From the IMG/VR virus record IMGVR_UViG_3300046804_001743, positions 1 to 64,000 of that record: a stretch of 64,000 nucleotides of DNA; one strand, given 5' to 3'. This document shows, piece after piece, positions 1 through 64,000 of the stretch. Position numbers and translations under genes: made by a program. Source of the DNA: a virus. The notes below the pieces were generated by a model, which was given only the letters and a program-made list of their open reading frames with translations, was not told where the DNA came from and did no database searches. Within the stretch, counting starts at the first letter, position 1, and each line of letters begins with the position of its first letter.

Positions 1-232
1 AGATTATTTCTATATGCTAAAAACTAAAAAGAATGCACCAGTAGAACAATGTATTCGTTACTTGGTTATGTTAGAAGACTGGGCGCCCGGGCACATAGTA
101 CAGTTAGGTGATTTATTTTTAACTGATTGGAGAGCCGGTGATGTTTGGTATTTTGATCATACTGTTCCTCACTGGGCTGCTAACTGCGGTACAACGAACT
201 TTTATAGTTGTCAAGTGAGTACATTAAAATGA
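1..232 (+). CDS. C-terminal fragment of cupin/2OG-oxygenase-like protein (gene starts upstream of window)
   Basis: Frame is open to the window edge. The tail ...APGHIVQLGD..AGDVWYFDHTVPHWAANCG is paralogous to the C-terminus of the 1957..2493 protein (APGHIFVYKD..AGDLFQFENSNDIHGAANIG). Confidence 0.5.
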   Translation, partial: DYFYMLKTKKNAPVEQCIRYLVMLEDWAPGHIVQLGDLFLTDWRAGDVWYFDHTVPHWAANCGTTNFYSCQVSTLK

Positions 233-1359
233 ATATACTAGAATTTAATCCAGGATGGAGTAAAGACATAGCGGTGTGCTTTGTTGATAATACACGGTTA
301 TACAATAGCAATGCTAGAGAGCTAATTAAAAATCAAGCCGATGGGGTGCTAGCTAATCTATACAACAAAGGTTACACAATATTTCAATGGATTGATGAAG
401 ATGCTTTATTAAAACATGTCTCAACTTTGGATTATAAATTTGCACTTGTGTTTAGTACAGGAACAGAATTTATCAATGGCACTGCGTTCTTCGATGCATT
501 AGAAATATTAAAACAAAAAGACTTCTTAGTTGCAGGTCACGTATTAGATAGAAGCGATGCTTACTACGAATTGCATCATCAGTGTTATGTTATTAACTTA
601 GAGAAGTATAGAAACTTAAACTGTCCATTAGTAGGACAACAAGAGTTAGGAAGTAAGCATATACAAACTATGCCTAAAAGAAGTAAAGAAAGCATACACG
701 ACGATTACACTCCTTTTTGGGTAACTTATGGAGATTACGCTCGAGAAGAATATCAACATAAGTGTCACGGTTGGAACATACTAAGTGTAGCATTTGAAAA
801 TAAAGAAAATGTTGTTGTGTTTGGTAGCGACCTTAGAGATAACAAGAAACATTTCTATCCTGAAAATCCAAGAGACTTTAATAAACAGTTGGGCTGGGCA
901 TATAGTCGTTTAAATTACTGTCACGATACATTTGTACATACCAACAACACAGAGACTATACACCTGCCGGTTAAACAGTACGACCAAATTGTAACTCCTG
1001 CAAGCGGAGTTTGGTTCAATGAATATTTGTCGCCAACTGCAACGGTTATAATGTATGATTACAATAAGTCTTCATTAGAATACTGGAAGTTAAAATATCC
1101 TAGTTTTAAATTTGTACAATGTGACTTACTAAGTGATAGCAATTTAGTAGACTACATAGATACTAGTATTCCGAACACACTTGTAAACTTATCAAATATT
1201 TTTAACTATGAAGGAACGACATTCTTTTATAGTTTAGCATATAGGAAGCACAAAGAGGCCGAACTCGAGCAAGCAATTAAAAGTGCTATTCCTACAGCGG
1301 AGATTTATTTTAGTTTAAGAGCTAGTGTTACAGAAACTATTCCTACGTGGCATCTATAA
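208..1359 (+). CDS. hypothetical protein (383 aa)
   Basis: Long ORF with ATGA-type overlap with the upstream gene. No motif recognised. Confidence 0.5.
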   Translation: MSSEYIKMNILEFNPGWSKDIAVCFVDNTRLYNSNARELIKNQADGVLANLYNKGYTIFQWIDEDALLKHVSTLDYKFALVFSTGTEFINGTAFFDALEILKQKDFLVAGHVLDRSDAYYELHHQCYVINLEKYRNLNCPLVGQQELGSKHIQTMPKRSKESIHDDYTPFWVTYGDYAREEYQHKCHGWNILSVAFENKENVVVFGSDLRDNKKHFYPENPRDFNKQLGWAYSRLNYCHDTFVHTNNTETIHLPVKQYDQIVTPASGVWFNEYLSPTATVIMYDYNKSSLEYWKLKYPSFKFVQCDLLSDSNLVDYIDTSIPNTLVNLSNIFNYEGTTFFYSLAYRKHKEAELEQAIKSAIPTAEIYFSLRASVTETIPTWHL

Positions 1360-1960
1360 ATTTAATTATTAAATCAGCTAGCTCTTGATTTTTTAAAAGA
1401 CCATCTATATGATTCGGAGCCATATCCGATCCGCCTGCGGCAAAGTCTTTAAGTATAACAGGAATTACTTGACCAGTTTGCCATTCATATATGTTATCAA
1501 AACACCATAGATGTATTATTTTAGTACCTGTTAGTTTAGCAAGAATTTCTCTGTCAAACTTGTATAGAGCCGATGCTATTTCTTCCTTAGCCTTATTGTC
1601 GTCATACAAGAACTGAAAGTATTTTTTTGCGGCATCAACTGTTTTATAATTAAAAATATTTGATAACTTTATATCTTTTAATTTTAAATTAACAGTATTT
1701 CCGTAAGATAAGTTTCTAACAGTAGGATGGTAAATCCTATTTCGATCCGTCCAACAGAATATACAAACATCTGGTGTTTCAACCGAGGGAAACTGTTTTA
1801 AAATAACATCCCATACGCTACTGCCGCCCTTACCTAAATTTACAATATCAGCAGAGTAATGATTTTTAACTTTAGTTAGGTAAGTTTCGTAGCCATTGAT
1901 TATACTATGGGGATTATTAAACTCTTCGCAAAAGCTGTCGCCGAAGAATCCGATCTTCAT
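1343..1960 (-). CDS. SGNH/GDSL-like hydrolase or acyltransferase
   Basis: N-terminal MKIGFFGDSF (GDS block I) and a C-terminal D..PNHIDG block V-like motif. Confidence 0.5.
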   Translation of the reverse strand: MKIGFFGDSFCEEFNNPHSIINGYETYLTKVKNHYSADIVNLGKGGSSVWDVILKQFPSVETPDVCIFCWTDRNRIYHPTVRNLSYGNTVNLKLKDIKLSNIFNYKTVDAAKKYFQFLYDDNKAKEEIASALYKFDREILAKLTGTKIIHLWCFDNIYEWQTGQVIPVILKDFAAGGSDMAPNHIDGLLKNQELADLIIKFIDAT

Positions 1961-2493
1961 AGATACTCCGTAACTAATAGCATAAGGCGAGGTGTATGAC
2001 CAATGTTTGCGGCACCGTGTATATCATTTGAATTTTCAAACTGAAACAGGTCTCCTGCTTTATATCCAGTGATCATCTCATCTTTATAAACAAATATGTG
2101 TCCTGGTGCATAATCTTGCAAAGGCATCCAATACCTTTTACAATCTCTATCATAAACATGTGGGTCAGTATGCATGGGCATAAACTGTCCAGGAGTTAAT
2201 TTAGTAAACCACCAATGCACATCCCCTGTTGTCCAAAAAGGTGCAATGTTTAAATTTAAATCTTTTTCTTCATAGACCCACCAATGGACTGCATTAAGGT
2301 CGTAGCCTGCTTCACTTGCTAATTGGTATTCTCTGCTTTCTGCTAAAAATTTTGGGGGCCAGTCTCTAGGGCGTGCCTGACCGTTATTAGTTAAAATTTT
2401 ATGTTCCCATAGCGGATCTATCCAACTATAATAATTACCTATGAATTTCATTCTACTCTCGGGCCGTTGGCAATAAATGTAGCACATATCCAT
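1957..2493 (-). CDS. cupin / 2OG-Fe(II) oxygenase-like protein
   Basis: HTDPH ... IHGAANIGH pattern (HxD...H). Paralog of the truncated first ORF. Confidence 0.45.
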   Translation of the reverse strand: MDMCYIYCQRPESRMKFIGNYYSWIDPLWEHKILTNNGQARPRDWPPKFLAESREYQLASEAGYDLNAVHWWVYEEKDLNLNIAPFWTTGDVHWWFTKLTPGQFMPMHTDPHVYDRDCKRYWMPLQDYAPGHIFVYKDEMITGYKAGDLFQFENSNDIHGAANIGHTPRLMLLVTEYL

Positions 2494-3047
2494 TTCTCAC
2501 CTTCGGTGATCATTGTCGACTCATGTACTCCTGACTGGTTAATAGACTCGTCAGGATAATCATATTCTAACCAAACCATAGAACCTTTCTTTGGTTTGAT
2601 AGAGAACTCTAGTATAGGAAAATGTAATTCGCCGCCTTGGTAGTTGTCATTTAAATAAAAAATAGCAGTATGCTTTCTATCGCCGCCTTTAGCATAGTAA
2701 TTAATACGTGTTGGTTCTACAGGATAGTCAACATGTAAATCAAAAAATTGCCCTTCGTCGTAACGATATATGTCTCCTGCTTCGATATGGCTTCTTGGTA
2801 CGCCCGTTACTTTAGTGATGATTGCCCAGAAGTACTCTCTAATTTCTTGTGGAGTATCCCAGCTGATATTTCGCTGTTCAATGCCTTCGTGAACTTGACC
2901 ATCAGATTGTTGATACGATTCCCATCCGGCTCTCGGATTCATTCCAGCTTTAGTAAACTTATTAATAACATAATCGCAAAATTCGTTATCAACCACATCT
3001 TCATATAACACTACACGAGGGATTTCACTGTAAACAATCTCTTTCAT
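2448..3047 (-). CDS. 2OG-Fe(II) oxygenase (prolyl 4-hydroxylase-like)
   Basis: FDLHVDY (HxD) ... GGELHFP ... VHES second His. P4H-like layout. Confidence 0.6.
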   Translation of the reverse strand: MKEIVYSEIPRVVLYEDVVDNEFCDYVINKFTKAGMNPRAGWESYQQSDGQVHEGIEQRNISWDTPQEIREYFWAIITKVTGVPRSHIEAGDIYRYDEGQFFDLHVDYPVEPTRINYYAKGGDRKHTAIFYLNDNYQGGELHFPILEFSIKPKKGSMVWLEYDYPDESINQSGVHESTMITEGEKWICATFIANGPRVE

Positions 3048-3048
3048 A

Positions 3049-3966
3049 TTAGTATCCTGTTAAGTGATTAATACCTAGCTTTTTACGAAATTCGTCTGTA
3101 AACACACAGTCTACTCTCATGCCGTATTCCTGTTCGTTAGAATGATCACCACCGTGCCAATCTTCGTCGTTCCAAAAGGCTGCATTAGAATTTATATAGA
3201 ATTTACTTTCTGTGTCCGGATCCCATATATAGAACCCTCTCTTAGTTCTGTACCTTATATGAATAAACTCGTGTCGATGTGTAGTATAATAATTATTTTC
3301 AAAGACACCGTTTGTTGCATCCAAGTCTCTGTGTTCAAATGCTTTGCCATTATGATCACAAAGGAAGAATATTACACGACCTATTTGGCTTATAATATTA
3401 GTATCTACCAAATTTTCAACCCAGCTTACAACACCTGGAAAATATTGTTGGATAGGCGTTCTTTGTCGAGCTCCGTTACGATCGTTCCAATCGCCTTCCT
3501 CCCATAAGAAATAATATATGTAAGGATCATTTGCACCAAGCACTGACTTTAAATAACGAGTAAACAAGTTTCTCTGTTTGTAATCTTTAAAGTCACTAGG
3601 GAAAATATCTTTACCTGCAATCTTAATAGGGTGATCGTCTGGCAAACTTTGGTACTCATTAAATGCTTGGTAAATTGGCTTCCAATCTATTGTATAGCTC
3701 ATGTCATCAAACTTATAGCCAGGCGCCATCCATGTGCCTTCCTTAGCATAGTCTCTTGCTAACGCAAAACCTTTGCAAATTTCAGGGTGCAAAGATTTGA
3801 ACCCGTCTATATCTAAAAACGGATCCAAATTAATATAGGGCTTATTGTCAATACCTTTAATCATAACAATACTTAGCTGATAAGTACTGCATGATAACCG
3901 GTTATGAGTATTACTACAATGATGTTCCAGGCAAAGGACTTTGCCGTAACAATCTAATCTACACAA
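3049..3966 (-). CDS. hypothetical protein (possible oxygenase-like); true start may be the internal MIKGIDN
   Basis: ORF with FEHRDLD and HEFIH segments. Start is uncertain because it overlaps the divergent 3891 gene. Confidence 0.4.
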   Translation of the reverse strand: MCRLDCYGKVLCLEHHCSNTHNRLSCSTYQLSIVMIKGIDNKPYINLDPFLDIDGFKSLHPEICKGFALARDYAKEGTWMAPGYKFDDMSYTIDWKPIYQAFNEYQSLPDDHPIKIAGKDIFPSDFKDYKQRNLFTRYLKSVLGANDPYIYYFLWEEGDWNDRNGARQRTPIQQYFPGVVSWVENLVDTNIISQIGRVIFFLCDHNGKAFEHRDLDATNGVFENNYYTTHRHEFIHIRYRTKRGFYIWDPDTESKFYINSNAAFWNDEDWHGGDHSNEQEYGMRVDCVFTDEFRKKLGINHLTGY

Positions 3967-4586
3967 GTCTTATAAGCAAGGACCATAAAACATTTTGCCA
4001 ATGGTATTACAACGACACAGAATATCATCGAGGCCAGAATCAAGTTGTCGATCCTGCATTAATGGAAGAAAAATGGTTAAGGGAAGTAAACTACATTACA
4101 CAAATGCGTAATACTTTTCCTGACCTTGTCCCAAATATTACTAATATCGATTTAGAAAGGCGCAGACTGTACTTTGAAATCGACGGACCAGACTTTTGGC
4201 AATTAGCAGGCCCTACTATACAAGACTACGATAGTGTACTTCCAGATTGGCGTGAGCAAATGCTAAACATTTTTAAAGCGCACAAGGCATTAGGCATTTA
4301 CAAATACAGCTTGCATCCTAGTAGTTACTTTGTTGTTAACGGTAAACTCAAAAGTATTAACTATTTCTTTTGTTATAGAGATCAAGATCCTAATATTAGT
4401 ATTCGTAGTGTGTTAAGCCATATAAGTGAAGACAGGCAAGCAGACCTATTTCCTAAAATGGCTGCAATGGGCATTAACGTAGATGCTCCTACTAGTTTTA
4501 AAGATATACAGATGTTAGCATTTGAAAGTTTCAAAACAAACTTCCCCGCTGACTTTATGGAAGAAGCTAAAAGTATCTATGAATAA
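3891..4586 (+). CDS. hypothetical protein
   Basis: ORF ends in an ATGAATAA overlap with the next radical SAM gene. Confidence 0.45.
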   Translation: MITGYEYYYNDVPGKGLCRNNLIYTSLISKDHKTFCQWYYNDTEYHRGQNQVVDPALMEEKWLREVNYITQMRNTFPDLVPNITNIDLERRRLYFEIDGPDFWQLAGPTIQDYDSVLPDWREQMLNIFKAHKALGIYKYSLHPSSYFVVNGKLKSINYFFCYRDQDPNISIRSVLSHISEDRQADLFPKMAAMGINVDAPTSFKDIQMLAFESFKTNFPADFMEEAKSIYE

Positions 4587-5739
4587 AACATATTGTGCTT
4601 TGCCATTTAGAGAAACAATGCTTGTGCCAGGAGATGTGCTATTGTTATGCTGTAGACACGACACTAATGTAATCATAGAAGAAAATTTTGAAAAAAGTTT
4701 TAAGTCTGGCAAAATACAAGAAATACGAGAATTGATGCTAGAAGGTAAGCCCGTCGCTGGTTGCGAACAATGTTATATAGAAGAAGAGCAAGGTGTAGAA
4801 TCGATGCGTCAACAAAGCATAAAGAAATACGGTGTTGTTGAGGATATCGAACTACAGGGAATACATATACAATTTGATAACGTTTGTAATTTAAAATGTA
4901 GGATGTGTACTTCTACTTCAAGTCATTTACTTCACAACGAAGAAACAGAATTATATGGTAAAGCTATTAGTTGGCAAAAGTTTGTAGTAGCAGATAGGTA
5001 TAAAGAAATTGATACTTCTAAATTAACAGTTATAAGACTGCATGGTGGCGAACCATTTATGAGCAAAAGGGCTGAGGACTTTTTTAAAAGTATTACAAAG
5101 TCAGGCCGTATTAATCAAGTCAGCATTGTTATACCTACTAACGGAATGATTAGACCATCTAATGATTTCTTAGAAGCATTAGAAAATTGCAATGTTTTAT
5201 CTATTGCGGTTAGTATTGATGCATATGGTGGATTTAACGATTATTTTAGAAGTAAGTCAGAATTTAATACAGTGATAGAGAATTTAGATTTCTTTTGCTC
5301 ACTAATTGATTCTAGAAAACCTGGGACTACTAACATTAGTGTTGTTACAACTGTTAATGTATATAACGTAAATAAGTTAACCGAATTAGATTCGTTTTTA
5401 ACTTCGCGTTATAACAATTTAAAATTAGTAAAGTCAATGCTACACGGCCCTGACTACCTACGAATTTCTTGTTTACCAAAAGAATACAAAGATAAAATTC
5501 GCCATACTTTAGAATTATATCCCGATGTTCTAAAAATGTTAGACAAAGAAGATACAAACTACTTTGAAGAATTTATTTTTTATCATAATACTTTAGACAA
5601 ATTAAGACATGAGTCTCTAGAAAACTTTAATATAGAGCTTTCTCAGTATATTAAGTCTTACAAAGTTGCTAAAGAAATAACAACAGAAAGCATGGCTAAC
5701 TTCTACAATTTTGTGGACCCAGGAATTTTTAATGACTAA
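4579..5739 (+). CDS. radical SAM enzyme with Cys-rich N-terminal domain
   Basis: N-terminal YCALPF...LLCC...GCEQCY domain, then CNLKCRMC (CxxxCxxC) and LHGGEPF. Start at the ATG overlapping the upstream stop. Confidence 0.8.
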   Translation: MNKTYCALPFRETMLVPGDVLLLCCRHDTNVIIEENFEKSFKSGKIQEIRELMLEGKPVAGCEQCYIEEEQGVESMRQQSIKKYGVVEDIELQGIHIQFDNVCNLKCRMCTSTSSHLLHNEETELYGKAISWQKFVVADRYKEIDTSKLTVIRLHGGEPFMSKRAEDFFKSITKSGRINQVSIVIPTNGMIRPSNDFLEALENCNVLSIAVSIDAYGGFNDYFRSKSEFNTVIENLDFFCSLIDSRKPGTTNISVVTTVNVYNVNKLTELDSFLTSRYNNLKLVKSMLHGPDYLRISCLPKEYKDKIRHTLELYPDVLKMLDKEDTNYFEEFIFYHNTLDKLRHESLENFNIELSQYIKSYKVAKEITTESMANFYNFVDPGIFND

Positions 5740-6706
5740 ACCCTACTTAAAACTTCTTGATATCTATTACGGAGCAAAGTGTAATCTTTCTTGTAATCAA
5801 TGTGATACAAGAAGCGATGTTATTAGAACAGCAGATAACGATCCTAATATTGAAACAATATTAGAAGGAATAACTTTAGCAAAAGAAAAATTCGAAATTG
5901 ATTTGTATAGTGTACTAGGAGGAGAGCCGTTACTTTATCTAGATAAGATCGATATCATACTCGAACACATTCGAAAAATAGATCCTAATGCAAAGATACA
6001 ATTTTCTACCAATGGTACATTACTTTCTAAAAAGATAGACGACGTTGTTAGCATTATGCAAAAACATAATTGTGGACTATTTGTCTGTAACCATTTTGCG
6101 GCATTTGATGTAGATATGACTGCAAGAATAACTGATAGTGTAGACTATCTAGTTAATCGCCTAGGGTTATCTAGAGGAGATGCTAATAAATTCTTTAAAG
6201 AATTTATTCAATTAGATAATCCAAGAAAAGATCCGTTTTTTCAAAAGTGGATTAAACAACACGAAGATTACTTTTTAGGTGAGCAACCAGACGACCATTA
6301 CTATCATAACGGTAATATCTTTGTGCATTTTAGACCGCAATATGATTTTAAAAAGAATCATTACATGAAAGATGGAAAACCTAAACCTCATATGACAGGT
6401 CTTCCTCATATATCTTTTAAAGAAGGATGCAGTAGTGTTTTATGTAACTTTTTAATAGATAAAAAAATTTATAAGTGTGCGGCATTGGGAACTTTAAAAA
6501 AGTTCTTAGAGTTTCATGGAAGTTTAGATGATCCAGATTGGAAAAAATACTTAGACTACAAGTGTTTAGATTTAGAAACTTGCTCCGAAGGTGATGCATA
6601 TAAATTCAGTATTGGTAAATTTTGTGCAGTTGCAGAATGCGACATGTGCGGAACTAGCAGTTTTAAAAGAACAGAAGAGTTTGTAATAAATGTACACAGT
6701 CGTTGA
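5732..6706 (+). CDS. radical SAM enzyme with C-terminal Cys-rich (SPASM/twitch-like) region
   Basis: CNLSCNQCDT motif and VLGGEPLLY. C-terminal cysteines C..C...C..C.C. Confidence 0.75.
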   Translation: MTKPYLKLLDIYYGAKCNLSCNQCDTRSDVIRTADNDPNIETILEGITLAKEKFEIDLYSVLGGEPLLYLDKIDIILEHIRKIDPNAKIQFSTNGTLLSKKIDDVVSIMQKHNCGLFVCNHFAAFDVDMTARITDSVDYLVNRLGLSRGDANKFFKEFIQLDNPRKDPFFQKWIKQHEDYFLGEQPDDHYYHNGNIFVHFRPQYDFKKNHYMKDGKPKPHMTGLPHISFKEGCSSVLCNFLIDKKIYKCAALGTLKKFLEFHGSLDDPDWKKYLDYKCLDLETCSEGDAYKFSIGKFCAVAECDMCGTSSFKRTEEFVINVHSR

Positions 6707-7244
6707 ATGGCGGGAAGATTTAGACCTTACTGCATTTTATAAAGAGGCAGAAGAAAAAGGATTTGCTAATAATAGCAGTCAGCGTGTGATGATTGATTGT
6801 TTTAGAAATGAGCAAAAATGGAACGCTTGGATTCTGTACGAAGACAGTAATGCAATTGGTAGTGTTGCCGCTCACTCGTTTGACGACGTCATGGGGCCCG
6901 GTAGTTATAGGATACTTACAAGATGTTGTGTTCTACGAGGTGCAAGATCAAGTGGTGGAATGATGACTGCTAATGTTGCTATAGGACAACATCAAAATTT
7001 AACTGATCAATTTTTATTACCGGCCTGTATTAACTGGGCAGGCAACAACGTGTATGCAACATCCAACGAAAGCAAAGTTGCTAGCCAACGGTTTGTGCAT
7101 AGAACTTATTTTCCCACTTTAGAAAAAATAGGTGTTGTAGAAAAAGTCAAAGATGTTTTTTACAGAGGAACTGAGCAAACAGTATGGAAAATACATGTTA
7201 ATAATTTCTATGAGAATTTAAATCGTTATCCTAGATGGATTTAA
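6690..7244 (+). CDS. hypothetical protein (184 aa)
   Basis: ORF between radical SAM genes. No motif recognised. Confidence 0.4.
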   Translation: MYTVVEWREDLDLTAFYKEAEEKGFANNSSQRVMIDCFRNEQKWNAWILYEDSNAIGSVAAHSFDDVMGPGSYRILTRCCVLRGARSSGGMMTANVAIGQHQNLTDQFLLPACINWAGNNVYATSNESKVASQRFVHRTYFPTLEKIGVVEKVKDVFYRGTEQTVWKIHVNNFYENLNRYPRWI

Positions 7245-8166
7245 TAGGAATATTTTTAAATTTCTTTTTAAAGTTCGGATCAAGTGTAAACTTTATGTTG
7301 TGTAATTTAACGTCCTGTTGTTTGTCAAAGGCGCATAGTTTACATACTTCTATCGACTGTTTTAAATCGTACTCGATAAATTTCTTAACTGCATCATAAC
7401 CGTCAAGCGGGTCACACGGTTTATATTTTTCTAAAATCTCCTGTGCTTCAGGCACATACTTTACTTGATGTTTGGCTTCAGGGTAATTTGTAGTAGCCGG
7501 ACAATGGTACATTAATCCGTGTTGTATATTGTATTCTGTATGCCATCCACACGCTTCAAAACTCTTTTCTTGATCGCCTCCCATATGGAAGTGAACAGTT
7601 CCGTCTTCTACACGTTGATGATATGGTTGGGCAAATCTTGTAAATTCTTCTAATCTTAAAATTAGTTTGTTGTTTAACAAATACTTTATTGCCTTGTTTT
7701 GTTGTAGTGGAATATATTCCTCTTCAATTACCTGCAAAGAATCCACCCAGGGTTCGAGAACTGCAAGTGCATCTTCTTTCATTTCTTGGAACTTTTCTTC
7801 AGAATCATAGTGGCAAGCAACTCTAAGATGTGCATTACCATCGCTAATTATTAACCTAGCTAGATCAATACGCTTTCGTAATCTTGTTCCGTTGGTTGGA
7901 ATCTCAATGTGTGCGTTAGGCCATAGGCGCCTAATATTTAAAAACCATTCATCTAAGTTAGGATGTAAAAACATCTCGCCGCCTGCAAACGCAACATTGT
8001 CAGTATCTAAATACTCTGCCCATCTTTCAAAACGATCCTCGCTATCAGTCCAGTTAAAGTTTCCAGTAAAGTCATAACAAGCCAAGCCACCGCAATGGCT
8101 GCAAGTTAAGTTGCAAAGGTTGTTTACTACAACCGAAAGATATGTATCAAGTTTAATTTTTTGCAT
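7231..8166 (-). CDS. radical SAM enzyme (SPASM/twitch-like C-terminus)
   Basis: CNLTCSHC and FAGGEMF. The C-terminal motif IPIKSI is shared with the 16159 paralog (IPIKSV). Confidence 0.75.
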   Translation of the reverse strand: MQKIKLDTYLSVVVNNLCNLTCSHCGGLACYDFTGNFNWTDSEDRFERWAEYLDTDNVAFAGGEMFLHPNLDEWFLNIRRLWPNAHIEIPTNGTRLRKRIDLARLIISDGNAHLRVACHYDSEEKFQEMKEDALAVLEPWVDSLQVIEEEYIPLQQNKAIKYLLNNKLILRLEEFTRFAQPYHQRVEDGTVHFHMGGDQEKSFEACGWHTEYNIQHGLMYHCPATTNYPEAKHQVKYVPEAQEILEKYKPCDPLDGYDAVKKFIEYDLKQSIEVCKLCAFDKQQDVKLHNIKFTLDPNFKKKFKNIPIKSI

Positions 8167-8761
8167 TTGTAATTTGTGAAACTTCTAATGTTGGATTAAT
8201 TCTTTTAAGTTCAGATACCAAGTGCGGAGTTAACTTCCATCTAAATTCAACTTGTCTTATTGTAGGTTTCTGTGCCCAGAATATAATAGTGTCAACAATG
8301 TCATCTTTAGGTGTTGTGTAATCGCTGATAAAAGAAAACGGATTATCAGAATCTACTACGGTTCCTTCAATAAACCCTAAATCTAAATGTAGTAACGGAA
8401 TTCCGTTAGGATCTAAGCTAATACGTCTACATGCATCTGCTAGTTCTTGCTTATCATGCACATACTGAGTAGGTATAACATCTGGATAGAAGCGACTTAC
8501 ACTACCCATAACAACCATCATATCTACTTTGTCTTTAAGTGCTTCTAGTAATTTTAATTGCTGACGATCTCTATAGGCGTTATTAATGAATAGTTCACAA
8601 CCGCTAGCTTCATCTATTATACGATCAAAGTCTTTGTCGATGTCATAACCGTTGCTACGGCTCATACCTATAATTTCTCTACAACTACCTTCTTTAAATT
8701 TTTCGTAGATAGCTTTACCAATGCCGCCAGTATGACCAGTGATAATAATCTTTTTATCCAT
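8153..8761 (-). CDS. short-chain dehydrogenase/reductase (SDR)
   Basis: MDKKIIITGHTGGIGK Rossmann motif and an NNAY motif. Confidence 0.6.
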   Translation of the reverse strand: MDKKIIITGHTGGIGKAIYEKFKEGSCREIIGMSRSNGYDIDKDFDRIIDEASGCELFINNAYRDRQQLKLLEALKDKVDMMVVMGSVSRFYPDVIPTQYVHDKQELADACRRISLDPNGIPLLHLDLGFIEGTVVDSDNPFSFISDYTTPKDDIVDTIIFWAQKPTIRQVEFRWKLTPHLVSELKRINPTLEVSQITNAKN

Positions 8762-9212
8762 TCGGTTCTCCGTGTACAAATGATACACAAGTTACTTTAG
8801 GGTTAGCTAACCAAAAATCAATAGTTTTGCCTATTAGCTCTGGGTTATTATAACTGTCCCCTGTTAAATCTAAAAGTAAGAAATCTGTTTTGTTTTGTGT
8901 ATTAGCAAGTTCTAACACACGTTGTTTCAATTCTTTTTTATGCTGACTATATACAGGCATGTTATGATCTGTGTAATCAGCGGCAACACTACCCATAACA
9001 ACCATCCTACTGATTTTAGAATACAAATTGTTAACTAGATCTATCTGAATACCGTTGCCATATGCATTGTTAATATACAGATCGCAACCTAGTGCAGGTG
9101 CTATCTTATCGTCTCCACGATTCAATTCGATAACAGTATGCCCTTTACTACTAAAGTAATTTGTTAGTTCTTTACCTAAACCCCGTGTTGTGCCCGTAAT
9201 TACTATTTTCAT
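8754..9212 (-). CDS. SDR-like protein (short paralog)
   Basis: MKIVITGTTRGLGK and YINNAYGNG. Paralog of the previous gene. Confidence 0.5.
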   Translation of the reverse strand: MKIVITGTTRGLGKELTNYFSSKGHTVIELNRGDDKIAPALGCDLYINNAYGNGIQIDLVNNLYSKISRMVVMGSVAADYTDHNMPVYSQHKKELKQRVLELANTQNKTDFLLLDLTGDSYNNPELIGKTIDFWLANPKVTCVSFVHGEPNG

Positions 9213-9214
9213 AC

Positions 9215-9760
9215 TTACCACAGATTTAAAATATATTTTGGTTCTAATCCGCAGTTACTGCCAGCATGCCAGTATCTCCTATCGTCCCATTTAAATGTGG
9301 CGCCTTGTGGTTGATTATAAAAGCAACGACCTTCAGCAATAAAAATATGACCAAACTTTGGTTTTCCTATATGACAATGGTATCTAACCTTTGGAGGCAA
9401 CTTTGACAGTTCTTCTTCGTGGTCATTAACATCCCAATGCCACGGAGCAAAATGCCCAACATCTACTTTACTGATCCATGCAGTATGGTAGTTTTCAATT
9501 TTAAATATTTCACAAAACTTTGCTACTGATCGCTCATCAAATTGTTTTCCTGGAATGTACATACTCCAACCTACTGTACCACCTTCAGAGATATTTTTGT
9601 ATTTTGCACGTTCCCATAAGTTAGCTACTTCGTCTAAGCCAGGAATGTTGTCACCTTTTTTGTGACTAGGTCCAATGTACTCCGGCGATGTATTAGCACA
9701 CTGGAGAATTATTTCATCCCAGCTGATCTGATCAGCACAATTTCCAATGTATTCAATCAT
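9215..9760 (-). CDS. cupin-type oxygenase-like protein
   Basis: HWDVNDHEE ... WHAGSNCG (HxD...HxAxNxG signature shared by five paralogs). Confidence 0.45.
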   Translation of the reverse strand: MIEYIGNCADQISWDEIILQCANTSPEYIGPSHKKGDNIPGLDEVANLWERAKYKNISEGGTVGWSMYIPGKQFDERSVAKFCEIFKIENYHTAWISKVDVGHFAPWHWDVNDHEEELSKLPPKVRYHCHIGKPKFGHIFIAEGRCFYNQPQGATFKWDDRRYWHAGSNCGLEPKYILNLW

Positions 9761-10371
9761 CTCGGCTTTCCTAAAAAATGAAACAGATAATAAGGCTCAT
9801 ACCCACAGTTAGTGCCAGCATGCCAGGTTTTATAATCATTCCATTCGTAAATCTCATGCTGTGCAATATTATAAAATGCATCTTGTCCTTCTAACAACAG
9901 TACATGACCATCTTGCGGTTTGTCCATAAATGCTACCCAACGTTTTAATTCGCCTTCTGCAAGCCACTCTTTTTCTCTATCTTCTACATCCCAATGATAA
10001 GGAACACATCGTCCAGGCCAGAGCTCGCTAACAAATACACGCCTTGGATCTGCGTTTACTAAGTCTGCAAACTTGTTCTGCACTTCTATATCAAAATGCA
10101 CACCAGGATAGTAATCGTACCATTCGATTAAAGATAAATCATAGCCAGCATCATTCCATAATTTAATAACTTCTCGATATGATCCAAGTAAAGCAGGATC
10201 TTCCTGCCAGCTTGATTCTGACCTGTCTACTACTGTTTTCACAGAATTAAAATCTCCGTCAGAACTGTTTCTGCAGATTTTTACAATTTCATCCCAATCA
10301 ATAATACCCTTAGTTGTTCCAACGTATTTCGCCATAAATGTATTCCAAAGTTTCTCCTGCCCACTTAACAT
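9757..10371 (-). CDS. cupin-type oxygenase-like protein (tandem paralog)
   Basis: HWDVEDREKE ... WHAGTNCGYEP. About 35-40% identical to the 9215 protein. Confidence 0.45.
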   Translation of the reverse strand: MLSGQEKLWNTFMAKYVGTTKGIIDWDEIVKICRNSSDGDFNSVKTVVDRSESSWQEDPALLGSYREVIKLWNDAGYDLSLIEWYDYYPGVHFDIEVQNKFADLVNADPRRVFVSELWPGRCVPYHWDVEDREKEWLAEGELKRWVAFMDKPQDGHVLLLEGQDAFYNIAQHEIYEWNDYKTWHAGTNCGYEPYYLFHFLGKPR

Positions 10372-10984
10372 GATTACGCATAGACTGCTGGTACATTACT
10401 TCTAAATTATAATGTGTTTCCGTACGCACAGTTTCGTTTAATCTAAACCTAGCAGTTTCGTGTACTATTGCATCCATGTATTTTGTTTCTATTAACGGAT
10501 TAGACGATGAGATGCACCCATACCAATCAATAGTTTTCATAGTTCCGCTCTTATCTAAAAAATGACAATGCGGATACATTGTAAGTTTATAAATTCCTTC
10601 GTGAACTAAATCTAACATAATGTTCTTGAGGGGCTCACGCCATTCGACATGTTCTCCTCTATGTAGCATTTCATTAAAGGTGTAACCGTTCCATTCAAAA
10701 AATATTTTTTTATTTTTGTAATCGATATCTAAGATGTTTGGTGCATACTGCTTATGTTTAAATTTTAGCAGATGATTAACTTCGTTTTGAAAGAACCACT
10801 CACACACTTCTTCATTATACAAATCTCTAGTTTCATACAATCTTTGATATTTGTTTTGCCAGTCATAGTTTGCACAAAACACAGTCCTGTCTGGACTAAT
10901 CAAAGGTTCGTAAGTTTGTTGTGCAAGACATAGCTCGCCATCGTCACCGTACTTAAAGAAAGGTTTCCAATTATCAATGTTCAC
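10310..10984 (-). CDS. hypothetical protein (possible kinase-like fold)
   Basis: ORF only. The HCHFLDKSG segment gives a weak kinase-like hint. Confidence 0.35.
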   Translation of the reverse strand: MNIDNWKPFFKYGDDGELCLAQQTYEPLISPDRTVFCANYDWQNKYQRLYETRDLYNEEVCEWFFQNEVNHLLKFKHKQYAPNILDIDYKNKKIFFEWNGYTFNEMLHRGEHVEWREPLKNIMLDLVHEGIYKLTMYPHCHFLDKSGTMKTIDWYGCISSSNPLIETKYMDAIVHETARFRLNETVRTETHYNLEVMYQQSMRNHVKWAGETLEYIYGEIRWNN

Positions 10985-11645
10985 GCTTAACTTTGAACCT
11001 TCTTAAATCTAAGTCTTGTAATTCTTCTACTACATGTTCTGCCAGACCAAAAGTAACAACTGTATCCTTATAGGAAAAGTTATCTAATGTACCTTCTTGA
11101 TTCTTGCGATTAAGCCAGGGGCTTATAATTGTATCGAATTGATAACGATAATCAAACTGTTCGTAAGCAGGTGTAATTTCAAAATTTATTAAATTTGTAA
11201 AATGACTATGTTTTAAAGGTTCTCTTACTACTAACTGTTTACGAGCAACACTACCATAATTTCCTGCTGTATGAATTTTATTAGCAAACATATAGCGCCA
11301 ATGCCCGTCTAGACGTTGGTTGTACATTTGCTGTTCTTCTAAGTCTATCAAAAAGGAATGTACTCCTGATAAGTTTAAATGCCAGCGATTGTCTATGTCG
11401 GCATGTGCCATATAACTTTGATTAGGCTCAAGCGTGATGACACGAGCCTCTCCTATTGTATATGGAAGCGTTCCTAAAACCTGCTCCCAAGGAGTACCTC
11501 TATATTCTTCTTTGAGTTCCCATTTATCATAAAAGAAGTTTCCTGTAGGCTTGTTAAGTGCTACACGTTCTCCTTCTAAAGGATGTTCAGTTAAGGCTTG
11601 TTGAATTAACTCTTTTGGGCATTGCCACATGGTTACGTTTATCAT
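10974..11645 (-). CDS. cupin-type oxygenase-like protein
   Basis: AHADIDNRWH ... IHTAGNYGS matches the HxD...HxAGxNxG family signature. Confidence 0.45.
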   Translation of the reverse strand: MINVTMWQCPKELIQQALTEHPLEGERVALNKPTGNFFYDKWELKEEYRGTPWEQVLGTLPYTIGEARVITLEPNQSYMAHADIDNRWHLNLSGVHSFLIDLEEQQMYNQRLDGHWRYMFANKIHTAGNYGSVARKQLVVREPLKHSHFTNLINFEITPAYEQFDYRYQFDTIISPWLNRKNQEGTLDNFSYKDTVVTFGLAEHVVEELQDLDLRRFKVKREH

Positions 11646-11684
11646 GAAATATTTATATGCTACTATAACTCACTTAAATATATC

Positions 11685-12362
11685 ATGGATTTGTATCTAA
11701 ACCCAAAATGGACAAAGATTGGCATCAGCATCAGCGGAGGTGCTGATAGTGCATTATTGGCATTTTTAATATGTTCCAATACCAGTGCTGACATTCATTT
11801 TACAAATCAAATTAGACTTTGGAAAACTCGTCCATGGCAAGAGTATGTAGCCGACAATGTTATTAATTGGTTTAAAGATCGATTCACAAATAATTTTTAT
11901 GTACACAAGAATCTAATACCTCCTGAATTAGAATGGGCTGACAAAGGTCCAACTATAGTTGACGAATATGGAAAGTTAAAAAGTGGTAACCAAATTATAT
12001 TAAGATCCCACAACGAGTACATTGCACACAAATATAACCTAGAAGCGTTATATGGCGGTATTAATAAGAATCCAGATATTGATATCGAAGGATCGTTAGA
12101 TGACAGAAACGAAGGGCATATACCTCCGCACTTTGTACATAACGGTATTGACATTTGTCACCCATTTGTGTATACTAGAAAAGATTGGATAATCAAACAG
12201 TATTACAAACACAACATCTTGGATTTGCTAGAACTCACTCGCAGTTGCGAAGGAGAGTTTGAAGGAATAGATTATACAACTTATACACCTGGACAATATG
12301 TTCCTGTTTGTAAAAAATGTTTTTGGTGCAAGGAAAGAGAATGGGCTCACCAAGGCTTATAA
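11685..12362 (+). CDS. PP-loop ATP pyrophosphatase (QueC/TilS-like adenine-nucleotide alpha hydrolase)
   Basis: KIGISISGGADSALLA is the SGGxDS PP-loop. The start could be upstream (the ORF is open from 11622). Confidence 0.6.
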   Translation: MDLYLNPKWTKIGISISGGADSALLAFLICSNTSADIHFTNQIRLWKTRPWQEYVADNVINWFKDRFTNNFYVHKNLIPPELEWADKGPTIVDEYGKLKSGNQIILRSHNEYIAHKYNLEALYGGINKNPDIDIEGSLDDRNEGHIPPHFVHNGIDICHPFVYTRKDWIIKQYYKHNILDLLELTRSCEGEFEGIDYTTYTPGQYVPVCKKCFWCKEREWAHQGL

Positions 12363-12961
12363 CATTCGGATGCTCATATACATTTGGTCAAGCGTTGCCT
12401 GACACAGATGGGTCATATCCTAGCAACATGGCATGGCCTAAGATATTAGGCAATATGCTAGACAGAAATGTAATTAATAAAGGAAGACCTGGTTCTAGTA
12501 ATCTTGAAATCTTGTTTAGCTTACTAAATTTTTCTTTTAAGAAAGACGATATAGTAGTAATAGGTTGGACTCATGTTAACAGAGATTACATTTTTAATAA
12601 AACTAAAAATATAGCGTTAGGTGCATGGTCGGATGATAACATTTTAAGTAACTGGGTGCAAGTGCATAACGATTACGATTTGTCAGTTAGGTCAGGACTC
12701 TATATACATCATGCAGAATTATTTTTAGATTCGTTAGGAATAAGGCAGTATCATTTTCGAGCAATCGGATCGGCCACTTTTGTAGATAAAATAGTAAATG
12801 CTTTCACAGAAATTAAACCTCTTTATACTAATAAACTTAAACATCAGATAAAGAAAAGAATTTTATACAAAAAAGATCTAGCGTTAGATAATGCCCATCC
12901 GGGAGTAGAATCGCACTTACATGCCGCTAAAGAACTTTACAAGATAATAAATGAACAGTAA
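12341..12961 (+). CDS. SGNH-like hydrolase/acyltransferase, variant GCS motif
   Basis: LITFGCSYTFGQ (block I with Cys in place of Asp) and DNAHPGVESH (block V DxxHP). AAGGAAAGAGA RBS before the ATG. Confidence 0.5.
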   Translation: MGSPRLITFGCSYTFGQALPDTDGSYPSNMAWPKILGNMLDRNVINKGRPGSSNLEILFSLLNFSFKKDDIVVIGWTHVNRDYIFNKTKNIALGAWSDDNILSNWVQVHNDYDLSVRSGLYIHHAELFLDSLGIRQYHFRAIGSATFVDKIVNAFTEIKPLYTNKLKHQIKKRILYKKDLALDNAHPGVESHLHAAKELYKIINEQ

Positions 12962-14210
12962 AACATTTTGTATGCATCCTTTTACAGGATTAGCCACTAG
13001 AGAAGATGGAGCAATTAAAATATGCTGCCGCAGTCAACCTATTGGCTGGATACAGGAACAAAGCCTAGAAGAAGCATGGAACGGCGACAACATGAGACTA
13101 GTTCGCCAGCAGGTACTTTCAAACGAAAGACCAGAGGTATGCAAGCCATGTTTTGATCTTGAAGACCAAGGTGTAGAAAGTTTACGCCAACGTCATATTA
13201 AAGGCGAAATACCAGAAGCAAGGATAAACCTGTATCCACACGCTTTAGAAAAATTACATCCAGAAATGACCATGCCGTTTGAATTTCCTACTATGGAAAT
13301 TAAACTCAACAACTTGTGTAATTTAAAGTGCCGTATGTGTAACCCATTAGACAGCACTAACTGGAAAGATTGGGATTCTGTCGTTCCTTTCTATAAAAAA
13401 GAAAATAACTATCTTGTTCCAACTATAGAAAAATTAGTTAAGACACCTGGGCAATATATTGGCCCGTTTGACGATACAGATAACTGGTGGGCTAGTTTTG
13501 AAAAACTATTGCCGCACTTTAGACGTGTAGAGTTTGCTGGCGGTGAACCGCTAATGGATCCTCAACACTATAAAATTTTAGATATGTTAAAACCTTATGG
13601 TAGCAACATTGAAATTAAGTATGCCACAAACGGCACTACATTAGGAATTAGCAAAGGAAGAACTATTCATGACTACTGGCCTCATTTTAGAAGCGTTGCC
13701 GTTAACGTCAGCATTGACGGCATTCACAATGTTTACAATTACATTCGTGGCAACGGTGACTTTAATCAAGTTGAAGAAAATATTAAAGAAATAAAAAAGA
13801 TACCAAACGTAAGTCGTGTAGTCGGTGCGTTTACAGCACAAGCAGGCAACATACTACAAGCGGCGGCCTGCATTGATTACTTTCTTAACAAGTTAGGCAT
13901 TGTGTTCTATAGTCATAGGGTAAGTTATCCCAATGTACTTTCAGCACAGGTGTTACCTAATGAATTGAAACAAGTAGCAATTAACAGATTGCGAGAAATT
14001 AGTATGCGTGTTTCCACATTTGATATTGTTAAGCAACATCCTATATTAGAAAAAATTACACAACAACAGATACAGGACAATATTAATTACCTACAAGCAA
14101 AAGATGAAAGCCATCGTTGGCAAGAATTTTTAGAATTTAATCGTGCGTTAGATGCTACACGCAACCAAAGCCTTTTAGATACTGTTCCAGAGTTTAAAGC
14201 GTATGTATAA
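12951..14210 (+). CDS. radical SAM enzyme with Cys-rich N-terminal domain
   Basis: FCMHPF...ICCRSQP...CKPCFDLEDQGVESLRQ N-terminal domain, then CNLKCRMC and FAGGEPLMD. Confidence 0.8.
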   Translation: MNSKTFCMHPFTGLATREDGAIKICCRSQPIGWIQEQSLEEAWNGDNMRLVRQQVLSNERPEVCKPCFDLEDQGVESLRQRHIKGEIPEARINLYPHALEKLHPEMTMPFEFPTMEIKLNNLCNLKCRMCNPLDSTNWKDWDSVVPFYKKENNYLVPTIEKLVKTPGQYIGPFDDTDNWWASFEKLLPHFRRVEFAGGEPLMDPQHYKILDMLKPYGSNIEIKYATNGTTLGISKGRTIHDYWPHFRSVAVNVSIDGIHNVYNYIRGNGDFNQVEENIKEIKKIPNVSRVVGAFTAQAGNILQAAACIDYFLNKLGIVFYSHRVSYPNVLSAQVLPNELKQVAINRLREISMRVSTFDIVKQHPILEKITQQQIQDNINYLQAKDESHRWQEFLEFNRALDATRNQSLLDTVPEFKAYV

Positions 14211-15087
14211 AGTTACTAGTCGCTGGCCTCACCAAACAAGCATTAAGGTAGAATGGAACCTTGGCAAACGCTGTAACTACGATTGTAGTTATTGTCCTGC
14301 GGCAATACACGACAACACTAGCCCGCATACTGATATTGAGATACTCAAAAAAACTATTGATAAGTTACAAACATTGGGTAAACCTATACGTCTAAGTTTT
14401 ACAGGCGGGGAGCCTTGTGTACATCCTAAGTTCCAAGAACTAATAACTTATGCAAGGTATAAAAATATTTCTTGGATTAGTGTAACTACAAATGGTACTC
14501 GCCCGTATGAGTTCTATCGTATAATACCAGTTAACCAATGGGTGTTTAGTATACACTTAGAATACGACTGGATGCGTGTAATAAACACATTAACAAAATT
14601 AGCAGACAAAACAAATTTTAAATTAATTGGACAAATTATGGCACATCATGATCATATGGGTTCGGCTAAAATTGTTAAGGGTATGTTAGATCAGTATCAA
14701 ATACCTAATACAGTTAGGCGCATACGTTGGACAGAAGGAGACCATGATTTGTTCGATGATATGCGTTATCATCCAGATGACTTAAACTGGATTAAGGAAC
14801 AGGATGCTACTATATCAGGTAACTGTATAATTGATGATAAAGATGTTATACATAGTAATGACGTTATTAAGCTACACCTAAACAAGTATAAAGACTGGTC
14901 CTGCAATGCAGGCATAGAAAGTTTAATGATTAACTGGGACGGCGAGGTTCATCGTGCTACTTGTCGTGTTGGCGGAAGTTTAGGTAACATATACGACGGC
15001 ACATTTGCCCAACCAGAAGATCCTGTTATATGTACTAGAAATTTTTGTACCTGTGCCGCTGACATACCTATAACAAAATTAAAATGA
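14203..15087 (+). CDS. radical SAM / SPASM-twitch domain enzyme
   Basis: CNYDCSYC and FTGGEPCVHP. C-terminal W.CNAG...CRVGG...C....C.C is a SPASM-like cysteine pattern. Confidence 0.8.
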   Translation: MYKVTSRWPHQTSIKVEWNLGKRCNYDCSYCPAAIHDNTSPHTDIEILKKTIDKLQTLGKPIRLSFTGGEPCVHPKFQELITYARYKNISWISVTTNGTRPYEFYRIIPVNQWVFSIHLEYDWMRVINTLTKLADKTNFKLIGQIMAHHDHMGSAKIVKGMLDQYQIPNTVRRIRWTEGDHDLFDDMRYHPDDLNWIKEQDATISGNCIIDDKDVIHSNDVIKLHLNKYKDWSCNAGIESLMINWDGEVHRATCRVGGSLGNIYDGTFAQPEDPVICTRNFCTCAADIPITKLK

Positions 15088-16181
15088 TTAATACTACTGC
15101 TATAAGACTTAAAACACCCGAGTCCTTAATGGTCACTTGGGATATCATTAGAAGGTGTAATCTAGATTGTACATACTGCGAATCTACACGGCATGACAAT
15201 CGAAGTCCGCTACCTTCTTTAGAGGAATTAATAACTACATTCGACTTTGTAAAAAAATATACTGATTTGTACAATAGCCAGCGTGTTGACAAAATTGGAA
15301 CTAACATCGATTTCACGGGTGGCGAACCGACTATTAATCCTGCGTTCTGGTCTTTGATTGATTACATTAAACAGCATAAAGATTTTAGATTAAGTCTAAC
15401 AACAAACGGTACATGGGGACCTTCATTTACAGAAAAGATATTAGACAACTTTGGCCATGCAACAATTAGTTGGCATGCAGAAGATGCATTAAAAGAACGC
15501 ACAGTTAAAAATATTCTAGATTTGCATGAGGCTAATATTGGGTTACAGGCTAATGTAATGTTGCATTGTGACTACTTTGATGAAGCAACTGCTCTATGTG
15601 AAATGTTTCGAGACAAAGGAATTAAAGTAAATCCAGTACCTATCGGCGATGGTAACTTAGTTCGTAAGGGGTGGTTTATTGATGCCGATGGTACTAACAG
15701 AAGAACCAGTCATGAGTATACAGAAAAACAACAGGATTGGTTTTACAATTGGATGGGGCAACCTAGAAAGGCCACGGCATCAGCAGAAGGAACTAATGTA
15801 GGGAGAGCTTGCTGTGGTGGTAGATGCACACAGGGGCTAGTTAACGGAGAGTGGCAAGAAGTTAAATTAGTTAACAATTGGTTTAAAGATTGGTACTGTA
15901 CTGTTAATTGGTATTTCTTGCACATTGAACAAAACACAGGAAAAGTTTTCCATCATCAAACTTGTCAGGCAACACATACTGGTAGGGGGCCAATTGGAAA
16001 TCTTAACAACACAGAGTCTATTCTCAGCAACGTCAGAGAGATGTTGTCAGGCTCAGTTAAACCTATTGTATGTCCTAATCAGAGATGTGGTTGCGGAATG
16101 TGTGTACCAAAAGCCAAAGACATTAGCGTGTTTAAAGAGCTTTGGAGTTCTACTACAACTATACCGATTTTATTGGAATAA
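15084..16181 (+). CDS. radical SAM / SPASM domain enzyme
   Basis: CNLDCTYC and FTGGEPTINP. Many C-terminal cysteines (CCGGRC...CPNQRCGCGMC). Confidence 0.8.
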   Translation: MINTTAIRLKTPESLMVTWDIIRRCNLDCTYCESTRHDNRSPLPSLEELITTFDFVKKYTDLYNSQRVDKIGTNIDFTGGEPTINPAFWSLIDYIKQHKDFRLSLTTNGTWGPSFTEKILDNFGHATISWHAEDALKERTVKNILDLHEANIGLQANVMLHCDYFDEATALCEMFRDKGIKVNPVPIGDGNLVRKGWFIDADGTNRRTSHEYTEKQQDWFYNWMGQPRKATASAEGTNVGRACCGGRCTQGLVNGEWQEVKLVNNWFKDWYCTVNWYFLHIEQNTGKVFHHQTCQATHTGRGPIGNLNNTESILSNVREMLSGSVKPIVCPNQRCGCGMCVPKAKDISVFKELWSSTTTIPILLE

Positions 16182-17133
16182 ATTTAGAAATTTGTATTTC
16201 GCCGCCGCACATACAAACATCTTTGTTACACACGATTGATGTAATCTTAGGTTTAAATTTATTTACAAACTCTGGATCGTAAATGTTGTAGTGAAATGCT
16301 TCGTTGTAGATTTTTTGTTTACAAGTACCAGCAATAACACCGTCCTGAAACACCTCTATGTAATCTACACCAAGGTTACAATTCCATCCTTTGAACCTAT
16401 TTAGGTTATTTAAGAATAGCCAGTTATCTTCGACTAAAGTTTTCTTCCCATCGATAACAGCCCACAGCCTTCTGCGTTTACTTACTTTTAAACTGAACCA
16501 CCAAAATAAATTAGGCCAGCGTTTTAATTGTACAGAAAGATATTTCATCTGTTCTTCGTCATGCAAAGACTGGCCGTTGATCTGCACAGCCTTAGCAACT
16601 ATAGGCCAACGCTTTTTACTTTTTCGTAACTGTTCAATTAGACCTTTACATTTGTCAAATGCAAACGGATCCATTAGCACATTAGCTACTATATTGTTCT
16701 TGTTAGTATACAAAAAGTCAGCAACTTCTATAATGTGATCTATCTTTGCGTATTCGTGGTGTACAGATATTTCAACTACATCAAAGCAGTTAGCATTTTC
16801 TTGCCACCAGTTTAATTTCCTTGTTGCATTTGTAGATATTTTAATTATGACATCATAGTTGGCTTTTAGGTGATTACAAAATTTTGGCAGGTCTTTCCAT
16901 AATGTAGTTTCGCCACCAATGATAAAAAATTCAAATTTATTCTTTCCCTGTTGCTTGTATGTGTTAAGCAAGTGATCAAAGTTCTTGATAAGTAAATCAA
17001 CGTCCGGCCATGGAACATTACCTTCATTACTTCCCGGAAAACAATAGTGGCACTTATAATTACAAAGGTTGCCGGGCATGTATTCGATCCTAAGTAGGTC
17101 AGGTTCGTCGTTATTAATAATCTGTGTAATCAT
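16159..17133 (-). CDS. radical SAM / SPASM-twitch domain enzyme
   Basis: CNYKCHYC and IIGGETTLW. C-terminal WNCNLG...C...CNKDVCMCGG. Its 3' end overlaps the convergent 15084 gene by 23 nt. Confidence 0.8.
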   Translation of the reverse strand: MITQIINNDEPDLLRIEYMPGNLCNYKCHYCFPGSNEGNVPWPDVDLLIKNFDHLLNTYKQQGKNKFEFFIIGGETTLWKDLPKFCNHLKANYDVIIKISTNATRKLNWWQENANCFDVVEISVHHEYAKIDHIIEVADFLYTNKNNIVANVLMDPFAFDKCKGLIEQLRKSKKRWPIVAKAVQINGQSLHDEEQMKYLSVQLKRWPNLFWWFSLKVSKRRRLWAVIDGKKTLVEDNWLFLNNLNRFKGWNCNLGVDYIEVFQDGVIAGTCKQKIYNEAFHYNIYDPEFVNKFKPKITSIVCNKDVCMCGGEIQISKFIPIKSV

Positions 17134-18512
17134 AATAGATGTGCTAGTTCCGGAAATATTTCTTTGAAAGAAGTACCACGCAACTTATCTAATCTCTCTA
17201 TATACTCTTTAAATGCTAGCAATTGACTGCTATGATCTTCAGCATCCATAAAGTCTAATACTGCTTGCCATCGCTTCCAACCATATGGATTCTTTTTCCA
17301 GAAGTCTTCATCTTGCCTATAATTTTCGTATAACCAATTAGCTAGCTCGGCAAAACTTCTACGGACTTCTGCTTTATCCTCTGCAGGTAAACATCTAATG
17401 CTTAGGAATGTTGGAATATACAACAAGTGCATATTGACAATTCCGCCGCCTGCTTGGATACCGCCCGTTACATTTTCTAAGTTAATCTTCTTAAAATTCT
17501 GTGTAATTTTCCACTTGGCAAAATCTGCTAAATGCTTGATGTTTAAAATTTGTATAGCAGTAGCAATTGATACTTGTATATTGTCAGGAGTGTTATCTAA
17601 CTTATGTAAATTCTTTTCAATGGTATTCCAATCACTAGGGTAGCGAATGTAATAGTTGCGGTCACCTACTGCGTCTATGCTAAAACCAACTTTAACTTTT
17701 TTAAACTGTTTCCAGAGATCAATAATTTCGTCGTCAACAAGCAATCCGTTTGTGTTATATCTTACAAGTATTTTGTCTGCATATCCTTGCCTGATAATTT
17801 CCTCTAAGAACCACTTATGTTCTCTAATCATTAATGGTTCGCCACCGGCAAAGTATACTTGTTTTAAGTTTGGAATCTGTGCATACATTTCTTTCCAGAA
17901 GTCTGGATTCTCATGCCAGAAATTATTAAAGTCTTTTCGATCCCATTGCATCTGTTCTTTAAGTTCTTTGGCTTGGAATAAAGGGTAAATCTTTTTATGA
18001 TCTGCTACCCATTGACTACTATCATGTGGACTGCACATAACACACTTTAAATTGCAAGTGTGCCCTAAACGCAAATCTAAGTAAACAAGTTTTTCTGGTA
18101 CTGTGCCATCTTCTTGTGTTTGGGTGATGAGCTCAGGAATATCAATTCCTTCTTCCATCCAGGACCCTGTTTCCCAGATGCGCTTGCTAGCAACACCTTT
18201 TGATTCTTCAGCAATACACTTACTACAACTAGCAGGAATTTTTCCTTCTAGCATAGTCAAACGTACATCACGCATATATTCATTATTCCATGCGCTCATA
18301 GGAGTTTCTTTGCCGAAGTTAGCAGGAACTCCTTTTTCATTTTTAACTAAACCCACTGTATGGTTTTCACCTGCTCCACTGGCATTGGCACTACAGCATA
18401 GTCGCATGTCTCCATTTGGCCGTGTGGCAAAGTGTATCCATGGCAATATGCAGAAAGTTTTGCTTCCTGATGCGGCTTCAATTTTATCTTGCCAGTGCTT
18501 AATTGTGTTCAT
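17130..18512 (-). CDS. radical SAM enzyme with Cys-rich N-terminal domain
   Basis: TFCILPW...LCCSANAS...CSKCIAEESKGVASKR, then CNLKCVMC and FAGGEPLMI. Confidence 0.8.
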   Translation of the reverse strand: MNTIKHWQDKIEAASGSKTFCILPWIHFATRPNGDMRLCCSANASGAGENHTVGLVKNEKGVPANFGKETPMSAWNNEYMRDVRLTMLEGKIPASCSKCIAEESKGVASKRIWETGSWMEEGIDIPELITQTQEDGTVPEKLVYLDLRLGHTCNLKCVMCSPHDSSQWVADHKKIYPLFQAKELKEQMQWDRKDFNNFWHENPDFWKEMYAQIPNLKQVYFAGGEPLMIREHKWFLEEIIRQGYADKILVRYNTNGLLVDDEIIDLWKQFKKVKVGFSIDAVGDRNYYIRYPSDWNTIEKNLHKLDNTPDNIQVSIATAIQILNIKHLADFAKWKITQNFKKINLENVTGGIQAGGGIVNMHLLYIPTFLSIRCLPAEDKAEVRRSFAELANWLYENYRQDEDFWKKNPYGWKRWQAVLDFMDAEDHSSQLLAFKEYIERLDKLRGTSFKEIFPELAHLL

Positions 18513-19110
18513 TTTGTGTACCAATTATCATAAATCTTTTATATAAAGGCAGTTCTAATTCGCCTGCCCATAGGACATGAATGCCGCATTGTGTTTTAAA
18601 TTCTTCTAAGTCTTTAGCGATACGAACATGTTCTGGTATGTTGTAATTATTACTTTGTAATACTAGCAGGCTGTTGTGAGGATGCCCACTTAACCATTCT
18701 TCGTACTGTTCCTGTGTTATGTGTTCGCAACTGGTATTGATAATAATATCAGCATCACTACGCATAGTACACATATCGGCGGTTACTGCACGAAACCTTC
18801 CTGATTCAAATTCCATTTGATTCATACGGTTAGCAATCGCTTCACAGTCTGGATCAATGTCAATACTTCTAATGTTGTTAACAAAAAGCTCACTTTGAAA
18901 TATAAGGCTTGCTAGTGTCCCCACCCAGCCACCGTGAATATCAATGCTAGGCCAAGTTTTAAAATTACCTCGTTGTTTAACTAATTCTTTAATGAGCCAT
19001 TCCTTACTGCTCATTTGTCCTCGCCAGAAAGCATCAAGGGTCCGCATAGGGTCCTTGCTCTCACGGATGGCACACATCCAATGATGTAGGTGTTCTGTAT
19101 CAACTAACAA
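18499..19110 (-). CDS. putative SAM-dependent methyltransferase
   Basis: IDIHGGWVGTLA (glycine-rich motif I-like) followed by IRSIDIDPD (acidic motif II-like). Confidence 0.4.
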   Translation of the reverse strand: MLVDTEHLHHWMCAIRESKDPMRTLDAFWRGQMSSKEWLIKELVKQRGNFKTWPSIDIHGGWVGTLASLIFQSELFVNNIRSIDIDPDCEAIANRMNQMEFESGRFRAVTADMCTMRSDADIIINTSCEHITQEQYEEWLSGHPHNSLLVLQSNNYNIPEHVRIAKDLEEFKTQCGIHVLWAGELELPLYKRFMIIGTQNEHN

Positions 19111-20077
19111 ATTGTGCTCCTAGTTTATCAAACTTGCCGCATTGTTTACTGCATTCTATTAAAGGCTTTACTGCCCATGTGTCTTCTATCTTTTTAAAGA
19201 ATCCTAGATTAAAGATTTCTTCTAGTGTATTTTGTGTTAGGCTAGGAAATATCCCTATGGCATCCATATACTCAACACGATTATCTTGGTTAGGCAGTTG
19301 CCAAGAAAAGTCTAACCAACAGCAAGGACTTACTATGCCGTTAGCACTAATATAAATCTGTTTGTACTTTTGTGCCTTACATTGTATCTCAGCAGACTCA
19401 ATGTTTATTACCTTAGGCGTGTAACTTTTACTAATTTCTGTAGGATATAAAATGTGTGTGGTCTTGCCCGACTCGTCTAATACATTAAATTTTCCATCTT
19501 TAAAACGGCTAGTGTGTTTTACTTGGAAATGTTTAAATCCTAATAGTTGGCTCATTTCCCTGCAGATGTCTACCTCATTTTCGTTATGTTCAAACACTAG
19601 CATATCCCAAGTTGCTTCACCACCTGCTTTAATAAACAATTTTGCGTTGTCTAAAATCTTAACCCAGTCAGTGCCCACACGATACAATGCGTGTGTGTTA
19701 ATTAATCCATCTATACCAAACCTAACTTGTACACCCACGGCTGCGAGCCCCTTCCAGAACTGCCAGCTTCTGGCACTTCCGTTAGTATTCATGCTTAAAC
19801 GAATTGTAGGATTTGTTTCTCTCAAGTACTGAAATATTTTTAGACAATCTTGTGCTATAATAGGATCACCTAAATTGCCGCACATAAACAAACTGTCTAA
19901 CTGTTTTATAAAACTAACAGGGAACCATTCTTTAAATTGCTCTAGGGTTATTTCATTTAACGACATAAGAGGATTAATGGGACCACCATTGATGCGGCGT
20001 GGACACATTGGACAACGTGCTTGGCACTTGCTAGTCAATTCTAAGTGTACGTCTCTAATATCTTCTAGTTTATACAT
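19100..20077 (-). CDS. radical SAM enzyme (Cys-rich C-terminus)
   Basis: CQARCPMC near the N-terminus and GNLGDPI. C-terminal CCW...C...C cysteines. Confidence 0.75.
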   Translation of the reverse strand: MYKLEDIRDVHLELTSKCQARCPMCPRRINGGPINPLMSLNEITLEQFKEWFPVSFIKQLDSLFMCGNLGDPIIAQDCLKIFQYLRETNPTIRLSMNTNGSARSWQFWKGLAAVGVQVRFGIDGLINTHALYRVGTDWVKILDNAKLFIKAGGEATWDMLVFEHNENEVDICREMSQLLGFKHFQVKHTSRFKDGKFNVLDESGKTTHILYPTEISKSYTPKVINIESAEIQCKAQKYKQIYISANGIVSPCCWLDFSWQLPNQDNRVEYMDAIGIFPSLTQNTLEEIFNLGFFKKIEDTWAVKPLIECSKQCGKFDKLGAQFVS

Positions 20078-21024
20078 TTTGGTATTTTACTGTCCGCCGA
20101 ACTTACGCAGGTTGGTGTAATACAGCGTTGAGGTTGTTTAAATAATTTAAAGTTATCTAATGTGCCTAATAGTTCGTCATGGCAGCTATAACTTCTTTTA
20201 ACCTCATTACCTCTTATTATAACACTCTGATAGCCTGCATTGCAAGCCCATCCTTGGAATTTGTTAAATCCAAAGGCATTAAATCTTTCTGCTTGATCTA
20301 ACAAGTGCTCTGTGCCATTTGCTTCATATAGAGCTATTTGGTAAACATCTTCACCATTGGCTCTTTGTGGAAAACCTGTACGCATTTTGTGTATCATATC
20401 CTCAGTATAACCGTCAACTACTGCACTAGCAGTTTCGTTACTTTGTGGCTTTAGTGTTACATTGATTCCTCTATCGTGTAACCTCTGCATACGGTCATAC
20501 AATTCATAAAATTTTTCAGGAACCATAACTTGGTTTACTGTAACAAATACACCCTTATCTATTAAGTAAATAATCTTATCACCAAACTCTGTTTCGTCAG
20601 CAAACTCGTGATGGAAACTGGCAGTAAGGCTTCTACGCCTGCTTAACGATGTACCAGCTAGCCACCTATCCCACCATTGGATCCCAGGACTAAGGTTAGT
20701 AGTCATATGAATACTGTCATAGAAAACTTTGGACATTAGCTCAATTGAGTGTTTGTATGCGGTAGGTTCACCTCCGCTGAAACTCCAGTGAAATTGGACA
20801 AATCCATTTTGGGCGGCTTGAAATCGTATTTCGTCTATTGTTCTTTTATAAACTTCGAGCTCTTGATGATCTGGTGTTTGGCTATTAGCATAAGGCCAAC
20901 AATAGCTACATTTATAGTTACAAAATCTACCCAAAATCCAACTCACTGAGAAAATTTGGTCGTTGAGCATAGTTCGTTGTCCAAAACGAACGATCTTTTG
21001 GAATGGTATGGTTGCAAAGCTCAT
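20065..21024 (-). CDS. radical SAM / SPASM-twitch domain enzyme
   Basis: CNYKCSYC and FSGGEPTAY. C-terminal WACNAGY...C...C..C. Probable ATG at 21024 (the ORF track starts at a GTG, 21030). Confidence 0.8.
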   Translation of the reverse strand: MSFATIPFQKIVRFGQRTMLNDQIFSVSWILGRFCNYKCSYCWPYANSQTPDHQELEVYKRTIDEIRFQAAQNGFVQFHWSFSGGEPTAYKHSIELMSKVFYDSIHMTTNLSPGIQWWDRWLAGTSLSRRRSLTASFHHEFADETEFGDKIIYLIDKGVFVTVNQVMVPEKFYELYDRMQRLHDRGINVTLKPQSNETASAVVDGYTEDMIHKMRTGFPQRANGEDVYQIALYEANGTEHLLDQAERFNAFGFNKFQGWACNAGYQSVIIRGNEVKRSYSCHDELLGTLDNFKLFKQPQRCITPTCVSSADSKIPKCIN

Positions 21025-21052
21025 TGACACTATTTACAAACGGATATATAAT
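21024..21052 (+). promoter_or_regulatory. sigma70-consensus promoter (TTGACA-17nt-TATAAT)
   Basis: TTGACA at 21024-21029 and TATAAT at 21047-21052 with a 17-nt spacer. The predicted TSS (about 21059) coincides with the start of the tRNA-like element. Confidence 0.6.
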
Positions 21053-21058
21053 TATGCT

Positions 21059-21177
21059 GTAGACGTGAGTGGAACTTGGTATACCTCCCCCGGCAGTATG
21101 TAACAAACTACTGTTGGGGGGCTAAGGCCTAGCCCATAGTGGCGGCTTTGCAGGTTCAAATCCTGCCGTCTACACCA
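21059..21177 (+). ncRNA. tRNA-like element (canonical acceptor stem, T-arm and CCA; non-canonical 119-nt body)
   Basis: 5' GTAGACG pairs perfectly with 3' CGTCTAC, followed by A-CCA. T-arm GCAGG-TTCAAAT-CCTGC. U8 is present. The body instead forms a long hairpin CCCCCGGCAG/CTGTTGGGGG with a 14-nt loop, plus a second hairpin GGGCTA-AGGCC-TAGCCC. It is too long for a standard tRNA. Confidence 0.4.
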
Positions 21178-21185
21178 TTTTAACT

Positions 21186-21200
21186 ACACACTGAGGCACA
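21186..21200 (+). promoter_or_regulatory. conserved 5' leader / RBS motif ACACACTGAGGCACA (copy 1)
   Basis: Identical 15-mer also at 27607-27621. In both places it sits immediately before the ATG, with GAGG 5 nt upstream. Confidence 0.5.
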
Positions 21201-21201
21201 A

Positions 21202-21528
21202 ATGAAAAAGGCACTTTTTGGTTTATTGTTTATTGCTACCGCAGTACAGGCAGGTATGGAAAAAGATGCGTATGAGAAATACGACATGACCAATCTGAAG
21301 ACTGATCAATCTCTTATTAAGATTGTTACAGTTGACGATGTCAAGGCCGCTTGTAATAGACTGCGTGTAAGCGAAGGTCTCAAACCATTTACCTTTAGTG
21401 TTGAAGCCTGTAGTGTTTGGCCTAAGGACGGATCCTTTAAGAGCTGTACAGTCTACATTGGAAAGAAAACTAACAACGACATCCTTGGTCACGAAATCCG
21501 TCATTGCTTTGTAGGCAACTTTCACTAA
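21202..21528 (+). CDS. small secreted protein with C-terminal HExxH-like motif
   Basis: Signal peptide MKKALFGLLFIATAVQA. C-terminal GHEIRHCFVGNFH. Confidence 0.5.
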   Translation: MKKALFGLLFIATAVQAGMEKDAYEKYDMTNLKTDQSLIKIVTVDDVKAACNRLRVSEGLKPFTFSVEACSVWPKDGSFKSCTVYIGKKTNNDILGHEIRHCFVGNFH

Positions 21529-22079
21529 TGTCTAAAGTATCATCAAGCCCGGACCGAAACACTTTCCAAAAAGAAGCATATCTAGAACGATGTGCCAAAG
21601 ATGGTAAAGAGCCTAGTAAGGCATACCTTGAAATGTGGGAAAACACAGCCAAGCAACACGCAGAATGGGCAGAGAAAGAACATAAGAACGACATGGAGTA
21701 CGACCTTCGTACCTGTGAATGGATGCTAGACAAAGTGCGCCAAAGCGATACCTACGCCCAAAACCTATACGCGGCCATGTGTAATATGACTTGGCAAAGC
21801 CGTGAGTTTTGGCAAGAACTAAAAGGTGAAACTTGGTCTTGCTCTTGGAGATATGCTGGCGGTATAATTGCTGACATGCGTCAAGAGGGTGATTACATTG
21901 ATTGGTACTGTTCAGGTATGGGCGGACTCAATCAAGAGTACGAGGGTGAAGAAACTAACGAAGAATGGCAAAAGCGTACAGGTTATGTTCCTGAAGGTTT
22001 TGTAACTGATGAAATCGAATTAGACCTTAACCGCTTGGGTTGGAGACCAGTTCCTTATGACGACGACAAATTAACTTAA
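21528..22079 (+). CDS. hypothetical protein
   Basis: ORF starting at the TAATG overlap (MSKVSSS...). Trp/Cys-rich. Confidence 0.45.
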   Translation: MSKVSSSPDRNTFQKEAYLERCAKDGKEPSKAYLEMWENTAKQHAEWAEKEHKNDMEYDLRTCEWMLDKVRQSDTYAQNLYAAMCNMTWQSREFWQELKGETWSCSWRYAGGIIADMRQEGDYIDWYCSGMGGLNQEYEGEETNEEWQKRTGYVPEGFVTDEIELDLNRLGWRPVPYDDDKLT

Positions 22080-22089
22080 TAAATAAAAG

Positions 22090-22272
22090 ATGGAAAATAA
22101 AGAACAATTCGTTTTTACCGCAGAGGATATTTTTGAAGAAATCCCAGGAGATCCAGAAAATGTCAGAATGAAATTTCCCGAAGAAGTTTTAAAACTTACA
22201 GGTTGGAAAGAAGGTGATGTGCTAGATATTGAAGTCAAAGACGGAAAGATCGTTGTAACAAAACATGAGTAA
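22090..22272 (+). CDS. AbrB/SpoVT (swapped-hairpin) domain-like small protein
   Basis: EVLKLTGWKEGDVLDIEVKDGKIVVTK resembles the AbrB/MazE/SpoVT domain. Overlaps infA by 8 nt. Confidence 0.45.
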   Translation: MENKEQFVFTAEDIFEEIPGDPENVRMKFPEEVLKLTGWKEGDVLDIEVKDGKIVVTKHE

Positions 22273-22483
22273 AGACGACATCATCGAACTCACAGGCACA
22301 GTTGAAGAAGTTTTACCTGGTAACATGTTTAGAGTAAAGGCTGATAATCTTGATACAGTTTTGCTCTGCTACATGGGTGGTAAATTGAAGCAACACAAGA
22401 TTAGAATAATCTTAGGCGATAAGGTAAAGATGGAGGTTAGTCCATATGACCTTACAAAAGGTAGAGTAACTTATAGGTTGTAA
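22265..22483 (+). CDS. infA: translation initiation factor IF-1 homolog
   Basis: 72 aa. Aligns along its full length to bacterial IF-1 (S1-like OB fold): TGTVEEVLPGNMFRV...IRIILGDKV..PYDLTKGRV, which is my recollection of E. coli IF-1 GTVLETLPNTMFRV...IRILTGDKV..PYDLSKGRI. Confidence 0.85.
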   Translation: MSKDDIIELTGTVEEVLPGNMFRVKADNLDTVLLCYMGGKLKQHKIRIILGDKVKMEVSPYDLTKGRVTYRL

Positions 22484-22484
22484 C

Positions 22485-23159
22485 ATGAACTCAGTAATGG
22501 AAACAGTTTGCTCAGTGTGCCATAAAGTACAGGCAGCTAGCAAATATGGATCGAAGTTTCCTCAGGTTCTAAAAACTCTACGCAAAGAATTTAAAATACA
22601 CGATATAGAATTAAAGATTAGAAGTCGCAAAGATAAGGCTCTCGATTCTGCTGAATTTTATGTTCATGCTTATTACGACTCTTTTGATGACAGTAATCTA
22701 GATATACCGATAGAAGTTATTGTCAACAACAACTTTGACAAAGAACAAGTTTGGGATTCAAAACAAGTTGAAGACTTTTTAGTACAAGTCTATGATGCAG
22801 TCGTTCACGAGAAAAAACACCAACGTCAGAGTAAAAAAAGAAACTATGAGCAATATTGGGATCATCCCGATGGCGGCTATCACTATCACGAATACTTACA
22901 AGATCCAGATGAGCTAGATGCTTACTCATTAAGTATTGCAATCGAACTATGCAGGACATTGGGCAAACACAGAGCGTTAAAGTACATGCCTAAATTTACC
23001 AAATTGGCTAAAATGAAGATTGGAGGCCAATATGTTAGTCCAAATTTAAATGCCTATGTTAGCCATTTTGATCAGCCAGTAAGCCCTTTGCTAAGACGTT
23101 TAGCCAAAAAAATCTACATACGTTTGAAAAAGATTGACACAGATTACGTTTTCCCGTAA
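22485..23159 (+). CDS. HExxH zincin-like protein (paralog of 31718)
   Basis: VVHEKKHQRQ, then a downstream DPDELDAYSLSIA motif. The same layout recurs in the 31718 protein (VLHEIIHTRQ ... DRDEMGAHSFNLA). Confidence 0.45.
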   Translation: MNSVMETVCSVCHKVQAASKYGSKFPQVLKTLRKEFKIHDIELKIRSRKDKALDSAEFYVHAYYDSFDDSNLDIPIEVIVNNNFDKEQVWDSKQVEDFLVQVYDAVVHEKKHQRQSKKRNYEQYWDHPDGGYHYHEYLQDPDELDAYSLSIAIELCRTLGKHRALKYMPKFTKLAKMKIGGQYVSPNLNAYVSHFDQPVSPLLRRLAKKIYIRLKKIDTDYVFP

Positions 23160-23190
23160 AATAATAACATAATCAATCATTTGAGCGATA

Positions 23191-23892
23191 ATGGAAAAGA
23201 ATCCTTCATTCCCACTCCAGACGGTACTGGAACTAGCCTGTGCGGCTCAACGCCTTAACAAAGAATACATTAAGGTAACTGAGCCAATCTATTCTGATGA
23301 CAATAAACTAATGTCCTACAAATGGGATAATAAGATATTGATTTTGACAACATTGGACCCAAATAGGTTCAAACCCTCAGAGGACTCCCTCAAGCCGCCA
23401 TTGCTTTGTACTAACCGAGATGATGCAGAATTGGCTGACGAGATCAGAAAGTACTATAAACGGTTATTGTTTTCCGCCATACAAGGGGATAACGAATTCC
23501 AAACTGAGGTTAACGCACTACTCAGTTCAGAGACAGTTGCAACAAACAAACTTGGATTCATTGCCTGTTTGCCTAGTGTTTATAAAAGAGACTATGGACG
23601 ACACCAGTTAGAAAAAAAGATTAAAACTGCTGACGTAGGTTGGCTAGGAGAAGTGGGAGATTTGCTTTTAGATAAAGACTGCGAAGTCCTAAAATGCCAA
23701 CGCTCGAAAAACTTTGATGCTTTTAACATTGATGCTATAATTGATAACAAAATAGTTTCTTGGATGAGCAAATATGAGCTAAAACTAGGGCCTACTGTTG
23801 TAGTCAAAGCTAAGGTTAAGGATCAAGGATTTCATTGGTCTCATAAAGAAACTCCTGTAACTAGATTAAATTTTGTGAAAGCCGCACAATGA
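23191..23892 (+). CDS. hypothetical protein
   Basis: ORF only. Confidence 0.4.
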   Translation: MEKNPSFPLQTVLELACAAQRLNKEYIKVTEPIYSDDNKLMSYKWDNKILILTTLDPNRFKPSEDSLKPPLLCTNRDDAELADEIRKYYKRLLFSAIQGDNEFQTEVNALLSSETVATNKLGFIACLPSVYKRDYGRHQLEKKIKTADVGWLGEVGDLLLDKDCEVLKCQRSKNFDAFNIDAIIDNKIVSWMSKYELKLGPTVVVKAKVKDQGFHWSHKETPVTRLNFVKAAQ

Positions 23893-24368
23893 ACGAAGAT
23901 CAAGAATTTGAAGAGTACGAAGAGTTTGCTAAAAAGATGGAAATTGAATATCCACGTATGTTCAGCGGCCACTATGGCGGCTTTGCTGTAGGCAAGGGAT
24001 GGTGGCCACTAATTGAAAAACTCTGTGGAACCATTCAACGTCACATTGATTGGGCTAATGATACTCGTAGTGCTTTGCTTATTTCAAACCCCTACGGTCA
24101 TAAAATTCCAGACGCAGTAGAACAAGTTGTTGTCCAACAGATTAAAGAAAAGTTCGGTACACTTCGTTTTTATTACGAAGGCGGTGACGAATACATCCAA
24201 GGTGCAACAACCCTAGCAGAGAACCTAACAGGACACTTATGCGAAGAATGTGGTGGATTTGGTAAAGTTAGGCACGGCGGTTGGGTGCGTGTACTATGCG
24301 ACCAACATGAAGCAGAGCGTCAAGCTCGTATCGAAGAACAAGCAAAGAAAGATGGATTAGAACTATGA
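23889..24368 (+). CDS. hypothetical protein with C-terminal CxxC...C..H zinc-ribbon-like motif
   Basis: CEECGGFGKVRHGGWVRVLCDQHE. Confidence 0.4.
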   Translation: MNEDQEFEEYEEFAKKMEIEYPRMFSGHYGGFAVGKGWWPLIEKLCGTIQRHIDWANDTRSALLISNPYGHKIPDAVEQVVVQQIKEKFGTLRFYYEGGDEYIQGATTLAENLTGHLCEECGGFGKVRHGGWVRVLCDQHEAERQARIEEQAKKDGLEL

Positions 24369-24643
24369 CTGACGAAAAAGATAAAGAATTTAAAATTGAG
24401 TTTGCACCTGGATGCTTTGATCAATTCGAAGGCTCTCAAGAAGAACTAGATGAAATGGTAGCTGAGATTCAAAAGCTATTTGCATCTAAAACCCGTGAAG
24501 AGATTGAAGCAATGAGTAAGCCGTTGAGCGAAGAGGACTTTGCTGAACTTCCTGAAGATATTCAAGTTCAACTAGTTCAAACATTTTCTAACCTAAACAC
24601 TGATGAGGACTCTGATAATGGCTCTAATAAAAGACTTCATTGA
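24365..24643 (+). CDS. hypothetical acidic protein
   Basis: ORF with ATGA overlap. Very acidic. Confidence 0.4.
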   Translation: MTDEKDKEFKIEFAPGCFDQFEGSQEELDEMVAEIQKLFASKTREEIEAMSKPLSEEDFAELPEDIQVQLVQTFSNLNTDEDSDNGSNKRLH

Positions 24644-25199
24644 GGCTGTAGACTTCAAAATTACCGGCGGTAGTGAATACACTTGGGACTGTTTTGGCCC
24701 CAACGCTCGATATTTAGACTGTGCCGATAACGAAGGTTATAATGGAACTTATAGCATTAATGCCGTTTTTGATAGTGTAACACAAGAGGTATACACTATT
24801 GAAGTTTGGGACTATGTTAATGATCGAGAATATCGTTGGATCGATAAAGCATACATTAAAGATCACATGAAAGCATGTGCTAAACACGAAGTAGACCTAT
24901 ACGAGTCTATGGATGGACGCAACTATATCGACTTAGATTTGGCAGAAGACATTTTGGAAAAAGCTAATGCTTTAGTTAACGGTGTCCAATACGATACTCG
25001 TGTCAAAGTACCGGTTGACTTTACTGATGAAGAACTGCTAAAATATATGAAAATGGCGCACGAACGTGATATGACCTTTAACCAATTTGTTGAAGAAGCA
25101 TTGCGTTTTGCAATTGAAGAACATCAAGCTGGGCATTTAACTAAAGAAGATGCTCAGAAATTTATAAGAGAACGAAATGAAAATCACCCTAGCATCTGA
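24603..25199 (+). CDS. hypothetical protein
   Basis: ORF only. Confidence 0.4.
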   Translation: MRTLIMALIKDFIEAVDFKITGGSEYTWDCFGPNARYLDCADNEGYNGTYSINAVFDSVTQEVYTIEVWDYVNDREYRWIDKAYIKDHMKACAKHEVDLYESMDGRNYIDLDLAEDILEKANALVNGVQYDTRVKVPVDFTDEELLKYMKMAHERDMTFNQFVEEALRFAIEEHQAGHLTKEDAQKFIRERNENHPSI

Positions 25200-26031
25200 T
25201 CTCCATTTAGAGTTTACAGACTGCTACGACCTTAAGAACGAGAACAACGCCGATGTGTTGATTCTCTCTGGTGATATCATGATTGCCGAGGATCTCTACG
25301 ACCATCCTGTCGTTCCTAGTATTTACGAGTACGGTTCATTTGCTGAACTGGGTCGTAAGCAAAAGCGTGTACAAACATTCCGTGATTTCCTAAAACGCAT
25401 GAGCAATACATTTGCTAATGTTATCTATGTTGCTGGCAACCACGAATTCTATCACGGTAAATGGGTCAAGGGTATTGAGTATCTCCGTCAGGAATGTTCT
25501 CAGTTGCCTAACGTTCATTTCTTAGAACGTGATTGTGTTAAAATACAAGATGTTACCTTTGTCGGTGGCACCTTGTGGACTAACATGAACAAGGGCGATC
25601 CACTGACACTTCATGCCGTTCGCGACATGATGAACGACTTCCGTATCATTCGTAACGACGAAAAAGGTTACACCCAACTCAAGCCGCATGATACTGTTGT
25701 TCGTCACAAACAAACACTTGAATATATTCGTAGTGTTGTTGCTGAAAAGCATGACGAAAAGTTTGTTGTTGTAGGACATCACAGTCCAAGTTTCCAAAGC
25801 ATACACGAATCGTATAAACACGAAACTTTAATGAACGGTGCTTACCACAGCGACTTGAGTGAGTTTATTTTAGATCATCCACAGATTAAACTGTGGACAC
25901 ACGGTCACACCCATCACTGTTTTGATTACACGATAGGTGAAACTCGTGTTGTGTGTAACCCACGTGGCTATGTAAGCGATGGTTATAGTGAAGACACCGG
26001 ATGGAATCCTAATATTATTTTGGAGGTATAA
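25177..26031 (+). CDS. calcineurin-like metallophosphoesterase
   Basis: Motifs D.H (DLHLE), GDIMIAED, VAGNHEFYHG, GHHSP and GHTHH. Confidence 0.75.
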   Translation: MKITLASDLHLEFTDCYDLKNENNADVLILSGDIMIAEDLYDHPVVPSIYEYGSFAELGRKQKRVQTFRDFLKRMSNTFANVIYVAGNHEFYHGKWVKGIEYLRQECSQLPNVHFLERDCVKIQDVTFVGGTLWTNMNKGDPLTLHAVRDMMNDFRIIRNDEKGYTQLKPHDTVVRHKQTLEYIRSVVAEKHDEKFVVVGHHSPSFQSIHESYKHETLMNGAYHSDLSEFILDHPQIKLWTHGHTHHCFDYTIGETRVVCNPRGYVSDGYSEDTGWNPNIILEV

Positions 26032-26226
26032 ATGAGTAACGAAAATCTAGTCCCCCCTGTTCAACCCACAGTAGTTGAAATGGTAAAACTAACAGGTGCT
26101 AATACAGCCCAATTTATGGAACAAGTTGCAATCCATATCGAAAAACTTGAAGCTGAAGTTGTTCGGCTAACTAATCGTGTTCAAGAACTAGAAGGTCAAA
26201 ATGGAACAAGTCCTGCAACTGAATGA
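26032..26226 (+). CDS. small coiled-coil protein
   Basis: 64-aa ORF with a heptad-like LEAEVVRLTNRVQELE segment. Confidence 0.35.
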   Translation: MSNENLVPPVQPTVVEMVKLTGANTAQFMEQVAIHIEKLEAEVVRLTNRVQELEGQNGTSPATE

Positions 26227-26500
26227 AAAGGAATTAAGACTTTTCAAAAGGTGGCTTAAAGGTCATTTGGCTTTTGGGCCTGTTAAGGTAACTTTTGTAA
26301 AGAAGGACGGTACTGAGAGAGTGATGGAGTGTACTACTGCTCCATCGCTTGTACCTCAAGAACCTGTTGTTGAAGACATCTCTCCTAAAAGAGAAAAGAA
26401 AATCAACGAAGATGTTTGTCCAGTTTACGACATTGAATCGCAAGGGTGGCGTAGTTTCCGTTGGGATAGTATTAAACAAGTAAGATTGGAAATAAAATGA
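26201..26500 (+). CDS. hypothetical protein
   Basis: ORF only. Confidence 0.35.
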   Translation: MEQVLQLNEKELRLFKRWLKGHLAFGPVKVTFVKKDGTERVMECTTAPSLVPQEPVVEDISPKREKKINEDVCPVYDIESQGWRSFRWDSIKQVRLEIK

Positions 26501-26946
26501 AAATTGGACTTAGTTACAGTCGATGCGTTCGCGACATCGTTGAGGGCAAAGTGGACATTAAAGACATCCTAGTTATTGTTGCTCGTACAGACTTTGACCC
26601 AAATAATGATGAACAATGGCAGGGTATTTGGCAGGGGTATGGTGGCGGCAGTAATGGCGACCGTATGCGCGGCATCTTTAGTGCTGGCAATCCAGAATGG
26701 TTTGAGTACGGTGACGAGGACGAAGAAAAGTTTCGAAATGTAAGTCGTGAGCTTTGGAATCAAGGCAAGTTCCATCAGCCACGCCAGTTTGGTGCTTATC
26801 CAAAACGATTGCCCTATATTTGGTTAGATACTATACTACCTAGTGAAGAGCTAGATAAAGCACCAGGTGTTAAGGCCGCTTGGGAAAAGTTCCAAATGCT
26901 TGCAGGCCTTAGCAGTGTTCAACTCGATGATCATCATATTGCGTGA
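26497..26946 (+). CDS. hypothetical protein
   Basis: ORF with ATGA overlap. Confidence 0.4.
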   Translation: MKIGLSYSRCVRDIVEGKVDIKDILVIVARTDFDPNNDEQWQGIWQGYGGGSNGDRMRGIFSAGNPEWFEYGDEDEEKFRNVSRELWNQGKFHQPRQFGAYPKRLPYIWLDTILPSEELDKAPGVKAAWEKFQMLAGLSSVQLDDHHIA

Positions 26947-27209
26947 AATATCTTTTAATTTTAGCAGTAGCAGTTTTAGTAGGGTGTAGCGATGCTAGAC
27001 CTGCTAATCCTATGCTAACCTATGAGCAATTAAAATCTTTTCAAGTAGACTGCGAAAAGAAAGAAGAACAGCTCAAACAATTAAACTATATTAAAGCAAG
27101 AAAAAACTTTCCAGAAAACCCAGAAGACATTACAGACGAAATGGACAGGGCCTACAATAGTAGGCTCAAAGCAACCATTTGGTGGTATACCTACAGGTGC
27201 GAACAATGA
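26943..27209 (+). CDS. small lipoprotein
   Basis: MKYLLILAVAVLVGCSD (lipobox LVGC). Confidence 0.5.
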   Translation: MKYLLILAVAVLVGCSDARPANPMLTYEQLKSFQVDCEKKEEQLKQLNYIKARKNFPENPEDITDEMDRAYNSRLKATIWWYTYRCEQ

Positions 27210-27553
27210 AAAAATTAATAGCCATTTTATTGTTCGCATCATCAGCTGTTTGGGCCGACGAATGCCGTGTTACTAGTGCAACTGCCCAAATTGGTAGCGA
27301 GCTCAAAACCGAAACTATTACTGTTTGCAAAGAAGGTGAAATGATTTCCCAACGAATTAAAGTTGGTGATACTGTTTTGGAAACAGAAGTTGGGCAAAGT
27401 AATGTTAGAGTTGGCTACTTTAAGTACCGAAATAGTACTTGTAAACTGTTCACAGAGCGTCTAACTGAAAAGGGCAAGCTCAGAGTTAATCACGGAGTCA
27501 TTTGCCAAATTGATAATAGTCCAACAAATTGGCTAGTAGTAGATAAATGGTAA
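27206..27553 (+). CDS. small secreted protein
   Basis: MKKLIAILLFASSAVWA signal peptide. ATGA overlap with the upstream gene. Confidence 0.5.
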   Translation: MKKLIAILLFASSAVWADECRVTSATAQIGSELKTETITVCKEGEMISQRIKVGDTVLETEVGQSNVRVGYFKYRNSTCKLFTERLTEKGKLRVNHGVICQIDNSPTNWLVVDKW

Positions 27554-27562
27554 GATTGGTTC

Positions 27563-27591
27563 TTGACATTTGACTAAGGTCACTGTATAAT
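27563..27591 (+). promoter_or_regulatory. sigma70-consensus promoter (TTGACA-17nt-TATAAT)
   Basis: TTGACA at 27563-27568, 17-nt spacer, TATAAT at 27586-27591. Followed by the conserved leader motif. Confidence 0.6.
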
Positions 27592-27606
27592 TAGGCTATG
27601 TTCAAC

Positions 27607-27621
27607 ACACACTGAGGCACA
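27607..27621 (+). promoter_or_regulatory. conserved 5' leader / RBS motif ACACACTGAGGCACA (copy 2)
   Basis: Identical to 21186-21200. Precedes the ATG at 27626. Confidence 0.5.
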
Positions 27622-27625
27622 CACA

Positions 27626-27787
27626 ATGACAAAATGGATTGTAATCCTTGCTATTGTTATTTTGGCACCTACATTTGTTATTAATGTCATGTCTAACGGT
27701 GTTAACTTCGTTAGCACACAGGGCAAGGCATTAGTAGGCGAAATGGCAAAAGAGGCTACTAAAACTGTTCAAGAGGCATCAAAATGA
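27626..27787 (+). CDS. small membrane peptide (53 aa)
   Basis: MTKWIVILAIVILAPTFVINV transmembrane segment. Not in the ORF track (under 60 aa). Sits behind the promoter and RBS. Confidence 0.45.
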   Translation: MTKWIVILAIVILAPTFVINVMSNGVNFVSTQGKALVGEMAKEATKTVQEASK

Positions 27788-27915
27788 AAACACTTGCAAA
27801 AATTGTTTTAATCTGTATGACTTTGAATTTTGCCGCTTGCTCAACTGTTGCAGGCGTTGGCAAAGACATTCAAGATACTGCTAATTGGACTAAAGATAAA
27901 ATGGGAGGCAAATAA
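27784..27915 (+). CDS. entericidin-like small lipoprotein (43 aa)
   Basis: MKTLAKIVLICMTLNFAACSTVAGVGKDIQDTAN carries the lipobox plus the GxGxDI motif of EcnA/EcnB. Confidence 0.55.
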   Translation: MKTLAKIVLICMTLNFAACSTVAGVGKDIQDTANWTKDKMGGK

Positions 27916-28472
27916 TGCGTAAATTTCTAATGCTTGTCCCGCTGGTAGCTATGTTAGCCGCTTGTGGAACCACTGATCCTTATGCCAAACGTGCAGAACA
28001 AGAACGTGAGCGTCAAGAACGATATGTAGAACGTTCTATTGACAAGGCACCTAAGTGGATGTTCGAGCTTCCTAAGAGCACTAGTGCAGTATACTCAAAC
28101 GGTACTAATACCAGTGCAAGTTGGGAAATGGCTTTACACAAGGCTAAAGCAGATGCATACGGTAAAATCTGTATGACTGCTGGCGGCACTACTAGCCAAC
28201 AGACTAAGATCTATCGTGCAGATCAAGGTAAGTCTAGTTCTGAAGTAAGCGAAATGGTAATTCGTGCATCTTGTAAAGAAGTTGATATTACAGGTGTAGA
28301 AGTTGCTGAGAAAAAGATCATGCAAGAAGGTTCTCAGTACCGTGCGTATGTTCTAATCGCTCTGCCTACAGGCGATGCTAATGTACTAAAACGTGCTAAG
28401 GATCAGCAACGTGTCAATGAGCTAGCCGCTCAACGTGCTCCTGAAGCATTTAAAGAACTGGATAAACAATGA
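27915..28472 (+). CDS. lipoprotein (LPP20-like?)
   Basis: MRKFLMLVPLVAMLAACGT lipobox. Confidence 0.5.
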   Translation: MRKFLMLVPLVAMLAACGTTDPYAKRAEQERERQERYVERSIDKAPKWMFELPKSTSAVYSNGTNTSASWEMALHKAKADAYGKICMTAGGTTSQQTKIYRADQGKSSSEVSEMVIRASCKEVDITGVEVAEKKIMQEGSQYRAYVLIALPTGDANVLKRAKDQQRVNELAAQRAPEAFKELDKQ

Positions 28473-28645
28473 TTCGTCTTTGGATAACCTTTATTGTTTT
28501 TGCTTTCCTTATCCACTTTTCAATCGTCTCCTGGCGAGCGTTGAGTGGAAAGGAAAAATGGTCGTTGACAAAGTCCATCGGCTATAGTATAATTGTTTCA
28601 CTGTTAGCAGTAGCTGTGATGACTACGATAGTAATCGTTTTTTAA
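28469..28645 (+). CDS. small membrane protein (58 aa)
   Basis: Two hydrophobic segments. ATGA overlap with the upstream gene. Confidence 0.4.
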   Translation: MIRLWITFIVFAFLIHFSIVSWRALSGKEKWSLTKSIGYSIIVSLLAVAVMTTIVIVF

Positions 28646-28653
28646 GGAGTTTT

Positions 28654-28740
28654 ATGATTAACGATTTTTGGCTTCGCCCCTTGTACTTCGTACTTGGATT
28701 TGTTGTTTGTTTTTTTCTAATGGTTAAAGGATTTATCTAA
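28654..28740 (+). CDS. very small hydrophobic peptide (28 aa)
   Basis: AGGAG RBS. MINDFWLRPLYFVLGFVVCFFLMVKGFI. Confidence 0.25.
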   Translation: MINDFWLRPLYFVLGFVVCFFLMVKGFI

Positions 28741-28741
28741 A

Positions 28742-29536
28742 ATGAAACGTTTTATTACTCTTGGTATTTTGGCCGGTGCTGTATTGATGACTGGTTGTAC
28801 CCGTATCGAAACAGGTGAGGTTGGCTTGCGTGTCGGCTTTGACAAGCAGGTTAAAAATGAGGAACTGCTACCAGGATCATTCAATCAGGTTATCATCGGC
28901 GATGTGCTTACATTTCCGGTTAAGGATGTTAACGTCAAACTTGACGACATGACTCCTATTGCCAAAGACAATAGCACTATGAAAGACTTTGACGCTATTG
29001 TTATCTATAACTTGAACCAAAGTCAAGTTGCCGAGTTGTACAATTCAAAGTCTAAGGCGTTCCATATTAGACATGACGGCGACACTTACTTGATGTTTAA
29101 CTACATTTACAATGCCGCTCGTAATGCTATCTACAAAGAAGCTCGTAAGTACGAAGCATTGGATATGGCAGATAATCGTCAAGCTATGGAGCAGGCGATT
29201 CGTGAGCAGATCCAAAAAACGTTGGTAGACGAAAAGTTAGACGGTAGCATTAGTATCGGCCAAGTGTTGATCCGTAACGTTGTTCCAGCAGATTCTGTCG
29301 TTGAAAGTGCTAACGCTCTTGTTCGTGCTAAGAACGAATTCAAGCAAAAGGAAGTTGAAGTGAAGACTGCTGAAGCAGAAGCTCGTCGTATGCAAGCGTT
29401 GGCTAATCAAGGTGCTCAAAGTATTGCCTATATGCAGGCTCGAGCACAAGCAGACATTGCTGAAGGTATCAAGAATGGTAAAGTCAATACTGTTGTTGTG
29501 CCCTACGACTTCAAAGGTCAAGTAGTGATTAAGTAA
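28742..29536 (+). CDS. SPFH/band-7 (HflK/C-, prohibitin-like) lipoprotein
   Basis: Lipobox LMTGCT, then TGEVGLRVGFDKQV... typical of the start of an SPFH domain. Ala/Glu/Gln-rich coiled-coil C-terminus. Confidence 0.6.
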   Translation: MKRFITLGILAGAVLMTGCTRIETGEVGLRVGFDKQVKNEELLPGSFNQVIIGDVLTFPVKDVNVKLDDMTPIAKDNSTMKDFDAIVIYNLNQSQVAELYNSKSKAFHIRHDGDTYLMFNYIYNAARNAIYKEARKYEALDMADNRQAMEQAIREQIQKTLVDEKLDGSISIGQVLIRNVVPADSVVESANALVRAKNEFKQKEVEVKTAEAEARRMQALANQGAQSIAYMQARAQADIAEGIKNGKVNTVVVPYDFKGQVVIK

Positions 29537-29537
29537 A

Positions 29538-29744
29538 ATGTGGAAACGGATACTGTTTCAACGTAGTGGCGGACATTACCTCTTTTGGCTGTCCGCCATT
29601 TATCTTGTTGTAGGCTTTACTAACATTGCTTACAAGTTTACTGAATCTGAATACATTCAAATAGTTTGGATTCTTTGTTTAATTATTCCGCTTGTTGTTA
29701 AACCTGTAGCACGATGGCTCAACATGCGAACACTATGGGAGTAA
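29538..29744 (+). CDS. small membrane protein
   Basis: Two TM segments. Confidence 0.4.
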   Translation: MWKRILFQRSGGHYLFWLSAIYLVVGFTNIAYKFTESEYIQIVWILCLIIPLVVKPVARWLNMRTLWE

Positions 29745-30089
29745 GTGATGAGTTTTTTAAGTTTTTTAGGATTTGGCAAAATGGTTAAAGACGGCGCAGA
29801 TGTTTTAAAGTTCCCAGAAGTAAAGGCAGTTCCAAAAATGCCAGAGGTAAAACCTCCAGAAAAACCTGCAACTGTTTTTTATAGACTTGGTATGACTGAT
29901 AATAATCGTGTTAGTTTATCAATGGGGGTCAGTGAAATCCTTATGACCAAAGAAGGTGTTGAAAACTTAATAGCCCAACTGGCTAGTTTTAGAGATACCC
30001 TTGCGGCAGAAGTTGATAATACAACGGATGATGACCCAAATGGCGGCGAACCTATTCCAGTGCCTGAAGAACAACAAAAGGTAGCGTAA
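29745..30089 (+). CDS. hypothetical protein
   Basis: ORF only. Confidence 0.4.
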   Translation: MMSFLSFLGFGKMVKDGADVLKFPEVKAVPKMPEVKPPEKPATVFYRLGMTDNNRVSLSMGVSEILMTKEGVENLIAQLASFRDTLAAEVDNTTDDDPNGGEPIPVPEEQQKVA

Positions 30090-30286
30090 TGAGCGGAAAA
30101 GGTTTTATAGCACAGCAACCCGACGAAGTTTGCGAAATGTGCGGAAAAGTGGACGAGTGTCGTCCTTACGGTCCTAACGATGAAAACATCTGTTTTAACT
30201 GCGCCATGACTAAAGTAGGCGAAGAAACAGTTAAAAAGAAAATGGCCGCTTATATCTTTGGAGAAACAGATGCCAACCCAACGTGA
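30089..30286 (+). CDS. small zinc-ribbon protein
   Basis: CEMCG...CFNC. Confidence 0.4.
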   Translation: MSGKGFIAQQPDEVCEMCGKVDECRPYGPNDENICFNCAMTKVGEETVKKKMAAYIFGETDANPT

Positions 30287-30527
30287 GCTAGAAGAAATGG
30301 AACATGACTATTTAGAAATGGATCGTGACAAGGTTCGAGCTATTTGCCATGAGATTATGAAGGACGAACTTTTTGAAGGTATGGTAGCTAAAGAAGAGTT
30401 GCGTTTACTCAAAGAAGGTCATACAATGTTAATTCCGCACGATGTAGAACATGCTCGTGCTATGTTTAAGATGGCTTGTTTTTACCTAAGCCAGTATGAC
30501 AAAGATTTTAAATTGGAAATGAAATGA
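30258..30527 (+). CDS. hypothetical protein
   Basis: ORF only. Confidence 0.35.
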   Translation: MEKQMPTQRELEEMEHDYLEMDRDKVRAICHEIMKDELFEGMVAKEELRLLKEGHTMLIPHDVEHARAMFKMACFYLSQYDKDFKLEMK

Positions 30528-30970
30528 TTAAAGAATTTATTAACATCGTTGAATCTATGGAAGGCATTACTGATAAATGGTTTGATGGTGGATTCGTAAC
30601 TTACAAACATTCTACTCCGATACATTATAAAACTGCCAGCACATCTGGTACAGTTGATACCTTAGAAGGACCAGTTGACTATCAGGCTGGACATAAAATT
30701 ATCACAGGACCTAAGGGCGAGAAGTACCCGGTTAGTCCAGAAAAGTTTTCAGAATACTATGACGACAACGGCGATGGAACAGCTACGCCCAAGAAAATTT
30801 TTAAAGTTGCCAAACTTGCTGATCACAACGGTGTTGTTAAAGCAAGCTGGGGAGATTTGAATTATAAAGCAGGCGAAGACTATATTGTGCGTCACGGTAG
30901 CAATGACTACGGGGTCGTAAAAAAAGATATCTTTGCTCAAACATACCACCTACCGAAAAATAAAGGATAA
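30524..30970 (+). CDS. hypothetical protein
   Basis: ORF only. Confidence 0.4.
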   Translation: MIKEFINIVESMEGITDKWFDGGFVTYKHSTPIHYKTASTSGTVDTLEGPVDYQAGHKIITGPKGEKYPVSPEKFSEYYDDNGDGTATPKKIFKVAKLADHNGVVKASWGDLNYKAGEDYIVRHGSNDYGVVKKDIFAQTYHLPKNKG

Positions 30971-30973
30971 AAA

Positions 30974-31594
30974 ATGCCACATCTAGTACCTACAGTTATT
31001 GAAACAGAAGCACGTGGTGAACGTGCTTATGACATTTACAGTCGTCTGCTCAAGGACCGTATTGTAATGTTAGATACAGAAGTAGACCAACATTCTGCTA
31101 GTTTGCTTGTAGCACAACTGCTATTCTTGGAAAGTCAAGGAAACGAAGATATTAACTTCTTTATCAATAGCCCCGGTGGAAGTGTTACTGCTGGTCTTGC
31201 TATTTACGATACCATGCAGTTTATTAGGCCAGATGTTGCAACTTATGTTGTTGGACAGGCTGCAAGTATGGGGTCTTTCCTTGCTCAAGCTGGCGCACCC
31301 GGAAAGCGGTTTGTTCTACCCGAAAGTCGGACAATGATTCATCGTGTAAGTTCAGGTACTCCGGGCACACGAGGAAGTGTGCATGTTCAGGAACTTGAGT
31401 TTGAAGACGCTAAACGCACCTTTGAAGAAAGTCAAAGATTGAATAAACGACTAACTGAGCTGTATGTTAAGCACAATACTGCCGGCAAGACATTCAACGA
31501 AATGTTTGAAACTATGAAGTTTGATACGTTTTTAAGTGCTCAGGCGGCTGTAGAATATGGACTAGCTGATAAAGTTATCGAAAAGCGTCCGTAA
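30974..31594 (+). CDS. clpP: ATP-dependent Clp protease proteolytic subunit ClpP
   Basis: [51 protein letters not shown] matches the bacterial ClpP core, including the active-site Ser and His context. Confidence 0.9.
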
Positions 31595-31629
31595 TTAGAA
31601 ATTAGCTATATCCAGTATACGTTGCAATT

Positions 31630-31651
31630 CTAGGGATTCTTTTATCCCTAG
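31630..31651 (+). terminator. perfect 8-bp inverted repeat hairpin CTAGGGAT-tctttt-ATCCCTAG (possible terminator or processing site)
   Basis: Hairpin downstream of clpP. No strong T-tract follows. A TATATAAT -10-like box follows at 31665. Confidence 0.35.
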
Positions 31652-31717
31652 TTCATAAAGTGCGTATATAATTGGTAGCCATAGCACACTATAAATACAA
31701 CTGTGTAGGAGTGTGCC

Positions 31718-32446
31718 ATGGCCCGTCAGGCTTTTAACTGGTCTTTGCTAGATCGTGAAATGCTGTACTCAATGCTATATAGTCTTAAATCAGAGATTGT
31801 AGACAGACGATTACCTATTGGCGAAATTACTAGTCTAATTTCTCAGCACATTAAAGCACATATTCCAGTTAAAGTTCGTAGTAGTAGATTTAACCCTGTT
31901 AAAAAAGGCGAACTTTGGGTAGGCGGCGCATACTATAGTGACTTAGATAAAAAGGGCAGAAAGCGTTTTATTGAAATTGAACTGGCATATTCCCCTAAGT
32001 TTGCTACCATGCGTATGAGCAACTATCGTTGGGAACGTGTTTGCCAACTATTTGCTGACACAGTACTACACGAAATTATACATACTCGACAATATCGTGC
32101 TAGAAACTTTAAAGCCATACCTGGCTACCAAAGCACAGCCTATTATGCAAGAACTCGCAAAGAACAAGAGTATTACGGCGACAGAGATGAGATGGGTGCC
32201 CACTCATTTAATCTAGCACAGGATATGATTGATAAATTTGGCTGGGATACTAGAGCAATTAAGGCATACTTAGATTCAAAAGTTCCAAAACGTGTTCGCC
32301 CAAATGGTTGGGGCCGTTTTATGAAAGCATTTGAGTACGATCACAACCATCCAAAAGTTCGCCAAATGAAGCGTAAGATAATGAATCAATTAGAATATGC
32401 GTATGAAGGCAAACCATTTAAGACAACAAACTACTTGACATACTGA
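31718..32446 (+). CDS. HExxH zincin-like protein (paralog of 22485)
   Basis: FADTVLHEIIHTRQY ... DRDEMGAHSFNLAQD. AGGAG RBS. Confidence 0.5.
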   Translation: MARQAFNWSLLDREMLYSMLYSLKSEIVDRRLPIGEITSLISQHIKAHIPVKVRSSRFNPVKKGELWVGGAYYSDLDKKGRKRFIEIELAYSPKFATMRMSNYRWERVCQLFADTVLHEIIHTRQYRARNFKAIPGYQSTAYYARTRKEQEYYGDRDEMGAHSFNLAQDMIDKFGWDTRAIKAYLDSKVPKRVRPNGWGRFMKAFEYDHNHPKVRQMKRKIMNQLEYAYEGKPFKTTNYLTY

Positions 32447-32482
32447 TAATTAGACTGTATAATACTTACACTAAGTTAATTA

Positions 32483-33823
32483 TTGGAGTCTAAATTGAGC
32501 GATCCTTGCTACGCCGTCATTTCCACTCTGGAAGATCACCCTAGTCGTTTAAACAAAGAAGCTATTATTCTTGCTCAAGCTGAAGCAGGTAATAAAGAAT
32601 TCTTTGAAGGCACTAGGCTCGCTCTCGACTCAATGATTACTTTTGGACTTAAACAAATACCGGAGAAAACAGATGAAGATGGCCCTGGGCTGGATTGGGA
32701 TAGTTTTACTCTCGCTATTACTGGCTTTGTTACTCGCAATGTCACCGGTAATACAGCGAGGGATATGATTCAAGCGATGATGAAATCGGCCACTAAGAAA
32801 CAGTGGAATGGTTGGTATCGTCGCATCCTTATTAAAGATTTGCGCTGTGGTGTCAGCGACAAAACAATTAACAAAGTTGTAGAAAAGAAATGGCCTGATT
32901 ATGCAGTACCTGTCTTTAGTTGTCAGCTTGCTCACGATAGTGCTAATCATGAGGCAAAGGTCACTGGCAAAAAATATATTGAAGTCAAACTCGATGGCGT
33001 TCGCGTTATTACTATTGTTCGCGCAGATGGCCGCGTTGACCAGTTTAGTCGTAATGGTAAAGAGCTGGTAAACTTTCCACACATTAAAGAACAAATCAGT
33101 GCTGTAATTAAAAAACACGGAACTACTAAGAACATAGACTTTGTCCTCGACGGTGAAGTTATGTCTAGTAGTTTCCAAGACTTAATGAAACAGGTACATC
33201 GTAAAGATAATGTACAGGCAAATGATGCTGTACTTCATTTGTTTGACTTCTTGCCACTAGCAGACTTTGAAAAAGGTCATTGGAACAAAGGTCAGGAAGA
33301 GCGTAGTGCCATGTTGTATTATTGGCACAAAACTTACAAAGAAGAAATGCCCAACGTAGCAGTTGTCGGGCATGAGCTTGTTGACTTGGAAACTAAAGAA
33401 GGCAAGAAACGTTTCAAAGAAATTAATCAGAAAGCCATTGACGGCGGATACGAAGGCATTATGATTAAGGATCCCAATGCACCTTACGAGTGTAAACGTA
33501 CCGCAAGTTGGCTTAAACTCAAGCCATTCATTGAAGTGTCTCTAAATGTTGTTGCTGTCGAGGAGGGCACTGGCAGGAACATTGGTAAACTAGGTGCCTT
33601 AGTCTGTGAAGGTGAAGATGATAATAAATCAATTCGAGTCAACTGCGGTTCTGGGTTTAGTGATTCCGACCGTGATACTTTTTGGAATGATCGTGAGACC
33701 CTTATTGGCCAAGTTGTGGAAGTCCGTGCGGACGCTATTACACAAAACCAGGATGGAAGTTACTCTTTACGCTTTCCGCGCTTCTTACATTTTAGAGGGT
33801 TTGACAATGGCGAGAAAATTTGA
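32483..33823 (+). CDS. ATP-dependent DNA ligase
   Basis: Motif I EVKLDGVR, motif III LDGEVM, motif IV EGIMIKD, motif V WLKLKP. The track start is a TTG; the true start may differ. Confidence 0.85.
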   Translation: MESKLSDPCYAVISTLEDHPSRLNKEAIILAQAEAGNKEFFEGTRLALDSMITFGLKQIPEKTDEDGPGLDWDSFTLAITGFVTRNVTGNTARDMIQAMMKSATKKQWNGWYRRILIKDLRCGVSDKTINKVVEKKWPDYAVPVFSCQLAHDSANHEAKVTGKKYIEVKLDGVRVITIVRADGRVDQFSRNGKELVNFPHIKEQISAVIKKHGTTKNIDFVLDGEVMSSSFQDLMKQVHRKDNVQANDAVLHLFDFLPLADFEKGHWNKGQEERSAMLYYWHKTYKEEMPNVAVVGHELVDLETKEGKKRFKEINQKAIDGGYEGIMIKDPNAPYECKRTASWLKLKPFIEVSLNVVAVEEGTGRNIGKLGALVCEGEDDNKSIRVNCGSGFSDSDRDTFWNDRETLIGQVVEVRADAITQNQDGSYSLRFPRFLHFRGFDNGEKI

Positions 33824-34055
33824 TATCCGTCGCTCAATGCACAAGGACATGTTATACGGTTCTTTGCTAGAGCTTAGTCAAAACGCTCGTGTTTGGCACG
33901 AAAGTTCAGTAAGTCCTGAATACAGTCACTTGACAGAAGATGGCAAGGCTGCTATCATACATGTTGTTGAGGAAATGTTTCGCGGATTGCAAACTATCCA
34001 TAAACAAGAAATCAAAGAAGAAGCAAAACGACAAACAATGGAAGCACTTAAATAA
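33807..34055 (+). CDS. hypothetical protein (82 aa)
   Basis: ATG inside the longer track ORF. TAATG overlap with mazG. Confidence 0.4.
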   Translation: MARKFDIRRSMHKDMLYGSLLELSQNARVWHESSVSPEYSHLTEDGKAAIIHVVEEMFRGLQTIHKQEIKEEAKRQTMEALK

Positions 34056-34432
34056 TGACAAACCCATTTCGTGATCAAGAAAAATTTATGCGGGCCTGTG
34101 ATCAGACCGTAGACGAACATAACGAAGCACAATACAAATTGTACCTCGACCTTATGGAAGAGGAATGGAAAGAACTCCAAGTAGCACTGGATAAAGGTGA
34201 TCGTGTAGAACAACTGGATGCACTACTTGACTTTATCGTTGTTACCACAGGTGCTATTCATTCAGCAGGATTCGATGGCGAAGGCGGCTGGAAAGAAGTT
34301 ATGAAGACAAACTTTGCCAAGGTTGATTCAGAGACTGGCAAAGTTCGTAAGCGTGAGGACGGTAAGGTTCTCAAACCCGTGGGGTGGACTCCCCCTGACC
34401 TAAAACCATTTGTTAGTAAGGAGAACAAATAA
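34055..34432 (+). CDS. mazG: MazG-like nucleotide pyrophosphohydrolase
   Basis: About 125 aa, all-alpha NTP-PPase pattern (EE..E..D with an acidic cluster). Confidence 0.65.
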   Translation: MTNPFRDQEKFMRACDQTVDEHNEAQYKLYLDLMEEEWKELQVALDKGDRVEQLDALLDFIVVTTGAIHSAGFDGEGGWKEVMKTNFAKVDSETGKVRKREDGKVLKPVGWTPPDLKPFVSKENK

Positions 34433-35130
34433 TGTTTGGACATAGTTATACTGAAGGCGGAATTATTAACTACCGCACCGCTGGCGAAGTAAATCAAGCA
34501 ATGGGCCGTGTCTACGGATATATGGGTCTTGCTACCTTAGTCAGTATGTTTGTTAGTGGATTTATAGGAACTAATCCGGAACTTGTAAAATTCTTTTTTA
34601 CAGGTATTATGCATTGGGTTGTAATCTTTGCACCGTTACTAGCGGTGTTTGGTGTTACTGTTGCCCTTAATGCGAACCCGCCAAAGGAAATTGCCCTGCT
34701 ATTACTTGCAGGTTTTGCGGCTATCATGGGCCTGAGCTTTGCTGTAATCTTTGCTGTCTATACTCTACATAGTATTGTCACAGCCTTTATGGGCGCGGCC
34801 GTACTGTTTTGCACTATGGGCTTCTACGGATACTTCACTAAGAAGAGTCTTGATAGCCTAGGAAAGTTTATGTTTGTTGGCTTGATTGCTATTGTCATTG
34901 CTAGTATTATCAATATCTTTATTGGTAGCACAGTCATGCAAATGGTGATTTCAGCACTTGCTATTGTAATCTTTATGGGCTTAACTGCGTATGATACACA
35001 GCAAATTCGTGAGATAGTTAGTACAGATTCGAGCCCTGCTGTTGAAGTGACTGGCGCCTTGACCCTGTACCTAGACTTTATCAACATTTTCCTAAGTCTG
35101 CTTCAGTTGTTTGGAGACAAGAAGGACTGA
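34432..35130 (+). CDS. Bax inhibitor-1 / YccA family membrane protein
   Basis: 232 aa with 7 predicted TM segments. C-terminal LYLDFINIFLSLLQLFG matches the BI-1/YccA family C-terminal motif. Confidence 0.6.
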   Translation: MFGHSYTEGGIINYRTAGEVNQAMGRVYGYMGLATLVSMFVSGFIGTNPELVKFFFTGIMHWVVIFAPLLAVFGVTVALNANPPKEIALLLLAGFAAIMGLSFAVIFAVYTLHSIVTAFMGAAVLFCTMGFYGYFTKKSLDSLGKFMFVGLIAIVIASIINIFIGSTVMQMVISALAIVIFMGLTAYDTQQIREIVSTDSSPAVEVTGALTLYLDFINIFLSLLQLFGDKKD

Positions 35131-35251
35131 TGTATAGAGTTTATTATTACATTTACAACAGCGTACATTCAAAAGATTTTCCTAGCCTAGAAGATGCATT
35201 TAATTTCTGGGCTAGGTTGCCCTTTGAAACATTTAGAGAGTTAATTAGATT

Positions 35252-36085
35252 ATGAGAAATAATTATTGGACTTGTTCAAAATTCGCTGATTGGGTACGTG
35301 GTACTACAAAACTTAAGATGGGTACCTCAGAGCAGTGGCACGAATGGGAATCTCGAGCAAAGAAAGATTATCCATTGCGCTGGTGGTTAGCCGAAGAAGG
35401 CCTCGACTATCTACAAAAATTTATCATGTGGCCTTTGGATAAACTATATGCTGTCAAATATTATATCAACAACAGATTTATTAGTCGCACTCATAGCCTT
35501 ACCGCTCATCCCCGGGATATTAAACCTGGCCAGTGGCAAGACGTGGGGAACCGCTTTTTGCCTTGCTTATTCAACGAGCTTGTTGATTTTGTTGAAGTGG
35601 AGTTAGCATGGTGGCACCTTGCTTGGGCAGACGCTGATGAAAAAAAGAAGTATAACGCACCGTGGTCTACAGGTTGGTTCCGTTGGAGAACATGGCGTTG
35701 CCCACAGGCTGGTCTCGACAATCTCGAATGGCAACGTAATCTACGTTGGAAAGAAGACGAGTGCGTTGAAGGTAGCCCTAATGTGGGAAAACTTACTCCG
35801 CAAGCAGAAAAGGCGCAAGAAATCTTAGACTTGTACAAGTGGTGGACTGAAACATATCGCAACCGTCCCGATCCACACGATGCTAGCGGATGGAGTGCTT
35901 ACTGCGATGCTCTTAGAAATGAGAATGGTGATCGTTGGATTGGAATCGATCCAAAAGATCCTAAACTTAAAAAGCAAGGTGACAAAGCTCACAAACTACT
36001 TCAAAAGATTGAAGCGGCCTATGAAAAAGAAGACGAAGAAATGATGATTCGTCTTATTAAAGTTCGTCATGGACTATGGACATAA
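35252..36085 (+). CDS. hypothetical Trp-rich protein
   Basis: ORF only. Confidence 0.4.
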   Translation: MRNNYWTCSKFADWVRGTTKLKMGTSEQWHEWESRAKKDYPLRWWLAEEGLDYLQKFIMWPLDKLYAVKYYINNRFISRTHSLTAHPRDIKPGQWQDVGNRFLPCLFNELVDFVEVELAWWHLAWADADEKKKYNAPWSTGWFRWRTWRCPQAGLDNLEWQRNLRWKEDECVEGSPNVGKLTPQAEKAQEILDLYKWWTETYRNRPDPHDASGWSAYCDALRNENGDRWIGIDPKDPKLKKQGDKAHKLLQKIEAAYEKEDEEMMIRLIKVRHGLWT

Positions 36086-36321
36086 GTTGGAGATTTGTTC
36101 GATCCAAAGGAAGGCGCACGTGGATTGCTGAGGTATGGAGTGATGATTCGGATCTTGCTCCTCCTCATATTGGGTTCAACGAACCTTACCCAGAAGAAGT
36201 TTATTCAGAAATTAATCAATGGTGCTTGGAAACATTTGGGTACCATGCCCGTACTGCCTATAACATTTTTGAATTTAAGAAAAAGTCAAACTTAGACTGG
36301 TTCATACTGCGCTGGCAATAA
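36076..36321 (+). CDS. hypothetical protein
   Basis: ORF only. Confidence 0.35.
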   Translation: MDISWRFVRSKGRRTWIAEVWSDDSDLAPPHIGFNEPYPEEVYSEINQWCLETFGYHARTAYNIFEFKKKSNLDWFILRWQ

Positions 36322-36341
36322 TTACAATAATAGAGGATATT

Positions 36342-37733
36342 ATGAGCGCAGAAATTGATCGCATTAAAAAAGTAATCAAAATTACTAACGAAATTAGTCC
36401 AACATTCTGTTTGGCTAAATGGCACCATACTAGCATATACCTACATACTGGCCAAACACACAGTTGCTATCATCCAAGACCGCACGAAATTCCCTTAGAA
36501 GAAATTAAGTTTAATCCGGCGGCCTTACATAATACTCCTGAAAAGAAAAAAGAACGTGCCTTAATGCTTGTTGGTGAGAAGCCAAAAGGCTGTCAGTACT
36601 GTTGGAACGTAGAAGGACTTAGTGATACGCACATTAGCGACAGGCACGATCGAAATGCTAACATTTATAAACCAGAACGTTTAGAAGAAATCAAAAATAG
36701 TCCTTGGGACTTTAACATCAATCCAGAATACATAGAACTGGCATTTAGTAACGAGTGCAATTTTAAGTGTGGTTATTGCCATCCTATGAGCTCAAGCAGT
36801 TTCCAAAGCGAAATTAAAAAGCACGGTCCGTACAATACTGTTAAAAATCATACATTGAATATTGAGTGGTTCAATCCTTATCAAGAAGATGAAAATCCCT
36901 ACATTGATGCATGGTGGAGATGGTGGCCAGAAGTTAGTAAAACTTTAAACATTTTACGCATTACAGGTGGCGAACCCTTAATGCATAAGAGTACTTGGCG
37001 GTTGTTTGATAACTTGCGTCAGGAACCTCGTCCTTATTTAGAACTTAACCTAAACAGTAATTTAGGAACCACAACAAGACATGTAGAAAAACTTGTTGAA
37101 AATGTAAACGACTTAGTTAGCAATAATAAAGTTAGAACATTTAAACTATTTTCAAGTATGGATACTTGGAATAAACGTGCAGAATACTTGCGTACAGGAT
37201 TAGACGTAGATTTGTGGGAAAAGAATTTAGATGTATATCTAACAGGAACTAAACTTCCAATTAGCATCATGTGTACATTTAATATTTTAAGTGTTACATC
37301 ATTTATAGACTTCCTTGAAAAAGTTTTAGAATGGCGTAGGAAATATCAACCGTTACTAAACCCCGATGGTTACGGTAGACGTATTAGATTTGATACTCCT
37401 TATCTAAAAGAACCTCTACAGTACGACATGTTAATTTTACCAAAGGAAGAATTTTTACCTTACTTTGATAAAATTTTAAAATTTATTAATGACAATAGAG
37501 ACGAAACTGATCCTACAAAATTTACCGATATGGAGTATGAAAAGTTTCGTAGGGTTCGTGATTACTTTGCTACAGCAAGTTACGATGAAGCAAGAGTCAA
37601 AGAAGGTCGTAAAGATTTTTATAACTGGTTTACGGAATATGATCGTAGGCGCGGCGTGAATTTCTTAGAAACATTTCCTGAAATGGCAAATTTCTGGGAA
37701 CTATGTAAATCACAAGGTGCGCCTAATGAATGA
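36342..37733 (+). CDS. radical SAM enzyme with Cys-rich N-terminal domain
   Basis: FCLAKWHH...SCYHP...GCQYCWNVEG, then CNFKCGYC and ITGGEPLMH. Paralog of the 45980 gene. Confidence 0.8.
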   Translation: MSAEIDRIKKVIKITNEISPTFCLAKWHHTSIYLHTGQTHSCYHPRPHEIPLEEIKFNPAALHNTPEKKKERALMLVGEKPKGCQYCWNVEGLSDTHISDRHDRNANIYKPERLEEIKNSPWDFNINPEYIELAFSNECNFKCGYCHPMSSSSFQSEIKKHGPYNTVKNHTLNIEWFNPYQEDENPYIDAWWRWWPEVSKTLNILRITGGEPLMHKSTWRLFDNLRQEPRPYLELNLNSNLGTTTRHVEKLVENVNDLVSNNKVRTFKLFSSMDTWNKRAEYLRTGLDVDLWEKNLDVYLTGTKLPISIMCTFNILSVTSFIDFLEKVLEWRRKYQPLLNPDGYGRRIRFDTPYLKEPLQYDMLILPKEEFLPYFDKILKFINDNRDETDPTKFTDMEYEKFRRVRDYFATASYDEARVKEGRKDFYNWFTEYDRRRGVNFLETFPEMANFWELCKSQGAPNE

Positions 37734-38460
37734 ATTAAGTGATATCTTTTCAACTAATATATTCGAAAGCTGTGAAGATTTTAAACTAGGCCAGCCATTA
37801 CCAATGGCTGTTATCGATGATTTCCTTCCTGTAACCGTTGCATTAAATCTGTATAAGGAAAGCAATAGCATACCTGACTCGTATTGGACTAAATTTACAC
37901 GCAACGGCAGTCATATGAAAGAGTGTAAAAATCTTTCAGTCGCTCCTAATGCGTTCAACCTAGTAGCATACTTACATAGTTCATACGCTCTTAGACATTT
38001 AGAAAAGATAACAGGCATAGAAAAGTTAATCCCAGACCCACATTTAGTAGGTGCAGGTTATAGCAAAAGCAGTAACGGTGACACACTAAAGATCCACAAC
38101 GATTTTAACTGGAATGAAGAACTACAGTTACACCGTGCATTATCTTTAATCATTTATATCTCTCCAGAGTGGAAAACAGAATGGGGTGGTGCTCTTGATT
38201 TTTATGATAACAAACGAGAACAAGTGATACGATCTGTTGACTGCATTTTTAATCGTTGTCTCATTTGGCAGTACAACAAATACGGGTTTCATGGCTATGA
38301 AAAACCAATAGCATGTCCTGAAGATCAATACAGGGCAACATTTAGATTATTTTACTATACTAGTAATTCTACTCATAACCCCGAGGATCCACCGCATAGG
38401 AGTCAATATTGGTTTGATCCTACTACAGGTAGTCCATACGATATACGAGAACAAAAATGA
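37726..38460 (+). CDS. 2OG-Fe(II) oxygenase
   Basis: KIHNDF (HxD), WGGALDFYD, FHGYEKP. Paralog of the 41060 gene. Confidence 0.6.
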   Translation: MNELSDIFSTNIFESCEDFKLGQPLPMAVIDDFLPVTVALNLYKESNSIPDSYWTKFTRNGSHMKECKNLSVAPNAFNLVAYLHSSYALRHLEKITGIEKLIPDPHLVGAGYSKSSNGDTLKIHNDFNWNEELQLHRALSLIIYISPEWKTEWGGALDFYDNKREQVIRSVDCIFNRCLIWQYNKYGFHGYEKPIACPEDQYRATFRLFYYTSNSTHNPEDPPHRSQYWFDPTTGSPYDIREQK

Positions 38461-39713
38461 TTTATGTAAGTACAGAAGCAGACCATCCGTTCTTTGTAGA
38501 ATTTAAAAATATAAAGGATGCTAAACTAGAACCAGAATCAGTTTACTGGCACGATCAACATGATCATCATATGAGGAATGTGTCGTTTGAAGACTTTTTA
38601 GACGAAATACATTGGGATCATATACGCAGAGATCCTACTGCCAAAATTTTATTGCATTATAGTGATGAGTATTTTAATATATTTGATTTAGAAATATATG
38701 TAAACACTATAAAGAAAAAACAAATTAATCCAGCACAAGTCTTTTTTATTGTAATCGATGAAACATGGAAGACTTGGGTTATTGATGAGTTTAGAAAGAG
38801 AGGAGTAGTTGGTATAAATGTTACTGATTATAACTTGCTTTTAAAAAAATCTGTTAGCGTAAAAAAATTAGATCTCATTGATGTAGTTGCCAACGGAGAT
38901 AGTATTAAGGGTTATTTTAAAAATCTATTATCAATTCCATTTATTCCAAAACCTGCGCCTGCAATAGAAAAAAAGTTTAGCGCATTTAGTAGAAGGTTTG
39001 ACGAGTGGCGCCTGCAGTTGTTCACTGAACTTTACCTCAAGGGTTTATTAGATCAATTTAAGTATACATTCAATAATATTGATCCGTATGCTGGAGGTGT
39101 TGGATATAATAAAATAAGAACATACGAACACGATGAAATTTTTAAACTACTGGCAAGCAAAAACTATAATATAGGTAAATTAAAAAATTGGGTAGATAAT
39201 ATGCCCTATACTTTTCCAAAGATTGATGTAACACACAAGTGGAATTTAAGATCTAACGAGTGGATCGAAAACACTGCCTTTCATTTGTTAGTAGAATCAC
39301 ATTTCAATCCGTTTAATCATTTTGAAGAATACAAAGACAAGTATGGTCCAAGAGAATTTGCACCATCTCTTATAACAGAAAAAACATGGAAAGTTATTAC
39401 ATCAGCTAGACCGTTCATTGTTTTTTCAACACCATATTTTTTAGACGACATGAGAGCATTGGGTTATAAAACGTTCCATCCTTTTATTGATGAATCGTAC
39501 GATAAAATTGAAGACCAGTACGAACGACTACACGCAATAGTAAACGAAATTGAAAGATTGAACAACCTACCAAAAGATGAGTTTGACTATTCATTTAAAG
39601 AATGTTATAATATAGCGTTACATAATCAGAAAGTATGTGAAAAGTTAACCAAAAGGTTAGTGTATAAAGATGAATTTGCCTGGGTTAACCAGTATTTGCA
39701 AAAAGGAAAATAA
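38457..39713 (+). CDS. hypothetical protein, paralog of 41839 (possible glycosyltransferase-like)
   Basis: Shared C-terminal block LGYKTFHPFIDESYD... with the 41839 protein. Confidence 0.45.
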   Translation: MIYVSTEADHPFFVEFKNIKDAKLEPESVYWHDQHDHHMRNVSFEDFLDEIHWDHIRRDPTAKILLHYSDEYFNIFDLEIYVNTIKKKQINPAQVFFIVIDETWKTWVIDEFRKRGVVGINVTDYNLLLKKSVSVKKLDLIDVVANGDSIKGYFKNLLSIPFIPKPAPAIEKKFSAFSRRFDEWRLQLFTELYLKGLLDQFKYTFNNIDPYAGGVGYNKIRTYEHDEIFKLLASKNYNIGKLKNWVDNMPYTFPKIDVTHKWNLRSNEWIENTAFHLLVESHFNPFNHFEEYKDKYGPREFAPSLITEKTWKVITSARPFIVFSTPYFLDDMRALGYKTFHPFIDESYDKIEDQYERLHAIVNEIERLNNLPKDEFDYSFKECYNIALHNQKVCEKLTKRLVYKDEFAWVNQYLQKGK

Positions 39714-40742
39714 ATGTCTAAAACAATTTTAGTAACGGGTGGAGCAGGATTTATTGCACATCACCTTATCGATAAACTACTAGCAGAAACTGACTATCGT
39801 ATTGTTACCCTAGATCGATTAGACTACAGCGGTAATCTTAATCGCCTTAATGAAGTAGTAATGGCACATCCTGTACAAGAAAGAAAACGTGTTCGTGTTA
39901 TTCATCACGATCTTAAAGCAGAGTTAAACTCGCAGATTCGTAGTCACATTGGTAAGGTAGATATGATTGCTCACCTAGCCGCTGGTAGTCATGTCGATCG
40001 TAGTATCAAGTATCCTATGGAATTCGTACAAGACAATGTTGTCGGAACTGTAAACTTAATGGACTATGCTCGCAACCTAGACAATTTAGAATTGTTTGCT
40101 TACTTTAGTACAGACGAAGTGTTTGGTCCGGCACCGGATGGCATTAGTTACAAAGAAAACGATCGATACAATTCAACTAATCCTTATAGTGCTAGTAAGG
40201 CGGCCGCAGAGGAAATGGTTGTAGCATACGAAAACACTTACGGGTTGCCTGCAATCATTACACATACTATGAACGTGTTTGGTGAGAGACAGCACCCCGA
40301 AAAGTATATCCCAATGTGTATTAAACGTGTGCGTGACAATCAAAAAATTACAGTACACAGTAATCCAGAAAAGACCAAAGCGGGATCTCGCCATTACATT
40401 CATGCTCGAGATGTTGCTGATGCTCTCATGTTCTTATACAATTACGATCTAAGTAAACTGCCCACAACATATGGCGGTGCTAAATGTCAAAAGTTTAATA
40501 TTGTCGGTGCTGAAGAATTTGATAACTTAGAGTTGGCACAGTTTATTGCGGACACACAAGGAAGACCACTTAACTATGAAATGGTTGATTTCCACAGTTC
40601 AAGACCAGGCCACGACTTGCGTTATGCGTTAGATGGTAGTAAAATGAAAGACATGGGGTGGACCCCGCAGCCGGTAAAGAAAAGACTTGCAGAAGTTATT
40701 AACTGGACTTTGGCTAACGATCGTTGGTTGGGAATTGAATGA
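39714..40742 (+). CDS. NAD-dependent NDP-sugar epimerase/dehydratase (dTDP-glucose 4,6-dehydratase-like)
   Basis: ILVTGGAGFIAHHL Rossmann motif and YSASKAAAE (YxxxK). Confidence 0.85.
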   Translation: MSKTILVTGGAGFIAHHLIDKLLAETDYRIVTLDRLDYSGNLNRLNEVVMAHPVQERKRVRVIHHDLKAELNSQIRSHIGKVDMIAHLAAGSHVDRSIKYPMEFVQDNVVGTVNLMDYARNLDNLELFAYFSTDEVFGPAPDGISYKENDRYNSTNPYSASKAAAEEMVVAYENTYGLPAIITHTMNVFGERQHPEKYIPMCIKRVRDNQKITVHSNPEKTKAGSRHYIHARDVADALMFLYNYDLSKLPTTYGGAKCQKFNIVGAEEFDNLELAQFIADTQGRPLNYEMVDFHSSRPGHDLRYALDGSKMKDMGWTPQPVKKRLAEVINWTLANDRWLGIE

Positions 40743-41059
40743 AACACGTAAGATTTGAAAACACAGGACGCCGAGGTTGGTTTGTTGGCGGTTTTCCCGA
40801 AGCCGCATTTCAAACTGACCTTGCGGAAGTATGTTATTGTACTGAGCCAGCTGGCACTGGTATTAGTCATTACCATACTGTTTGCACTGAAACTGTTTTT
40901 ATAGTTTCTGGAAGAGTAACATGTCAAGGTAAAGAATATACTAGCGGAGACATCCTTGTATTTGAACCCGGAGACATTAATGATTGTGTCTACGAAGAAG
41001 AAACTGTTATGATCGGAGTCAAAACTCCAGCAGGTAAGGATGATAAGGTATTGGTATAA
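40739..41059 (+). CDS. small cupin-like protein
   Basis: 106 aa. Beta-rich. Sits between sugar-modifying genes. Confidence 0.35.
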   Translation: MKHVRFENTGRRGWFVGGFPEAAFQTDLAEVCYCTEPAGTGISHYHTVCTETVFIVSGRVTCQGKEYTSGDILVFEPGDINDCVYEEETVMIGVKTPAGKDDKVLV

Positions 41060-41842
41060 ATGATTGTTAACTTAGACAAGATCAAGGATGCGTTTAGCAC
41101 ATTTCATAGTGCTGAACCTTTCCCCTATTGTGTAATTGATAATTTCTTTACAGACGAAATTGCAGAACAATTAGCGTTAGAATTCCCTAACTCTGATTCA
41201 GATGTTTTTAATGGAAACTATTTTAATCAGATTGAAATTAAAAAGACATGCAATATCTGGGACCGATTCCCTGCTACTACATACAATGTCCTAACATATT
41301 TAAATAGTACAGAGTTTTTAGACATATTAAAACCATTAGTTAAACAAGATATCTTGTATGCAGACCACGGACTTCACGGTGGTGGGTGGCATATACATCC
41401 ACCTGGCGGCAAGCTAAATGTACATTTAGATTATAGCATTCATCCTAAGATGAAAAAGCAAAGAAACTATAACTTACTAGTTTATCTAAATCCTAACTGG
41501 CAAGAAGGATGGGGCGGAGAACTAGGACTATGGTCAGATAAAAATAACAAGCCCAGTGAGTTAGTTAAGGTCCTTGAACCTAAGTTCAATAGAGGAGTTA
41601 TCTTTGACACAACCGCTAATAGTTGGCATGGTCTCGAAGTGCCTAATAGTTTTCCAGAAGGACAAGACCGTAAAAGTATTGCACTATACTATCTTACAGA
41701 ACCCCCAACGAATGTTAATACTAGAGGTAGAGCCCTTTTCTCCCCAAGTAAAGAACAAGAAAACGACCCTGAAGTACTAGAATTGATCAAAAGAAGATCT
41801 CAAGTATCCGCAGGAGATGTATCAACATGGAGTCGTTCATGA
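41060..41842 (+). CDS. 2OG-Fe(II) oxygenase
   Basis: NVHLDY (HxD), WGGELGLWSD, WHGLEVP. Confidence 0.6.
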   Translation: MIVNLDKIKDAFSTFHSAEPFPYCVIDNFFTDEIAEQLALEFPNSDSDVFNGNYFNQIEIKKTCNIWDRFPATTYNVLTYLNSTEFLDILKPLVKQDILYADHGLHGGGWHIHPPGGKLNVHLDYSIHPKMKKQRNYNLLVYLNPNWQEGWGGELGLWSDKNNKPSELVKVLEPKFNRGVIFDTTANSWHGLEVPNSFPEGQDRKSIALYYLTEPPTNVNTRGRALFSPSKEQENDPEVLELIKRRSQVSAGDVSTWSRS

Positions 41843-43182
41843 ACTTTGTATTTGAAAATTTAGAAACACTTGAAAATTTTGTAGAATGCCCTGATAAAAA
41901 TCCATCAGGTGTGAGAAGATTTACACCTAGTCCGTTAGTTATTACCATGGTAAGGTATCACCAGACTAACGAAAAATTTAAAAATATGGATTTTAAAAAC
42001 ATAGCTATCAGCAATGATCCTAGAAAATTTGAAAGATATGGAATAGCATCCGGAGTAACACATGCACCTCACGATTGGTGCGGACCCGATACACAAGGAA
42101 ATGGATTTGATAAGAATTTTGCAGATCGAAAATCTTTATTTGAATTTCTCAGTCCTGTTTATCTAACAGACCTTAGAACAGGTAAAGCAACTTTACTATT
42201 AGATCAGAGTCACGAAGGCTATCACGCTGATTGGTTATTTGATTGGTTTCATAATAGCTGTGAATTTTACAAAATTAATCCTACACAAATTATTTACATA
42301 ACAGGCGATATGGATGTGTATAGAAAATATTCGCTGTGGTGTGACGAAAAGAATTTAACAGATAGAATGTGTGTTGTACCATATGCACACTTTGAAAATG
42401 CTGTTTTTACAAATGATAACAATAGGACGACAATCTTTAACCTAGGCCGTAATCCAAACTTCAACGACCAGTACAAGTATAAAAAGAAAAACTTGAACAA
42501 AATTAAAACATTTAATGCTTTACAGAAACGCCCTAGAGCACATAGAATGTGGCTGTTTAAAGAACTGTGCCTAAATAATCTTTTAGAAAATAGTATTAGT
42601 AGTATGAATTGGTTTAAGTGGAGCCATACATTCTACATGAATAAAACTATGAACATAGAGGACTACGAAAATATTATAGGGTTAACTCCAATGCTTCCAC
42701 CTAATGCTACAGGAAAATACAAAGAAGAGTTAGATGTGTTTGCGAGCGGTGACAGTGGAAAGTATCAAATGGAATTTAATTCACAAATAACATTAGATAC
42801 ATGGTTTAGTGTAATCAGCGAAGCGTCGTTTGGTGAAGACACTTGCTTCATTAGTGAAAAAACTTTTAAACTAATCTGTGTTCATCATCCATTTATTATT
42901 TTTGGAAATAAGAATTCGTTACACTATTTGCGAGAACTAGGATACAAAACATTCCACCCATATATCGACGAATCATATGATACATTAGAGTGTTGGGAAA
43001 GATTAGATGCAATTATCAATAGCATTAAAAAAATAAATGCTATACCACAAGAAGAAAAGCTAGACTGGTTTTTAGGCATGAAGGACATTTTAGAGCATAA
43101 CTATAAAGTTATGAAGCGCAACTCTTTAGACAATGCTCCGCAATCTATGATAACAATTAAAGAATATTTTCAGGAAAAATAA
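41839..43182 (+). CDS. hypothetical protein, paralog of 38457 (possible glycosyltransferase-like)
   Basis: C-terminal LGYKTFHPYIDESYD... ATGA overlap. Confidence 0.45.
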   Translation: MNFVFENLETLENFVECPDKNPSGVRRFTPSPLVITMVRYHQTNEKFKNMDFKNIAISNDPRKFERYGIASGVTHAPHDWCGPDTQGNGFDKNFADRKSLFEFLSPVYLTDLRTGKATLLLDQSHEGYHADWLFDWFHNSCEFYKINPTQIIYITGDMDVYRKYSLWCDEKNLTDRMCVVPYAHFENAVFTNDNNRTTIFNLGRNPNFNDQYKYKKKNLNKIKTFNALQKRPRAHRMWLFKELCLNNLLENSISSMNWFKWSHTFYMNKTMNIEDYENIIGLTPMLPPNATGKYKEELDVFASGDSGKYQMEFNSQITLDTWFSVISEASFGEDTCFISEKTFKLICVHHPFIIFGNKNSLHYLRELGYKTFHPYIDESYDTLECWERLDAIINSIKKINAIPQEEKLDWFLGMKDILEHNYKVMKRNSLDNAPQSMITIKEYFQEK

Positions 43183-44202
43183 ATGTATAGAAAACAAATA
43201 GCTGAAATTAACGAAAGCATCAAGACAACTAAGAAGGCTATTATATCCCTTGGCTGTTCTTTTGTTCAAGGACAAGGGGCAGTTAATCCAGAATTATACG
43301 AAGAATACAAATGGAACTATGACGGACTTGGTGTTCCTCTTTATCTCAAACTTCCCGAAAAAGAAGAAAAAGAATTACTAAAGAAGTATCCATTAGTTAC
43401 TAAACAAGGCGACGAGCTGTTTTTTAGATTCATGGAATACGAAAATGCTTTTGTCAATGTATTGTGTAAAAAATACTTCAATGGAGAATATACTCCTATT
43501 AACTTAGGTCTAGCAGGATGCGGAAACAGAGGAACAATTAAAGAACTGTATTTCTATCCAGAGGTTAACTGGAACCAGCTTGAAGAAATTATAGTTATTT
43601 ACTGCCCAAGTGGTCCGGAACGATTTGACTTTATCAACGACCAGTGGATAGATCACGGTCATTGGTTATGCATGTGGCCGCATTATAAAGATAAAGAAGA
43701 CGGCCCTCGCAAGAATTTATGGAAGGGATACAGCGATTGCGTCTACTCTGAAAAGTTTGAGGTGCTAGAACAAATTGCACATATACAAGAATTGATGTTA
43801 TGGTGCAAGTATCATAATGCAAAACTAATAATCACTCCGGGCTTTGATAGAAGATACGAAAAAGACTACTTTAAAGCTTCTCTTAAAAAAGTTATAAATC
43901 GTTCTTCAGAAGGAACTGTATTAAAGCATGGAACTATTTTTCCATTAGACTTTGGACAGAAAGAAAATATTAATAAAATAATGGAATTGTGGCCCTGGGA
44001 TAGTATGTTTAAACCAGATGGCTACGAAACGTTTGCTGATTTATGTGTAGCACAAGAAAAGGTTAAAGACGATCATTTCTTTAACTACTTAGGAGCAGGG
44101 TCTCCTAATGGATGGATAACCGCATGTGCTCATCCTACTGCAAAAGGCCATGACTTATTTGCTAAAATATTACATAACCATATTACTAAAAACAAAAAAT
44201 GA
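43183..44202 (+). CDS. SGNH-like protein, variant GCS motif
   Basis: ISLGCSFVQGQG near the N-terminus and a C-terminal AHPTAKGHD block. Confidence 0.45.
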   Translation: MYRKQIAEINESIKTTKKAIISLGCSFVQGQGAVNPELYEEYKWNYDGLGVPLYLKLPEKEEKELLKKYPLVTKQGDELFFRFMEYENAFVNVLCKKYFNGEYTPINLGLAGCGNRGTIKELYFYPEVNWNQLEEIIVIYCPSGPERFDFINDQWIDHGHWLCMWPHYKDKEDGPRKNLWKGYSDCVYSEKFEVLEQIAHIQELMLWCKYHNAKLIITPGFDRRYEKDYFKASLKKVINRSSEGTVLKHGTIFPLDFGQKENINKIMELWPWDSMFKPDGYETFADLCVAQEKVKDDHFFNYLGAGSPNGWITACAHPTAKGHDLFAKILHNHITKNKK

Positions 44203-45101
44203 GAATCACACGAGTAAAAGAAACTGTAGGAACAATCACAGCAGACGATCCTGAAATGATCGAATCGTTTCGATTACGCAGTCCTGTTGTTGCAAAAAAT
44301 CCAATCGACTTAAAGTATTATTCTAATTATTACAACGGTAATACTGATCAAGGATCAATGCCGAGTCCAGGAGTTCATAAATTTCTAAACGGTAACGAGC
44401 GGGCACAGGCTAACCCAGACTATAAAGATTTTAGTTATTTCATAAACGATATAGGTTTTAGAGACCAATATCCTCCAAAAGAAACACAAGGGATATTTGG
44501 TTTCTTTGGATGCAGTATGACATTAGGCGAGGGTTTAGATACGGTTGATAATTTTCCGCATCGCGTATCTAAGCATTTTAACAAACAACATTTAAATCTT
44601 GGTTTGCCTGGTATCGGTGCATACAGGATTGCATTAATTTTTGCGGCGGCGGCAAATGTTTGGAATATAGAAACCGCGGTAGTTACCTTTCCTAACTGGG
44701 CAAGATTCCACTATGTTGACACTAAAAACAACATGAAACTGATTCATTTGCCTTATAGCATAGATAACAAGGAATGCGAAATTGTTAGAAATGACATCTT
44801 AAATGATTTTTCTGACCAGTATATGTTATCAGCTACCAAGGATGCAATAAATTATATTCTTATGGTTGCAAAATTAAAAAATATTAATTTAGTTTTATCT
44901 GCTTGGGACCCTGATGTTAGTAGAATTATAGAAGCAATCACAGGATATGATGTTCCTAAATACAACCTATGGAATCCTTTTAAGGAAAGGATACCTGGAG
45001 ATTTTGCCAGAGACTATATACACCCAGGAGTCAACATTGTTGATACCTATGTAGAAAAACTTAAAGACACAATCAATAGAAAACACTATGTCAGACTCTA
45101 A
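44199..45101 (+). CDS. SGNH-like protein, variant GCS motif
   Basis: FGFFGCSMTLGEG and DYIHPG (block V). Confidence 0.45.
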   Translation: MRITRVKETVGTITADDPEMIESFRLRSPVVAKNPIDLKYYSNYYNGNTDQGSMPSPGVHKFLNGNERAQANPDYKDFSYFINDIGFRDQYPPKETQGIFGFFGCSMTLGEGLDTVDNFPHRVSKHFNKQHLNLGLPGIGAYRIALIFAAAANVWNIETAVVTFPNWARFHYVDTKNNMKLIHLPYSIDNKECEIVRNDILNDFSDQYMLSATKDAINYILMVAKLKNINLVLSAWDPDVSRIIEAITGYDVPKYNLWNPFKERIPGDFARDYIHPGVNIVDTYVEKLKDTINRKHYVRL

Positions 45102-45987
45102 ACAATTAACCATTGTTATAGTAACTTACCACGGAGACTTTCCATTACTGGAAAGATGCCTAACTTCCTTTGAAAAATATATAAATCTAGATCAAGTTAA
45201 GGCTATTAAAATTATCCTTAACGATCTTCCTATATACACAAACGCATTGCAGAGTATTATAAACAAGTATACTAATTTAAAACTTGAATTAGTTTCGTCT
45301 GCAACATTAGAACCGGTTATTACAGAATATTTTAATTGGAATACACAACAACTTTTTAAGCTTCTAGCCTGTAATGTAGTTGATACTGAGTGGTACTTAA
45401 TACACGACTGCAAAGATTATTATGTCAAGCACGTAGACTTCTTTAAAGACTGTTTTACAGATGACGGCAGAGCTATCACAAAATTAGATCACACACAGTA
45501 TAGTGATTATAACAGACACGGGGGAGGATTTTTGCCCTTCAACCTGGCTTATGAAATTGCCTGTAATGTCTGGGGTATTAGCAGACAAGATACTGCCATC
45601 TGGCATTTGCCCACTGTAACACCGTTCTTTGTTAAAACAGATACAATGAAAGGTATGGTGCGTGAATTAAAATCTATGATAAGAGGGTTCTTTCCTTACC
45701 TATTTAATCTTGCTATAAATGAGCAACGTGTAGCAACTGAATTTTTACTTTATAGTGCATACTGTTTTAGTAAGAACCAATTAGCTGACTATGCTGACTG
45801 GAGTATTAATACTGCCTATTATAGTAAATTAAAACAATCAAAGGATCTAAGAATTTACTTCCCACCTAATCCACAAGAAAATGAAAAATATTTTCATAAC
45901 GGACAGATTTGGCAATTTAATGAAGGTACTTGGAAGCCTGCTGTTGCTACACATGTTTCTTATACAGAGGAAAAGTTAGATGAGTAA
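45088..45987 (+). CDS. hypothetical protein (possible GT-A glycosyltransferase)
   Basis: N-terminal LTIVIVTYHGDF resembles GT2 N-termini. Weak. Confidence 0.35.
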   Translation: MSDSKQLTIVIVTYHGDFPLLERCLTSFEKYINLDQVKAIKIILNDLPIYTNALQSIINKYTNLKLELVSSATLEPVITEYFNWNTQQLFKLLACNVVDTEWYLIHDCKDYYVKHVDFFKDCFTDDGRAITKLDHTQYSDYNRHGGGFLPFNLAYEIACNVWGISRQDTAIWHLPTVTPFFVKTDTMKGMVRELKSMIRGFFPYLFNLAINEQRVATEFLLYSAYCFSKNQLADYADWSINTAYYSKLKQSKDLRIYFPPNPQENEKYFHNGQIWQFNEGTWKPAVATHVSYTEEKLDE

Positions 45988-47491
45988 CTACAACCAAGCG
46001 GCAGACATCGCAGAACATCAACTAAAATTTATTAGCAAATCAATGTGCTATGCTAAGTGGGCACAAGTGTCTATGCACCTTACTAATGGCATGACACAGA
46101 GTTGTTACCATCCGCCGCTACATAAAATAGATACTGCACTATTAAAAGAAAATCCCAGCGCATTGCATAACACCGATCAAAAAAAGCAAGAGCGTAAAAT
46201 GATGTTAAAGGGCGACCGCCCAGCAGGGTGCGAGTATTGTTGGAAAATTGAAGATGTAGGCGGAAGAAGTGATAGAATTTATCGTTCAGGAGAATACTGG
46301 GCACAAAATGCTAGACTAGATATATTTGAAGCCATAGATACTGGCAACGTAGATCCGCGATATGTTGAGGTTAACTTTAATCAAGCCTGTAATTTTAAAT
46401 GTATGTATTGCAGTCCGCACCTGTCAACTGCATGGGAAGATGAAGTAGAAAAATTTGGACCTTACGAAGTACTAAACTCGTCTGGACAATTAACAGAACA
46501 CAACAACATCAATGCACTAAAGAGCAGTGGTTTCATGCCTCTAAAAGTTAGGCAAGATGAGAACCCATACGTAGAAGCATTCTGGCGTTGGTGGCCTCAG
46601 TTGTATAAAAAATTAGAAGTATTGCGTATGACAGGCGGAGAGCCGCTTATGGATGTCAACACATTTAAGGTGCTAGACTATATCTATCAGCACCCAAATC
46701 AATGGTTAGAAGTAAGTGTAACTACTAATATGTGCCCGCCTAAGCCGGAACTGTTTAACAAGTTTATTGATAGTCTAAAAAAATTAGAAGAAATACAAAT
46801 ATGGGAAGATAAAGAACGATTCAATCCTGGATCCGGTAATCACTGGTACGTAAACATGGCTGTTAAAAATTTTGCTGTGTTTGTTAGTTTAGATAGCGTA
46901 AGTGATCAAGCTGAGTATATTCGATCGGGTTTAGATTACACAACCTTACAAAAAAATGTAACACATTTATTAGACGACACTTGCAATACTACGCTGACCT
47001 TTATCAATACATTTAATGCTTTAAGTGTTCCTAAGTTCAAGGATTTTTTAAAATACATACTAGAGCTTCGCACAAAGTATAATCGTCAAGCTCAGGGTAT
47101 CAAATATATCCCAATTCACGATCCATACCATACACATCCAGATCACCAAGTACATCCAAGACAACGTGTATGGTTTGACGTACCTTTGTTAAGGAATCCT
47201 GCTTGGCAAAATATACATATATTGCCTGAAGAGTTTGAACAGTATTTAGATGATGCTATTAAGTTTATGGAAGATAATTTCGAAATGGGGAACTTTGATG
47301 GCTTTTACGATTTTGAAATTGAAAAAGTAAAAAGAAATTTAAAAATTATGAAGGAAAGAAATCCTAATCAAACTATTAACAGAAAAAATTTCGTAAATTA
47401 CTTCCAAGAGTATGATCGTAGAAAGAACACTAATCTAGTAAAAACCTTCCCAGAATTAGAAAATGTTTATAACGATTGGAGAAAAATATGA
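45980..47491 (+). CDS. radical SAM enzyme with Cys-rich N-terminal domain
   Basis: CYAKWAQ...SCYHPP...GCEYCWKIED, then CNFKCMYC and MTGGEPLMD. Confidence 0.8.
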   Translation: MSNYNQAADIAEHQLKFISKSMCYAKWAQVSMHLTNGMTQSCYHPPLHKIDTALLKENPSALHNTDQKKQERKMMLKGDRPAGCEYCWKIEDVGGRSDRIYRSGEYWAQNARLDIFEAIDTGNVDPRYVEVNFNQACNFKCMYCSPHLSTAWEDEVEKFGPYEVLNSSGQLTEHNNINALKSSGFMPLKVRQDENPYVEAFWRWWPQLYKKLEVLRMTGGEPLMDVNTFKVLDYIYQHPNQWLEVSVTTNMCPPKPELFNKFIDSLKKLEEIQIWEDKERFNPGSGNHWYVNMAVKNFAVFVSLDSVSDQAEYIRSGLDYTTLQKNVTHLLDDTCNTTLTFINTFNALSVPKFKDFLKYILELRTKYNRQAQGIKYIPIHDPYHTHPDHQVHPRQRVWFDVPLLRNPAWQNIHILPEEFEQYLDDAIKFMEDNFEMGNFDGFYDFEIEKVKRNLKIMKERNPNQTINRKNFVNYFQEYDRRKNTNLVKTFPELENVYNDWRKI

Positions 47492-48243
47492 GAAAGATTG
47501 TTTTAGTTACAGGAGGATTTGACCCCTTACACTCCGGACATATTTCTTACTTCAAAGAAGCGCGAGCACTAGGTGACATGTTGATTGTCGGTATCAACAG
47601 TGATGCTTGGCTTGAGCGTAAAAAGGGCAGAGCATTCATGCCCTGGAAAGAACGCTACATGATTGTGAGTAAGATCAAGTATGTTGATCAAGCTACATAT
47701 TTCAATGACGAAGACGGTAGTGCTGTGGCGTTTATTGAAGACATGAAACAACAATATCCCAATGACGAAATCATCTTTGCCAACGGTGGTGATAGAACCG
47801 CTACAAACATTCCAGAGATGGTATGTAAGGATGTGGTCTTTAAATTCGGAGTCGGCGGTGAAGATAAATCTAACAGTAGTAGCTGGATTCTTGACGAATG
47901 GAAGGCTCCTAAAACAGAAAGACCGTGGGGTTACTATCGAATTATTCACGAAGTTCCAGGAACCAAAGTTAAAGAACTTACTATTGACCCTGGACAAAAG
48001 CTCAGTTTGCAAAAGCACTTTAAAAGAAATGAATTTTGGTTTGTAACACACGGTGCTTGTGACGTTGTTAGCTGTTTGAGTAACGGCTACATGATGCCTG
48101 TAGTGCTACTCAAAGAACACCTACACCATTTTGTACCAAAAGGTGAATGGCACCAAATTCGAAATCCGTACCAAATTCCTTGTAAAATTGTAGAAATCCA
48201 ATTTGGCGAGCTGTGTGACGAGTCAGATATTGAGCGTAGATAA
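47488..48243 (+). CDS. sugar-phosphate cytidylyl/adenylyl-transferase fused to a C-terminal cupin
   Basis: VLVTGGFDPLHSGH (HxGH nucleotidyltransferase motif, as in TagD or RfaE domain II). C-terminal beta-rich cupin-like half. Confidence 0.7.
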   Translation: MRKIVLVTGGFDPLHSGHISYFKEARALGDMLIVGINSDAWLERKKGRAFMPWKERYMIVSKIKYVDQATYFNDEDGSAVAFIEDMKQQYPNDEIIFANGGDRTATNIPEMVCKDVVFKFGVGGEDKSNSSSWILDEWKAPKTERPWGYYRIIHEVPGTKVKELTIDPGQKLSLQKHFKRNEFWFVTHGACDVVSCLSNGYMMPVVLLKEHLHHFVPKGEWHQIRNPYQIPCKIVEIQFGELCDESDIERR

Positions 48244-48246
48244 AGG

Positions 48247-48275
48247 TTGACAGCACTATATTTTGGTGCTACAAT
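48247..48275 (+). promoter_or_regulatory. sigma70-consensus promoter (TTGACA-17nt-TACAAT)
   Basis: TTGACA at 48247-52, TACAAT at 48270-75. AGGAG RBS at 48294-98 before the ATG at 48308. Confidence 0.6.
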
Positions 48276-48307
48276 ATACATATTGTTAAACATTAGGAGT
48301 GATTCAC

Positions 48308-49513
48308 ATGGCAACAAAAGCCGCTACTAAAACTCGTGTAACCAAAAAGCAAGTTATTGCTCACCGTACTCGCGCTGTTAAAGATACCAGCCCTGTTTGG
48401 GAAGGTTGCGAGACTTGGAGCGGTGATGAGTTCCATCGCTTCTTCCGCAAAGCAATGGACTACTACCGCCTTGAAAGCGATATTAAAACTTACAAGCCTG
48501 TAGTTATCCGATGGATGGAAAGTGTTGGCTGTACTAAGTCAGACATTGCCGCTTTTAAGAAAGTTAAAGACAGTCGTGTTGGAACTACAATGGGTGCAGT
48601 TGCGGCCTGTTTGAATCGTGGTATGCAACCACAACGGGCTGACTTTAATCAAGGTCGCGATACTGCGGCGTGGCTTCGTGCTGAGATTGTTAAAGTCATT
48701 AACGAAGGCAAAGACGACGTTGATCCAGAAGTAGCAGCCGCGGAAAAAGAAGCAGAAAAGTCAACTGTTTATACTCCTAGTATCCAAGAACGTGTGCGTG
48801 ATGCGGCTATGAACATGACTGAAGAATTGGAAGATGCATACCACGCTTTCCAAACTGATCCAGAAAACTTTGATCCCAAAGCATTTAAGATTGTAAACTT
48901 GCTTCGTGGCAAGGGCGTAAAAGCCGCACATGCTCGTATTATTAAAGAGTTTTATGCCCGTGACTTGGCGGAACTAACTGAGCTTGCTAGCGGTAAAGCT
49001 GACGAGCAGTTGCGTGAAGGTTATAGTCATCGTAGCCGTAAACAAATTAAAAACTTCATTGCGTTCTTGCAAGAGATCGAAAGTGCTTGTAAAATGCTTA
49101 TGGAAGAGGCAAAAGTTAACAAGAAGCCTCGTGCTAAAAAGGCTGTACCTGCTGAAAAGATTGTTGGTAAACTCAAGTATCTTAAGACGTTTGAAGCTCT
49201 TAAACTTGTGTCTATTAACCCTGCAGACATCCTTCGTGCTAAGGAACTGTGGGTTTACAATACTAAAACCCGTAAGTTGGGCAAATATGTGACTACAGAG
49301 TTCAGTGAGTTGGGTGTAAAAGGCACTACAATTACAGGCTTTGATGAGCATAACAGTATTTGTAAGACTATCCGTAAGCCTGAAGAAAAGCTCAAAGAGT
49401 TTAAAGCGGCAGGTAAAGTGGCGTTGCGTAAGTTCTTGGACGATATCAACGCTACAGACACCAAAATGAACGGTCGTATTAACGAAGATACTATCCTGCT
49501 TAAAGTGCAGTAA
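48308..49513 (+). CDS. hypothetical Lys-rich protein (possible virion or scaffold protein)
   Basis: Strong promoter and RBS. About 400 aa, helical and charged. Confidence 0.5.
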   Translation: MATKAATKTRVTKKQVIAHRTRAVKDTSPVWEGCETWSGDEFHRFFRKAMDYYRLESDIKTYKPVVIRWMESVGCTKSDIAAFKKVKDSRVGTTMGAVAACLNRGMQPQRADFNQGRDTAAWLRAEIVKVINEGKDDVDPEVAAAEKEAEKSTVYTPSIQERVRDAAMNMTEELEDAYHAFQTDPENFDPKAFKIVNLLRGKGVKAAHARIIKEFYARDLAELTELASGKADEQLREGYSHRSRKQIKNFIAFLQEIESACKMLMEEAKVNKKPRAKKAVPAEKIVGKLKYLKTFEALKLVSINPADILRAKELWVYNTKTRKLGKYVTTEFSELGVKGTTITGFDEHNSICKTIRKPEEKLKEFKAAGKVALRKFLDDINATDTKMNGRINEDTILLKVQ

Positions 49514-49558
49514 GTATAAACAAAACATGGATAAATACTCAAAAGAGAGTGTTTATCC

Positions 49559-51022
49559 ATGGACTCATTACAAAATAGCATTAATCAATTAATACAATCA
49601 GCATTAGAAAATTCTGCTGGCAATTTTAAGCACACTGGCGACTTATTAATTAACGGAACTCTTACTGTTGATACTGTAAATGTTAATAATTTAATTACAG
49701 AACATGGTAATTTAGCCAATCCCGGAAACTGGGTAACTATAACAGAAGACGAGTTAAGCGGCAAAGGATTTAGTTGGACATGGGGTGACGGCGGTACAAA
49801 GTTATTGTACAGAGACGGCAATAGACTTTGGACCAGCGGAGACTTTGATCTAGGATCTAACAAGTCTTACAAAATTAATAATGTACCTGTGTTGTCTGCA
49901 AGCGAGCTTGGCCCGCAGGTCACAAAAAGTAAACTTAGAGAGCTAGGAACATTAAACAGTTTAACAGTTTCTGGCGATGCAACTATTTCTGATTTTGCAG
50001 TTTTTAACAGCACAGTAAATCGATTAGGTCTAGGAACAGATCAGCCCAATGCAATCCTAAGTATTTTAGACAACGGGATTGAAATTGTAACGGGTGCGGC
50101 AGGTAACAATCTAGCCTGCTTTGGTACGTTTACTAATGATAGTTTAGAAATTATTACTGATAATACAACTCGCGTTACATTCAAGAATGATGGCGAAGTT
50201 ATTTTTGGCAATGAATCTACTAAGACTGCTAACGTAACTGTCTACGGAACCCTCAAAGTAGAAAATTTATTAACTGATAATAGATTAGATCGATACAGTT
50301 CTTTAGAGTTTAAAGCATCAACTGGTAGAACAGAGTATGGTTTAGGATTAACTTGGACCGGTACAGGCAACAGTAAAAACTTCCTACTAATGCCTGATCC
50401 AAGTAGATTGTGGTCTAGCGAAAGTTTAGAACTTGCAGAAGAAAAATCTTTTTACATTAATGGTTCTGAAGTATTGAGTAAAAATGCTCTTGGCACTAAT
50501 GTCACTAAATCTAATCTAGCTACATTAGGCACTTTAGAATCGTTAAGCGTACAAGGCGAAGCTACGTTCTTTGGAGATGTTAATGCATCTCACAACCTAT
50601 TAAGAGCAAAAAATATTGTACTTGATGCGTACAGTAATAGGCTATCAATTACCAACTTAGGTGTTGATTCTAGTGAATCGTTCAGTATTAAAATTGACAA
50701 CGACGAAGCACTACACGCAGATAAACATTCTATAAGTATTGGTAATAAAAACAATAATAGAAAACCAGTTAAGGTATTTGGTCCATTAAGTATCGGCGCA
50801 AGCAATCCCGATCCAGATGCTATGCTCAGTGTTAACGGAGACGTTATACTAGGCGGCAAGAAATTTACCAGCGGTACATCAGCACCAGTGACAGGAAACG
50901 GCACTCAGGGAGATATATGCTGGAATTCAAATCCTCAACCTAATAGTTACGTTGGCTGGATCTGTATTTCAAGCGGTGCTCCTGGTGCATGGATGCCGTT
51001 TGGAATGATTGTAAACCGTTAA
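49559..51022 (+). CDS. fibre-like structural protein with internal repeats
   Basis: Repeated segments (SASELGPQVTKSKLRELGTLNSLTVSGDATI and SKNALGTNVTKSNLATLGTLESLSVQGEATF). Gly/Thr/Asn-rich. Confidence 0.5.
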   Translation: MDSLQNSINQLIQSALENSAGNFKHTGDLLINGTLTVDTVNVNNLITEHGNLANPGNWVTITEDELSGKGFSWTWGDGGTKLLYRDGNRLWTSGDFDLGSNKSYKINNVPVLSASELGPQVTKSKLRELGTLNSLTVSGDATISDFAVFNSTVNRLGLGTDQPNAILSILDNGIEIVTGAAGNNLACFGTFTNDSLEIITDNTTRVTFKNDGEVIFGNESTKTANVTVYGTLKVENLLTDNRLDRYSSLEFKASTGRTEYGLGLTWTGTGNSKNFLLMPDPSRLWSSESLELAEEKSFYINGSEVLSKNALGTNVTKSNLATLGTLESLSVQGEATFFGDVNASHNLLRAKNIVLDAYSNRLSITNLGVDSSESFSIKIDNDEALHADKHSISIGNKNNNRKPVKVFGPLSIGASNPDPDAMLSVNGDVILGGKKFTSGTSAPVTGNGTQGDICWNSNPQPNSYVGWICISSGAPGAWMPFGMIVNR

Positions 51023-51066
51023 TACTACTGTATAATTTGGTTTCATTGGCCTATAAATACAACACT

Positions 51067-51402
51067 ATGGGAATAATCACTAATGAACTCTACAAGCAGA
51101 TTAAAGGTTGGCGAATTTACTCTGTAATTGCGCCTGCTCTGTTTTGTGGCACAGCGGCTTTCTTATACTTACATTACGGTACAAGTTTTGAAAAAATATT
51201 CTATACGGGACTAATCATCCTTGCTGTTACCTGTATCAGTTGGTGGCATTGGAGTCTTTCAACTATGGTTACTATGCTGGCCATTATGAAAGATACTGAC
51301 GACCATTTTGAAGAAGTTGGTAAAAAATTAGAAGAATTAAGGATACAAAACGGTGGAAAACCCAACCTAACGGTTGTCAAGAATCTTGACAAAGTAGACT
51401 AA
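51067..51402 (+). CDS. small membrane protein
   Basis: Three hydrophobic segments. The start could be upstream (ORF open from 50989). Confidence 0.4.
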   Translation: MGIITNELYKQIKGWRIYSVIAPALFCGTAAFLYLHYGTSFEKIFYTGLIILAVTCISWWHWSLSTMVTMLAIMKDTDDHFEEVGKKLEELRIQNGGKPNLTVVKNLDKVD

Positions 51403-51488
51403 ACTAGTATAATTATATTATGCGGTCTTGACGCTCACCCCGCAATATAAACTCTGCGTGTCATCAAACTTACTGAAAAGGGCAAGAG

Positions 51489-52040
51489 ATGACTTGGATC
51501 ATTGATAAAACATTTGAATTCTGCTACGGTCACAGAGTTCATACACAAACATTAAACGGCGAATATGCCGCTGACCTAAAATGCGCTTGTCGCCATTTAC
51601 ATGGACACGAGGGCAAAATGCAAGTATTCCTTACAGCGCCAAAACTAGATAACACTGGTATGGTAACTGACTTTAGACACTTAGAATGGCTAAAGAAATG
51701 GATTAACGAATATATTGATCACCAATTTATTATTGACAAGAATGACCCACTTTACTTTAAAATTATCGGCGATAGACCGTTGGTTCCTGTTTTGGTCCCT
51801 AACACTGAACATGTCGCTGGTTGGCATTTGGATCTTAGCGGACTGGAGCCAAACACACCTGAGTACGAGTACTATGAAGGATTTATGGTTGTGGACTTTG
51901 TTCCTACCAGTGAGCATCTTTCTTCTTGGATGGCGGAGCTTGTCCAAAGTAAAATGAAAGCATTAGGTGTAACTGTTCAGCGTATCGAATGGTGGGAGAC
52001 ACCTAAATCACGCTCGGTATTTTATAGAGATGGTGTATGA
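51489..52040 (+). CDS. queD: 6-pyruvoyl-tetrahydropterin synthase / QueD-like
   Basis: FCYGHRVH ... CACRHLHGHEGK (Cx5HGH zinc/catalytic motif of the PTPS/QueD family). Confidence 0.8.
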   Translation: MTWIIDKTFEFCYGHRVHTQTLNGEYAADLKCACRHLHGHEGKMQVFLTAPKLDNTGMVTDFRHLEWLKKWINEYIDHQFIIDKNDPLYFKIIGDRPLVPVLVPNTEHVAGWHLDLSGLEPNTPEYEYYEGFMVVDFVPTSEHLSSWMAELVQSKMKALGVTVQRIEWWETPKSRSVFYRDGV

Positions 52041-52177
52041 CAGAAAAAGAAATGCTCGAAAGAATTAGTCTTGCATATGAAGTATATGCAAAAGAAGTAG
52101 GCAATCGAGGCGCGATTGAACATTTTATCAGTTGGCTGTACAAGCAGTACGGTATAGTCCAAAATGATAAAAAGTAA
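52037..52177 (+). CDS. small ORF (46 aa)
   Basis: ATGA overlap with queD. Not in the track (under 60 aa). Confidence 0.3.
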   Translation: MTEKEMLERISLAYEVYAKEVGNRGAIEHFISWLYKQYGIVQNDKK

Positions 52178-52334
52178 TTTTTGGCGACTTTGGGCCAAGG
52201 CGTTAGGCGAAAAATCAGGTAATTCGGACGCAGAAGCGGACCGAATTGCTTGGATTCGTACAGTAATTGTGTTAATATACATTATCACAAACTTTTTTAT
52301 TGTAGCAGGCGTCATAAGGCATTGGAATGATTAA
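52164..52334 (+). CDS. small membrane protein (56 aa)
   Basis: Overlaps both neighbours. One TM segment (IVLIYIITNFFIVAGVI). Confidence 0.3.
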   Translation: MIKSNFWRLWAKALGEKSGNSDAEADRIAWIRTVIVLIYIITNFFIVAGVIRHWND

Positions 52335-53349
52335 ACGAATTGGCTTTGCATGTAAATGGATTGATCACCCTGATCAGGTTAATGGCATTAAACCTAAAGA
52401 TGATGCTAAACAATACAACACAGGTTCTACTACTGTAGCTTGGTTAAATAGACAAAGCAAGGATGTAGCTGAACAAAAACTATGGGACTTAATGGTCCAG
52501 AACATAGAATCTGCACGTAAACTTGTTTCAAGAGTTGGAGACTTACCCAATGACCTCTGTATGGTACGACTTAGCAGTGATATTCTTCCTGTCTACACTG
52601 AGCCTAGCTGGAGTTACTATTACCGTAAGCCTGATGTCCGAGCATATCTTGAACGAGCCTTCGCGGGTGTTGGAGAAGTGGCTCGCAGTAGGCAAGTACG
52701 GCTTAGCTTTCACCCTGGGCAGTTTTGTGTGCTGGCTTCTGATAATCCTGATATTGTTAATCGTAGCATAGAGGAATTTGAGTATCATGCAGATATGGCC
52801 AAGTGGATGGGGTATGGTAAATCTTTTCAAGATTTCAAAATTAACGTCCACATTGCGGGTAGAGCCGGTACAGAAGGTATTAGACAAGCCTATAAGAGAC
52901 TCAGTACAGAAGCCCGCAACTGTATTACAATTGAAAACGAAGAAATAAGTTATGGACTTTCAGACTGTCTCGAGCTTGCTGATATTCTCCCTATTGTCAT
53001 GGATATTCATCACCATTGGGTTAGAGAAGGGGAGTACATACAAGCGAAAGATCCTCGGGTACAACGGGTTATTGGTTCGTGGCGTGGCGTTCGCCCTACT
53101 ATGCATTATTCTGTTAGTCGTGAAGATGTACTACGAGGTCATGCCACTAATAGTCTCCCAAGCATGGAGTCTTTGCTTTTAGAAGGACACAAAAAACAAA
53201 AGTTGCGAGCTCACAGCGACTTTTATTGGAACAAGGAAGTTAATAATTGGGCAATAAGTTTCACAGACCAGTTCGACATAATGTGCGAAAGCAAGGGCAA
53301 GAATTTAGCAAGTATGGAACTGTACAAACAAATGAAGGGAATCGTATGA
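52327..53349 (+). CDS. uvdE: UV DNA damage endonuclease UvdE
   Basis: Aligns across its length to UvdE as I recall it, e.g. RLSFHPGQF and INVHIAGRAG...ITIENEE. Confidence 0.8.
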   Translation: MIKRIGFACKWIDHPDQVNGIKPKDDAKQYNTGSTTVAWLNRQSKDVAEQKLWDLMVQNIESARKLVSRVGDLPNDLCMVRLSSDILPVYTEPSWSYYYRKPDVRAYLERAFAGVGEVARSRQVRLSFHPGQFCVLASDNPDIVNRSIEEFEYHADMAKWMGYGKSFQDFKINVHIAGRAGTEGIRQAYKRLSTEARNCITIENEEISYGLSDCLELADILPIVMDIHHHWVREGEYIQAKDPRVQRVIGSWRGVRPTMHYSVSREDVLRGHATNSLPSMESLLLEGHKKQKLRAHSDFYWNKEVNNWAISFTDQFDIMCESKGKNLASMELYKQMKGIV

Positions 53350-53537
53350 TAACACGCGAAAAGCTAATCAACCACGTTGAGCATCTTAAAGAAAAACACG
53401 ACGAACTAGACAAGCAAATTCAAGAATTATACGAACATCATACTGCTGACTTAAAAGTTGAAGAACTTAAAAAGAAAAAGCTCAAACTTAAGGACGAGAT
53501 TGAGCAGACTAATCGAAAGATTAATGACATAAAATAA
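53346..53537 (+). CDS. small coiled-coil protein
   Basis: ATGA overlap with uvdE. Heptad-rich. Confidence 0.4.
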   Translation: MITREKLINHVEHLKEKHDELDKQIQELYEHHTADLKVEELKKKKLKLKDEIEQTNRKINDIK

Positions 53538-53556
53538 AAGGGCCATTGGCCCTTTT
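53536..53556. terminator. bidirectional rho-independent terminator
   Basis: AAAAGGGCC-att-GGCCCTTTT hairpin between convergent genes. T-tract on the + strand, A-tract (T on the - strand) on the other side. Confidence 0.7.
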
Positions 53557-53557
53557 A

Positions 53558-53845
53558 TTATTGTGCTTTAGGTGCTTTAGGCTTGCGTGGCTTACTTCCG
53601 CCTTGCTTTTTTGGAGCAGCCTGTTTCTTAGGTGCGCCACCTTTTTTACCACCCTGCTTTTTGGCAGGTTTTTCTTCTGCAACTACAACAGTTTCACTAG
53701 TAGTTGAAACTACAGGATTAACCGCTGGATCAACAGATACAACTACTGTTGGTGCTGGTGCTGGTGTTTCAACTTTGTATGGTGCTTCTGTTGCTGAAGC
53801 TTCTGCTGGTTTACTGCCAAATAACTTTTTTAAAAATCCTAACAT
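53558..53845 (-). CDS. Lys/Ala/Pro-rich histone H1-like DNA-binding protein
   Basis: C-terminal KKQGGKKGGAPKKQAAPKKQGGSKPRKPKAPKAQ. Confidence 0.5.
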   Translation of the reverse strand: MLGFLKKLFGSKPAEASATEAPYKVETPAPAPTVVVSVDPAVNPVVSTTSETVVVAEEKPAKKQGGKKGGAPKKQAAPKKQGGSKPRKPKAPKAQ

Positions 53846-54004
53846 AATGGATTCCTCCTTCGTGACATATTTATATAGCTAAATATTATCAACAAATAGT
53901 CAAGAGCCAATTTACCCGTAGTCGCAAAATGCTACCTGAACTTTTAAACTTGCCGAAACTGGGAAAAAGCAAGCATCAGGGTCCTTGGATGCCCAGTTGA
54001 CCTC

Positions 54005-54577
54005 TTGACAGAGTATTTACTAAAGTATATGTATAATTTTATAAAAACGATTATTGAAGGCAAAGTACCTAAAACTTTAAAACAAGCAAAGCTACCTTAC
54101 GAAAAAACAGACCTAGGAAGAAGTTTAAGCAAGCAGACACTAGAATATCACTATGGTAAACTTTACAAAGGCTATGTAGATCGTTTTAACAATAGTGAAG
54201 GCGATGCAGATTTCAACGAAGCCGGTGCATTTTTACACGAAATATACTTTACACAGTTTAAAAAACCCTCAAGTAATAACAAACCTAGCGGCAGTTCTGA
54301 AGAGTTTATTAATAAACACTTTGGTGGATTTAAAAAGTTTCAAGAAACTTTTGAAAAAGAAGCTATGAAAATTCAAGGTAGCGGATGGGTGTACCTTGCC
54401 AAAGACGGCAAAATAAAAACTATCGTCAATCACGAAATCAAGCAAGATATTGTGCTATTAATTGATTGGTGGGAACATGCTTGGGCATTAGATTATCAAG
54501 CAGATAAGAAAAAGTATTTAGAAAATCAATGGAAGATTGTTGACTGGGAATCTGTCAACTCTAAAGTTGGTCAATAG
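54005..54577 (+). CDS. Fe/Mn superoxide dismutase-like protein with degenerate metal ligands
   Basis: LPYEK...LEYHYGKLYKGYV and DWWEHAWALDYQADKKKYLENQWKIVDWESV, versus my recollection of SOD HHGKHH...DVWEHAYY..NRR..Y...W.VVNW. The N-terminal His ligands are replaced. The start is uncertain: a promoter-like TTGACA overlaps the 5' end. Confidence 0.55.
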   Translation: MTEYLLKYMYNFIKTIIEGKVPKTLKQAKLPYEKTDLGRSLSKQTLEYHYGKLYKGYVDRFNNSEGDADFNEAGAFLHEIYFTQFKKPSSNNKPSGSSEEFINKHFGGFKKFQETFEKEAMKIQGSGWVYLAKDGKIKTIVNHEIKQDIVLLIDWWEHAWALDYQADKKKYLENQWKIVDWESVNSKVGQ

Positions 54578-54848
54578 TTTTCATACTGCTAGCAGGCATA
54601 TCCCAAACTTTACGTGCTTCAACGCCCTTGCTCTGGGCAAACTTCTTAGCATCACAGTCTCCGCATACATGATATACAGAGTTGTTTAATCGCTTAGGAT
54701 CCATGTTCCCTTTGTCTCGTTTAAACACGCCTTGGCAACAGTCACATCGAAACACTAATACAGTCTTTTTTCTTAGATAAGCATGTACGGTTCCGTACTT
54801 ACTTGTTCTGTAATGACTATGCTGTTCGTATTCTTGGCCTAAGTACAT
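54561..54848 (-). CDS. hypothetical zinc-finger protein
   Basis: CDCC...C.DC cysteines. Convergent with the SOD-like gene. Confidence 0.4.
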   Translation of the reverse strand: MYLGQEYEQHSHYRTSKYGTVHAYLRKKTVLVFRCDCCQGVFKRDKGNMDPKRLNNSVYHVCGDCDAKKFAQSKGVEARKVWDMPASSMKTIDQL

Positions 54849-54908
54849 AATTGTATTTACATTAAGGTTATAAAAATGTTTTGCTAAATATGAAGTAGAG
54901 GACTAAAA

Positions 54909-55232
54909 ATGATTAATATTTCTCCATCAGCAAAAACTAAAATACAAGACCTGCTCGACGAAGAAAACAATCCCAATCTTAGCTTACGCACCTTTGTACA
55001 AGGCGGCGGCTGCTCTGGTTTTAGTTACGGATTTACGTTCGACGACGTAATAAACGAAGACGACTTCATCCTTGATATAGGTCGCTGGAAAATCTTAGTT
55101 GACAGCATGAGCATGACCTACTTAACAGGTGCAGAAATAGACTACAAAGAAGAGCTTATGGGCTCACAATTTACAATAAAAAATCCTAACGCAACTACTA
55201 CTTGCGGTTGCGGATCGAGTTTCGGGGTATAA
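54909..55232 (+). CDS. Fe-S cluster A-type carrier (IscA/ErpA/HesB family)
   Basis: [11 protein letters not shown] and a C-terminal CGCGSSF (the three conserved Cys). Confidence 0.8.
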
Positions 55233-55238
55233 AATAAT

Positions 55239-58200
55239 ATGGCAAAACAAATAATTGATATCGGTGTACAGGGCAACGACGGTACTGGTGACAGTATCCG
55301 TGAGTCGTTTAGAAAAGTCAATGAAAACTTTACAGAACTGTATGCTGTTTTTGGTATAAGCGGAAAAATCCTCTTCACTAGCCTAGGTGATGCGCCTGCA
55401 TCGTATAGCAGAGATCAAATCATTATGTCTAGCACAGCGGGTGATAAACTCACTGCTAGAACACTTGTTGCAGGTACGGGTATTGAGATTAGCGGAACAA
55501 CTGCTAGTAATAGTCCGGATGATACACAACTGATTATTAGTTCAACTAACTCTGGTCTTATTGGCGATACAAAGCCCGCGATGTCTCAACCATTGAATGC
55601 AAACTTGTTCCCAATTGGTCGCGTTCCTGAGCCAAGTCAGACTCTAGTTAACTTGTTTAACAGCGTTCATAATACTCCAACAACACTAGATCAACTGGCT
55701 ATTCCAAAGGGTTATGCAGATAGTCGCTACATTAGTGCAACCAGCGACAAAGACGGTGAAACAACTTTATCATATTCTGTTACACCTGCCTTAAAAGTAA
55801 GAAACGAGCCGTCTATTCCTTTAACTACAGATCCAGATTATGATCCAACACTTAAAGGAAATTATCTAGCCACAGAAGCAATCCAGCGCCAAGATGCTGT
55901 ATATCGCGGTGGCGATACAATGACTGGCAAACTAACACTTGCTGATCACCCAAGTCCGTTAGAAGGTTACGGTACCCCAAATAGCTCAGCTGACTTACAG
56001 GCGGCTACAAAGTTTTATGTGGATAACCAAGTGTTTTCTAGTGGTGTTAACTTGTATGTTTCTACTACCACTGGTGACGATTTACAACAAAAAACACCGC
56101 CTGGTAAAGAAGGTCGTTACTGGCAATATGCTTATAAAACTATCGGTGCGGCTGCATTGGCTGCAGAAAATTATATTAATTTAGCTAGCCAAGAACCAGG
56201 ACCTTATCGTCAAAAAATCAGCTATACACAAGGTCCAGATCAAACTTTCTCAACAATTCAAAACGTAGCATTAACAGGCGGTAATTCAACTGATCAAGGT
56301 TATGTTGATGCGTTTGATCTGTTACAGTTAAACAGAGAATTTATACAAAAAGAAACTATTGCGTACATTAATAACAAGTATGTTAACACATTAAGTTACG
56401 ATAGAACCAAAGTACAGGATCAAATTAAATTAATTTTAGACGGTGTTGGTTGGGACTTAGTGCTAGGTTCAACTTATAATATTGATACCGAAGTTACAAA
56501 ATATCTAAGTGGTACTGACAAGATTAATGCTAATCAGTTGGTCCAAACAATTGATGCCTTAAAATATGCTAGAGATCAAGTTTTAAGTTTCTCATATGCT
56601 ACTACAAACTTATCAAACTATATCGACGATGTTATTGATGCTTTATGCTTTGACTTAGTTTTCCAATCTAACTTCCAATCTATTCAAATTGGTTTAGGGT
56701 TTGGCCTTTATAGTACAGATCTAAGTAACGCTGAAATCACCGATGTTTTAAATAATTTAAAAACATCAATACTAACATTGCCTTCAGTATCCAGTGTTGA
56801 TGCCGCGGCTGCTTCTATAACCAACAATGTAGCAAATATTATTTCAATTATTAATACAGGTGAACTACCTAGCTTAACAATTACTAATTTGTCTACAACG
56901 ACAACAGGTGTTGCTAGCGCAAAGTTATTGTTGTTAAACAACATTTCATTCTTACAAGCTGAAGTTATCAGCTTCTTAAATTCTGAATATCCTAACTTAC
57001 CATACAGCAGAGTAACTTGCCAACGAGATATCAAGTATATTGTTTGGAGCTTGATCTATGATATAGTATATGGTGGAAACCAACAGACATCAGATGCAGG
57101 GCAAAGATACTGGGCAGGTACTAGCATTACTGCTACAGCAACAAACGCAACCACTGATACTATTACAGTTTCAAATACTGCTCCCCTAGGAATTGGAGAG
57201 CCAATTACCTTTAACGGCACTTCATTTGGTGGGCTAGTTAGCGGTACTACTTACTATGTTGCTAACATTTTAGATGGGTACACTATAACAATTAGCCAGA
57301 CTAGAAATGGCACATTGTTCCCTCTATCTACTGCTACAGGAACTATGACCATCAACAACAGAGTTGTTGCCGGTGTAGAAGTATATCCAACAATTGACGC
57401 TGTTAACTATATAAACAGTCTTGCACAAAAAATTGTTAAGAACGAGACACCAACTACTGTTTACCAGCAAAGTGTTAAACAATATAAAAATGACACTTTA
57501 CTAGAAGGTAGCACTACAGTTAGCACAATCAATACGCTACTATCTAATGTTAGTTCAATAATTTTAAATCAAGATGCTGACGCCGTAACAACACCATCAG
57601 TTGTTCCTGCTCCAACTGTATTAAAAACAGCAAGAACTGCTATACTTGCTAACAAGAACACTTATAAATCTTCAGCATTGAATTATGTTAATAACAATTT
57701 CCCCGTTATTAATGATCCTGCTACTTTAGCAGATATTACTGATATTTTCCAAGTAGGTGTTGATCTGTTAACATTAGGAATTACAAACAGGGTAGTTCCT
57801 ACATACGCCGCGTCAACACAAGGTGTAGGTTATACTAATGCTTCAACATTAATTAAAGAAAACATAGATTTTATTGCAGACGAAGTTTTAGGAAAATTAA
57901 CTACAGATGAACCATCTTATGTAAGTGATCCAGACTTCAACGAAGATGAATTTGTAAGAAATATCAAAGACTTTGTCGAAGCCTCAATCTATGAAATTAC
58001 ATACTCGACAAACAGTAATACTGTAACATCAGCAAGTATTGCTAAAGGTACCTACTTACAGTCTCTTATCTACGACGTTAACGCAGGTACTTGGGATCAA
58101 ATTTACGTTGACGCAGTATTATATGCAGGAGACTTATGTGCTAACGTAGCAGTAAACAATAGTCCTGTAACTTTATATTCTTCAACATCACAGTATAAAA

Positions 58201-61200
58201 ACTTAACTTTAACTGGTGGTGCTGTTGCTAACGATATTATTAGTAGTACATTTAATATTATTACTAACATCGCCAAGGGCAATGCTGCCCCAACATTGGT
58301 GTATCCTTCAACAACTGGAAAAGATGCAGATTTTATTTCTGCACAGACTTTAATTTCTGCAAACAAAGACGCTATTGCTTCTGCAACCACTGTGTATCTT
58401 GATGCAACATATCAAGGCGGATTTAGCTACGATGAAACAACATGCTCTAGAGATGTTGGATTAATTGTTGACGGTCTAAGCATTGACGTTATTACTGGCG
58501 GAACTTATCAGGCAATTTTTGCGGGTAAGAGCTATTATCGAAATGCCAGTGCTAAGGCCGTAGCGATTGGTACACAATATACTGAAACATTAGACGCATT
58601 AAACTTCCAAAAAGAACTAATGATTCAAGTAATGAATCAAACTGTTGCTAGTCGTTATCAAACAGTTAAAGCACAATACTTTAACCCTCTCAAAGTTGCA
58701 GACACTGATGCTGTGACTGGTATGGCTAGAAACTTTGATATTATTTTAAGTATTATTGAAAACGGTATTGGTGCTGCCCCTGTTCCTAGTTTTGGTTCAG
58801 GTATTTGGAATATTACACTAGACAACGGTGGCAATGGTTATGTTGACCAAGGTCAGCCAGGCAACGTTGACATTATTCCTGCTAAGGTAATTGTAGGAGT
58901 TGACAGCGAAACTGTAACAGGCTCTGGTGCTTATGCTAGCATTGTAAAATACGAGCCAGGTGTAACAGAACCATTAGATACTTTACAAGTTAGATTAACT
59001 AAACCAGGTTTCTTCCAAGTTGGGGAACAAGTCGAGTTTGGTGAAACAGTTAGAGATTTACATATTGTTATTCAAGTTGAATCTGGTATCTACTACGAAG
59101 ATTATCCAATTCGTTTGCCGGCTAACGTTAGCTTAAGAGGTGACGAATTCCGTAGAACAATTATTCGCCCACGTGACAGAATCAGTCAATCTCCATGGCG
59201 CAAAGTGTTCTTCTACCGTGATGCTATTATCGATGCTTTAGAATTAGGTCCATACGATTATAGTACAGACTATGCTGATACTGTTACAGCTAGCTCTGTA
59301 TACCTAAGCGGTACAACAAATAAAATTGTTATTACGTTAGGTGTTGGACAAGTACCTTCTAGCTGGATCGGCAAAGTCTTAATGGATGACTACCAAGTTA
59401 CGCCAGGTGACTATAGCAAGCGTGGTCGTGCTGTTATTGACTCAGTCAGCGGCAACATCATGAACTGCTCAGTGATTTATCCTTTCCAAAATCCAGGAAC
59501 AGTTGCCATCGGCGATTGGCACTTATATGGAACTGTCAACTATGGACGTCACTACTTAACAGACCCGCTAGATATTACAAGTCCTGCAAAGAACAACAAG
59601 AAAATTGACGTATTCTTAACTAACGATGCTAACCGTATTAGTAACGTAACATTCCAAGGACATGGCGGATTTGCTATGGTGCTTGACCCAGAGGGTCAAA
59701 TTAAGACTAAGTCACCATATGGTCAAGTTTGTTCATCATTCAGTCAGTCTATTAACCGCAAGACATTTGCTGGTGGCCAGTTCATTGACGGTTTTAGTGG
59801 ACGCTTATTTGGTCGTATTATAAACGTTGAATACGATGCTATTACATCACTATATCAATTATACAAAGGTAACGGCTACACTGATGGAACCTATACAGAT
59901 GTTCCGTTGATTGGAACAACAGCAACAGTTACTGGAACACAAGCTACAGCAAACATTATAGTTTCTGGAAACCAAGTACAGTCAGTTACTATTAACAACG
60001 GTGGTATTGGATACAAAGAAGACGATGTATTAACTTGTGAAGTTCTTGGCGGCGGTTCAGGATTTACTGTTCAAGTTTATACTGTTACTGGTAACGGTAA
60101 TGGTATCCAGATCACTGTACAAGGCGAAACAAACAGCGGTCTAGACATTCGTCCTCCACAACCGCCATGTGCTTTCTTTGTACAGGGAAATCGTTATCAA
60201 ATTAACGACGTTGTAAGTTTTGATAGTACAACTGCTACTGTTGTTCTTACACTTGATGTAGGCACACCATATAACATTGCGGCACAATACGACAACGAAA
60301 AATGCTCACGAGATGTTGGACTTATCATAGATGCAGCCTGCTATGACATGGTATTAGGAACTAACTACCAGTCAATTGTTGCAGGACGAGCATACACAAG
60401 ATTAGATGCAGCCACAGTTATTAACAGTCAAAAACTTTTAACACTTGCTGGATTTAACAAAGCAAAAGACGAAGCAATCATCGCAGTACCTACAGGTTCT
60501 CAATACGATACTGCAAGGTCCACAATCAGTGCTAACCTTGGAATAGTTAACACAATTATTGATCAAGGTATTTCTGGTGCTCCGTCAATTACATACCCAA
60601 CTGCTTCTGGAATCAGCACTACAAATGCTGTTAGAGTAAAAAATAACTTGCAGGCAAACCGTGCATTTATACAACAAGAAATTACAGCATGGATTGCACA
60701 AAACTATGTAGTTAAAAATATTCCTAACTACTCAGCTGTAACTTGCCAAAGAGACGTAGGATATATCATCGATGCTATATGCTACGACATTATGTATGGC
60801 GGTACTAGTGCAACCTGGGTTTCTGCGTTAGCATACTTTAGACAAAGTATTATCGGCGAAACTCCTACTAGCACCATTCCTGGAGAAGAAACAGTTACAG
60901 TAGCAGCCTATACTAGAATGTTAACTGTAATGCAACAGATTGTGCTTAACACAACTGTTACTAAATCAAATGGTAATACCGCTGTACAGGATAAATCAAC
61001 AACTGCTATTTTAAACACAGATTCAGAATATACTAAAATCAATACGTTAGTATCTATTATTAGGGATTACATAACCGCAGGTGGTGACGAAACTGGTATT
61101 ACTGCATTTGCTAATCCTACAATCACAGGATTAAATGCTGACTTGTTAGCGGCAAGAACCGCTATTCAAAGTAGTAAAGATACAATAAGACAAGATGTAA

Positions 61201-64000
61201 TTGATTTCTTAAACTCTGGTGGTAACTTACAAATTAACATCGAAGGCGGTGGTAACAAGTCTATGCTTGCTAACGACTTTGCGATGATTAACGATTTAGG
61301 TTACGCTATCATTGCAACCAACGGTGGTGTAACAGAACAAGTTTCAACATTCACTTACTATGCTCATACACACTATTGGGCTAACAACGGCGGCCAGATT
61401 CGTTCTGTTGCTGGTTCTAATGCACACGGAACATACGCTCTACGTGCTTCAGGTTATGATGTAACTGAAAAACCAGATTCAGTTAACTTGGCCCAGAACA
61501 TGGTTCAAGTGGCTAAAGTATATAAACGAGGATTATTTACAACTCAAATGACTCCAACTGCTACTAAGCAGGCGTTGTCAATTTATATCACTAACTACGA
61601 ATACATACCATTTAATATTTCTGAAGCAGAAATTGATCATAGCGCATCAGGTGGTACTGTTACTCGATACGAAATTAGCAGTATTGAACACACCACTGTT
61701 ACTTACAACGGGTTTAATATTCTTAAACTTAACCTAAGCACAGCTGGTAATAACGGTACTTCAAGCACTGGTCTTGCGTCGGCTCTATACGATGGACAAT
61801 TAGTTACTTTACGTTCTTTACAAAACTTAAAGTTCTATAACATTGACAACGTTAAACCAACTAGACCAAGTACAGCGTTACAATACGTTGATAACTTAGG
61901 TGATATCTATCGCGTTATTGCTTATAACTTAACAGAATCAACTGGTGAATTGTTAGATGCTAATATTGCAGTATTACAAACAGACTCATCATTCTCTTAC
62001 TATAAGTTTATTACAGACCTTGTTAACCTAGGTTATGTTGATCCTGATTTTGATCTAGCTATTACTAGTATTTCAGGATCTGGTAGTAAAGTAACTATCA
62101 ACTTTGCCCCACAAACAACCGCACCGTTTGAGGTTGGAGAATATATTGTAGTTCAGGGTGTTACACCATCCGCATATAACGGTACATGGTTAGTTACAGA
62201 CAGCGACGTGTCGTACATTAAATTTGAAAGTACAACTACTGCCGCAATGACTATTCCTGGTGTTATTGGTAACAAGACTATGGGTCTTACTGTTGGCGAC
62301 TATAAGATTGCAGTTGCGCCTATTACTGTTCAAACAACTATAGATCAAATTAACAAAGGAATTTATATTACCAGTTATGCTGGTAGAACACATAGAATTG
62401 TCAGCTATACCAGCGAAGTAAGTACACCAACTGCACAGTATGTCAGTGGTGGCATTTTAACTACTACAATGATCGTTAGTAGTGCAGTTGGTGACATTGT
62501 TTACGGTATGAGAGTAAACGGCACTGGCTTTACAACACAAACTGTTGTCAGCTATACTCCAGCAGTTTCTCCATCAACATTGGCTACTATTGAACTAAGT
62601 GCTGTAGCAAGCACAACACCTAGTGGAACAATTACATTTGGTATTGCTGTTCCATCTTACCTAAGTATTGATCCAAACCCAATTACTAACCTTGCAGGCG
62701 ACGGTACAACAATCAAGGCCATGGGTTATGTAAGCAAAACTGTTCCAGCCACAGGATACAAATTTGTTACTTATGATGTTGCATGGCAACCAGACAGTTT
62801 GCCAATTGTAGACAACTTCTATAAATTTATAGGCCAGTCTACAACCAAGTTTAACGGTTATCATAAGATTGTCAGCTCTACAAGTAAGACACAATTAACT
62901 GTTACTGATACAACAGGTTTAACTGTTGGTATGGTTGTAACCAGTATTAATCCAAACGCATATATTCCAGACGGCACCACTATTGAAAGCATTGACTCTG
63001 CTACACAGTTTAGTGTAACACCGGCATGTTGGGTTCCAGCAGGTTGCGAAGTTAGCTCTACAGTTGTAGCGGTTATTGACAGAATTGACATTACTAATGC
63101 GGGCGCAGGTTACACAACACCACCAGTAATTACTATTGGTAGCGTAACTTCCGGCGGTGCTACTGTTCAAGGAACAGCGACTTGCCAAATTGATCCTGCT
63201 ACTGGTGCAATTATAAAAATTACTATTGTTAATCCAGGTTACGGATACACAAGTATCCCAGACGTTAAACTAAGTGAAGTTAAGAGCGGAGCACAATTAA
63301 CCGCTGTCCTCAGTGCAACTGCTACAAAGAATACAACTGCGTCAGCTGGTGTTATTACTAATCGAGTTACTGCTCAGTATTCATCTGATCCGGGAACATG
63401 GGTACCTGGTTTGCAAATTACAGCATCTAGCTATAATACTAAAACTGGTGCAGGCCCATACCTAGTAACTATTAACATTCCAACCCAGACCGTTGCACCA
63501 CAAGCTGGCAGCTTCTGGACATTAAGTGGCAACACTAACCCTGCGTACAACGGTACTTGGAGAGCTACTGGTGGTACTTCTGGTGCTGGTACTAGTACAA
63601 TAATTTTAAGTTTCCCAACAGATCCAGGAACATATGGTGCAGGAAGTACCGTGCTAACTCTAGAAGGTTATGTTGTAACTTCTGCAGGTATAGCTCGTGC
63701 AAGTTCAACTACTTACAATACAGTCTCTGGTTACGCAGTATCCATGACTATGCCAACTAAGATTGCGGCAACTAATGATAGTTGGGTTAAGGTATTTGGT
63801 TCTAACAATCCACTATACAATGGATTCTACCAAGTTGTTAGTGCATCAACTACTAACACTACTTTATTCTATCCATATAATCCAGACTATCAAGTTGAAG
63901 TTATAAGTTATGTAAGTAAGACAGGTTCTGGACCATATTATGTAACTTATGCAATTCCCGAACAGTTAGCGGCACCAGCAATAGGTTCAACATGGATTGT
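55239..64000 (+). CDS. giant fibre/structural protein, 5' part (>2920 aa, runs off the window)
   Basis: Uninterrupted + frame from the ATG at 55239 to the window end. N-terminal GVQGNDGTGDSIRESFRKVNENFTELY is a common phage fibre N-terminal motif. Internal repeats TC[QS]RD[VI]G.I[IV]D...D occur at least four times. Confidence 0.75.
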   Translation, partial: MAKQIIDIGVQGNDGTGDSIRESFRKVNENFTELYAVFGISGKILFTSLGDAPASYSRDQIIMSSTAGDKLTARTLVAGTGIEISGTTASNSPDDTQLIISSTNSGLIGDTKPAMSQPLNANLFPIGRVPEPSQTLVNLFNSVHNTPTTLDQLAIPKGYADSRYISATSDKDGETTLSYSVTPALKVRNEPSIPLTTDPDYDPTLKGNYLATEAIQRQDAVYRGGDTMTGKLTLADHPSPLEGYGTPNSSADLQAATKFYVDNQVFSSGVNLYVSTTTGDDLQQKTPPGKEGRYWQYAYKTIGAAALAAENYINLASQEPGPYRQKISYTQGPDQTFSTIQNVALTGGNSTDQGYVDAFDLLQLNREFIQKETIAYINNKYVNTLSYDRTKVQDQIKLILDGVGWDLVLGSTYNIDTEVTKYLSGTDKINANQLVQTIDALKYARDQVLSFSYATTNLSNYIDDVIDALCFDLVFQSNFQSIQIGLGFGLYSTDLSNAEITDVLNNLKTSILTLPSVSSVDAAAASITNNVANIISIINTGELPSLTITNLSTTTTGVASAKLLLLNNISFLQAEVISFLNSEYPNLPYSRVTCQRDIKYIVWSLIYDIVYGGNQQTSDAGQRYWAGTSITATATNATTDTITVSNTAPLGIGEPITFNGTSFGGLVSGTTYYVANILDGYTITISQTRNGTLFPLSTATGTMTINNRVVAGVEVYPTIDAVNYINSLAQKIVKNETPTTVYQQSVKQYKNDTLLEGSTTVSTINTLLSNVSSIILNQDADAVTTPSVVPAPTVLKTARTAILANKNTYKSSALNYVNNNFPVINDPATLADITDIFQVGVDLLTLGITNRVVPTYAASTQGVGYTNASTLIKENIDFIADEVLGKLTTDEPSYVSDPDFNEDEFVRNIKDFVEASIYEITYSTNSNTVTSASIAKGTYLQSLIYDVNAGTWDQIYVDAVLYAGDLCANVAVNNSPVTLYSSTSQYKNLTLTGGAVANDIISSTFNIITNIAKGNAAPTLVYPSTTGKDADFISAQTLISANKDAIASATTVYLDATYQGGFSYDETTCSRDVGLIVDGLSIDVITGGTYQAIFAGKSYYRNASAKAVAIGTQYTETLDALNFQKELMIQVMNQTVASRYQTVKAQYFNPLKVADTDAVTGMARNFDIILSIIENGIGAAPVPSFGSGIWNITLDNGGNGYVDQGQPGNVDIIPAKVIVGVDSETVTGSGAYASIVKYEPGVTEPLDTLQVRLTKPGFFQVGEQVEFGETVRDLHIVIQVESGIYYEDYPIRLPANVSLRGDEFRRTIIRPRDRISQSPWRKVFFYRDAIIDALELGPYDYSTDYADTVTASSVYLSGTTNKIVITLGVGQVPSSWIGKVLMDDYQVTPGDYSKRGRAVIDSVSGNIMNCSVIYPFQNPGTVAIGDWHLYGTVNYGRHYLTDPLDITSPAKNNKKIDVFLTNDANRISNVTFQGHGGFAMVLDPEGQIKTKSPYGQVCSSFSQSINRKTFAGGQFIDGFSGRLFGRIINVEYDAITSLYQLYKGNGYTDGTYTDVPLIGTTATVTGTQATANIIVSGNQVQSVTINNGGIGYKEDDVLTCEVLGGGSGFTVQVYTVTGNGNGIQITVQGETNSGLDIRPPQPPCAFFVQGNRYQINDVVSFDSTTATVVLTLDVGTPYNIAAQYDNEKCSRDVGLIIDAACYDMVLGTNYQSIVAGRAYTRLDAATVINSQKLLTLAGFNKAKDEAIIAVPTGSQYDTARSTISANLGIVNTIIDQGISGAPSITYPTASGISTTNAVRVKNNLQANRAFIQQEITAWIAQNYVVKNIPNYSAVTCQRDVGYIIDAICYDIMYGGTSATWVSALAYFRQSIIGETPTSTIPGEETVTVAAYTRMLTVMQQIVLNTTVTKSNGNTAVQDKSTTAILNTDSEYTKINTLVSIIRDYITAGGDETGITAFANPTITGLNADLLAARTAIQSSKDTIRQDVIDFLNSGGNLQINIEGGGNKSMLANDFAMINDLGYAIIATNGGVTEQVSTFTYYAHTHYWANNGGQIRSVAGSNAHGTYALRASGYDVTEKPDSVNLAQNMVQVAKVYKRGLFTTQMTPTATKQALSIYITNYEYIPFNISEAEIDHSASGGTVTRYEISSIEHTTVTYNGFNILKLNLSTAGNNGTSSTGLASALYDGQLVTLRSLQNLKFYNIDNVKPTRPSTALQYVDNLGDIYRVIAYNLTESTGELLDANIAVLQTDSSFSYYKFITDLVNLGYVDPDFDLAITSISGSGSKVTINFAPQTTAPFEVGEYIVVQGVTPSAYNGTWLVTDSDVSYIKFESTTTAAMTIPGVIGNKTMGLTVGDYKIAVAPITVQTTIDQINKGIYITSYAGRTHRIVSYTSEVSTPTAQYVSGGILTTTMIVSSAVGDIVYGMRVNGTGFTTQTVVSYTPAVSPSTLATIELSAVASTTPSGTITFGIAVPSYLSIDPNPITNLAGDGTTIKAMGYVSKTVPATGYKFVTYDVAWQPDSLPIVDNFYKFIGQSTTKFNGYHKIVSSTSKTQLTVTDTTGLTVGMVVTSINPNAYIPDGTTIESIDSATQFSVTPACWVPAGCEVSSTVVAVIDRIDITNAGAGYTTPPVITIGSVTSGGATVQGTATCQIDPATGAIIKITIVNPGYGYTSIPDVKLSEVKSGAQLTAVLSATATKNTTASAGVITNRVTAQYSSDPGTWVPGLQITASSYNTKTGAGPYLVTINIPTQTVAPQAGSFWTLSGNTNPAYNGTWRATGGTSGAGTSTIILSFPTDPGTYGAGSTVLTLEGYVVTSAGIARASSTTYNTVSGYAVSMTMPTKIAATNDSWVKVFGSNNPLYNGFYQVVSASTTNTTLFYPYNPDYQVEVISYVSKTGSGPYYVTYAIPEQLAAPAIGSTWI

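Follow-up and report, generated by a model that had tools for sequence, protein, structure and literature searches.

A phage-lineage homologue of translation initiation factor IF-1 and its acidic AbrB-fold neighbour

Why should a virus encode translation initiation factor IF-1, and is the small gene that runs into its start a partner or a mere neighbour? The question is raised by a stretch of viral DNA of 64,000 nucleotides (hereafter the window), in which an open reading frame of 60 amino acids at positions 22090–22272 overlaps the beginning of one of 72 amino acids at 22265–22483, both on the + strand. A first-pass annotation, made from the sequence itself, had described the longer frame as a phage-encoded IF-1 homologue and the shorter one as an AbrB/MazE/SpoVT-like gene, and had proposed that the two are translationally coupled. 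The reading that we favour, with a probability of roughly 70% for the whole of it, is that the phage carries an auxiliary, functional IF-1 acting in the A site of the 30S subunit, and that the AbrB-like gene specifies an acidic protein for which a partnership with IF-1 is possible.

The window probably comes from an uncultured large tailed phage of the jumbo kind. Running off the end of the window is an open reading frame (55233–63998, + strand) of 2922 codons or more, the first 1500 residues of which match the tail-fibre families phrog_5342 and phrog_4527. A virion-structural PHROG match, an ATP-dependent DNA ligase and a ClpP are encoded as well, and one protein of the window is common to the jumbo phage PA5oct and to T4-like phages. 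The 64 kb showed no gene for a terminase, a capsid or a portal protein, and no ribosomal or housekeeping gene lies in the neighbourhood of IF-1. A tRNA scan of the window returned nothing, nor does the window contain other translation genes. Scanning it against Rfam at gathering scores gave no match, and hence no sign of a known leader or regulatory RNA. A megablast search of positions 20000–26000 against 50,697 phage records was also without a match, which indicates a lineage without a close cultured relative.

The 72-residue protein, which starts with ATG and has a pI of 8.8, is a genuine full-length bacterial-type IF-1 homologue. It scores 92.2 bits (E=1.5e-26) against TIGR00008, the NCBIfam equivalog for infA, over positions 1–69 of the 69 in the profile and well above the trusted cutoff of 61.15 bits; it matches Pfam PF01176 end to end, with 69.9 bits (E=1.5e-19) for a cutoff of 30.2. 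The first-pass annotation had claimed a match over the whole length, had suggested PF01176 as the profile to consult, and had named a generic cold-shock or S1 assignment as the outcome that would speak against its claim. The best profile is instead the IF-1 equivalog, above its trusted cutoff; the Pfam and NCBIfam profile searches reported no cold-shock or generic S1 profile, and beyond the IF-1 profiles the protein matches just the OB-type N-domain of RsgA, weakly. With phmmer, the protein aligns over its full length with solved IF-1s. The proposal that about half of the positions are identical to IF-1 also holds: identities are 39–56% to phage records by tblastn and 50–56% to solved IF-1s by Foldseek, with 56% to C. 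difficile 6c00 and 50–51% to 2n78 and 2n8n. The JGI pipeline likewise labels members of this clade 'translation initiation factor IF-1'.

The predicted structure agrees with the profiles. The AlphaFold2 model (pLDDT 78.4) has strands at residues 7–17, 21–26, 32–36 and 53–58 and a helix at 39–43, with a poorly formed fifth strand and final residues of low confidence. The top 14 PDB matches found by Foldseek are all IF-1, while S1 and other OB proteins rank lower; the TM score is 0.82 to the E. coli 30S-bound IF1 (9fco_I) and 0.81 to that of T. thermophilus (1hr0_W). The phage protein thus resembles bacterial IF-1 (1AH9, 1HR0, 6C00, 9FCO) in its length, its single OB fold and the short helix between beta3 and beta4. 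The resemblance extends to the universal columns and to most of the residues that contact the 30S subunit. It differs in being phage-encoded, away from housekeeping genes, and in the insertion after N28, the loss of His30, a set of fixed changes and the missing C-terminal extension that characterise the phage clade.

These similarities and differences were located by comparing 45 distinct IF-1s of the phage clade with a set of 69 distinct IF-1s recovered from bacteria. Wherever the 69 bacterial proteins are invariant, the phage clade preserves the residue; of the contacts to h44, the 530 loop and uS12 it has kept most, and these positions are nearly invariant within it. Contact residues and their roles have been described for C. 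difficile and T. thermophilus IF1 (PMC10913371). Among those that touch the backbone of the 530 loop, K39 is retained as K40 of the window protein, and M42 of C. difficile has become Q43, which is fixed in the clade and is K in 78% of the bacterial set. Of the two residues that touch the flipped-out A1492/A1493, R46 is retained as R47, and R41 is conservatively replaced by K42, a position occupied by R in 97% of the bacterial set and by K in 100% of the phage clade. On the side that faces uS12, Y60 and R66 are both retained (Y61 and R67), R64 corresponds to K65, as in most bacteria, and H35 is replaced by Y36, which is fixed in the clade and is also found in 26 of the 69 bacterial IF-1s. R70, which is reported to be critical for IF1 function, is retained as R71. 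H30, which is perturbed upon 30S binding, is absent from the phage clade, where one residue is inserted after N28 and the Gly-His is gone. Further fixed changes in the clade are A to C35, S to G38, M to L41 and L to I49, and the C-terminal tail is missing. Given that several 30S-facing positions are fixed differently in the clade, the affinity for the subunit or the specificity for partners could differ from that of the bacterial factor.

Taken with the known occupancy of the 30S A site by IF-1 (PMC13345285, PMC10913371), the conserved residues and the fold suggest that the phage IF-1 binds in this site, between h44, the 530 loop and uS12. There it would work alongside the IF2 and IF3 of the host, either adding to the host's own IF-1 or taking its place, and would allow initiation to continue, or to be tuned, during host shutdown.

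An IF-1 by descent might also be used mainly as an RNA chaperone, or as a cold-shock-like binder of single-stranded RNA, which would for example melt structure in phage mRNAs with a weak Shine-Dalgarno sequence rather than serve as an A-site factor. RNA-chaperone activity has been reported for cellular IF-1, the OB fold of IF-1 resembles that of S1 and cold-shock proteins, and S1 and other OB proteins do appear further down in the fold search. Half of the genes in the window have no Shine-Dalgarno-like motif, and some of the 30S-facing residues are altered, which would also fit this alternative. We nevertheless regard it as unlikely, since the h44, 530 loop and uS12 contacts are mostly retained, the best structural matches are ribosome-bound conformers of IF-1, and no cold-shock domain profile was reported. 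The retention of the universal IF-1 columns at a dN/dS of about 0.05 would likewise be unexpected for a generic RNA binder. An A-site factor therefore remains the reading that we prefer.

The same estimate of dN/dS, obtained from pairwise comparisons within the IF-1 clade in which dS is saturated, points to strong purifying selection on the gene. IF-1 is the most conserved gene of its block, with a median identity of 83%, compared with 37–64% for the neighbours that are present in most loci; another gene, g92, reaches a median of 75% but is present in just 10 loci. Relatives are abundant in metagenomes: among the matches listed (2328 matches in all) there are more than 100 IF-1 protein clusters, defined at 90% identity, that are 81–99% identical to the window copy, and 292 IMG/VR contigs carry a relative. 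Copies that are 88–93% identical sit on contigs of 330–370 kb, a size range to which the NCBI contig CACVDF010000001.1 belongs, and the gene is kept in at least three genomic contexts. The best 80 bacterial IF-1s from 185,579 species genomes are at most 59% identical to the phage protein and are scattered over many phyla. This distance from the best bacterial IF-1s, together with the wide spread on viral contigs, marks an old and distinct phage-resident clade rather than a recent acquisition from a host.

These data bear directly on the suspicion that the gene was recently and neutrally picked up from a host, or that the window is misbinned or bacterial DNA. Phages are known to acquire genes from their hosts, and some IF-1s in the phage collection look like host contamination: among them are short fragments under the name of Listeria phage and a large contig, recorded as an Acinetobacter phage, with an annotated infA. 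For the present window we consider such an origin very improbable. The low identity to bacterial IF-1s, the many clusters and viral contigs and the strong purifying selection all argue against it. So does a neighbourhood that is devoid of ribosomal and housekeeping genes and instead contains tail-fibre-like, virion-structural and phage-type ligase genes.

Nor is an IF-1 gene in a phage without precedent. IF1 is among the translation genes of the huge phages of Al-Shayeb et al. 2020 (PMC7162821) and is a core gene of the Jug phages (PMC12880540). It is also annotated in Sinorhizobium phage Phosso (gp175) and present in Lak phages and in the DAC phages of Bacteroides. The remark in the first-pass annotation that phage-encoded translation factors are rare was therefore overstated, and the IF-1 of the window is a further, well-supported example rather than a new principle. 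The IF-1s of huge and jumbo phages have similarly been read as redirecting or sustaining host translation (PMC7162821, PMC12880540). To those found in the records of the phage collection the window copy is just 39–56% identical (tblastn). The surroundings differ as well: the gene upstream of IF-1 in Phosso is MutT-like, and the flanks in both Phosso and DAC16 are without an annotated AbrB-like gene. Phage IF-1 as such being already documented, the acidic AbrB-fold and HExxH neighbours described below are a modest new detail.

The gene in front of IF-1 starts with ATG and encodes a 60-residue protein with a pI of 4.5 and a net charge of about -8. Its score against PF04014, 24.4 bits, is just below the gathering cutoff of 24.7, and that against TIGR01439 is 20.9 bits for a cutoff of 28.3; it also matches phrog_661. 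The homologue in one divergent relative (L225) passes PF04014 with 32.5 bits, and in the family, which comprises at least 6730 members, precomputed PF04014 matches exist for most of the homologues listed. The AlphaFold2 model of the monomer (pLDDT 89.6) contains strands at residues 15–18, 21–27, 45–50 and 53–58 and a helix at 31–37, in a beta-beta-alpha-beta-beta order. Its best Foldseek matches are AbrB-N (1yfb), SpoVT (2w1t) and MazE (1mvf), with probabilities of 0.96–1.00 and with E-values that are weak because the domain is short. According to the model, then, the protein has the AbrB/MazE/SpoVT fold; the earlier assignment stands on the predicted fold, with a sequence score that is borderline.

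The further description of this protein as DNA- or RNA-binding finds no support in its residues. In all 49 distinct homologue cores the net charge lies between -5 and -10. Conservation falls on acidic or structural residues (E-IF-E-IPGDP-N, P-E, GWKEGD), and the basic residues conserved among the homologues are just the K of GWKEGD and one C-terminal K. At the positions of R8, R15, R23 and R24, which we take to be the DNA-contact arginines of AbrB, the family has, in this order, E; M, I, L or R, with R in the window copy only; L; and K, A or E. The basic DNA-contact set of an AbrB-type regulator is thus lacking. The strong acidity, together with the absence of conserved basic residues at the contact positions, makes binding to nucleic acid unlikely. 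The protein probably dimerises by swapping hairpins, and its ligand would be another protein instead of nucleic acid. It shares the beta1-beta2-alpha-beta3-beta4 unit of about 45 residues with AbrB-N, SpoVT and MazE (PF04014) but is strongly acidic, has no toxin-binding tail and adjoins no cognate toxin. The gene evolves under purifying selection (dN/dS about 0.27), and a tblastn search with the protein against the 50,697 phage records found no match.

A type II toxin-antitoxin pair with a MazE/AbrB-fold antitoxin was considered and rejected. The protein ends 2–4 residues past beta4, without the C-terminal tail with which MazE binds its toxin, the downstream gene is IF-1, and PADLOC gave no match for six genes of the block, which leaves a defence or toxin-antitoxin interpretation without support.

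How closely, then, are the two genes connected? Both sets of coordinates and the 8-nt overlap on the + strand given in the first-pass annotation are correct. The overlap (22265–22272) reads ATGAGTAA; the upstream frame ends with ...AAA CAT GAG TAA, and the ATG of IF-1 begins at the second base of CAT. No Shine-Dalgarno-like motif occurs in the 20 nt upstream of this ATG, so that termination-reinitiation coupling is plausible. Reinitiation of this kind would, however, be generic for the window, where 43 of the 70 same-strand neighbouring gene pairs overlap, seven of them by exactly 8 nt, and where a Shine-Dalgarno-like motif is missing from half of the genes. With overlaps being the norm, the one between the AbrB-like gene and IF-1 is not special, and the claim that it marks a particular translational coupling lacks support. 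It is probably a product of tight gene packing within a conserved syntenic block.

The pairing itself had been called unusual. It is in fact recurrent in the lineage, but it is not obligatory. Seen from IF-1, an AbrB-like frame lies immediately upstream in 84 of 91 lineage loci, with overlaps of 8, 1 or 4 nt; in the other seven loci IF-1 occurs without it, in an RF1-like/PTH2 or other context. Seen from the AbrB-like gene, IF-1 lies immediately downstream in 60 of 80 IMG/VR loci, including IF-1s that are 48–60% identical to the window copy, and the AbrB-like gene is found without IF-1 in 19 IMG/VR loci as well as in L007, where the context is unrelated. Two relatives, L248 and L252, have a homologue of the gene downstream of IF-1 (g224) directly behind the AbrB-like gene, with IF-1 precisely missing; some relatives can therefore do without IF-1. 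The AbrB-like gene of 16 loci stands before a gene for a large protein that has an HEVGH motif and an LDWSGSM motif, the latter resembling the MIDAS site of a vWA domain.

Such adjacency could reflect a dedicated module, in which the AbrB-like protein and IF-1, possibly with an HExxH protein, act together. An AbrB-fold dimer might sit on the basic, rRNA-binding face of IF-1, or on the peptidase, as an inhibitor, a chaperone or an antitoxin-like regulator, the acidic dimer thus gating IF-1 activity during infection. The frequent start/stop overlap on both sides of the comparison would fit this arrangement, as would the opposite charges of the two proteins (pI 4.5 and 8.8) and the order of the genes, with the antitoxin-fold gene first and its partner second, as in type II toxin-antitoxin layouts. 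In three divergent loci (L204, L225 and L250), moreover, the flanks differ and a trio of AbrB-like gene, IF-1 and a small protein with an HEMVHVKQ motif is kept. The persistence of the adjacency at 48–60% IF-1 identity, with differing flanks, is more than the inertia of synteny easily explains. On the other hand, the entire block is syntenic, so that adjacency alone is weak evidence, and overlaps are the default in the window. Each gene is also found alone, the AbrB-like protein ends at beta4 without a MazE-like partner-binding tail, no PADLOC or toxin-antitoxin match was obtained, and the two genes evolve at very different rates (dN/dS 0.27 and 0.05). A dedicated module is therefore doubtful in our view, and we retain the reading of an auxiliary IF-1 next to an acidic protein with which a functional partnership, as far as gene order and charge suggest, is possible.

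The block to which both genes belong has the order g108–g183–AbrB-like–IF-1–g224–g233–g159. The first gene (g108, 21202–21528, + strand) encodes 108 residues, among them an HEIRH motif and a hydrophobic, signal-peptide-like N-terminus, and is syntenic in 79 of 90 loci; the Pfam and NCBIfam searches gave no significant family. The second (g183, 21528–22079, + strand), syntenic in 82 of the 90, encodes 183 residues from the ATG at 21528, or 191 from an alternative TTG start at 21504, and has no Pfam, PHROG or PADLOC match. Downstream of IF-1, g224 (22485–23159, + strand; 224 residues) starts 2 nt past the IF-1 stop and is syntenic in 80 of the 90 loci. Its motif, HEKKHQRQ...YWDHP...DELDAY, makes it a putative zinc metallopeptidase-like protein, and no significant family was found for it in Pfam, PHROGs, NCBIfam or PADLOC. 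The searches of NCBIfam, Pfam and PHROGs gave nothing useful for g183, g233 and g159.

Proteins with an HExxH motif cluster around IF-1 and the AbrB-like gene: g224, g108, the small HEMVHVKQ family and the large HEVGH/LDWSGSM protein. Examples outside the window are found at L225:1969-2445, L091:2070-2531 and L224:1734-3158. Between the small HEMVHVKQ family and g224 there is remote homology (hhalign probability 83%, E 9e-6). Of 150 loci, 119 have an HExxHxxQ frame directly adjoining IF-1; of the 19 loci that lack IF-1, 18 have an HExxH protein encoded directly downstream of the AbrB-like gene. In its association with IF-1, the gene for the putative HExxH peptidase is about as constant as the AbrB-like gene.

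A more ambitious interpretation would join the AbrB-fold protein, IF-1 and the putative HExxHxxQ metallopeptidase into a three-part system for taking over translation. What the peptidase would inactivate is a component of host translation, perhaps host IF-1 itself; the phage IF-1, with its altered beta2-beta3 loop and helix, would be a resistant substitute, and the acidic dimer would restrain IF-1 or the peptidase until needed. The trio kept in the three divergent loci, the frequent contact of HExxHxxQ frames with IF-1 and the persistence of the AbrB-like–HExxH pair where IF-1 is absent are all in line with this scheme, which we hold to be improbable. We return to the phage IF-1 as an auxiliary factor.

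The expression of the block is probably driven by a sigma-70-type promoter, TTGACA-17-TATAAT, at 21024–21052 on the + strand. The element matches the consensus at 12 of 12 positions; the intergenic region in which it lies separates divergent genes, and the first + strand gene begins about 150 nt further on. Of 48 distinct relatives, 47 have a similar element ahead of the g108 homologue, with the same 17-nt spacing and agreement at no fewer than 10 of the 12 positions; its distance from the g108 start is mostly 126–165 nt, and in a few relatives as much as 210 nt. Exact 12/12 promoters (TTGACA-16/17-TATAAT) occur five times on the + strand of the window, at 21024, 27563, 28565, 32435 and 51386, and several further sites match the consensus at 11 of 12 positions. 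A promoter that is both perfect and conserved in position suggests, from its motif, transcription by the host RNA polymerase, and hence probably early transcription. In the reading that we favour, the five-gene block would accordingly be transcribed by the host enzyme early in infection, and the auxiliary IF-1 would be made with it.

The present clade offers a compact test case for phage initiation factors: it is large and ancient, its conservation far exceeds that of the genes around it, and it carries fixed substitutions in the 30S-facing helix and loop. With it, one can address whether a phage IF-1 tops up the host pool or alters the kinetics or selectivity of initiation, and the acidic AbrB-fold and HExxH neighbours are concrete candidates for partners.

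Several minor observations were made in the relatives and in the rest of the window. A 102-residue IF-1 homologue from an NCBI source (P0001) carries an internal duplication of about 30 residues, with GGKLKQHKIKIILGD present twice, which could stem from tandem duplication or from faulty assembly. In five IMG/VR relatives (L022, L069, L074, L081 and L089), the gene directly upstream of IF-1 encodes a truncated RF1-like release factor. It is found at L022:2314-3000, outside the window, as well as in L074, L081 and L089, and is partial in L069; in L022 it is preceded by a gene for a PTH2 peptidyl-tRNA hydrolase. The RF1-like gene has PCRF and RF-1 domains and the GGQ motif, and its best PDB matches are RF1. 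An in-frame stop, TGA in L022, is conserved in all four loci that cover the site. It aligns to a Trp of the T. maritima and E. coli RF1 (..ERKGW.. and ..ARRW.., respectively), and the frame is the same on either side. Genome-wide recoding of UGA as Trp in these relatives was considered and rejected, since TGA is used as a stop and code 4 gives no better coding density. By analogy, and in spirit like the autoregulation of prfB, the interrupted gene may be a sensor of UGA readthrough.

The relatives also have genes for TauD, a fatty-acid desaturase and a glycosyltransferase close by. In the window, the run of + strand genes downstream of the block encodes a Band 7/SPFH protein, the ClpP protease and a calcineurin-like phosphoesterase (28742–29536, 30974–31594 and 25177–26031, respectively). 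Radical SAM genes are unusually many for 64 kb, six being above the Pfam cutoff or with a strong PHROG match (4522–5739, 12951–14210, 17130–18524 on the - strand, 19100–20077 on the - strand, 20065–21030 on the - strand, and 36342–37733) and one being weak (45980–47491). Several of them also carry a SPASM domain, which in the genes at 12951–14210 and 17130–18524 lies N-terminal to the radical SAM core and may represent a permuted arrangement.

Follow-up and report, generated by a model that had tools for sequence, protein, structure and literature searches.

Do the genes at positions 26943-35130 of this viral DNA form a single functional module, or do they only lie side by side? The window analysed comprises 64,000 nucleotides and derives from an uncultivated freshwater giant (jumbo) phage, possibly of the T4-like type. 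The initial annotation combined an entericidin-like lipoprotein, an SPFH protein, a Bax inhibitor-1 (BI-1) family protein and ClpP into one membrane-proteostasis unit. All of the features it described, including the lipoproteins, the signal-peptide protein and the tiny transmembrane (TM) peptides, are present at their positions in the ORF list, and all lie on the plus strand, as do the sites given below. The same 8 kb also encodes a DNA ligase, a MazG and a PGDYG protein recognised by Pfam, and since all genes from ~21 kb to past 55 kb are co-directional, mere adjacency carries little information. Comparison with ~240 related viral contigs splits the region into three parts, namely, a variable envelope island, a constant ClpP-HExxH-ligase-MazG block, and BI-1, which are separately inherited pieces and not a co-evolving module.

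The island contains eight consecutive ORFs (g01-g08, 26943-29744), every one of which encodes a lipoprotein, a secreted protein or a small membrane protein. Features of exported or membrane proteins were flagged in 8/8 of these ORFs versus only about 8 of the 76 other ORFs in the window, so that the envelope-protein cluster proposed earlier is real and not a product of chance. Lipoboxes are found in g01 (LVGC), g04 (FAAC), g05 (LAAC) and g07 (MTGC). The first gene, g01 (26943-27209), codes for an 88-aa lipoprotein, and g02 (27206-27553) for a 115-aa protein predicted to be secreted, with the signal peptide AVWA/DE, whose counterparts in some relatives are lipoproteins or TM-anchored forms; no family match for g02 was found in Pfam, PHROGs or NCBIfam profile searches. 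The 53-aa peptide encoded by g03 (27626-27787) has a single TM segment by hydropathy, and its gene shows a start/stop overlap with g04; in relatives the slot before the entericidin-like gene is occupied by its counterpart, an analogous 42-aa peptide (cluster c65). The g05 gene (27915-28472) codes for a 185-aa lipoprotein of the LPP20/FlgP fold. The small TM protein g08 (29538-29744, 68 aa) has one TM segment according to the hydropathy scan and two hydrophobic stretches by eye. It shares one reading frame (29538-30089) with g09 (114 aa), from which it is separated by a single TAA at 29742-29744, and relatives carry the two as one ORF of 150-165 aa.

Entericidin is the best match in two profile libraries for the 43-aa lipoprotein encoded by g04 (27784-27915), although the scores lie under every curated cut-off: 17.9 bits against 23.3 for the Pfam Entericidin family, and E-values of 2.6e-4 for EcnB and 6.7e-3 for EcnA in NCBIfam, both far under the equivalog cut-offs. 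The earlier assignment stands as regards the motif C-x-T-x-x-G-x-G-x-D-I, which is invariant in four phage copies and in E. coli EcnA and EcnB. As in the ecnAB locus of E. coli, a tiny lipoprotein (~40-48 aa) with the motif straight after the lipid-modified Cys is encoded just after a tiny membrane peptide. However, the partner in the phage is a TM peptide rather than a second entericidin, and the C-terminal half of g04 is rich in W, K and E instead of G, A and S.

The g07 gene (28742-29536) codes for a 264-aa lipoprotein of the SPFH/Band-7 superfamily, which scores above the Pfam Band_7 threshold (E 4e-17, 63 bits, cut-off 23.6) and matches PHROG 200, 'lipoprotein' (E 6e-32). Its description as HflK/C-like holds at the superfamily level but not for the HflK/C subfamily, no NCBIfam model of which was matched. 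Proteins of the g07 type occur in 191 cultured phage records and 407 IMG/VR contigs. The preceding gene, g06 (28469-28645), codes for a 58-aa protein predicted to form a two-TM hairpin; such a hairpin lies directly upstream of SPFH in 78 of 79 SPFH-anchored viral contigs, and of nine cultured phages checked, eight have analogous ones. Judging from this gene order, the hairpin is an obligate partner of the SPFH protein, and across cultured phage families its architecture is common and its sequence is not. Identity to the related locus L002 is 89% for g06 and 94% for g07, with 44-62% for the flanking genes. In bacteria, SPFH genes form operons with NfeD-type genes, namely, QmcA-YbbJ, YqiK-YqiJ and stomatin-STOPP. 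The phage arrangement resembles these in the strict pairing with a small membrane-protein gene, but the partner is placed upstream and consists of the TM hairpin only, without OB-fold or protease domain, and g06 matched no NfeD model in Pfam or NCBIfam. Phage SPFH lipoproteins of PHROG 200 (e.g. Kuttervirus CBA120 orf126 and those of Acinetobacter T4-like phages) likewise have a lipobox, a Band_7 domain, a length of ~260-270 aa and a small two-TM ORF immediately upstream. The identity of g07 to these copies is only 24-30%, reaching 44% for Synechococcus phage BUCT-ZZ01, and unlike the cultured examples it falls in a large subfamily from freshwater metagenomes, which comprises the 407 contigs. 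Published annotations assign phage SPFH proteins no function ('reason ... remains unclear', PMC13239085).

The cytoplasmic block begins with g13 (30974-31594), encoding the ClpP proteolytic subunit (above the Pfam CLP_protease threshold, E 6e-61). Along its entire length the protein can be aligned with solved ClpPs (E 5e-58), and it has the catalytic triad S98/H123/D184, which bears out its designation as a bona fide ClpP; relative to cellular ClpPs, an insertion of ~10 residues follows the region of the catalytic His. The gene does not adjoin capsid or portal genes. It is followed by g14 (31718-32446), encoding a 242-aa conserved protein with the invariant residues H118-E-x-x-H122 ... E158 ... 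H162, by g15 (32483-33823), encoding an ATP-dependent DNA ligase with a non-membrane function (Pfam DNA_ligase_A_M 1e-21 and DNA_ligase_OB_2 2e-11), and by g17 (34055-34432), encoding a MazG-type NTP pyrophosphohydrolase (Pfam PRA-PH 4e-8). The ClpPs of environmental and jumbo phages (Nishimura et al. 2017, PMC5332604; survey PMC13037316) are, like g13, stand-alone and full-length, and their phages, like that of the window, are large with many radical-SAM and Fe-S genes. From these known proteins g13 is distinguished by the insertion and by the HExxH protein encoded next downstream in nearly all relatives.

The stop codon of g17 overlaps the start of g18 (34432-35130), and the MazG-BI-1 adjacency was seen again in two different genomic contexts. 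The 232-aa g18 protein has seven hydrophobic segments and belongs to the BI-1/TMBIM family, above the Pfam Bax1-I threshold (E 8e-53). Its placement in the YccA family stands for the superfamily and fails for the YccA equivalog of NCBIfam (33 bits, cut-off 353). Phage BI-1 proteins are at least 63% identical to each other and at most 53% identical to cellular ones among the 80 best-matching cellular loci; on these identities g18 is a member of a phage-specific clade, found in at least 581 IMG/VR contigs. Cultured phages have no close copy, giving nine weak matches with less than 37% identity. As in YetJ and YccA, the Bax1-I domain is full-length and both sensor aspartates (YDTQQI and LYLDFINIF) are retained, the invariant D188 and D215 being equivalent to D171 and D195 of YetJ, and Asn occupies the position of the R60 latch of YetJ in the HMMER alignment. 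Bacillus subtilis YetJ is a pH-sensitive Ca2+ leak channel (PDB 4PGR), and E. coli YccA is a substrate and modulator of FtsH; unlike these bacterial proteins, g18 is phage-encoded, in its phage-only clade. Like g18, the BI-1 homologues of poxviruses (vGAAP) and giant viruses are virus-encoded TMBIM members under strong purifying selection. These viral TMBIM proteins block host cell death, whereas the host of the phage is a bacterium without apoptosis machinery. A Bax inhibitor is mentioned in one paper on a giant virus.

Alternatively, BI-1, SPFH and ClpP could substitute for short-lived host housekeeping proteins and so sustain the cell after the shut-off of host transcription in a long infection, with no virus-specific target and with ClpP devoted to turning over Fe-S and radical-SAM proteins and not to membrane proteostasis. 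Consistent with this, BI-1 shares 30 positions with the compared cellular homologues, each conserved to at least 90% in the latter and both sensor aspartates among them, and ClpP matches its cellular counterparts over the full length. Thirteen radical-SAM proteins scoring above the Pfam cut-off are encoded in the window, along with an A-type Fe-S carrier and an Fe-superoxide dismutase. For T4-like environmental phages rich in radical-SAM genes, ClpP has also been listed with the genes related to Fe-S (Nishimura et al. 2017, PMC5332604). However, the low identity of BI-1 to cellular proteins and its tight phage-only grouping indicate an old viral lineage and not a recent host copy, the pairing of an SPFH lipoprotein with a hairpin is typical of phages, and the fast-evolving lipoproteins are left unexplained. 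We regard this substitution as rather unlikely.

The inheritance of the parts was followed in relatives chosen by the neighbouring gene g14, a sample not biased toward BI-1. The tally was 31/31 for ClpP, 26/32 for BI-1, 17/31 for g05, the most constant island member, 14/31 for g01, 12/31 for the entericidin-like gene and 6/31 for SPFH, which is rare in the clade and occurs together with g06. All combinations of island and BI-1 presence and absence were found, including island-only (L246 and L192) and BI-1-only loci (L198, L210, L221 and L222). The interval between u1, a conserved gene, and clpP varies in length from 0 bp to 4.6 kb, and its ORFs almost all encode lipoproteins or TM proteins. 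For BI-1, six or more unrelated gene neighbourhoods were seen; outside the one present in the window its neighbours are nucleotide and sugar enzymes, as read from the sequence and not by profile scanning, and no membrane proteins. Of the SPFH-anchored contigs, 25 extend 8 kb or more in both directions; BI-1 was nearby in three of these and ClpP in five, so SPFH is mostly distant from both. These comparisons covered a flank of ~10 kb per locus in genomes of 150-350 kb, a span that misses copies of SPFH, BI-1 or ClpP farther off in the same genome. Relative to L002, dN was 0.050 for SPFH, the lowest in the region, 0.068 for BI-1, 0.17 for the ligase and 0.33-0.54 for g01, g02 and g05 (0.48 for the fast-evolving g01), values which give rankings of selection only, since dS is saturated (~1 or more).

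This independent presence and absence leaves the envelope cluster of the initial annotation standing but not its combination of SPFH, BI-1, ClpP and the entericidin-like protein into one unit. In such a unit the four would act jointly on host membrane quality control, redirecting it by way of FtsH: SPFH would mimic HflK/C, BI-1 would take the part of YccA, both substrate and inhibitor of FtsH, and ClpP would contribute proteolysis, in parallel to CIII of lambda. The SPFH, BI-1 and ClpP families are all confirmed by Pfam, their genes all lie downstream of early-type promoters, and JGI automatically names the BI-1 homologues 'FtsH-binding integral membrane protein'. As a lipoprotein, SPFH would be turned toward the periplasm, like the SPFH domains of HflK/C. 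BI-1 directly follows SPFH in L021, and in L014-L018 and L020 it sits inside the island and takes the place of SPFH, as a functional link would predict. Against this stand the rarity of BI-1 or ClpP near SPFH, the BI-1 genes of other lineages that lack membrane-protein neighbours, and the failure to reach the YccA and HflK/C models; the phage SPFH has a lipobox where HflK/C have an N-terminal TM anchor, and ClpP is cytoplasmic, within the ligase/MazG block. A link of phage BI-1 or SPFH to FtsH is possible, while joint action of all four appears quite unlikely.

Four exact TTGACA-17-TATAAT sites, the sigma-70 consensus, were identified in the window. One (27563-27591) precedes g03-g06 and is kept at the same position in L002 and L020, before the pair of small-TM and entericidin-like genes; another (28565-28593), in the 3' end of g06 and upstream of SPFH, is kept in four loci, the window and near-identical L002-type contigs; a third (32435-32463), upstream of the ligase gene, is kept in 26 related loci. 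A promoter-like site with 11/12 consensus positions and an extended TG (33930-33958) lies upstream of MazG and BI-1. Sites with at most one mismatch number nine in the window, all on the coding strand, versus 1.15 expected, and the 119 exact sites in 1.07 Mb of related loci likewise all lie on the coding strand, with 0 on the opposite one. Such exact consensus sites point to early transcription of the region by the host RNA polymerase. The small TM proteins and lipoproteins do resemble holins and o-spanins, g03 and g04 are an overlapping pair downstream of a strong promoter, and E. coli EcnB carries the annotation of a bacteriolytic lipoprotein, to which EcnA is the antidote. It is nevertheless highly improbable that these proteins make up a cassette for lysis or its timing (holin, antiholin and spanin, with BI-1 holin- or antiholin-like), and a canonical one, allowed for in the initial annotation, is rejected: the promoters are of early- rather than late-gene type, the scanned window ORFs (most of those of at least 150 aa) yielded no match to an endolysin, holin or spanin family, PHROGs gave no lysis match for the ten module proteins scanned, g05 has no u-spanin C-terminal TM segment, the ORF list contains no embedded i/o-spanin gene pair, and the island is wholly missing in the sister phages L036, L041, L064 and L075 and cannot therefore be an essential lysis cassette.

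The reading that we favour, and consider probable, is that the region is an early accessory arm of a jumbo phage in which the island, the cytoplasmic block and BI-1 lie side by side. The island is hypervariable, at a site fixed between u1 and clpP, almost wholly devoted to exported proteins and composed of sub-units: g01 with g02; the small TM peptide with the entericidin-like and LPP20/FlgP-fold lipoproteins; the hairpin with the SPFH lipoprotein, a mobile two-gene unit; and the TM protein g08/g09. Next to it stands the constant block, and then the common phage-clade BI-1, whose gain, loss and relocation do not follow those of the island. Gene identities, layout, separate inheritance, promoters and purifying selection are all shown, whereas the biochemical roles are inferred. 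The island proteins would enter the inner membrane, periplasm and outer membrane soon after infection, where they would condition or protect the envelope, either through superinfection exclusion or by stabilising it, with the SPFH-hairpin pair possibly forming a membrane scaffold. BI-1 may act alone, as a pH-gated cation-leak channel bounding the membrane homeostasis of the infected cell, and ClpP would act in the cytoplasm with host unfoldases. All three parts have a membrane or proteolysis theme in common, which counts against their separateness.

Small envelope proteins of this kind are known from other phages: Imm and Sp of T4 are early membrane proteins for superinfection exclusion, and Llp of T5 and Cor of phi80 are lipoprotein exclusion factors. 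Like the island, these are small membrane-protein or lipoprotein genes, dispensable and variable between related phages, with strong early sigma-70-type promoters; the island is larger, with up to eight genes, and no sequence similarity to these factors was detected. In Ackermannviridae, the hairpin-SPFH pair adjoins genes annotated as superinfection exclusion.

Eight consecutive ORFs on the + strand (26943-29744) are each predicted to encode an exported or membrane protein: a lipoprotein (g01, lipobox LVGC), a protein with a signal peptide (g02), a protein with one transmembrane (TM) segment (g03), a 43-aa entericidin-like lipoprotein (g04, lipobox FAAC), a 185-aa lipoprotein (g05), a 58-aa protein with two TM segments (g06, the hairpin), a 264-aa SPFH lipoprotein (g07, lipobox MTGC) and a small TM protein (g08). 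Since the same simple predictor flagged about 8 of the 76 other ORFs of the window, the cluster of envelope proteins reported in the initial annotation is real. From g01 to the Bax-inhibitor-1 (BI-1) gene, the genes concerned lie on the + strand only, in a densely packed array with often overlapping starts and stops. However, the co-directional block begins at about 21 kb and continues past 55 kb, so that lying next to each other on one strand characterises the arm as a whole and not these genes. In phage gene arrays that run in one direction, a shared theme among neighbouring genes is not sufficient to define a module.

The window was compared with three sets of related viral contigs, whose anchors were BI-1, the HExxH protein g14 and SPFH. 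In the window's clade the gene order is conserved, namely, u5-u1, a variable island of envelope-protein genes, and then ClpP-HExxH-ligase-(g16)-MazG-BI-1-(PGDYG)-g20-radical SAM. The interval between u1 and ClpP ranges from 0 bp (L036, L041, L064 and L075) to 4.6 kb, and contains almost exclusively lipoprotein and TM ORFs in varying combinations. In the g14-anchored sample, which is unbiased toward BI-1, ClpP was found in 31 of 31 loci, u1 in 29 of 31 and BI-1 in 26 of 32, followed by g05 (17/31), g01 (14/31), the entericidin-like gene (12/31) and SPFH (6/31, with g06 present every time). The island occurs without BI-1 (L246 and L192), and BI-1 without the island (L198, L210, L221 and L222). 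Among the 25 SPFH-anchored contigs that extend 8 kb or more in both directions, ClpP was nearby in five, BI-1 in three and g05 in three. In other lineages the neighbours of BI-1, as judged by inspection of their sequences, resemble FolE/QueD/QueE-like, sugar-nucleotide and FEN/RNase H genes, and no TM segments are predicted in them.

One observation points toward a single module: in L014-L018 and L020, BI-1 lies between g05 and g08, the slot occupied by g06 and SPFH in the window, and the gene order in L021 is g06-SPFH-BI-1-g08. However, MazG moved along with BI-1 in loci of the L014 type, so that a segment seems to have been relocated, rather than BI-1 specifically recruited. The proposal that SPFH, BI-1, ClpP and the entericidin-like protein form one module is thus not borne out, their presence and absence being independent across the g14- and SPFH-anchored samples. 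These distributions show what appears to be independent inheritance of the island, SPFH with its hairpin, BI-1 and ClpP, and we conclude that the stretch is best read as three separately inherited pieces. The co-localisation first noted was confirmed as an observation, and its interpretation was supported in part. Each of the families is already known, and SPFH and ClpP have been annotated in phages before; a phage-specific BI-1 clade and an obligate hairpin-SPFH pair are newly described here.

The BI-1 protein (g18, 34432-35130) matches Pfam Bax1-I (PF01027) with an E-value of 8e-53 and 179.8 bits against a cut-off of 34.1, residues 22-227 corresponding to profile positions 2-207 of 207, which establishes the superfamily assignment. 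A hydropathy scan, a simple predictor rather than a topology program, found seven hydrophobic segments. D188 and D215 align with D171/D195 of Bacillus subtilis YetJ, the di-aspartyl pH sensor; they do not vary among 80 viral copies, and their conservation in 80 cellular copies is 90% or more. The label of YccA family held for the superfamily and failed for the YccA equivalog (the FtsH protease modulator, NCBIfam NF007765), against which g18 scored 33.3 bits with a cut-off of 353.

Relatives of this BI-1 are encoded in at least 581 IMG/VR stretches, the best 80 of which are 69-91% identical, and the protein search returned at least 8,000 candidates, all with E-values of at most 1e-10. The window protein has an identical counterpart (100%) among JGI metagenome proteins, encoded on a 67-kb contig; exact-sequence look-up of it and of the protein P0001 returned no record. 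A scan of one genome per species, covering 185,579 species, found best-segment identities no better than 34-47%, and cultured phage records yielded nine weak matches, all below 37% identity. In a common alignment of the 80 viral and 80 cellular copies, identity between viral copies is at least 63% (median 79%) and that between viral and cellular copies at most 53% (median 41%); within the viral set, conservation reaches 98% or more at 112 of 232 positions. Recent acquisition from a host was rejected. As dS was saturated (NG86, about 1 or more), genes were ranked by dN alone, and relative to the related locus L002 it increases from BI-1 (0.068) to the ligase (0.17) and ClpP (0.25). Both BI-1 and SPFH show what is, at the sequence level, strong purifying selection. 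The clade comprises hundreds of viral contigs and no cultured representative, its BI-1 is among the most conserved genes of the region, and our literature search on phage-encoded BI-1/YccA/PF01027 found no paper describing a phage BI-1. If functional, the clade would mean that bacterial and eukaryotic viruses alike have recruited TMBIM channels, and it would offer a new experimental handle on bacterial BI-1 and YccA, the physiological role of which is debated.

In the window's clade MazG directly precedes BI-1, its stop overlapping the BI-1 start (34055-35130). The same adjacency occurs in a second context consisting of a FEN/RNase H-like gene, a gene of protein cluster c9, MazG and BI-1 (L046-L049, L059-L061, L026 and L058), which shares almost nothing else with the window. 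For P0009 the upstream context is absent because its contig begins at BI-1.

The SPFH assignment of g07 is secure, the match to Band_7 (PF01145) having an E-value of 4e-17 and 63.2 bits against a cut-off of 23.6, with residues 21-214 covering profile positions 2-176 of 176. Membership of the HflK/HflC subfamily, which the initial annotation had also suggested, was rejected: the N-terminus is a lipobox signal instead of a TM anchor, and a search of NCBIfam gave no match at E-values up to 0.1. Likewise, phmmer found no match among PDB sequences at E-values up to 0.01. An FtsH-centred model, in which these proteins would act in membrane quality control, is possible but improbable.

Immediately upstream of SPFH, the 58-aa hairpin g06 has no Pfam or NCBIfam match. 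A detectable g06 homologue ends within 300 nt upstream of SPFH in 52 of the 79 SPFH-anchored contigs, and a further 26 have a 53-62-aa ORF with two TM segments there that follows the same pattern (MIR...SGKE.W.L.K...YS...ILF), so that a hairpin directly precedes SPFH in 78 of 79. A small two-TM ORF also lies just upstream of SPFH in the cultured phages BUCT-ZZ01, S-CREM1, B23, CBA120, phiEa2809, Bhz15, Bphi-R2919 and XC38; among those checked it is absent from Herod alone. Alignment of the hairpins of nine phage families revealed a common architecture and no conserved residues, and homology is therefore claimed just within the metagenomic 58-aa family. Both g06 and g07 are closer to their L002 counterparts (89% and 94% identity) than the flanking genes (44-62%), which suggests that the two were exchanged as one unit. 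The arrangement resembles bacterial SPFH-NfeD operons, in which the neighbouring partner NfeD combines a membrane domain, an OB-fold and, in some cases, a ClpP-like protease domain, but the phage partner lacks an NfeD domain. ClpP was rejected as an NfeD-type partner; it is a true ClpP located 1.4 kb downstream, and scores 23 bits against the NfeD1b_N cut-off of 40. Published phage papers give the SPFH lipoprotein without a function, which the literature openly calls unknown, and its strict pairing with the hairpin defines a concrete two-gene unit. In CBA120 and phiEa2809 the pair adjoins genes annotated as superinfection exclusion.

The two-TM ORF of Erwinia phage phiEa2809 (L170, KP037007.1, locus 545-1200), of about 63 aa (MFILRFALIFIVLAFAGFFFWK...) and directly upstream of the annotated SPFH, is unannotated and was seemingly overlooked in the GenBank record. 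The closest SPFH of a cultured phage, at 44% identity, is that of Synechococcus phage BUCT-ZZ01 (L001, ON615601.1); as in the window, it is flanked by several small TM ORFs, and this phage also has NadM/NAMPT genes.

The entericidin call is the weakest of the family assignments. In its favour, g04 has the entericidin format (43 aa, where the family has about 40-50 aa, a lipobox, and a conserved motif following the Cys), and an entericidin is its top match in two independent libraries. The motif C-x-T-x-x-G-x-G-x-D-I, which begins at the acylated Cys, is invariant in an alignment of four phage copies with Escherichia coli EcnA and EcnB (NC_000913.3), and was found in no other ORF of up to 70 aa (1762 ORFs called in related loci). 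However, g04 falls below the curated cut-offs of Pfam PF08085 (17.9 bits against 23.3) and of the NCBIfam equivalogs (NF007487/NF007319 set), with 20.6 against 94 for EcnB (E-value 2.6e-4) and 16.3 against 86 for EcnA (6.7e-3). It is probably a distant relative of the entericidins, its membership falling short of proof.

Elsewhere in the island, g01, g02 and g05 are fast-evolving. The lipoprotein g05 is a candidate member of the LPP20 lipoprotein family (PF02169), and one of its homologues is from an 'uncultured Caudovirales phage'. A PHROGs search assigned neither BI-1 nor any of the small island proteins to a family, and PADLOC defence models gave, for ten proteins, just a CorA-like match for SPFH (E-value 0.008). 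The ORFs g08 and g09 (29538-30089) form one reading frame split by a single TAA (29742-29744); relatives have one fused ORF of 150-165 aa, with two predicted TM segments in most copies, and a nonsense mutation, a true split of the gene or a sequencing error could each account for the interruption. The 65-aa product of g10 (30089-30286) contains two CxxC pairs (CEMC...CFNC) and is probably a zinc ribbon. It is 83-84% identical to the L002 copy, and in L256 a homologue immediately precedes SPFH.

Between SPFH and BI-1 are encoded a PGDYG protein, ClpP, g14, an ATP-dependent DNA ligase and a MazG-type pyrophosphohydrolase. The ClpP (g13, 30974-31594) is bona fide: it matches the full-length profile CLP_protease (PF00574, peptidase S14; E-value 6e-61, 205.9 bits), aligns end to end with solved ClpPs (E-value 5e-58) apart from an insertion of about 10 residues, and retains the Ser-His-Asp triad (S98/H123/D184). 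No AAA+ partner (ClpX or ClpA) was found among the window ORFs scanned. Prohead proteases of the ClpP/S49 type are encoded beside the genes for portal, scaffold and major capsid proteins, and many are fused to a scaffold domain; this role was rejected for the stand-alone 206-aa gene, which lies between the PGDYG protein and the HExxH protein and ligase. PHROG head-protease profiles match it because the fold is common to both. The adjacent g14 (31718-32446) encodes a conserved protein of 242 aa in which the pattern HExxH...E...H is invariant; it has 858 homologues, and no known fold was recognised in it.

Identity among close relatives is mosaic in this region: ClpP is 68% identical to that of L002 and 89% to that of L006, g14 is 65% identical to that of L002 and 93% to that of L012, and SPFH shares 94% with L002 where its neighbours share 44-62%. 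This mosaicism indicates that gene-sized recombination is frequent here (30974-35130 compared with L002, L006 and L012).

Exact TTGACA-17-TATAAT promoters are located at 21024, 27563 (ahead of g03), 28565 (ahead of SPFH) and 32435 (ahead of the ligase), and sites with one mismatch at 12148, 23134, 33930 (ahead of MazG and BI-1), 39583 and 48247. These nine sites with at most one mismatch are all on the coding strand, where 1.15 would be expected; in 1.07 Mb of the window and related loci (L002-L081) the exact consensus occurs 119 times on the coding strand and never on the other. The site before the ligase is conserved in 26 loci and that before SPFH in four, the window and near-identical L002-type contigs. 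This is a signature of what would be early-type transcription by the host RNA polymerase. A canonical holin-endolysin-spanin cassette, the alternative named in the initial annotation, is contradicted by these early-type promoters, by the dispensability of the island, which sister phages lack, and by the scan of most window ORFs of at least 150 aa, which found no endolysin, holin or spanin family; g05 was also rejected as a u-spanin.

The island proteins would thus be made early and act on the envelope of the infected cell, where superinfection exclusion or receptor masking would fit the fast-evolving lipoproteins. SPFH and its hairpin may form a membrane scaffold, and BI-1, acting alone, may retain the ancestral pH-gated cation-leak activity. 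In the cytoplasm, ClpP would pair with host unfoldases, and may help to turn over the many Fe-S and radical-SAM enzymes that the phage encodes, a role suggested for marine T4-like genomes (PMC5332604). A bolder reading, which we consider improbable, is that these freshwater jumbo phages' own ancient BI-1 lineage is an early 'keep the host alive' factor, a bacterial-virus counterpart of poxvirus vGAAP, which would prevent abortive-infection or stress death driven by membrane depolarisation or ion flux, or would block the membrane quality control that depends on FtsH. In that reading the hairpin-SPFH scaffold and the entericidin-like lipoprotein would be further parts of one early programme that conditions the membrane.

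The window has no close relative among cultured phages: a megablast search with the 8 kb gave no match in 50,697 phage records. Related sequences are IMG/VR contigs, the longest of them 356 kb, and their metagenome sources suggest that the samples were freshwater; one window protein has a homologue in the Ralstonia jumbo phage RsoM2USA.

The window carries an unusual expansion of radical-SAM genes, in which 13 separate ORFs exceed the Pfam cut-off and four of these contain SPASM domains; the expansion occupies 4522-21030 (both strands), 36342-37733 and 45980-47491. The ORFs include 4522-5739, 5711-6706, 12951-14210, 14203-15087, 15084-16181 and 36342-37733 on the + strand, and 7231-8166, 16159-17133, 17130-18524, 19100-20077 and 20065-21030 on the - strand; the match at 45980-47491 (+) is below the threshold. 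Genes for 2OG-Fe(II) oxygenases are located at 2448-3047 (-), 37717-38460 (+) and 41060-41842 (+), and sugar-nucleotide enzymes, PTPS and UvdE are also encoded. A Fe/Mn superoxide dismutase (54005-54577) and a Fe-S A-type carrier (PF01521, 54909-55232) are followed by a giant ORF that starts at 55239 and runs past the window end at 64000 (at least 2,900 aa), with a borderline match to the T4 gp9/10 N-terminal profile (24.9 bits against a cut-off of 25); the related locus L162 has a 3,848-aa gene at the corresponding position.

Follow-up and report, generated by a model that had tools for sequence, protein, structure and literature searches.

A widespread, modular candidate glycan-building operon of uncultivated large aquatic tailed phages, with a putative role in virion glycosylation

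The hypervariable host-recognition region of pelagimyophages carries glycosyltransferases, rfaE and radical SAM cassettes (PMC7029224), and LPS-related gene clusters are present in large cyanomyophages (PMC12801897). The glycosyltransferases listed for these clusters are CAZy-classifiable (i.e. GT2, 8, 10, 11 and 25; PMC7029224; PMC12801897). An operon found in a 64-kb window (i.e. the whole stretch of DNA analysed) of an uncultivated large aquatic phage resembles these clusters in its location near tail-fibre genes of large aquatic myophage-type genomes, in encoding NDP-sugar SDRs, an rfaE/TagD-like nucleotidyltransferase, glycosyltransferases, 2OG oxygenases and radical SAM cassettes, and in a content that varies among close relatives. 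In contrast, its core of an N-twitch radical SAM enzyme, an un-modelled GT-B protein and an SGNH protein is absent from the annotation-level descriptions of the pelagimyophage and cyanomyophage clusters, as are its fixed gene order and its 2OG-glycosyltransferase coupling and fusions. No DNA-level similarity of the region to any isolate was found.

Giant-virus fibril and capsid glycan clusters are virion glycosylation systems, and such systems share with this module virus-encoded sugar-nucleotide enzymes and glycosyltransferases beside structural genes and a lineage-variable content. Capsid and tail-tube glycosylation is known from mycobacteriophages (Freeman et al. 2023, as cited in PMC12619734). 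The known phage examples employ one or two ordinary glycosyltransferases and are not known to include radical SAM, 2OG or SGNH enzymes, whereas the acceptor of the present module is putative. The locus is best explained, with a probability of approximately 0.55, as a widespread modular glycan-building operon that likely serves virion glycosylation in a clade of large, uncultivated tailed phages of aquatic origin. The module would activate a hexose and turn it into a 4-keto-6-deoxy intermediate, GT-B enzymes would move sugars onto a soluble, cytoplasmic acceptor and SGNH enzymes would attach O-acyl groups or take them off. Translation of each 2OG oxygenase is probably coupled to that of a GT-B enzyme, to which it is fused in some relatives, and the oxygenase may install a hydroxyl used by that glycosyltransferase or by a later step, and the radical SAM enzymes could perform C-H chemistry on sugar or acceptor. 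A phage structural protein (e.g. a fibre or surface protein) would be the most likely acceptor, making the module a virion-glycosylation system whose gene content would vary among phages like an O-antigen locus.

The operon (36342-48243) comprises 12 genes, all on the + strand, with zero intergenic gaps and overlaps of 4–14 nt, as the initial annotation had reported for gene positions and order. Two genes encode members of a glycosyltransferase superfamily that has no model in the Pfam, NCBIfam or PHROGs libraries, and a large glycosyltransferase family thus lies outside these resources within a widespread phage module. X2 (41839..43182, +) is predicted by modelling to be a GT-B-fold glycosyltransferase and belongs to the conserved core, whilst X1 (38457..39713, +) represents an optional GT-B-like subfamily that matched the X2-family HMM with an E-value of 4e-94. 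The two proteins are 28% identical over 363 columns (E 2e-21) and both contain the predicted common block LGYKTFHP[FY]IDESYD (ALGYKTFHPFIDESYD / ELGYKTFHPYIDESYD). The superfamily contains >8,000 sequence clusters, with X1 and X2 in separate deep branches. A tblastn search with X2 of 50,697 phage records produced zero matches. Identities of 7–13% separate X from GT10 alpha-1,3-fucosyltransferases (FUT9, H. pylori FucT) and other GT-B families, and Pfam Glyco_transf_10 gave zero matches for X1, X2 and 57 diverse members. A conserved acidic/basic motif read from the sequence of the C-terminal domain (...E-x11-(S/T)EK...) presumably resembles the (Y/I)TEK donor-binding motif of GT10. Natural fusions join X proteins to a 2OG oxygenase (P0420), to an SDR (P0155, an X1-like protein) and to UDP-glucose/GDP-mannose dehydrogenase.

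The oxygenases 2OG_A (37717..38460, +; probable start at the ATG at 37726) and 2OG_B (41060..41842, +) are Fe(II)/2-oxoglutarate enzymes of a prolyl-hydroxylase-like type, and their stops overlap the starts of X1 and X2, respectively. Scores against PF13640 were 47.7 bits for 2OG_A (gathering score of 27), in which HxD...H...R is visible, and 64.6 bits for 2OG_B, which shares 45% identity with the N-terminal part of the 2OG-X fusion P0420, its oxygenase domain. Such coupling or fusion of a 2OG oxygenase to a glycosyltransferase is shared with the bifunctional hydroxylase-glycosyltransferases collagen LH3/PLOD3 and Mimivirus L230 and with the Skp1 prolyl-hydroxylase/Gnt1 pathway, in which the newly made hydroxyl is then glycosylated. 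These systems differ in having GT-A partners, whereas the module has a GT-B family and X2 usually occurs without an oxygenase. 2OG_A and X1 were found together in all 15 loci having either gene; 2OG_B was absent from about 60 of 79 loci and most loci have X2 without any 2OG gene, indicating that hydroxylation is no prerequisite for X2.

A hydroxylase beside or fused to a glycosyltransferase is also the logic of DNA hypermodification systems such as base J and TET plus glycosyltransferase phages; here, the oxygenase would hydroxylate a base of the phage DNA and the GT-B enzymes would assemble a glycan there, allowing escape from restriction. The solubility of all cassette proteins is compatible with this reading, and a nearby QueD-like gene may signal DNA-base modification encoded elsewhere in the genome. 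We nevertheless regard it as improbable: the oxygenases are of the prolyl-hydroxylase type (PF13640), their best solved relatives being protein hydroxylases rather than TET/JBP, the window genes scanned contained neither a hydroxymethylase nor a TET/JBP or DNA-binding domain, and X2 lacks an oxygenase partner in the majority of loci. Among solved structures, 2OG_B comes closest in sequence to OGFOD1 and prolyl hydroxylases (PDB), which favours a protein acceptor. PF13640 oxygenases are not confined to protein substrates. In marine relatives (L009/L010), which contain four X paralogs, the oxygenase is of the PhyH type and the radical SAM enzyme of the B12 type, two kinds of enzyme that typically act in small-molecule chemistry, favouring action on the sugar. 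The initial annotation had also taken the sugar as the target of oxidation or alkylation; sugar and acceptor are both candidate targets of the 2OG and radical SAM enzymes.

The conserved core also includes rSAM_A (36342..37733, +), a radical SAM protein with an N-terminal four-Cys twitch-like domain (NCBIfam N_Twi_rSAM, NF033640; 309.5 bits against a cutoff of 170) and the motifs CxxxCxxC and GGEP plus four invariant N-terminal Cys. rSAM_B (45980..47491, +) is an ancient paralog that scored 308.3 bits and keeps all conserved Cys. NF033640 is a family without an assigned function, so that membership is mechanistically uninformative. On bacterial chromosomes, homologs of rSAM_A neighbour either a carbamoyltransferase or a glycosyltransferase of the GT1 family accompanied by an ABC-2 exporter, linking the subfamily to glycans. 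Counted against the best explanation are Bdellovibrionota, in which N_Twi_rSAM genes form tandem arrays without glycosyltransferases. The hopanoid side-chain pathway has the order HpnH (radical SAM), HpnI (glycosyltransferase), HpnK (deacetylase) and HpnJ (a second radical SAM enzyme, which acts on the attached sugar), an order that by analogy only parallels the enzyme types of rSAM_A-X2-S339-rSAM_B; the hopanoid acceptor is a lipid whereas nothing lipid-related was found in the module.

Radical SAM and 2OG enzymes could alternatively mature a ribosomal peptide or metabolite that is then glycosylated and acylated to a RiPP-like or cofactor-like product. The cassette radical SAM proteins contain a SPASM/twitch-type auxiliary-cluster domain, typical of peptide maturases, and have such maturases as secondary NCBIfam matches; the best NCBIfam match of 2OG_B, far under cutoff, is the cyclophane-peptide oxygenase YhhC; one bacterial rSAM_A homolog adjoins an M16 peptidase and a rSAM/SPASM gene; and radical SAM genes are numerous (i.e. 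12) in the window. Set against these points, the gap-free operon leaves no room for a precursor gene and none was recognised adjoining it, whilst the sugar-nucleotide enzymes and the fusions of X with enzymes of this kind speak for a central role of carbohydrate chemistry. Twitch-domain radical SAM enzymes act on sugars as well, and the PDB matches include BtrN and BlsE. A peptide or small-molecule product is accordingly very doubtful.

An activated sugar with a keto intermediate had been proposed from sequence, and the remaining genes are in keeping with that proposal. The SDR (39714..40742, +) matched PF16363 (E 1e-50)/PF01370, retains GxxGxxG, TDE and YxxxK, and had only dTDP-glucose 4,6-dehydratases as best PDB matches (E 5e-51); it is thus an intact RmlB-like NDP-hexose 4,6-dehydratase, consistent with the predicted epimerase/dehydratase and a 4-keto-6-deoxy product, although its TIGR01181 score (247 bits) was under the cutoff of 365. 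The small metal-binding cupin (106 aa; 40739..41059, +), correctly identified in kind, contains HxH...E and matched phrog_24762 (E 4e-19) and, under the gathering score, PF07883 (Cupin_2; E 1.5e-4); it possibly acts on the 4-keto sugar. The expected cytidylyltransferase-cupin fusion (255 aa; 47476..48243, +; probable start at the ATG at 47488) combines an HxGH-type nucleotidyltransferase (PF01467, CTP_transf_like, 53 bits; GGFDPLHSGH) with a mannose-6-P isomerase C-terminal cupin (PF01050, 85.4 bits). Its nucleotidyltransferase domain fell under the cutoffs of the rfaE domain II and TagD models, and the SDR, the nucleotidyltransferase and the cupins all stayed under equivalog cutoffs. As judged from their sequences, none of the flanking genes looks like a pseudogene, the dehydratase and nucleotidyltransferase included: frames are intact, catalytic motifs kept and orthologs 55–89% identical.

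Both proteins previously called SGNH-like appear to deserve the name, S339 by model and S300 by motifs only. S339 (339 aa; 43183..44202, +), the third core protein, models as an SGNH/GDSL-fold esterase or acyltransferase, and a phage tail-fibre deacetylase and several carbohydrate esterases match it most closely. The family alignment of S300 (300 aa; 44199..45101, +) contains the blocks GDS/GCS-x-x-G, NxG and DxxHPG, its PDB profile matched SGNH esterases at E 0.1–0.7 at best, and a paralog at 12317-12961 lies beside another N_Twi_rSAM gene. A DUF6492 protein (299 aa; 45088..45987, +; PF20102, 46.1 bits against a gathering score of 22.9), the putative GT-like protein of the initial annotation, had zero matches in a PDB sequence search.

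Gene content and order were compared across 79 IMG/VR loci. The order is constant, with a backbone of rSAM_A...X2-S339...rSAM_B plus optional inserts: rSAM_A is upstream of X2 in 74 loci (94%), S339 accompanies X2 in 71 (90%) and the SDR occurs in 54. rSAM_A, X2 and S339 form the obligatory core, whilst the SDR, 2OG_B, the 2OG_A+X1 pair, rSAM_B and the nucleotidyltransferase are interchangeable add-ons, joined in other phages by carbamoyl- and methyl-transferases (e.g. a carbamoyltransferase and an Anp1-like glycosyltransferase in L002, and Methyltransf_24 in L007). The initial annotation had interpreted the locus as a glycan-tailoring cassette duplicated and diverged inside the phage. The glycan module stood, supported by the modelled GT-B fold of X2, the modelled SGNH esterase S339 and an RmlB-like SDR with intact motifs, and so did the three paralogous pairs, with identities of 36% for the radical SAM proteins (E 2e-97, the likeness noted in their N-termini extending full length over 486 columns), 28% for the oxygenases (E 8e-27) and that given above for X. 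In-phage duplication is unsupported because both copies of every pair have orthologs in many related contigs: rSAM_A and rSAM_B orthologs are distinct (60–78% identity each; 60–70% for rSAM_B in L002, L004 and L006), 2OG_A and 2OG_B have separate orthologs, as do X1 and X2, and X1 and X2 were not sister clades in a rough superfamily tree. The layout across the 79 loci is that of the fixed backbone with optional inserts rather than of a three-gene unit that was duplicated; both radical SAM genes occur in loci without 2OG_A/X1 and directly adjoin in L002. The look-alike genes are ancient paralogs common to hundreds of related phages and not a recent duplication.

A virion protein is our leading guess for the acceptor, ahead of a host glycan or DNA. 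No membrane segments were predicted in any of the 12 cassette proteins, hence the proposed cytoplasmic acceptor, and no lipid-carrier or export genes were present among the cassette genes. A tail-fibre-like gene adjoins the cassette in the window and in eight IMG/VR loci, and Ig-like-domain giant proteins precede it in L004 and L005, both of which favour a protein acceptor. No Pro-rich or collagen-like ORF was found as an acceptor in the 64-kb window, and N-x-S/T sequons in the fibre-like protein showed no excess over composition-based expectation. The cassette could instead be an auxiliary 'LPS/cell-wall' cluster that alters host O-antigen, capsule or another surface glycan through cytoplasmic, lipid-linked or nucleotide-linked host intermediates, so blocking superinfection or changing recognition. 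Comparable pelagimyophage clusters have been interpreted in this way in the literature (PMC7029224), similar clusters being present in large cyanomyophages (PMC12801897), although that assignment is an annotation-level inference. Cyanomyophages S-SSM7 and P-TIM68 have genes that share 50% identity with the nucleotidyltransferase domain, a Kyanoviridae single-virus genome contains relatives of the SDR (69%) and 2OG_B (46%), and the ABC-2 exporter beside a bacterial rSAM_A homolog points the same way. Host-envelope remodelling is the likeliest of the alternatives yet still unlikely, as domain and membrane-segment scans found the cassette devoid of membrane proteins and of any initiating phosphoglycosyl transferase, flippase, polymerase or ligase, and prolyl-hydroxylase-like oxygenases and a 2OG-glycosyltransferase fusion are foreign to known O-antigen pathways.

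Genes following rSAM_B in L004 and L006 matched window positions 16183-21021 on the minus strand by tblastn (40–65% identity). This radical SAM gene block (16159..21030, -), directly downstream of rSAM_B in relatives, is relocated and inverted here and probably belongs to the same super-cluster as the cassette. The whole window contains 12 radical SAM genes, and a QueD-like gene lies near the cassette. The strongest promoter-like site (48247-48275) is directly 3' of the last operon gene.

The cassette at 36342-48243 comprised 12 genes, all on the + strand, with start/stop overlaps of 4-14 nt and no intergenic space. In order, the products were a radical SAM enzyme (rSAM_A, 463 aa, from 36342), a 2OG oxygenase (2OG_A, 244-247 aa), protein X1 (418 aa), an RmlB-like NDP-hexose 4,6-dehydratase (SDR, 342 aa), a small cupin (106 aa), a second 2OG oxygenase (2OG_B, 260 aa), protein X2 (447 aa when begun at the 41839 ATG), an SGNH-fold protein (S339), an SGNH-like protein (S300), a DUF6492 protein (299 aa), a second radical SAM enzyme (rSAM_B, 503 aa, from 45980) and a nucleotidyltransferase-cupin fusion (251-255 aa). 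G+C content was 0.34-0.39 within the cassette as compared to about 0.41-0.42 in the flanks, and a megablast search of the cassette DNA against 50,697 phage records returned zero matches. The best promoter-like match near the cassette boundaries lay in the 55-bp gap directly 3' of the last gene; promoter- and terminator-like sites of the region were not enriched relative to shuffled sequences and hence are weak boundary hints only. No cassette protein contained a membrane-spanning segment (i.e. no hydrophobic segment above KD19 = 1.67), and Pfam detected in the cassette no initiating transferase acting on a lipid carrier, no flippase or ABC exporter and no polymerase or ligase, indicating that its chemistry is cytoplasmic. 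Lacking these families and hydrophobic segments, the cassette did not qualify as an O-antigen or capsule biosynthesis locus.

Both radical SAM enzymes were members of NCBIfam NF033640 (N_Twi_rSAM, the N-twitch family), scoring 309.5 (rSAM_A) and 308.3 (rSAM_B) bits against a cutoff of 170. The CxxxCxxC and GGEP motifs were present, and cysteines C23, C42, C84 and C87 in the N-terminal part as well as C139, C143 and C146 were invariant. PDB matches to a profile of these proteins were confined to generic core regions (MoaA, SkfB, BlsE, viperin and BtrN), so that no function could be assigned. The 2OG oxygenases both belonged to PF13640 (47.7 and 64.6 bits for 2OG_A and 2OG_B, respectively; gathering score 27) and carried the iron triad and 2OG-binding arginine motifs (HND/HLD ... 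H ... R). The closest solved relative of 2OG_B was OGFOD1 (E 6e-7), followed by PHD and P4H; as these are prolyl hydroxylases, both cassette oxygenases are predicted to be prolyl-hydroxylase-like. A third PF13640 oxygenase gene was located elsewhere in the window (2448-3047, - strand), beside a region (1957-2493, - strand) with a weak aspartyl/asparaginyl beta-hydroxylase-like match (E 0.009) below the gathering score.

The initial annotation had proposed a glycan-tailoring role, a reading that is supported in outline, and had named an epimerase/dehydratase and a cytidylyltransferase; both of these genes were intact and neither resembled a pseudogene. For SDR, the top PDB matches were all dTDP-glucose 4,6-dehydratases (RmlB, E 5e-51), and the GxxGxxG, TDE and YxxxK motifs were preserved. 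Its score against the TIGR01181 equivalog for dTDP-glucose 4,6-dehydratase was 247 bits, below the cutoff of 365.1; SDR is RmlB-like. The last gene joined an HxGH nucleotidyltransferase of PF01467 (53 bits; gathering score 21), with the motif GGFDPLHSGH, to a C-terminal cupin of type II mannose-6-P isomerases (PF01050). Equivalog cutoffs were not reached for either rfaE domain II (70.7 vs 181.5) or TagD (48.6 vs 165.4). S339 is predicted by modelling to adopt the SGNH alpha/beta/alpha fold with the Ser, Gly, Asn and His blocks, and its profile had no match among PDB sequences. In the S300 family the GDS/GCS, NxG and DxxHPG blocks were conserved, some orthologs having the canonical GDS, and a PDB search with this profile reached SGNH esterases at marginal E values of 0.1-0.7 only. 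A fourth paralogous pairing, of S339 with S300, was discarded as unproven, since hhalign gave a probability of 3% confined to the common block I. The DUF6492 protein matched no PDB sequence, and nothing specific on DUF6492 was found in the literature.

X1 and X2 had no Pfam match at E<=0.01, and a profile of the family returned nothing from the PDB sequences at E<=10. In a fold test the X proteins had, as modelled for X2, two Rossmann-like domains in GT-B topology, and hence the glycosyltransferase fold that the initial annotation had asked to be tested. X1 and X2 were not classed as CAZy GT10 fucosyltransferases, there being no significant match to the GT10 model. The two proteins aligned over 363 columns at 28% identity (E 2e-21). 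This alignment included the LGYKTFHP[FY]IDESYD block that had been noted as common to both, which proved to be the signature motif of the entire superfamily. An exhaustive hmmsearch of 1.84 billion representatives recovered 11,747 clusters (counted at 50% identity) at E<=1e-3 and 8,413 at E<=1e-10, and scanning IMG/VR with the X2 alignment yielded at least 525 matching stretches. X2 had 1,377 homologs in a metagenome protein collection, none of which contained a Pfam domain; X1 had its own, smaller ortholog set. None of 57 diverse superfamily members matched a Pfam glycosyltransferase family. Pfam, NCBIfam and PHROG offer no model of the superfamily, and none of its members is characterised. 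The nearest BFVD structures were 22 uncharacterised proteins from uncultured tailed phages, and X2 gave zero tblastn matches to the 50,697 phage records. X1 and X2 belong to a very large, mostly viral superfamily of putative glycosyltransferases. Natural fusions link such proteins to other enzymes. In P0420 (713 aa) an N-terminal domain sharing 45% identity with 2OG_B precedes an X2-type domain, P0155 is an SDR fused to an X1-type domain, and one BFVD entry joins a UDP-glucose/GDP-mannose dehydrogenase to an X-like domain. The fusions to sugar-nucleotide enzymes lend indirect support to nucleotide-sugar glycosyl transfer as the reaction that X1 and X2 would catalyse.

Three paralog pairs had been discerned in the cassette, and all three were confirmed. 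In addition to X1 and X2, 2OG_A and 2OG_B were 28% identical (E 8e-27) and the radical SAM enzymes 36% identical (E 2e-97), the latter homology spanning the whole length and not just the N-termini in which it had been recognised. The accompanying proposal of a cassette tandemly duplicated inside the phage was rejected, the data speaking against a recent duplication of a three-gene unit, as both copies of all three pairs have distinct orthologs. In a rough neighbour-joining tree X1 and X2 fell into separate deep clades with other subfamilies between them. Locus layouts were compared in the best 79 of the at least 525 IMG/VR stretches matching the X2 alignment. An rSAM_A-type gene was present upstream of X2 in 74 of these 79 loci and S339 immediately 3' of X2 in 71, with SDR found in 54, rSAM_B in 36, 2OG_B in 19 and the nucleotidyltransferase-cupin gene in seven. 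2OG_A and X1 occurred in 15 loci, invariably both. Gene order was constant throughout and, together with these counts, indicates a fixed backbone with optional inserts. The apparent mirror arrangement reported by the initial annotation is hence a set of old paralogs at the two ends of this backbone.

Individual relatives illustrated the variation. Loci L006 and L008 had the order rSAM_A-2OG_A-X1-SDR-(2OG_B)-X2-S339-S300like. Loci L002, L004 and L005 lacked 2OG_A and X1, yet retained both rSAM_A and rSAM_B at 60-78% identity to the window counterparts; in L002 these two genes were directly adjacent. A block equivalent to window positions 16159-21030 was observed directly 3' of rSAM_B in L004 and L006. 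Extra genes encoded a carbamoyltransferase and an Anp1-like protein in L002 and a methyltransferase in L007. The marine phage loci L009 and L010, from abundant Tara Oceans and JGI contigs, contained four X paralogs, two SDRs, a PhyH oxygenase, a DUF5672 protein and a 640-aa B12-binding radical SAM protein, and adjoined a GH108 endolysin gene. These loci had the same enzyme types as the window, but their oxygenase and radical SAM families were non-orthologous. Such variable tailoring gene content is as expected for a glycan-diversifying locus.

The 64-kb window contained 12 radical SAM genes, located at 4522, 5711, 12951, 14203, 15084, 36342 and 45980 and, on the - strand, at 7231, 16159, 17130, 19100 and 20065. 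Five (4522, 12951, 17130, 36342 and 45980) were N_Twi_rSAM members. The glycan cassette and the radical SAM island are probably one super-cluster that is split and inverted in the window. The only full-length isolate match to rSAM_A was in the Ralstonia jumbo phage RsoM2USA. All genes there carry hypothetical annotations, and X, 2OG and SDR were absent from the vicinity. A scan for N_Twi_rSAM using one genome per species identified 67 loci, overwhelmingly in Bdellovibrionota MAGs and including megabase-size chromosomal contigs. Many of these loci held tandem arrays of 5-7 paralogs, which in Bdellovibrionota were on chromosomal contigs (e.g. L019, L022, L034, L046 and L014); the L019 array was flanked by housekeeping genes (i.e. 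dihydroorotate dehydrogenase, glutamate dehydrogenase, GGDEF and PhoH). No published explanation for the Bdellovibrionota arrays was found, and literature searches on N-twitch radical SAM enzymes in phages or Bdellovibrio returned nothing specific. Two chromosomal homologs of rSAM_A (39-40% identity) adjoined carbohydrate-type genes, the first having as its neighbour a glycosyltransferase of the GT1 family accompanied by a pair of ABC-2 exporter genes, and the second a carbamoyltransferase nearby. With the S300-family HMM, ORFs adjoining N_Twi_rSAM genes were picked up in several loci of Bdellovibrionales (L040, L054, L055 and L061). The HMM also matched a 214-aa ORF of the window (12317-12961, E 7e-14) that lies directly upstream of the N_Twi_rSAM gene at 12951-14210 and overlaps its start. 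These associations suggest a recurrent partnership between SGNH-like and N-twitch radical SAM proteins.

A virion-protein acceptor for this chemistry is favoured by the prolyl-hydroxylase-like oxygenases, by the existence of the oxygenase-glycosyltransferase fusion P0420, and by the position of the module, which is beside a tail-fibre-like gene in the window and in eight of the 79 IMG/VR loci and 3' of giant proteins with Ig-like domains in relatives. Against such an acceptor, neither a plausible target motif nor a collagen-like or Pro-rich ORF was found in the 64-kb window, and N-x-S/T sequons in the tail-fibre-like protein numbered 11 as compared to the 9.4±2.5 expected from composition. Furthermore, X2 occurred mostly without any oxygenase in the 79 loci, and the marine relatives use PhyH and B12-radical SAM enzymes, which are typical of small-molecule chemistry. 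DNA glycosylation is a possible but less likely outcome; the scanned genes of the visible 64 kb yielded no TET/JBP oxygenase or pyrimidine hydroxymethylase as a source of a hydroxylated base together with a DNA glycosyltransferase. A glycosylated peptide (i.e. RiPP-like) product is likewise possible but less likely; an 81-aa ORF upstream of the cassette (36076-36321) had no family match and was present in only three of the 79 loci. Remodelling of host O-antigen or cell wall, the annotation-level reading published for comparable pelagimyophage and cyanomyophage clusters (PMC7029224; PMC12801897), would be a further candidate role. We tentatively propose, at a probability of about one in four, that the 2OG oxygenase/GT-B pairs together with the core of N-twitch radical SAM and SGNH proteins may O-glycosylate virion proteins in a phage-encoded system dependent on hydroxylation and radical chemistry, with glycosyltransferases from a previously unrecognised superfamily of >8,000 sequence clusters.

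The cassette belongs to a known kind of element, the glycan or 'LPS-like' clusters that phages carry in the vicinity of fibre genes. Clusters of this sort have long been recorded in marine myophages, their function to our knowledge never having been shown. In the literature searched there was no description of the conserved core, of the un-modelled GT-B superfamily, of the oxygenase-glycosyltransferase coupling or of the involvement of N-twitch radical SAM enzymes. Searches for radical SAM, P4H and glycosyltransferase combinations in jumbo phages found nothing specific, and the 'moraphage' paper (PMC12619734) neither mentions radical SAM enzymes nor contains a link that we could find to the clade of the window phage. 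The present analysis narrows one such cluster down to three conserved core enzymes (an N-twitch radical SAM enzyme, a GT-B enzyme and an SGNH esterase) with plug-in tailoring pairs, a unit small enough for reconstitution. Coupling of a prolyl-hydroxylase-like oxygenase to a glycosyltransferase in natural fusions is unusual, this combination being otherwise familiar from collagen, Skp1 and Mimivirus biology. The cassette also offers a route into an orphan radical SAM family that is heavily amplified in predatory Bdellovibrionota as well as in the window phage (five of 12 radical SAM genes). Were a virion protein the acceptor, virion glycosylation would be extended from actinophages to abundant aquatic phages, with radical chemistry added. 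Should the O-glycosylation proposal be correct, the system would be without precedent among bacteriophages and would give a first functional entry point to the N_Twi_rSAM family and its unexplained tandem arrays in Bdellovibrionota.

Between the radical SAM island and the cassette, the 30974-35130 region encoded a ClpP protease (PF00574), an ATP-dependent DNA ligase (PF01068 with an OB domain) and a membrane protein of the Bax1-I/BI-1 family (PF01027, E 8e-53). Two adjacent ORFs of 211 and 155 aa (8153-9221, - strand) matched weakly, and only to the N-terminal Rossmann part of SDR/epimerase families; these could represent a disrupted or highly divergent SDR gene. Downstream of the cassette, within 48299-51022, p404 (phrog_11903) was homologous to proteins of jumbo phage PA5oct and of T4-like phages that infect Caulobacter, Sinorhizobium and Stenotrophomonas. 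This gene was followed by the tail-fibre-like p487, and the pair was found 3' of the cassette in the window and in eight of the 79 IMG/VR loci. A 107-aa ORF (54909-55232) was 38.5% identical to an Fe-S_biosyn (IscA-like) protein of L002 and might serve the numerous Fe-S enzymes. At 51386-51413 a sigma-70-like promoter motif, matched perfectly (12/12), lay upstream of the gene for a QueD-like 6-pyruvoyl-tetrahydropterin synthase (51489-52040; phrog_2389, E 1.5e-33).
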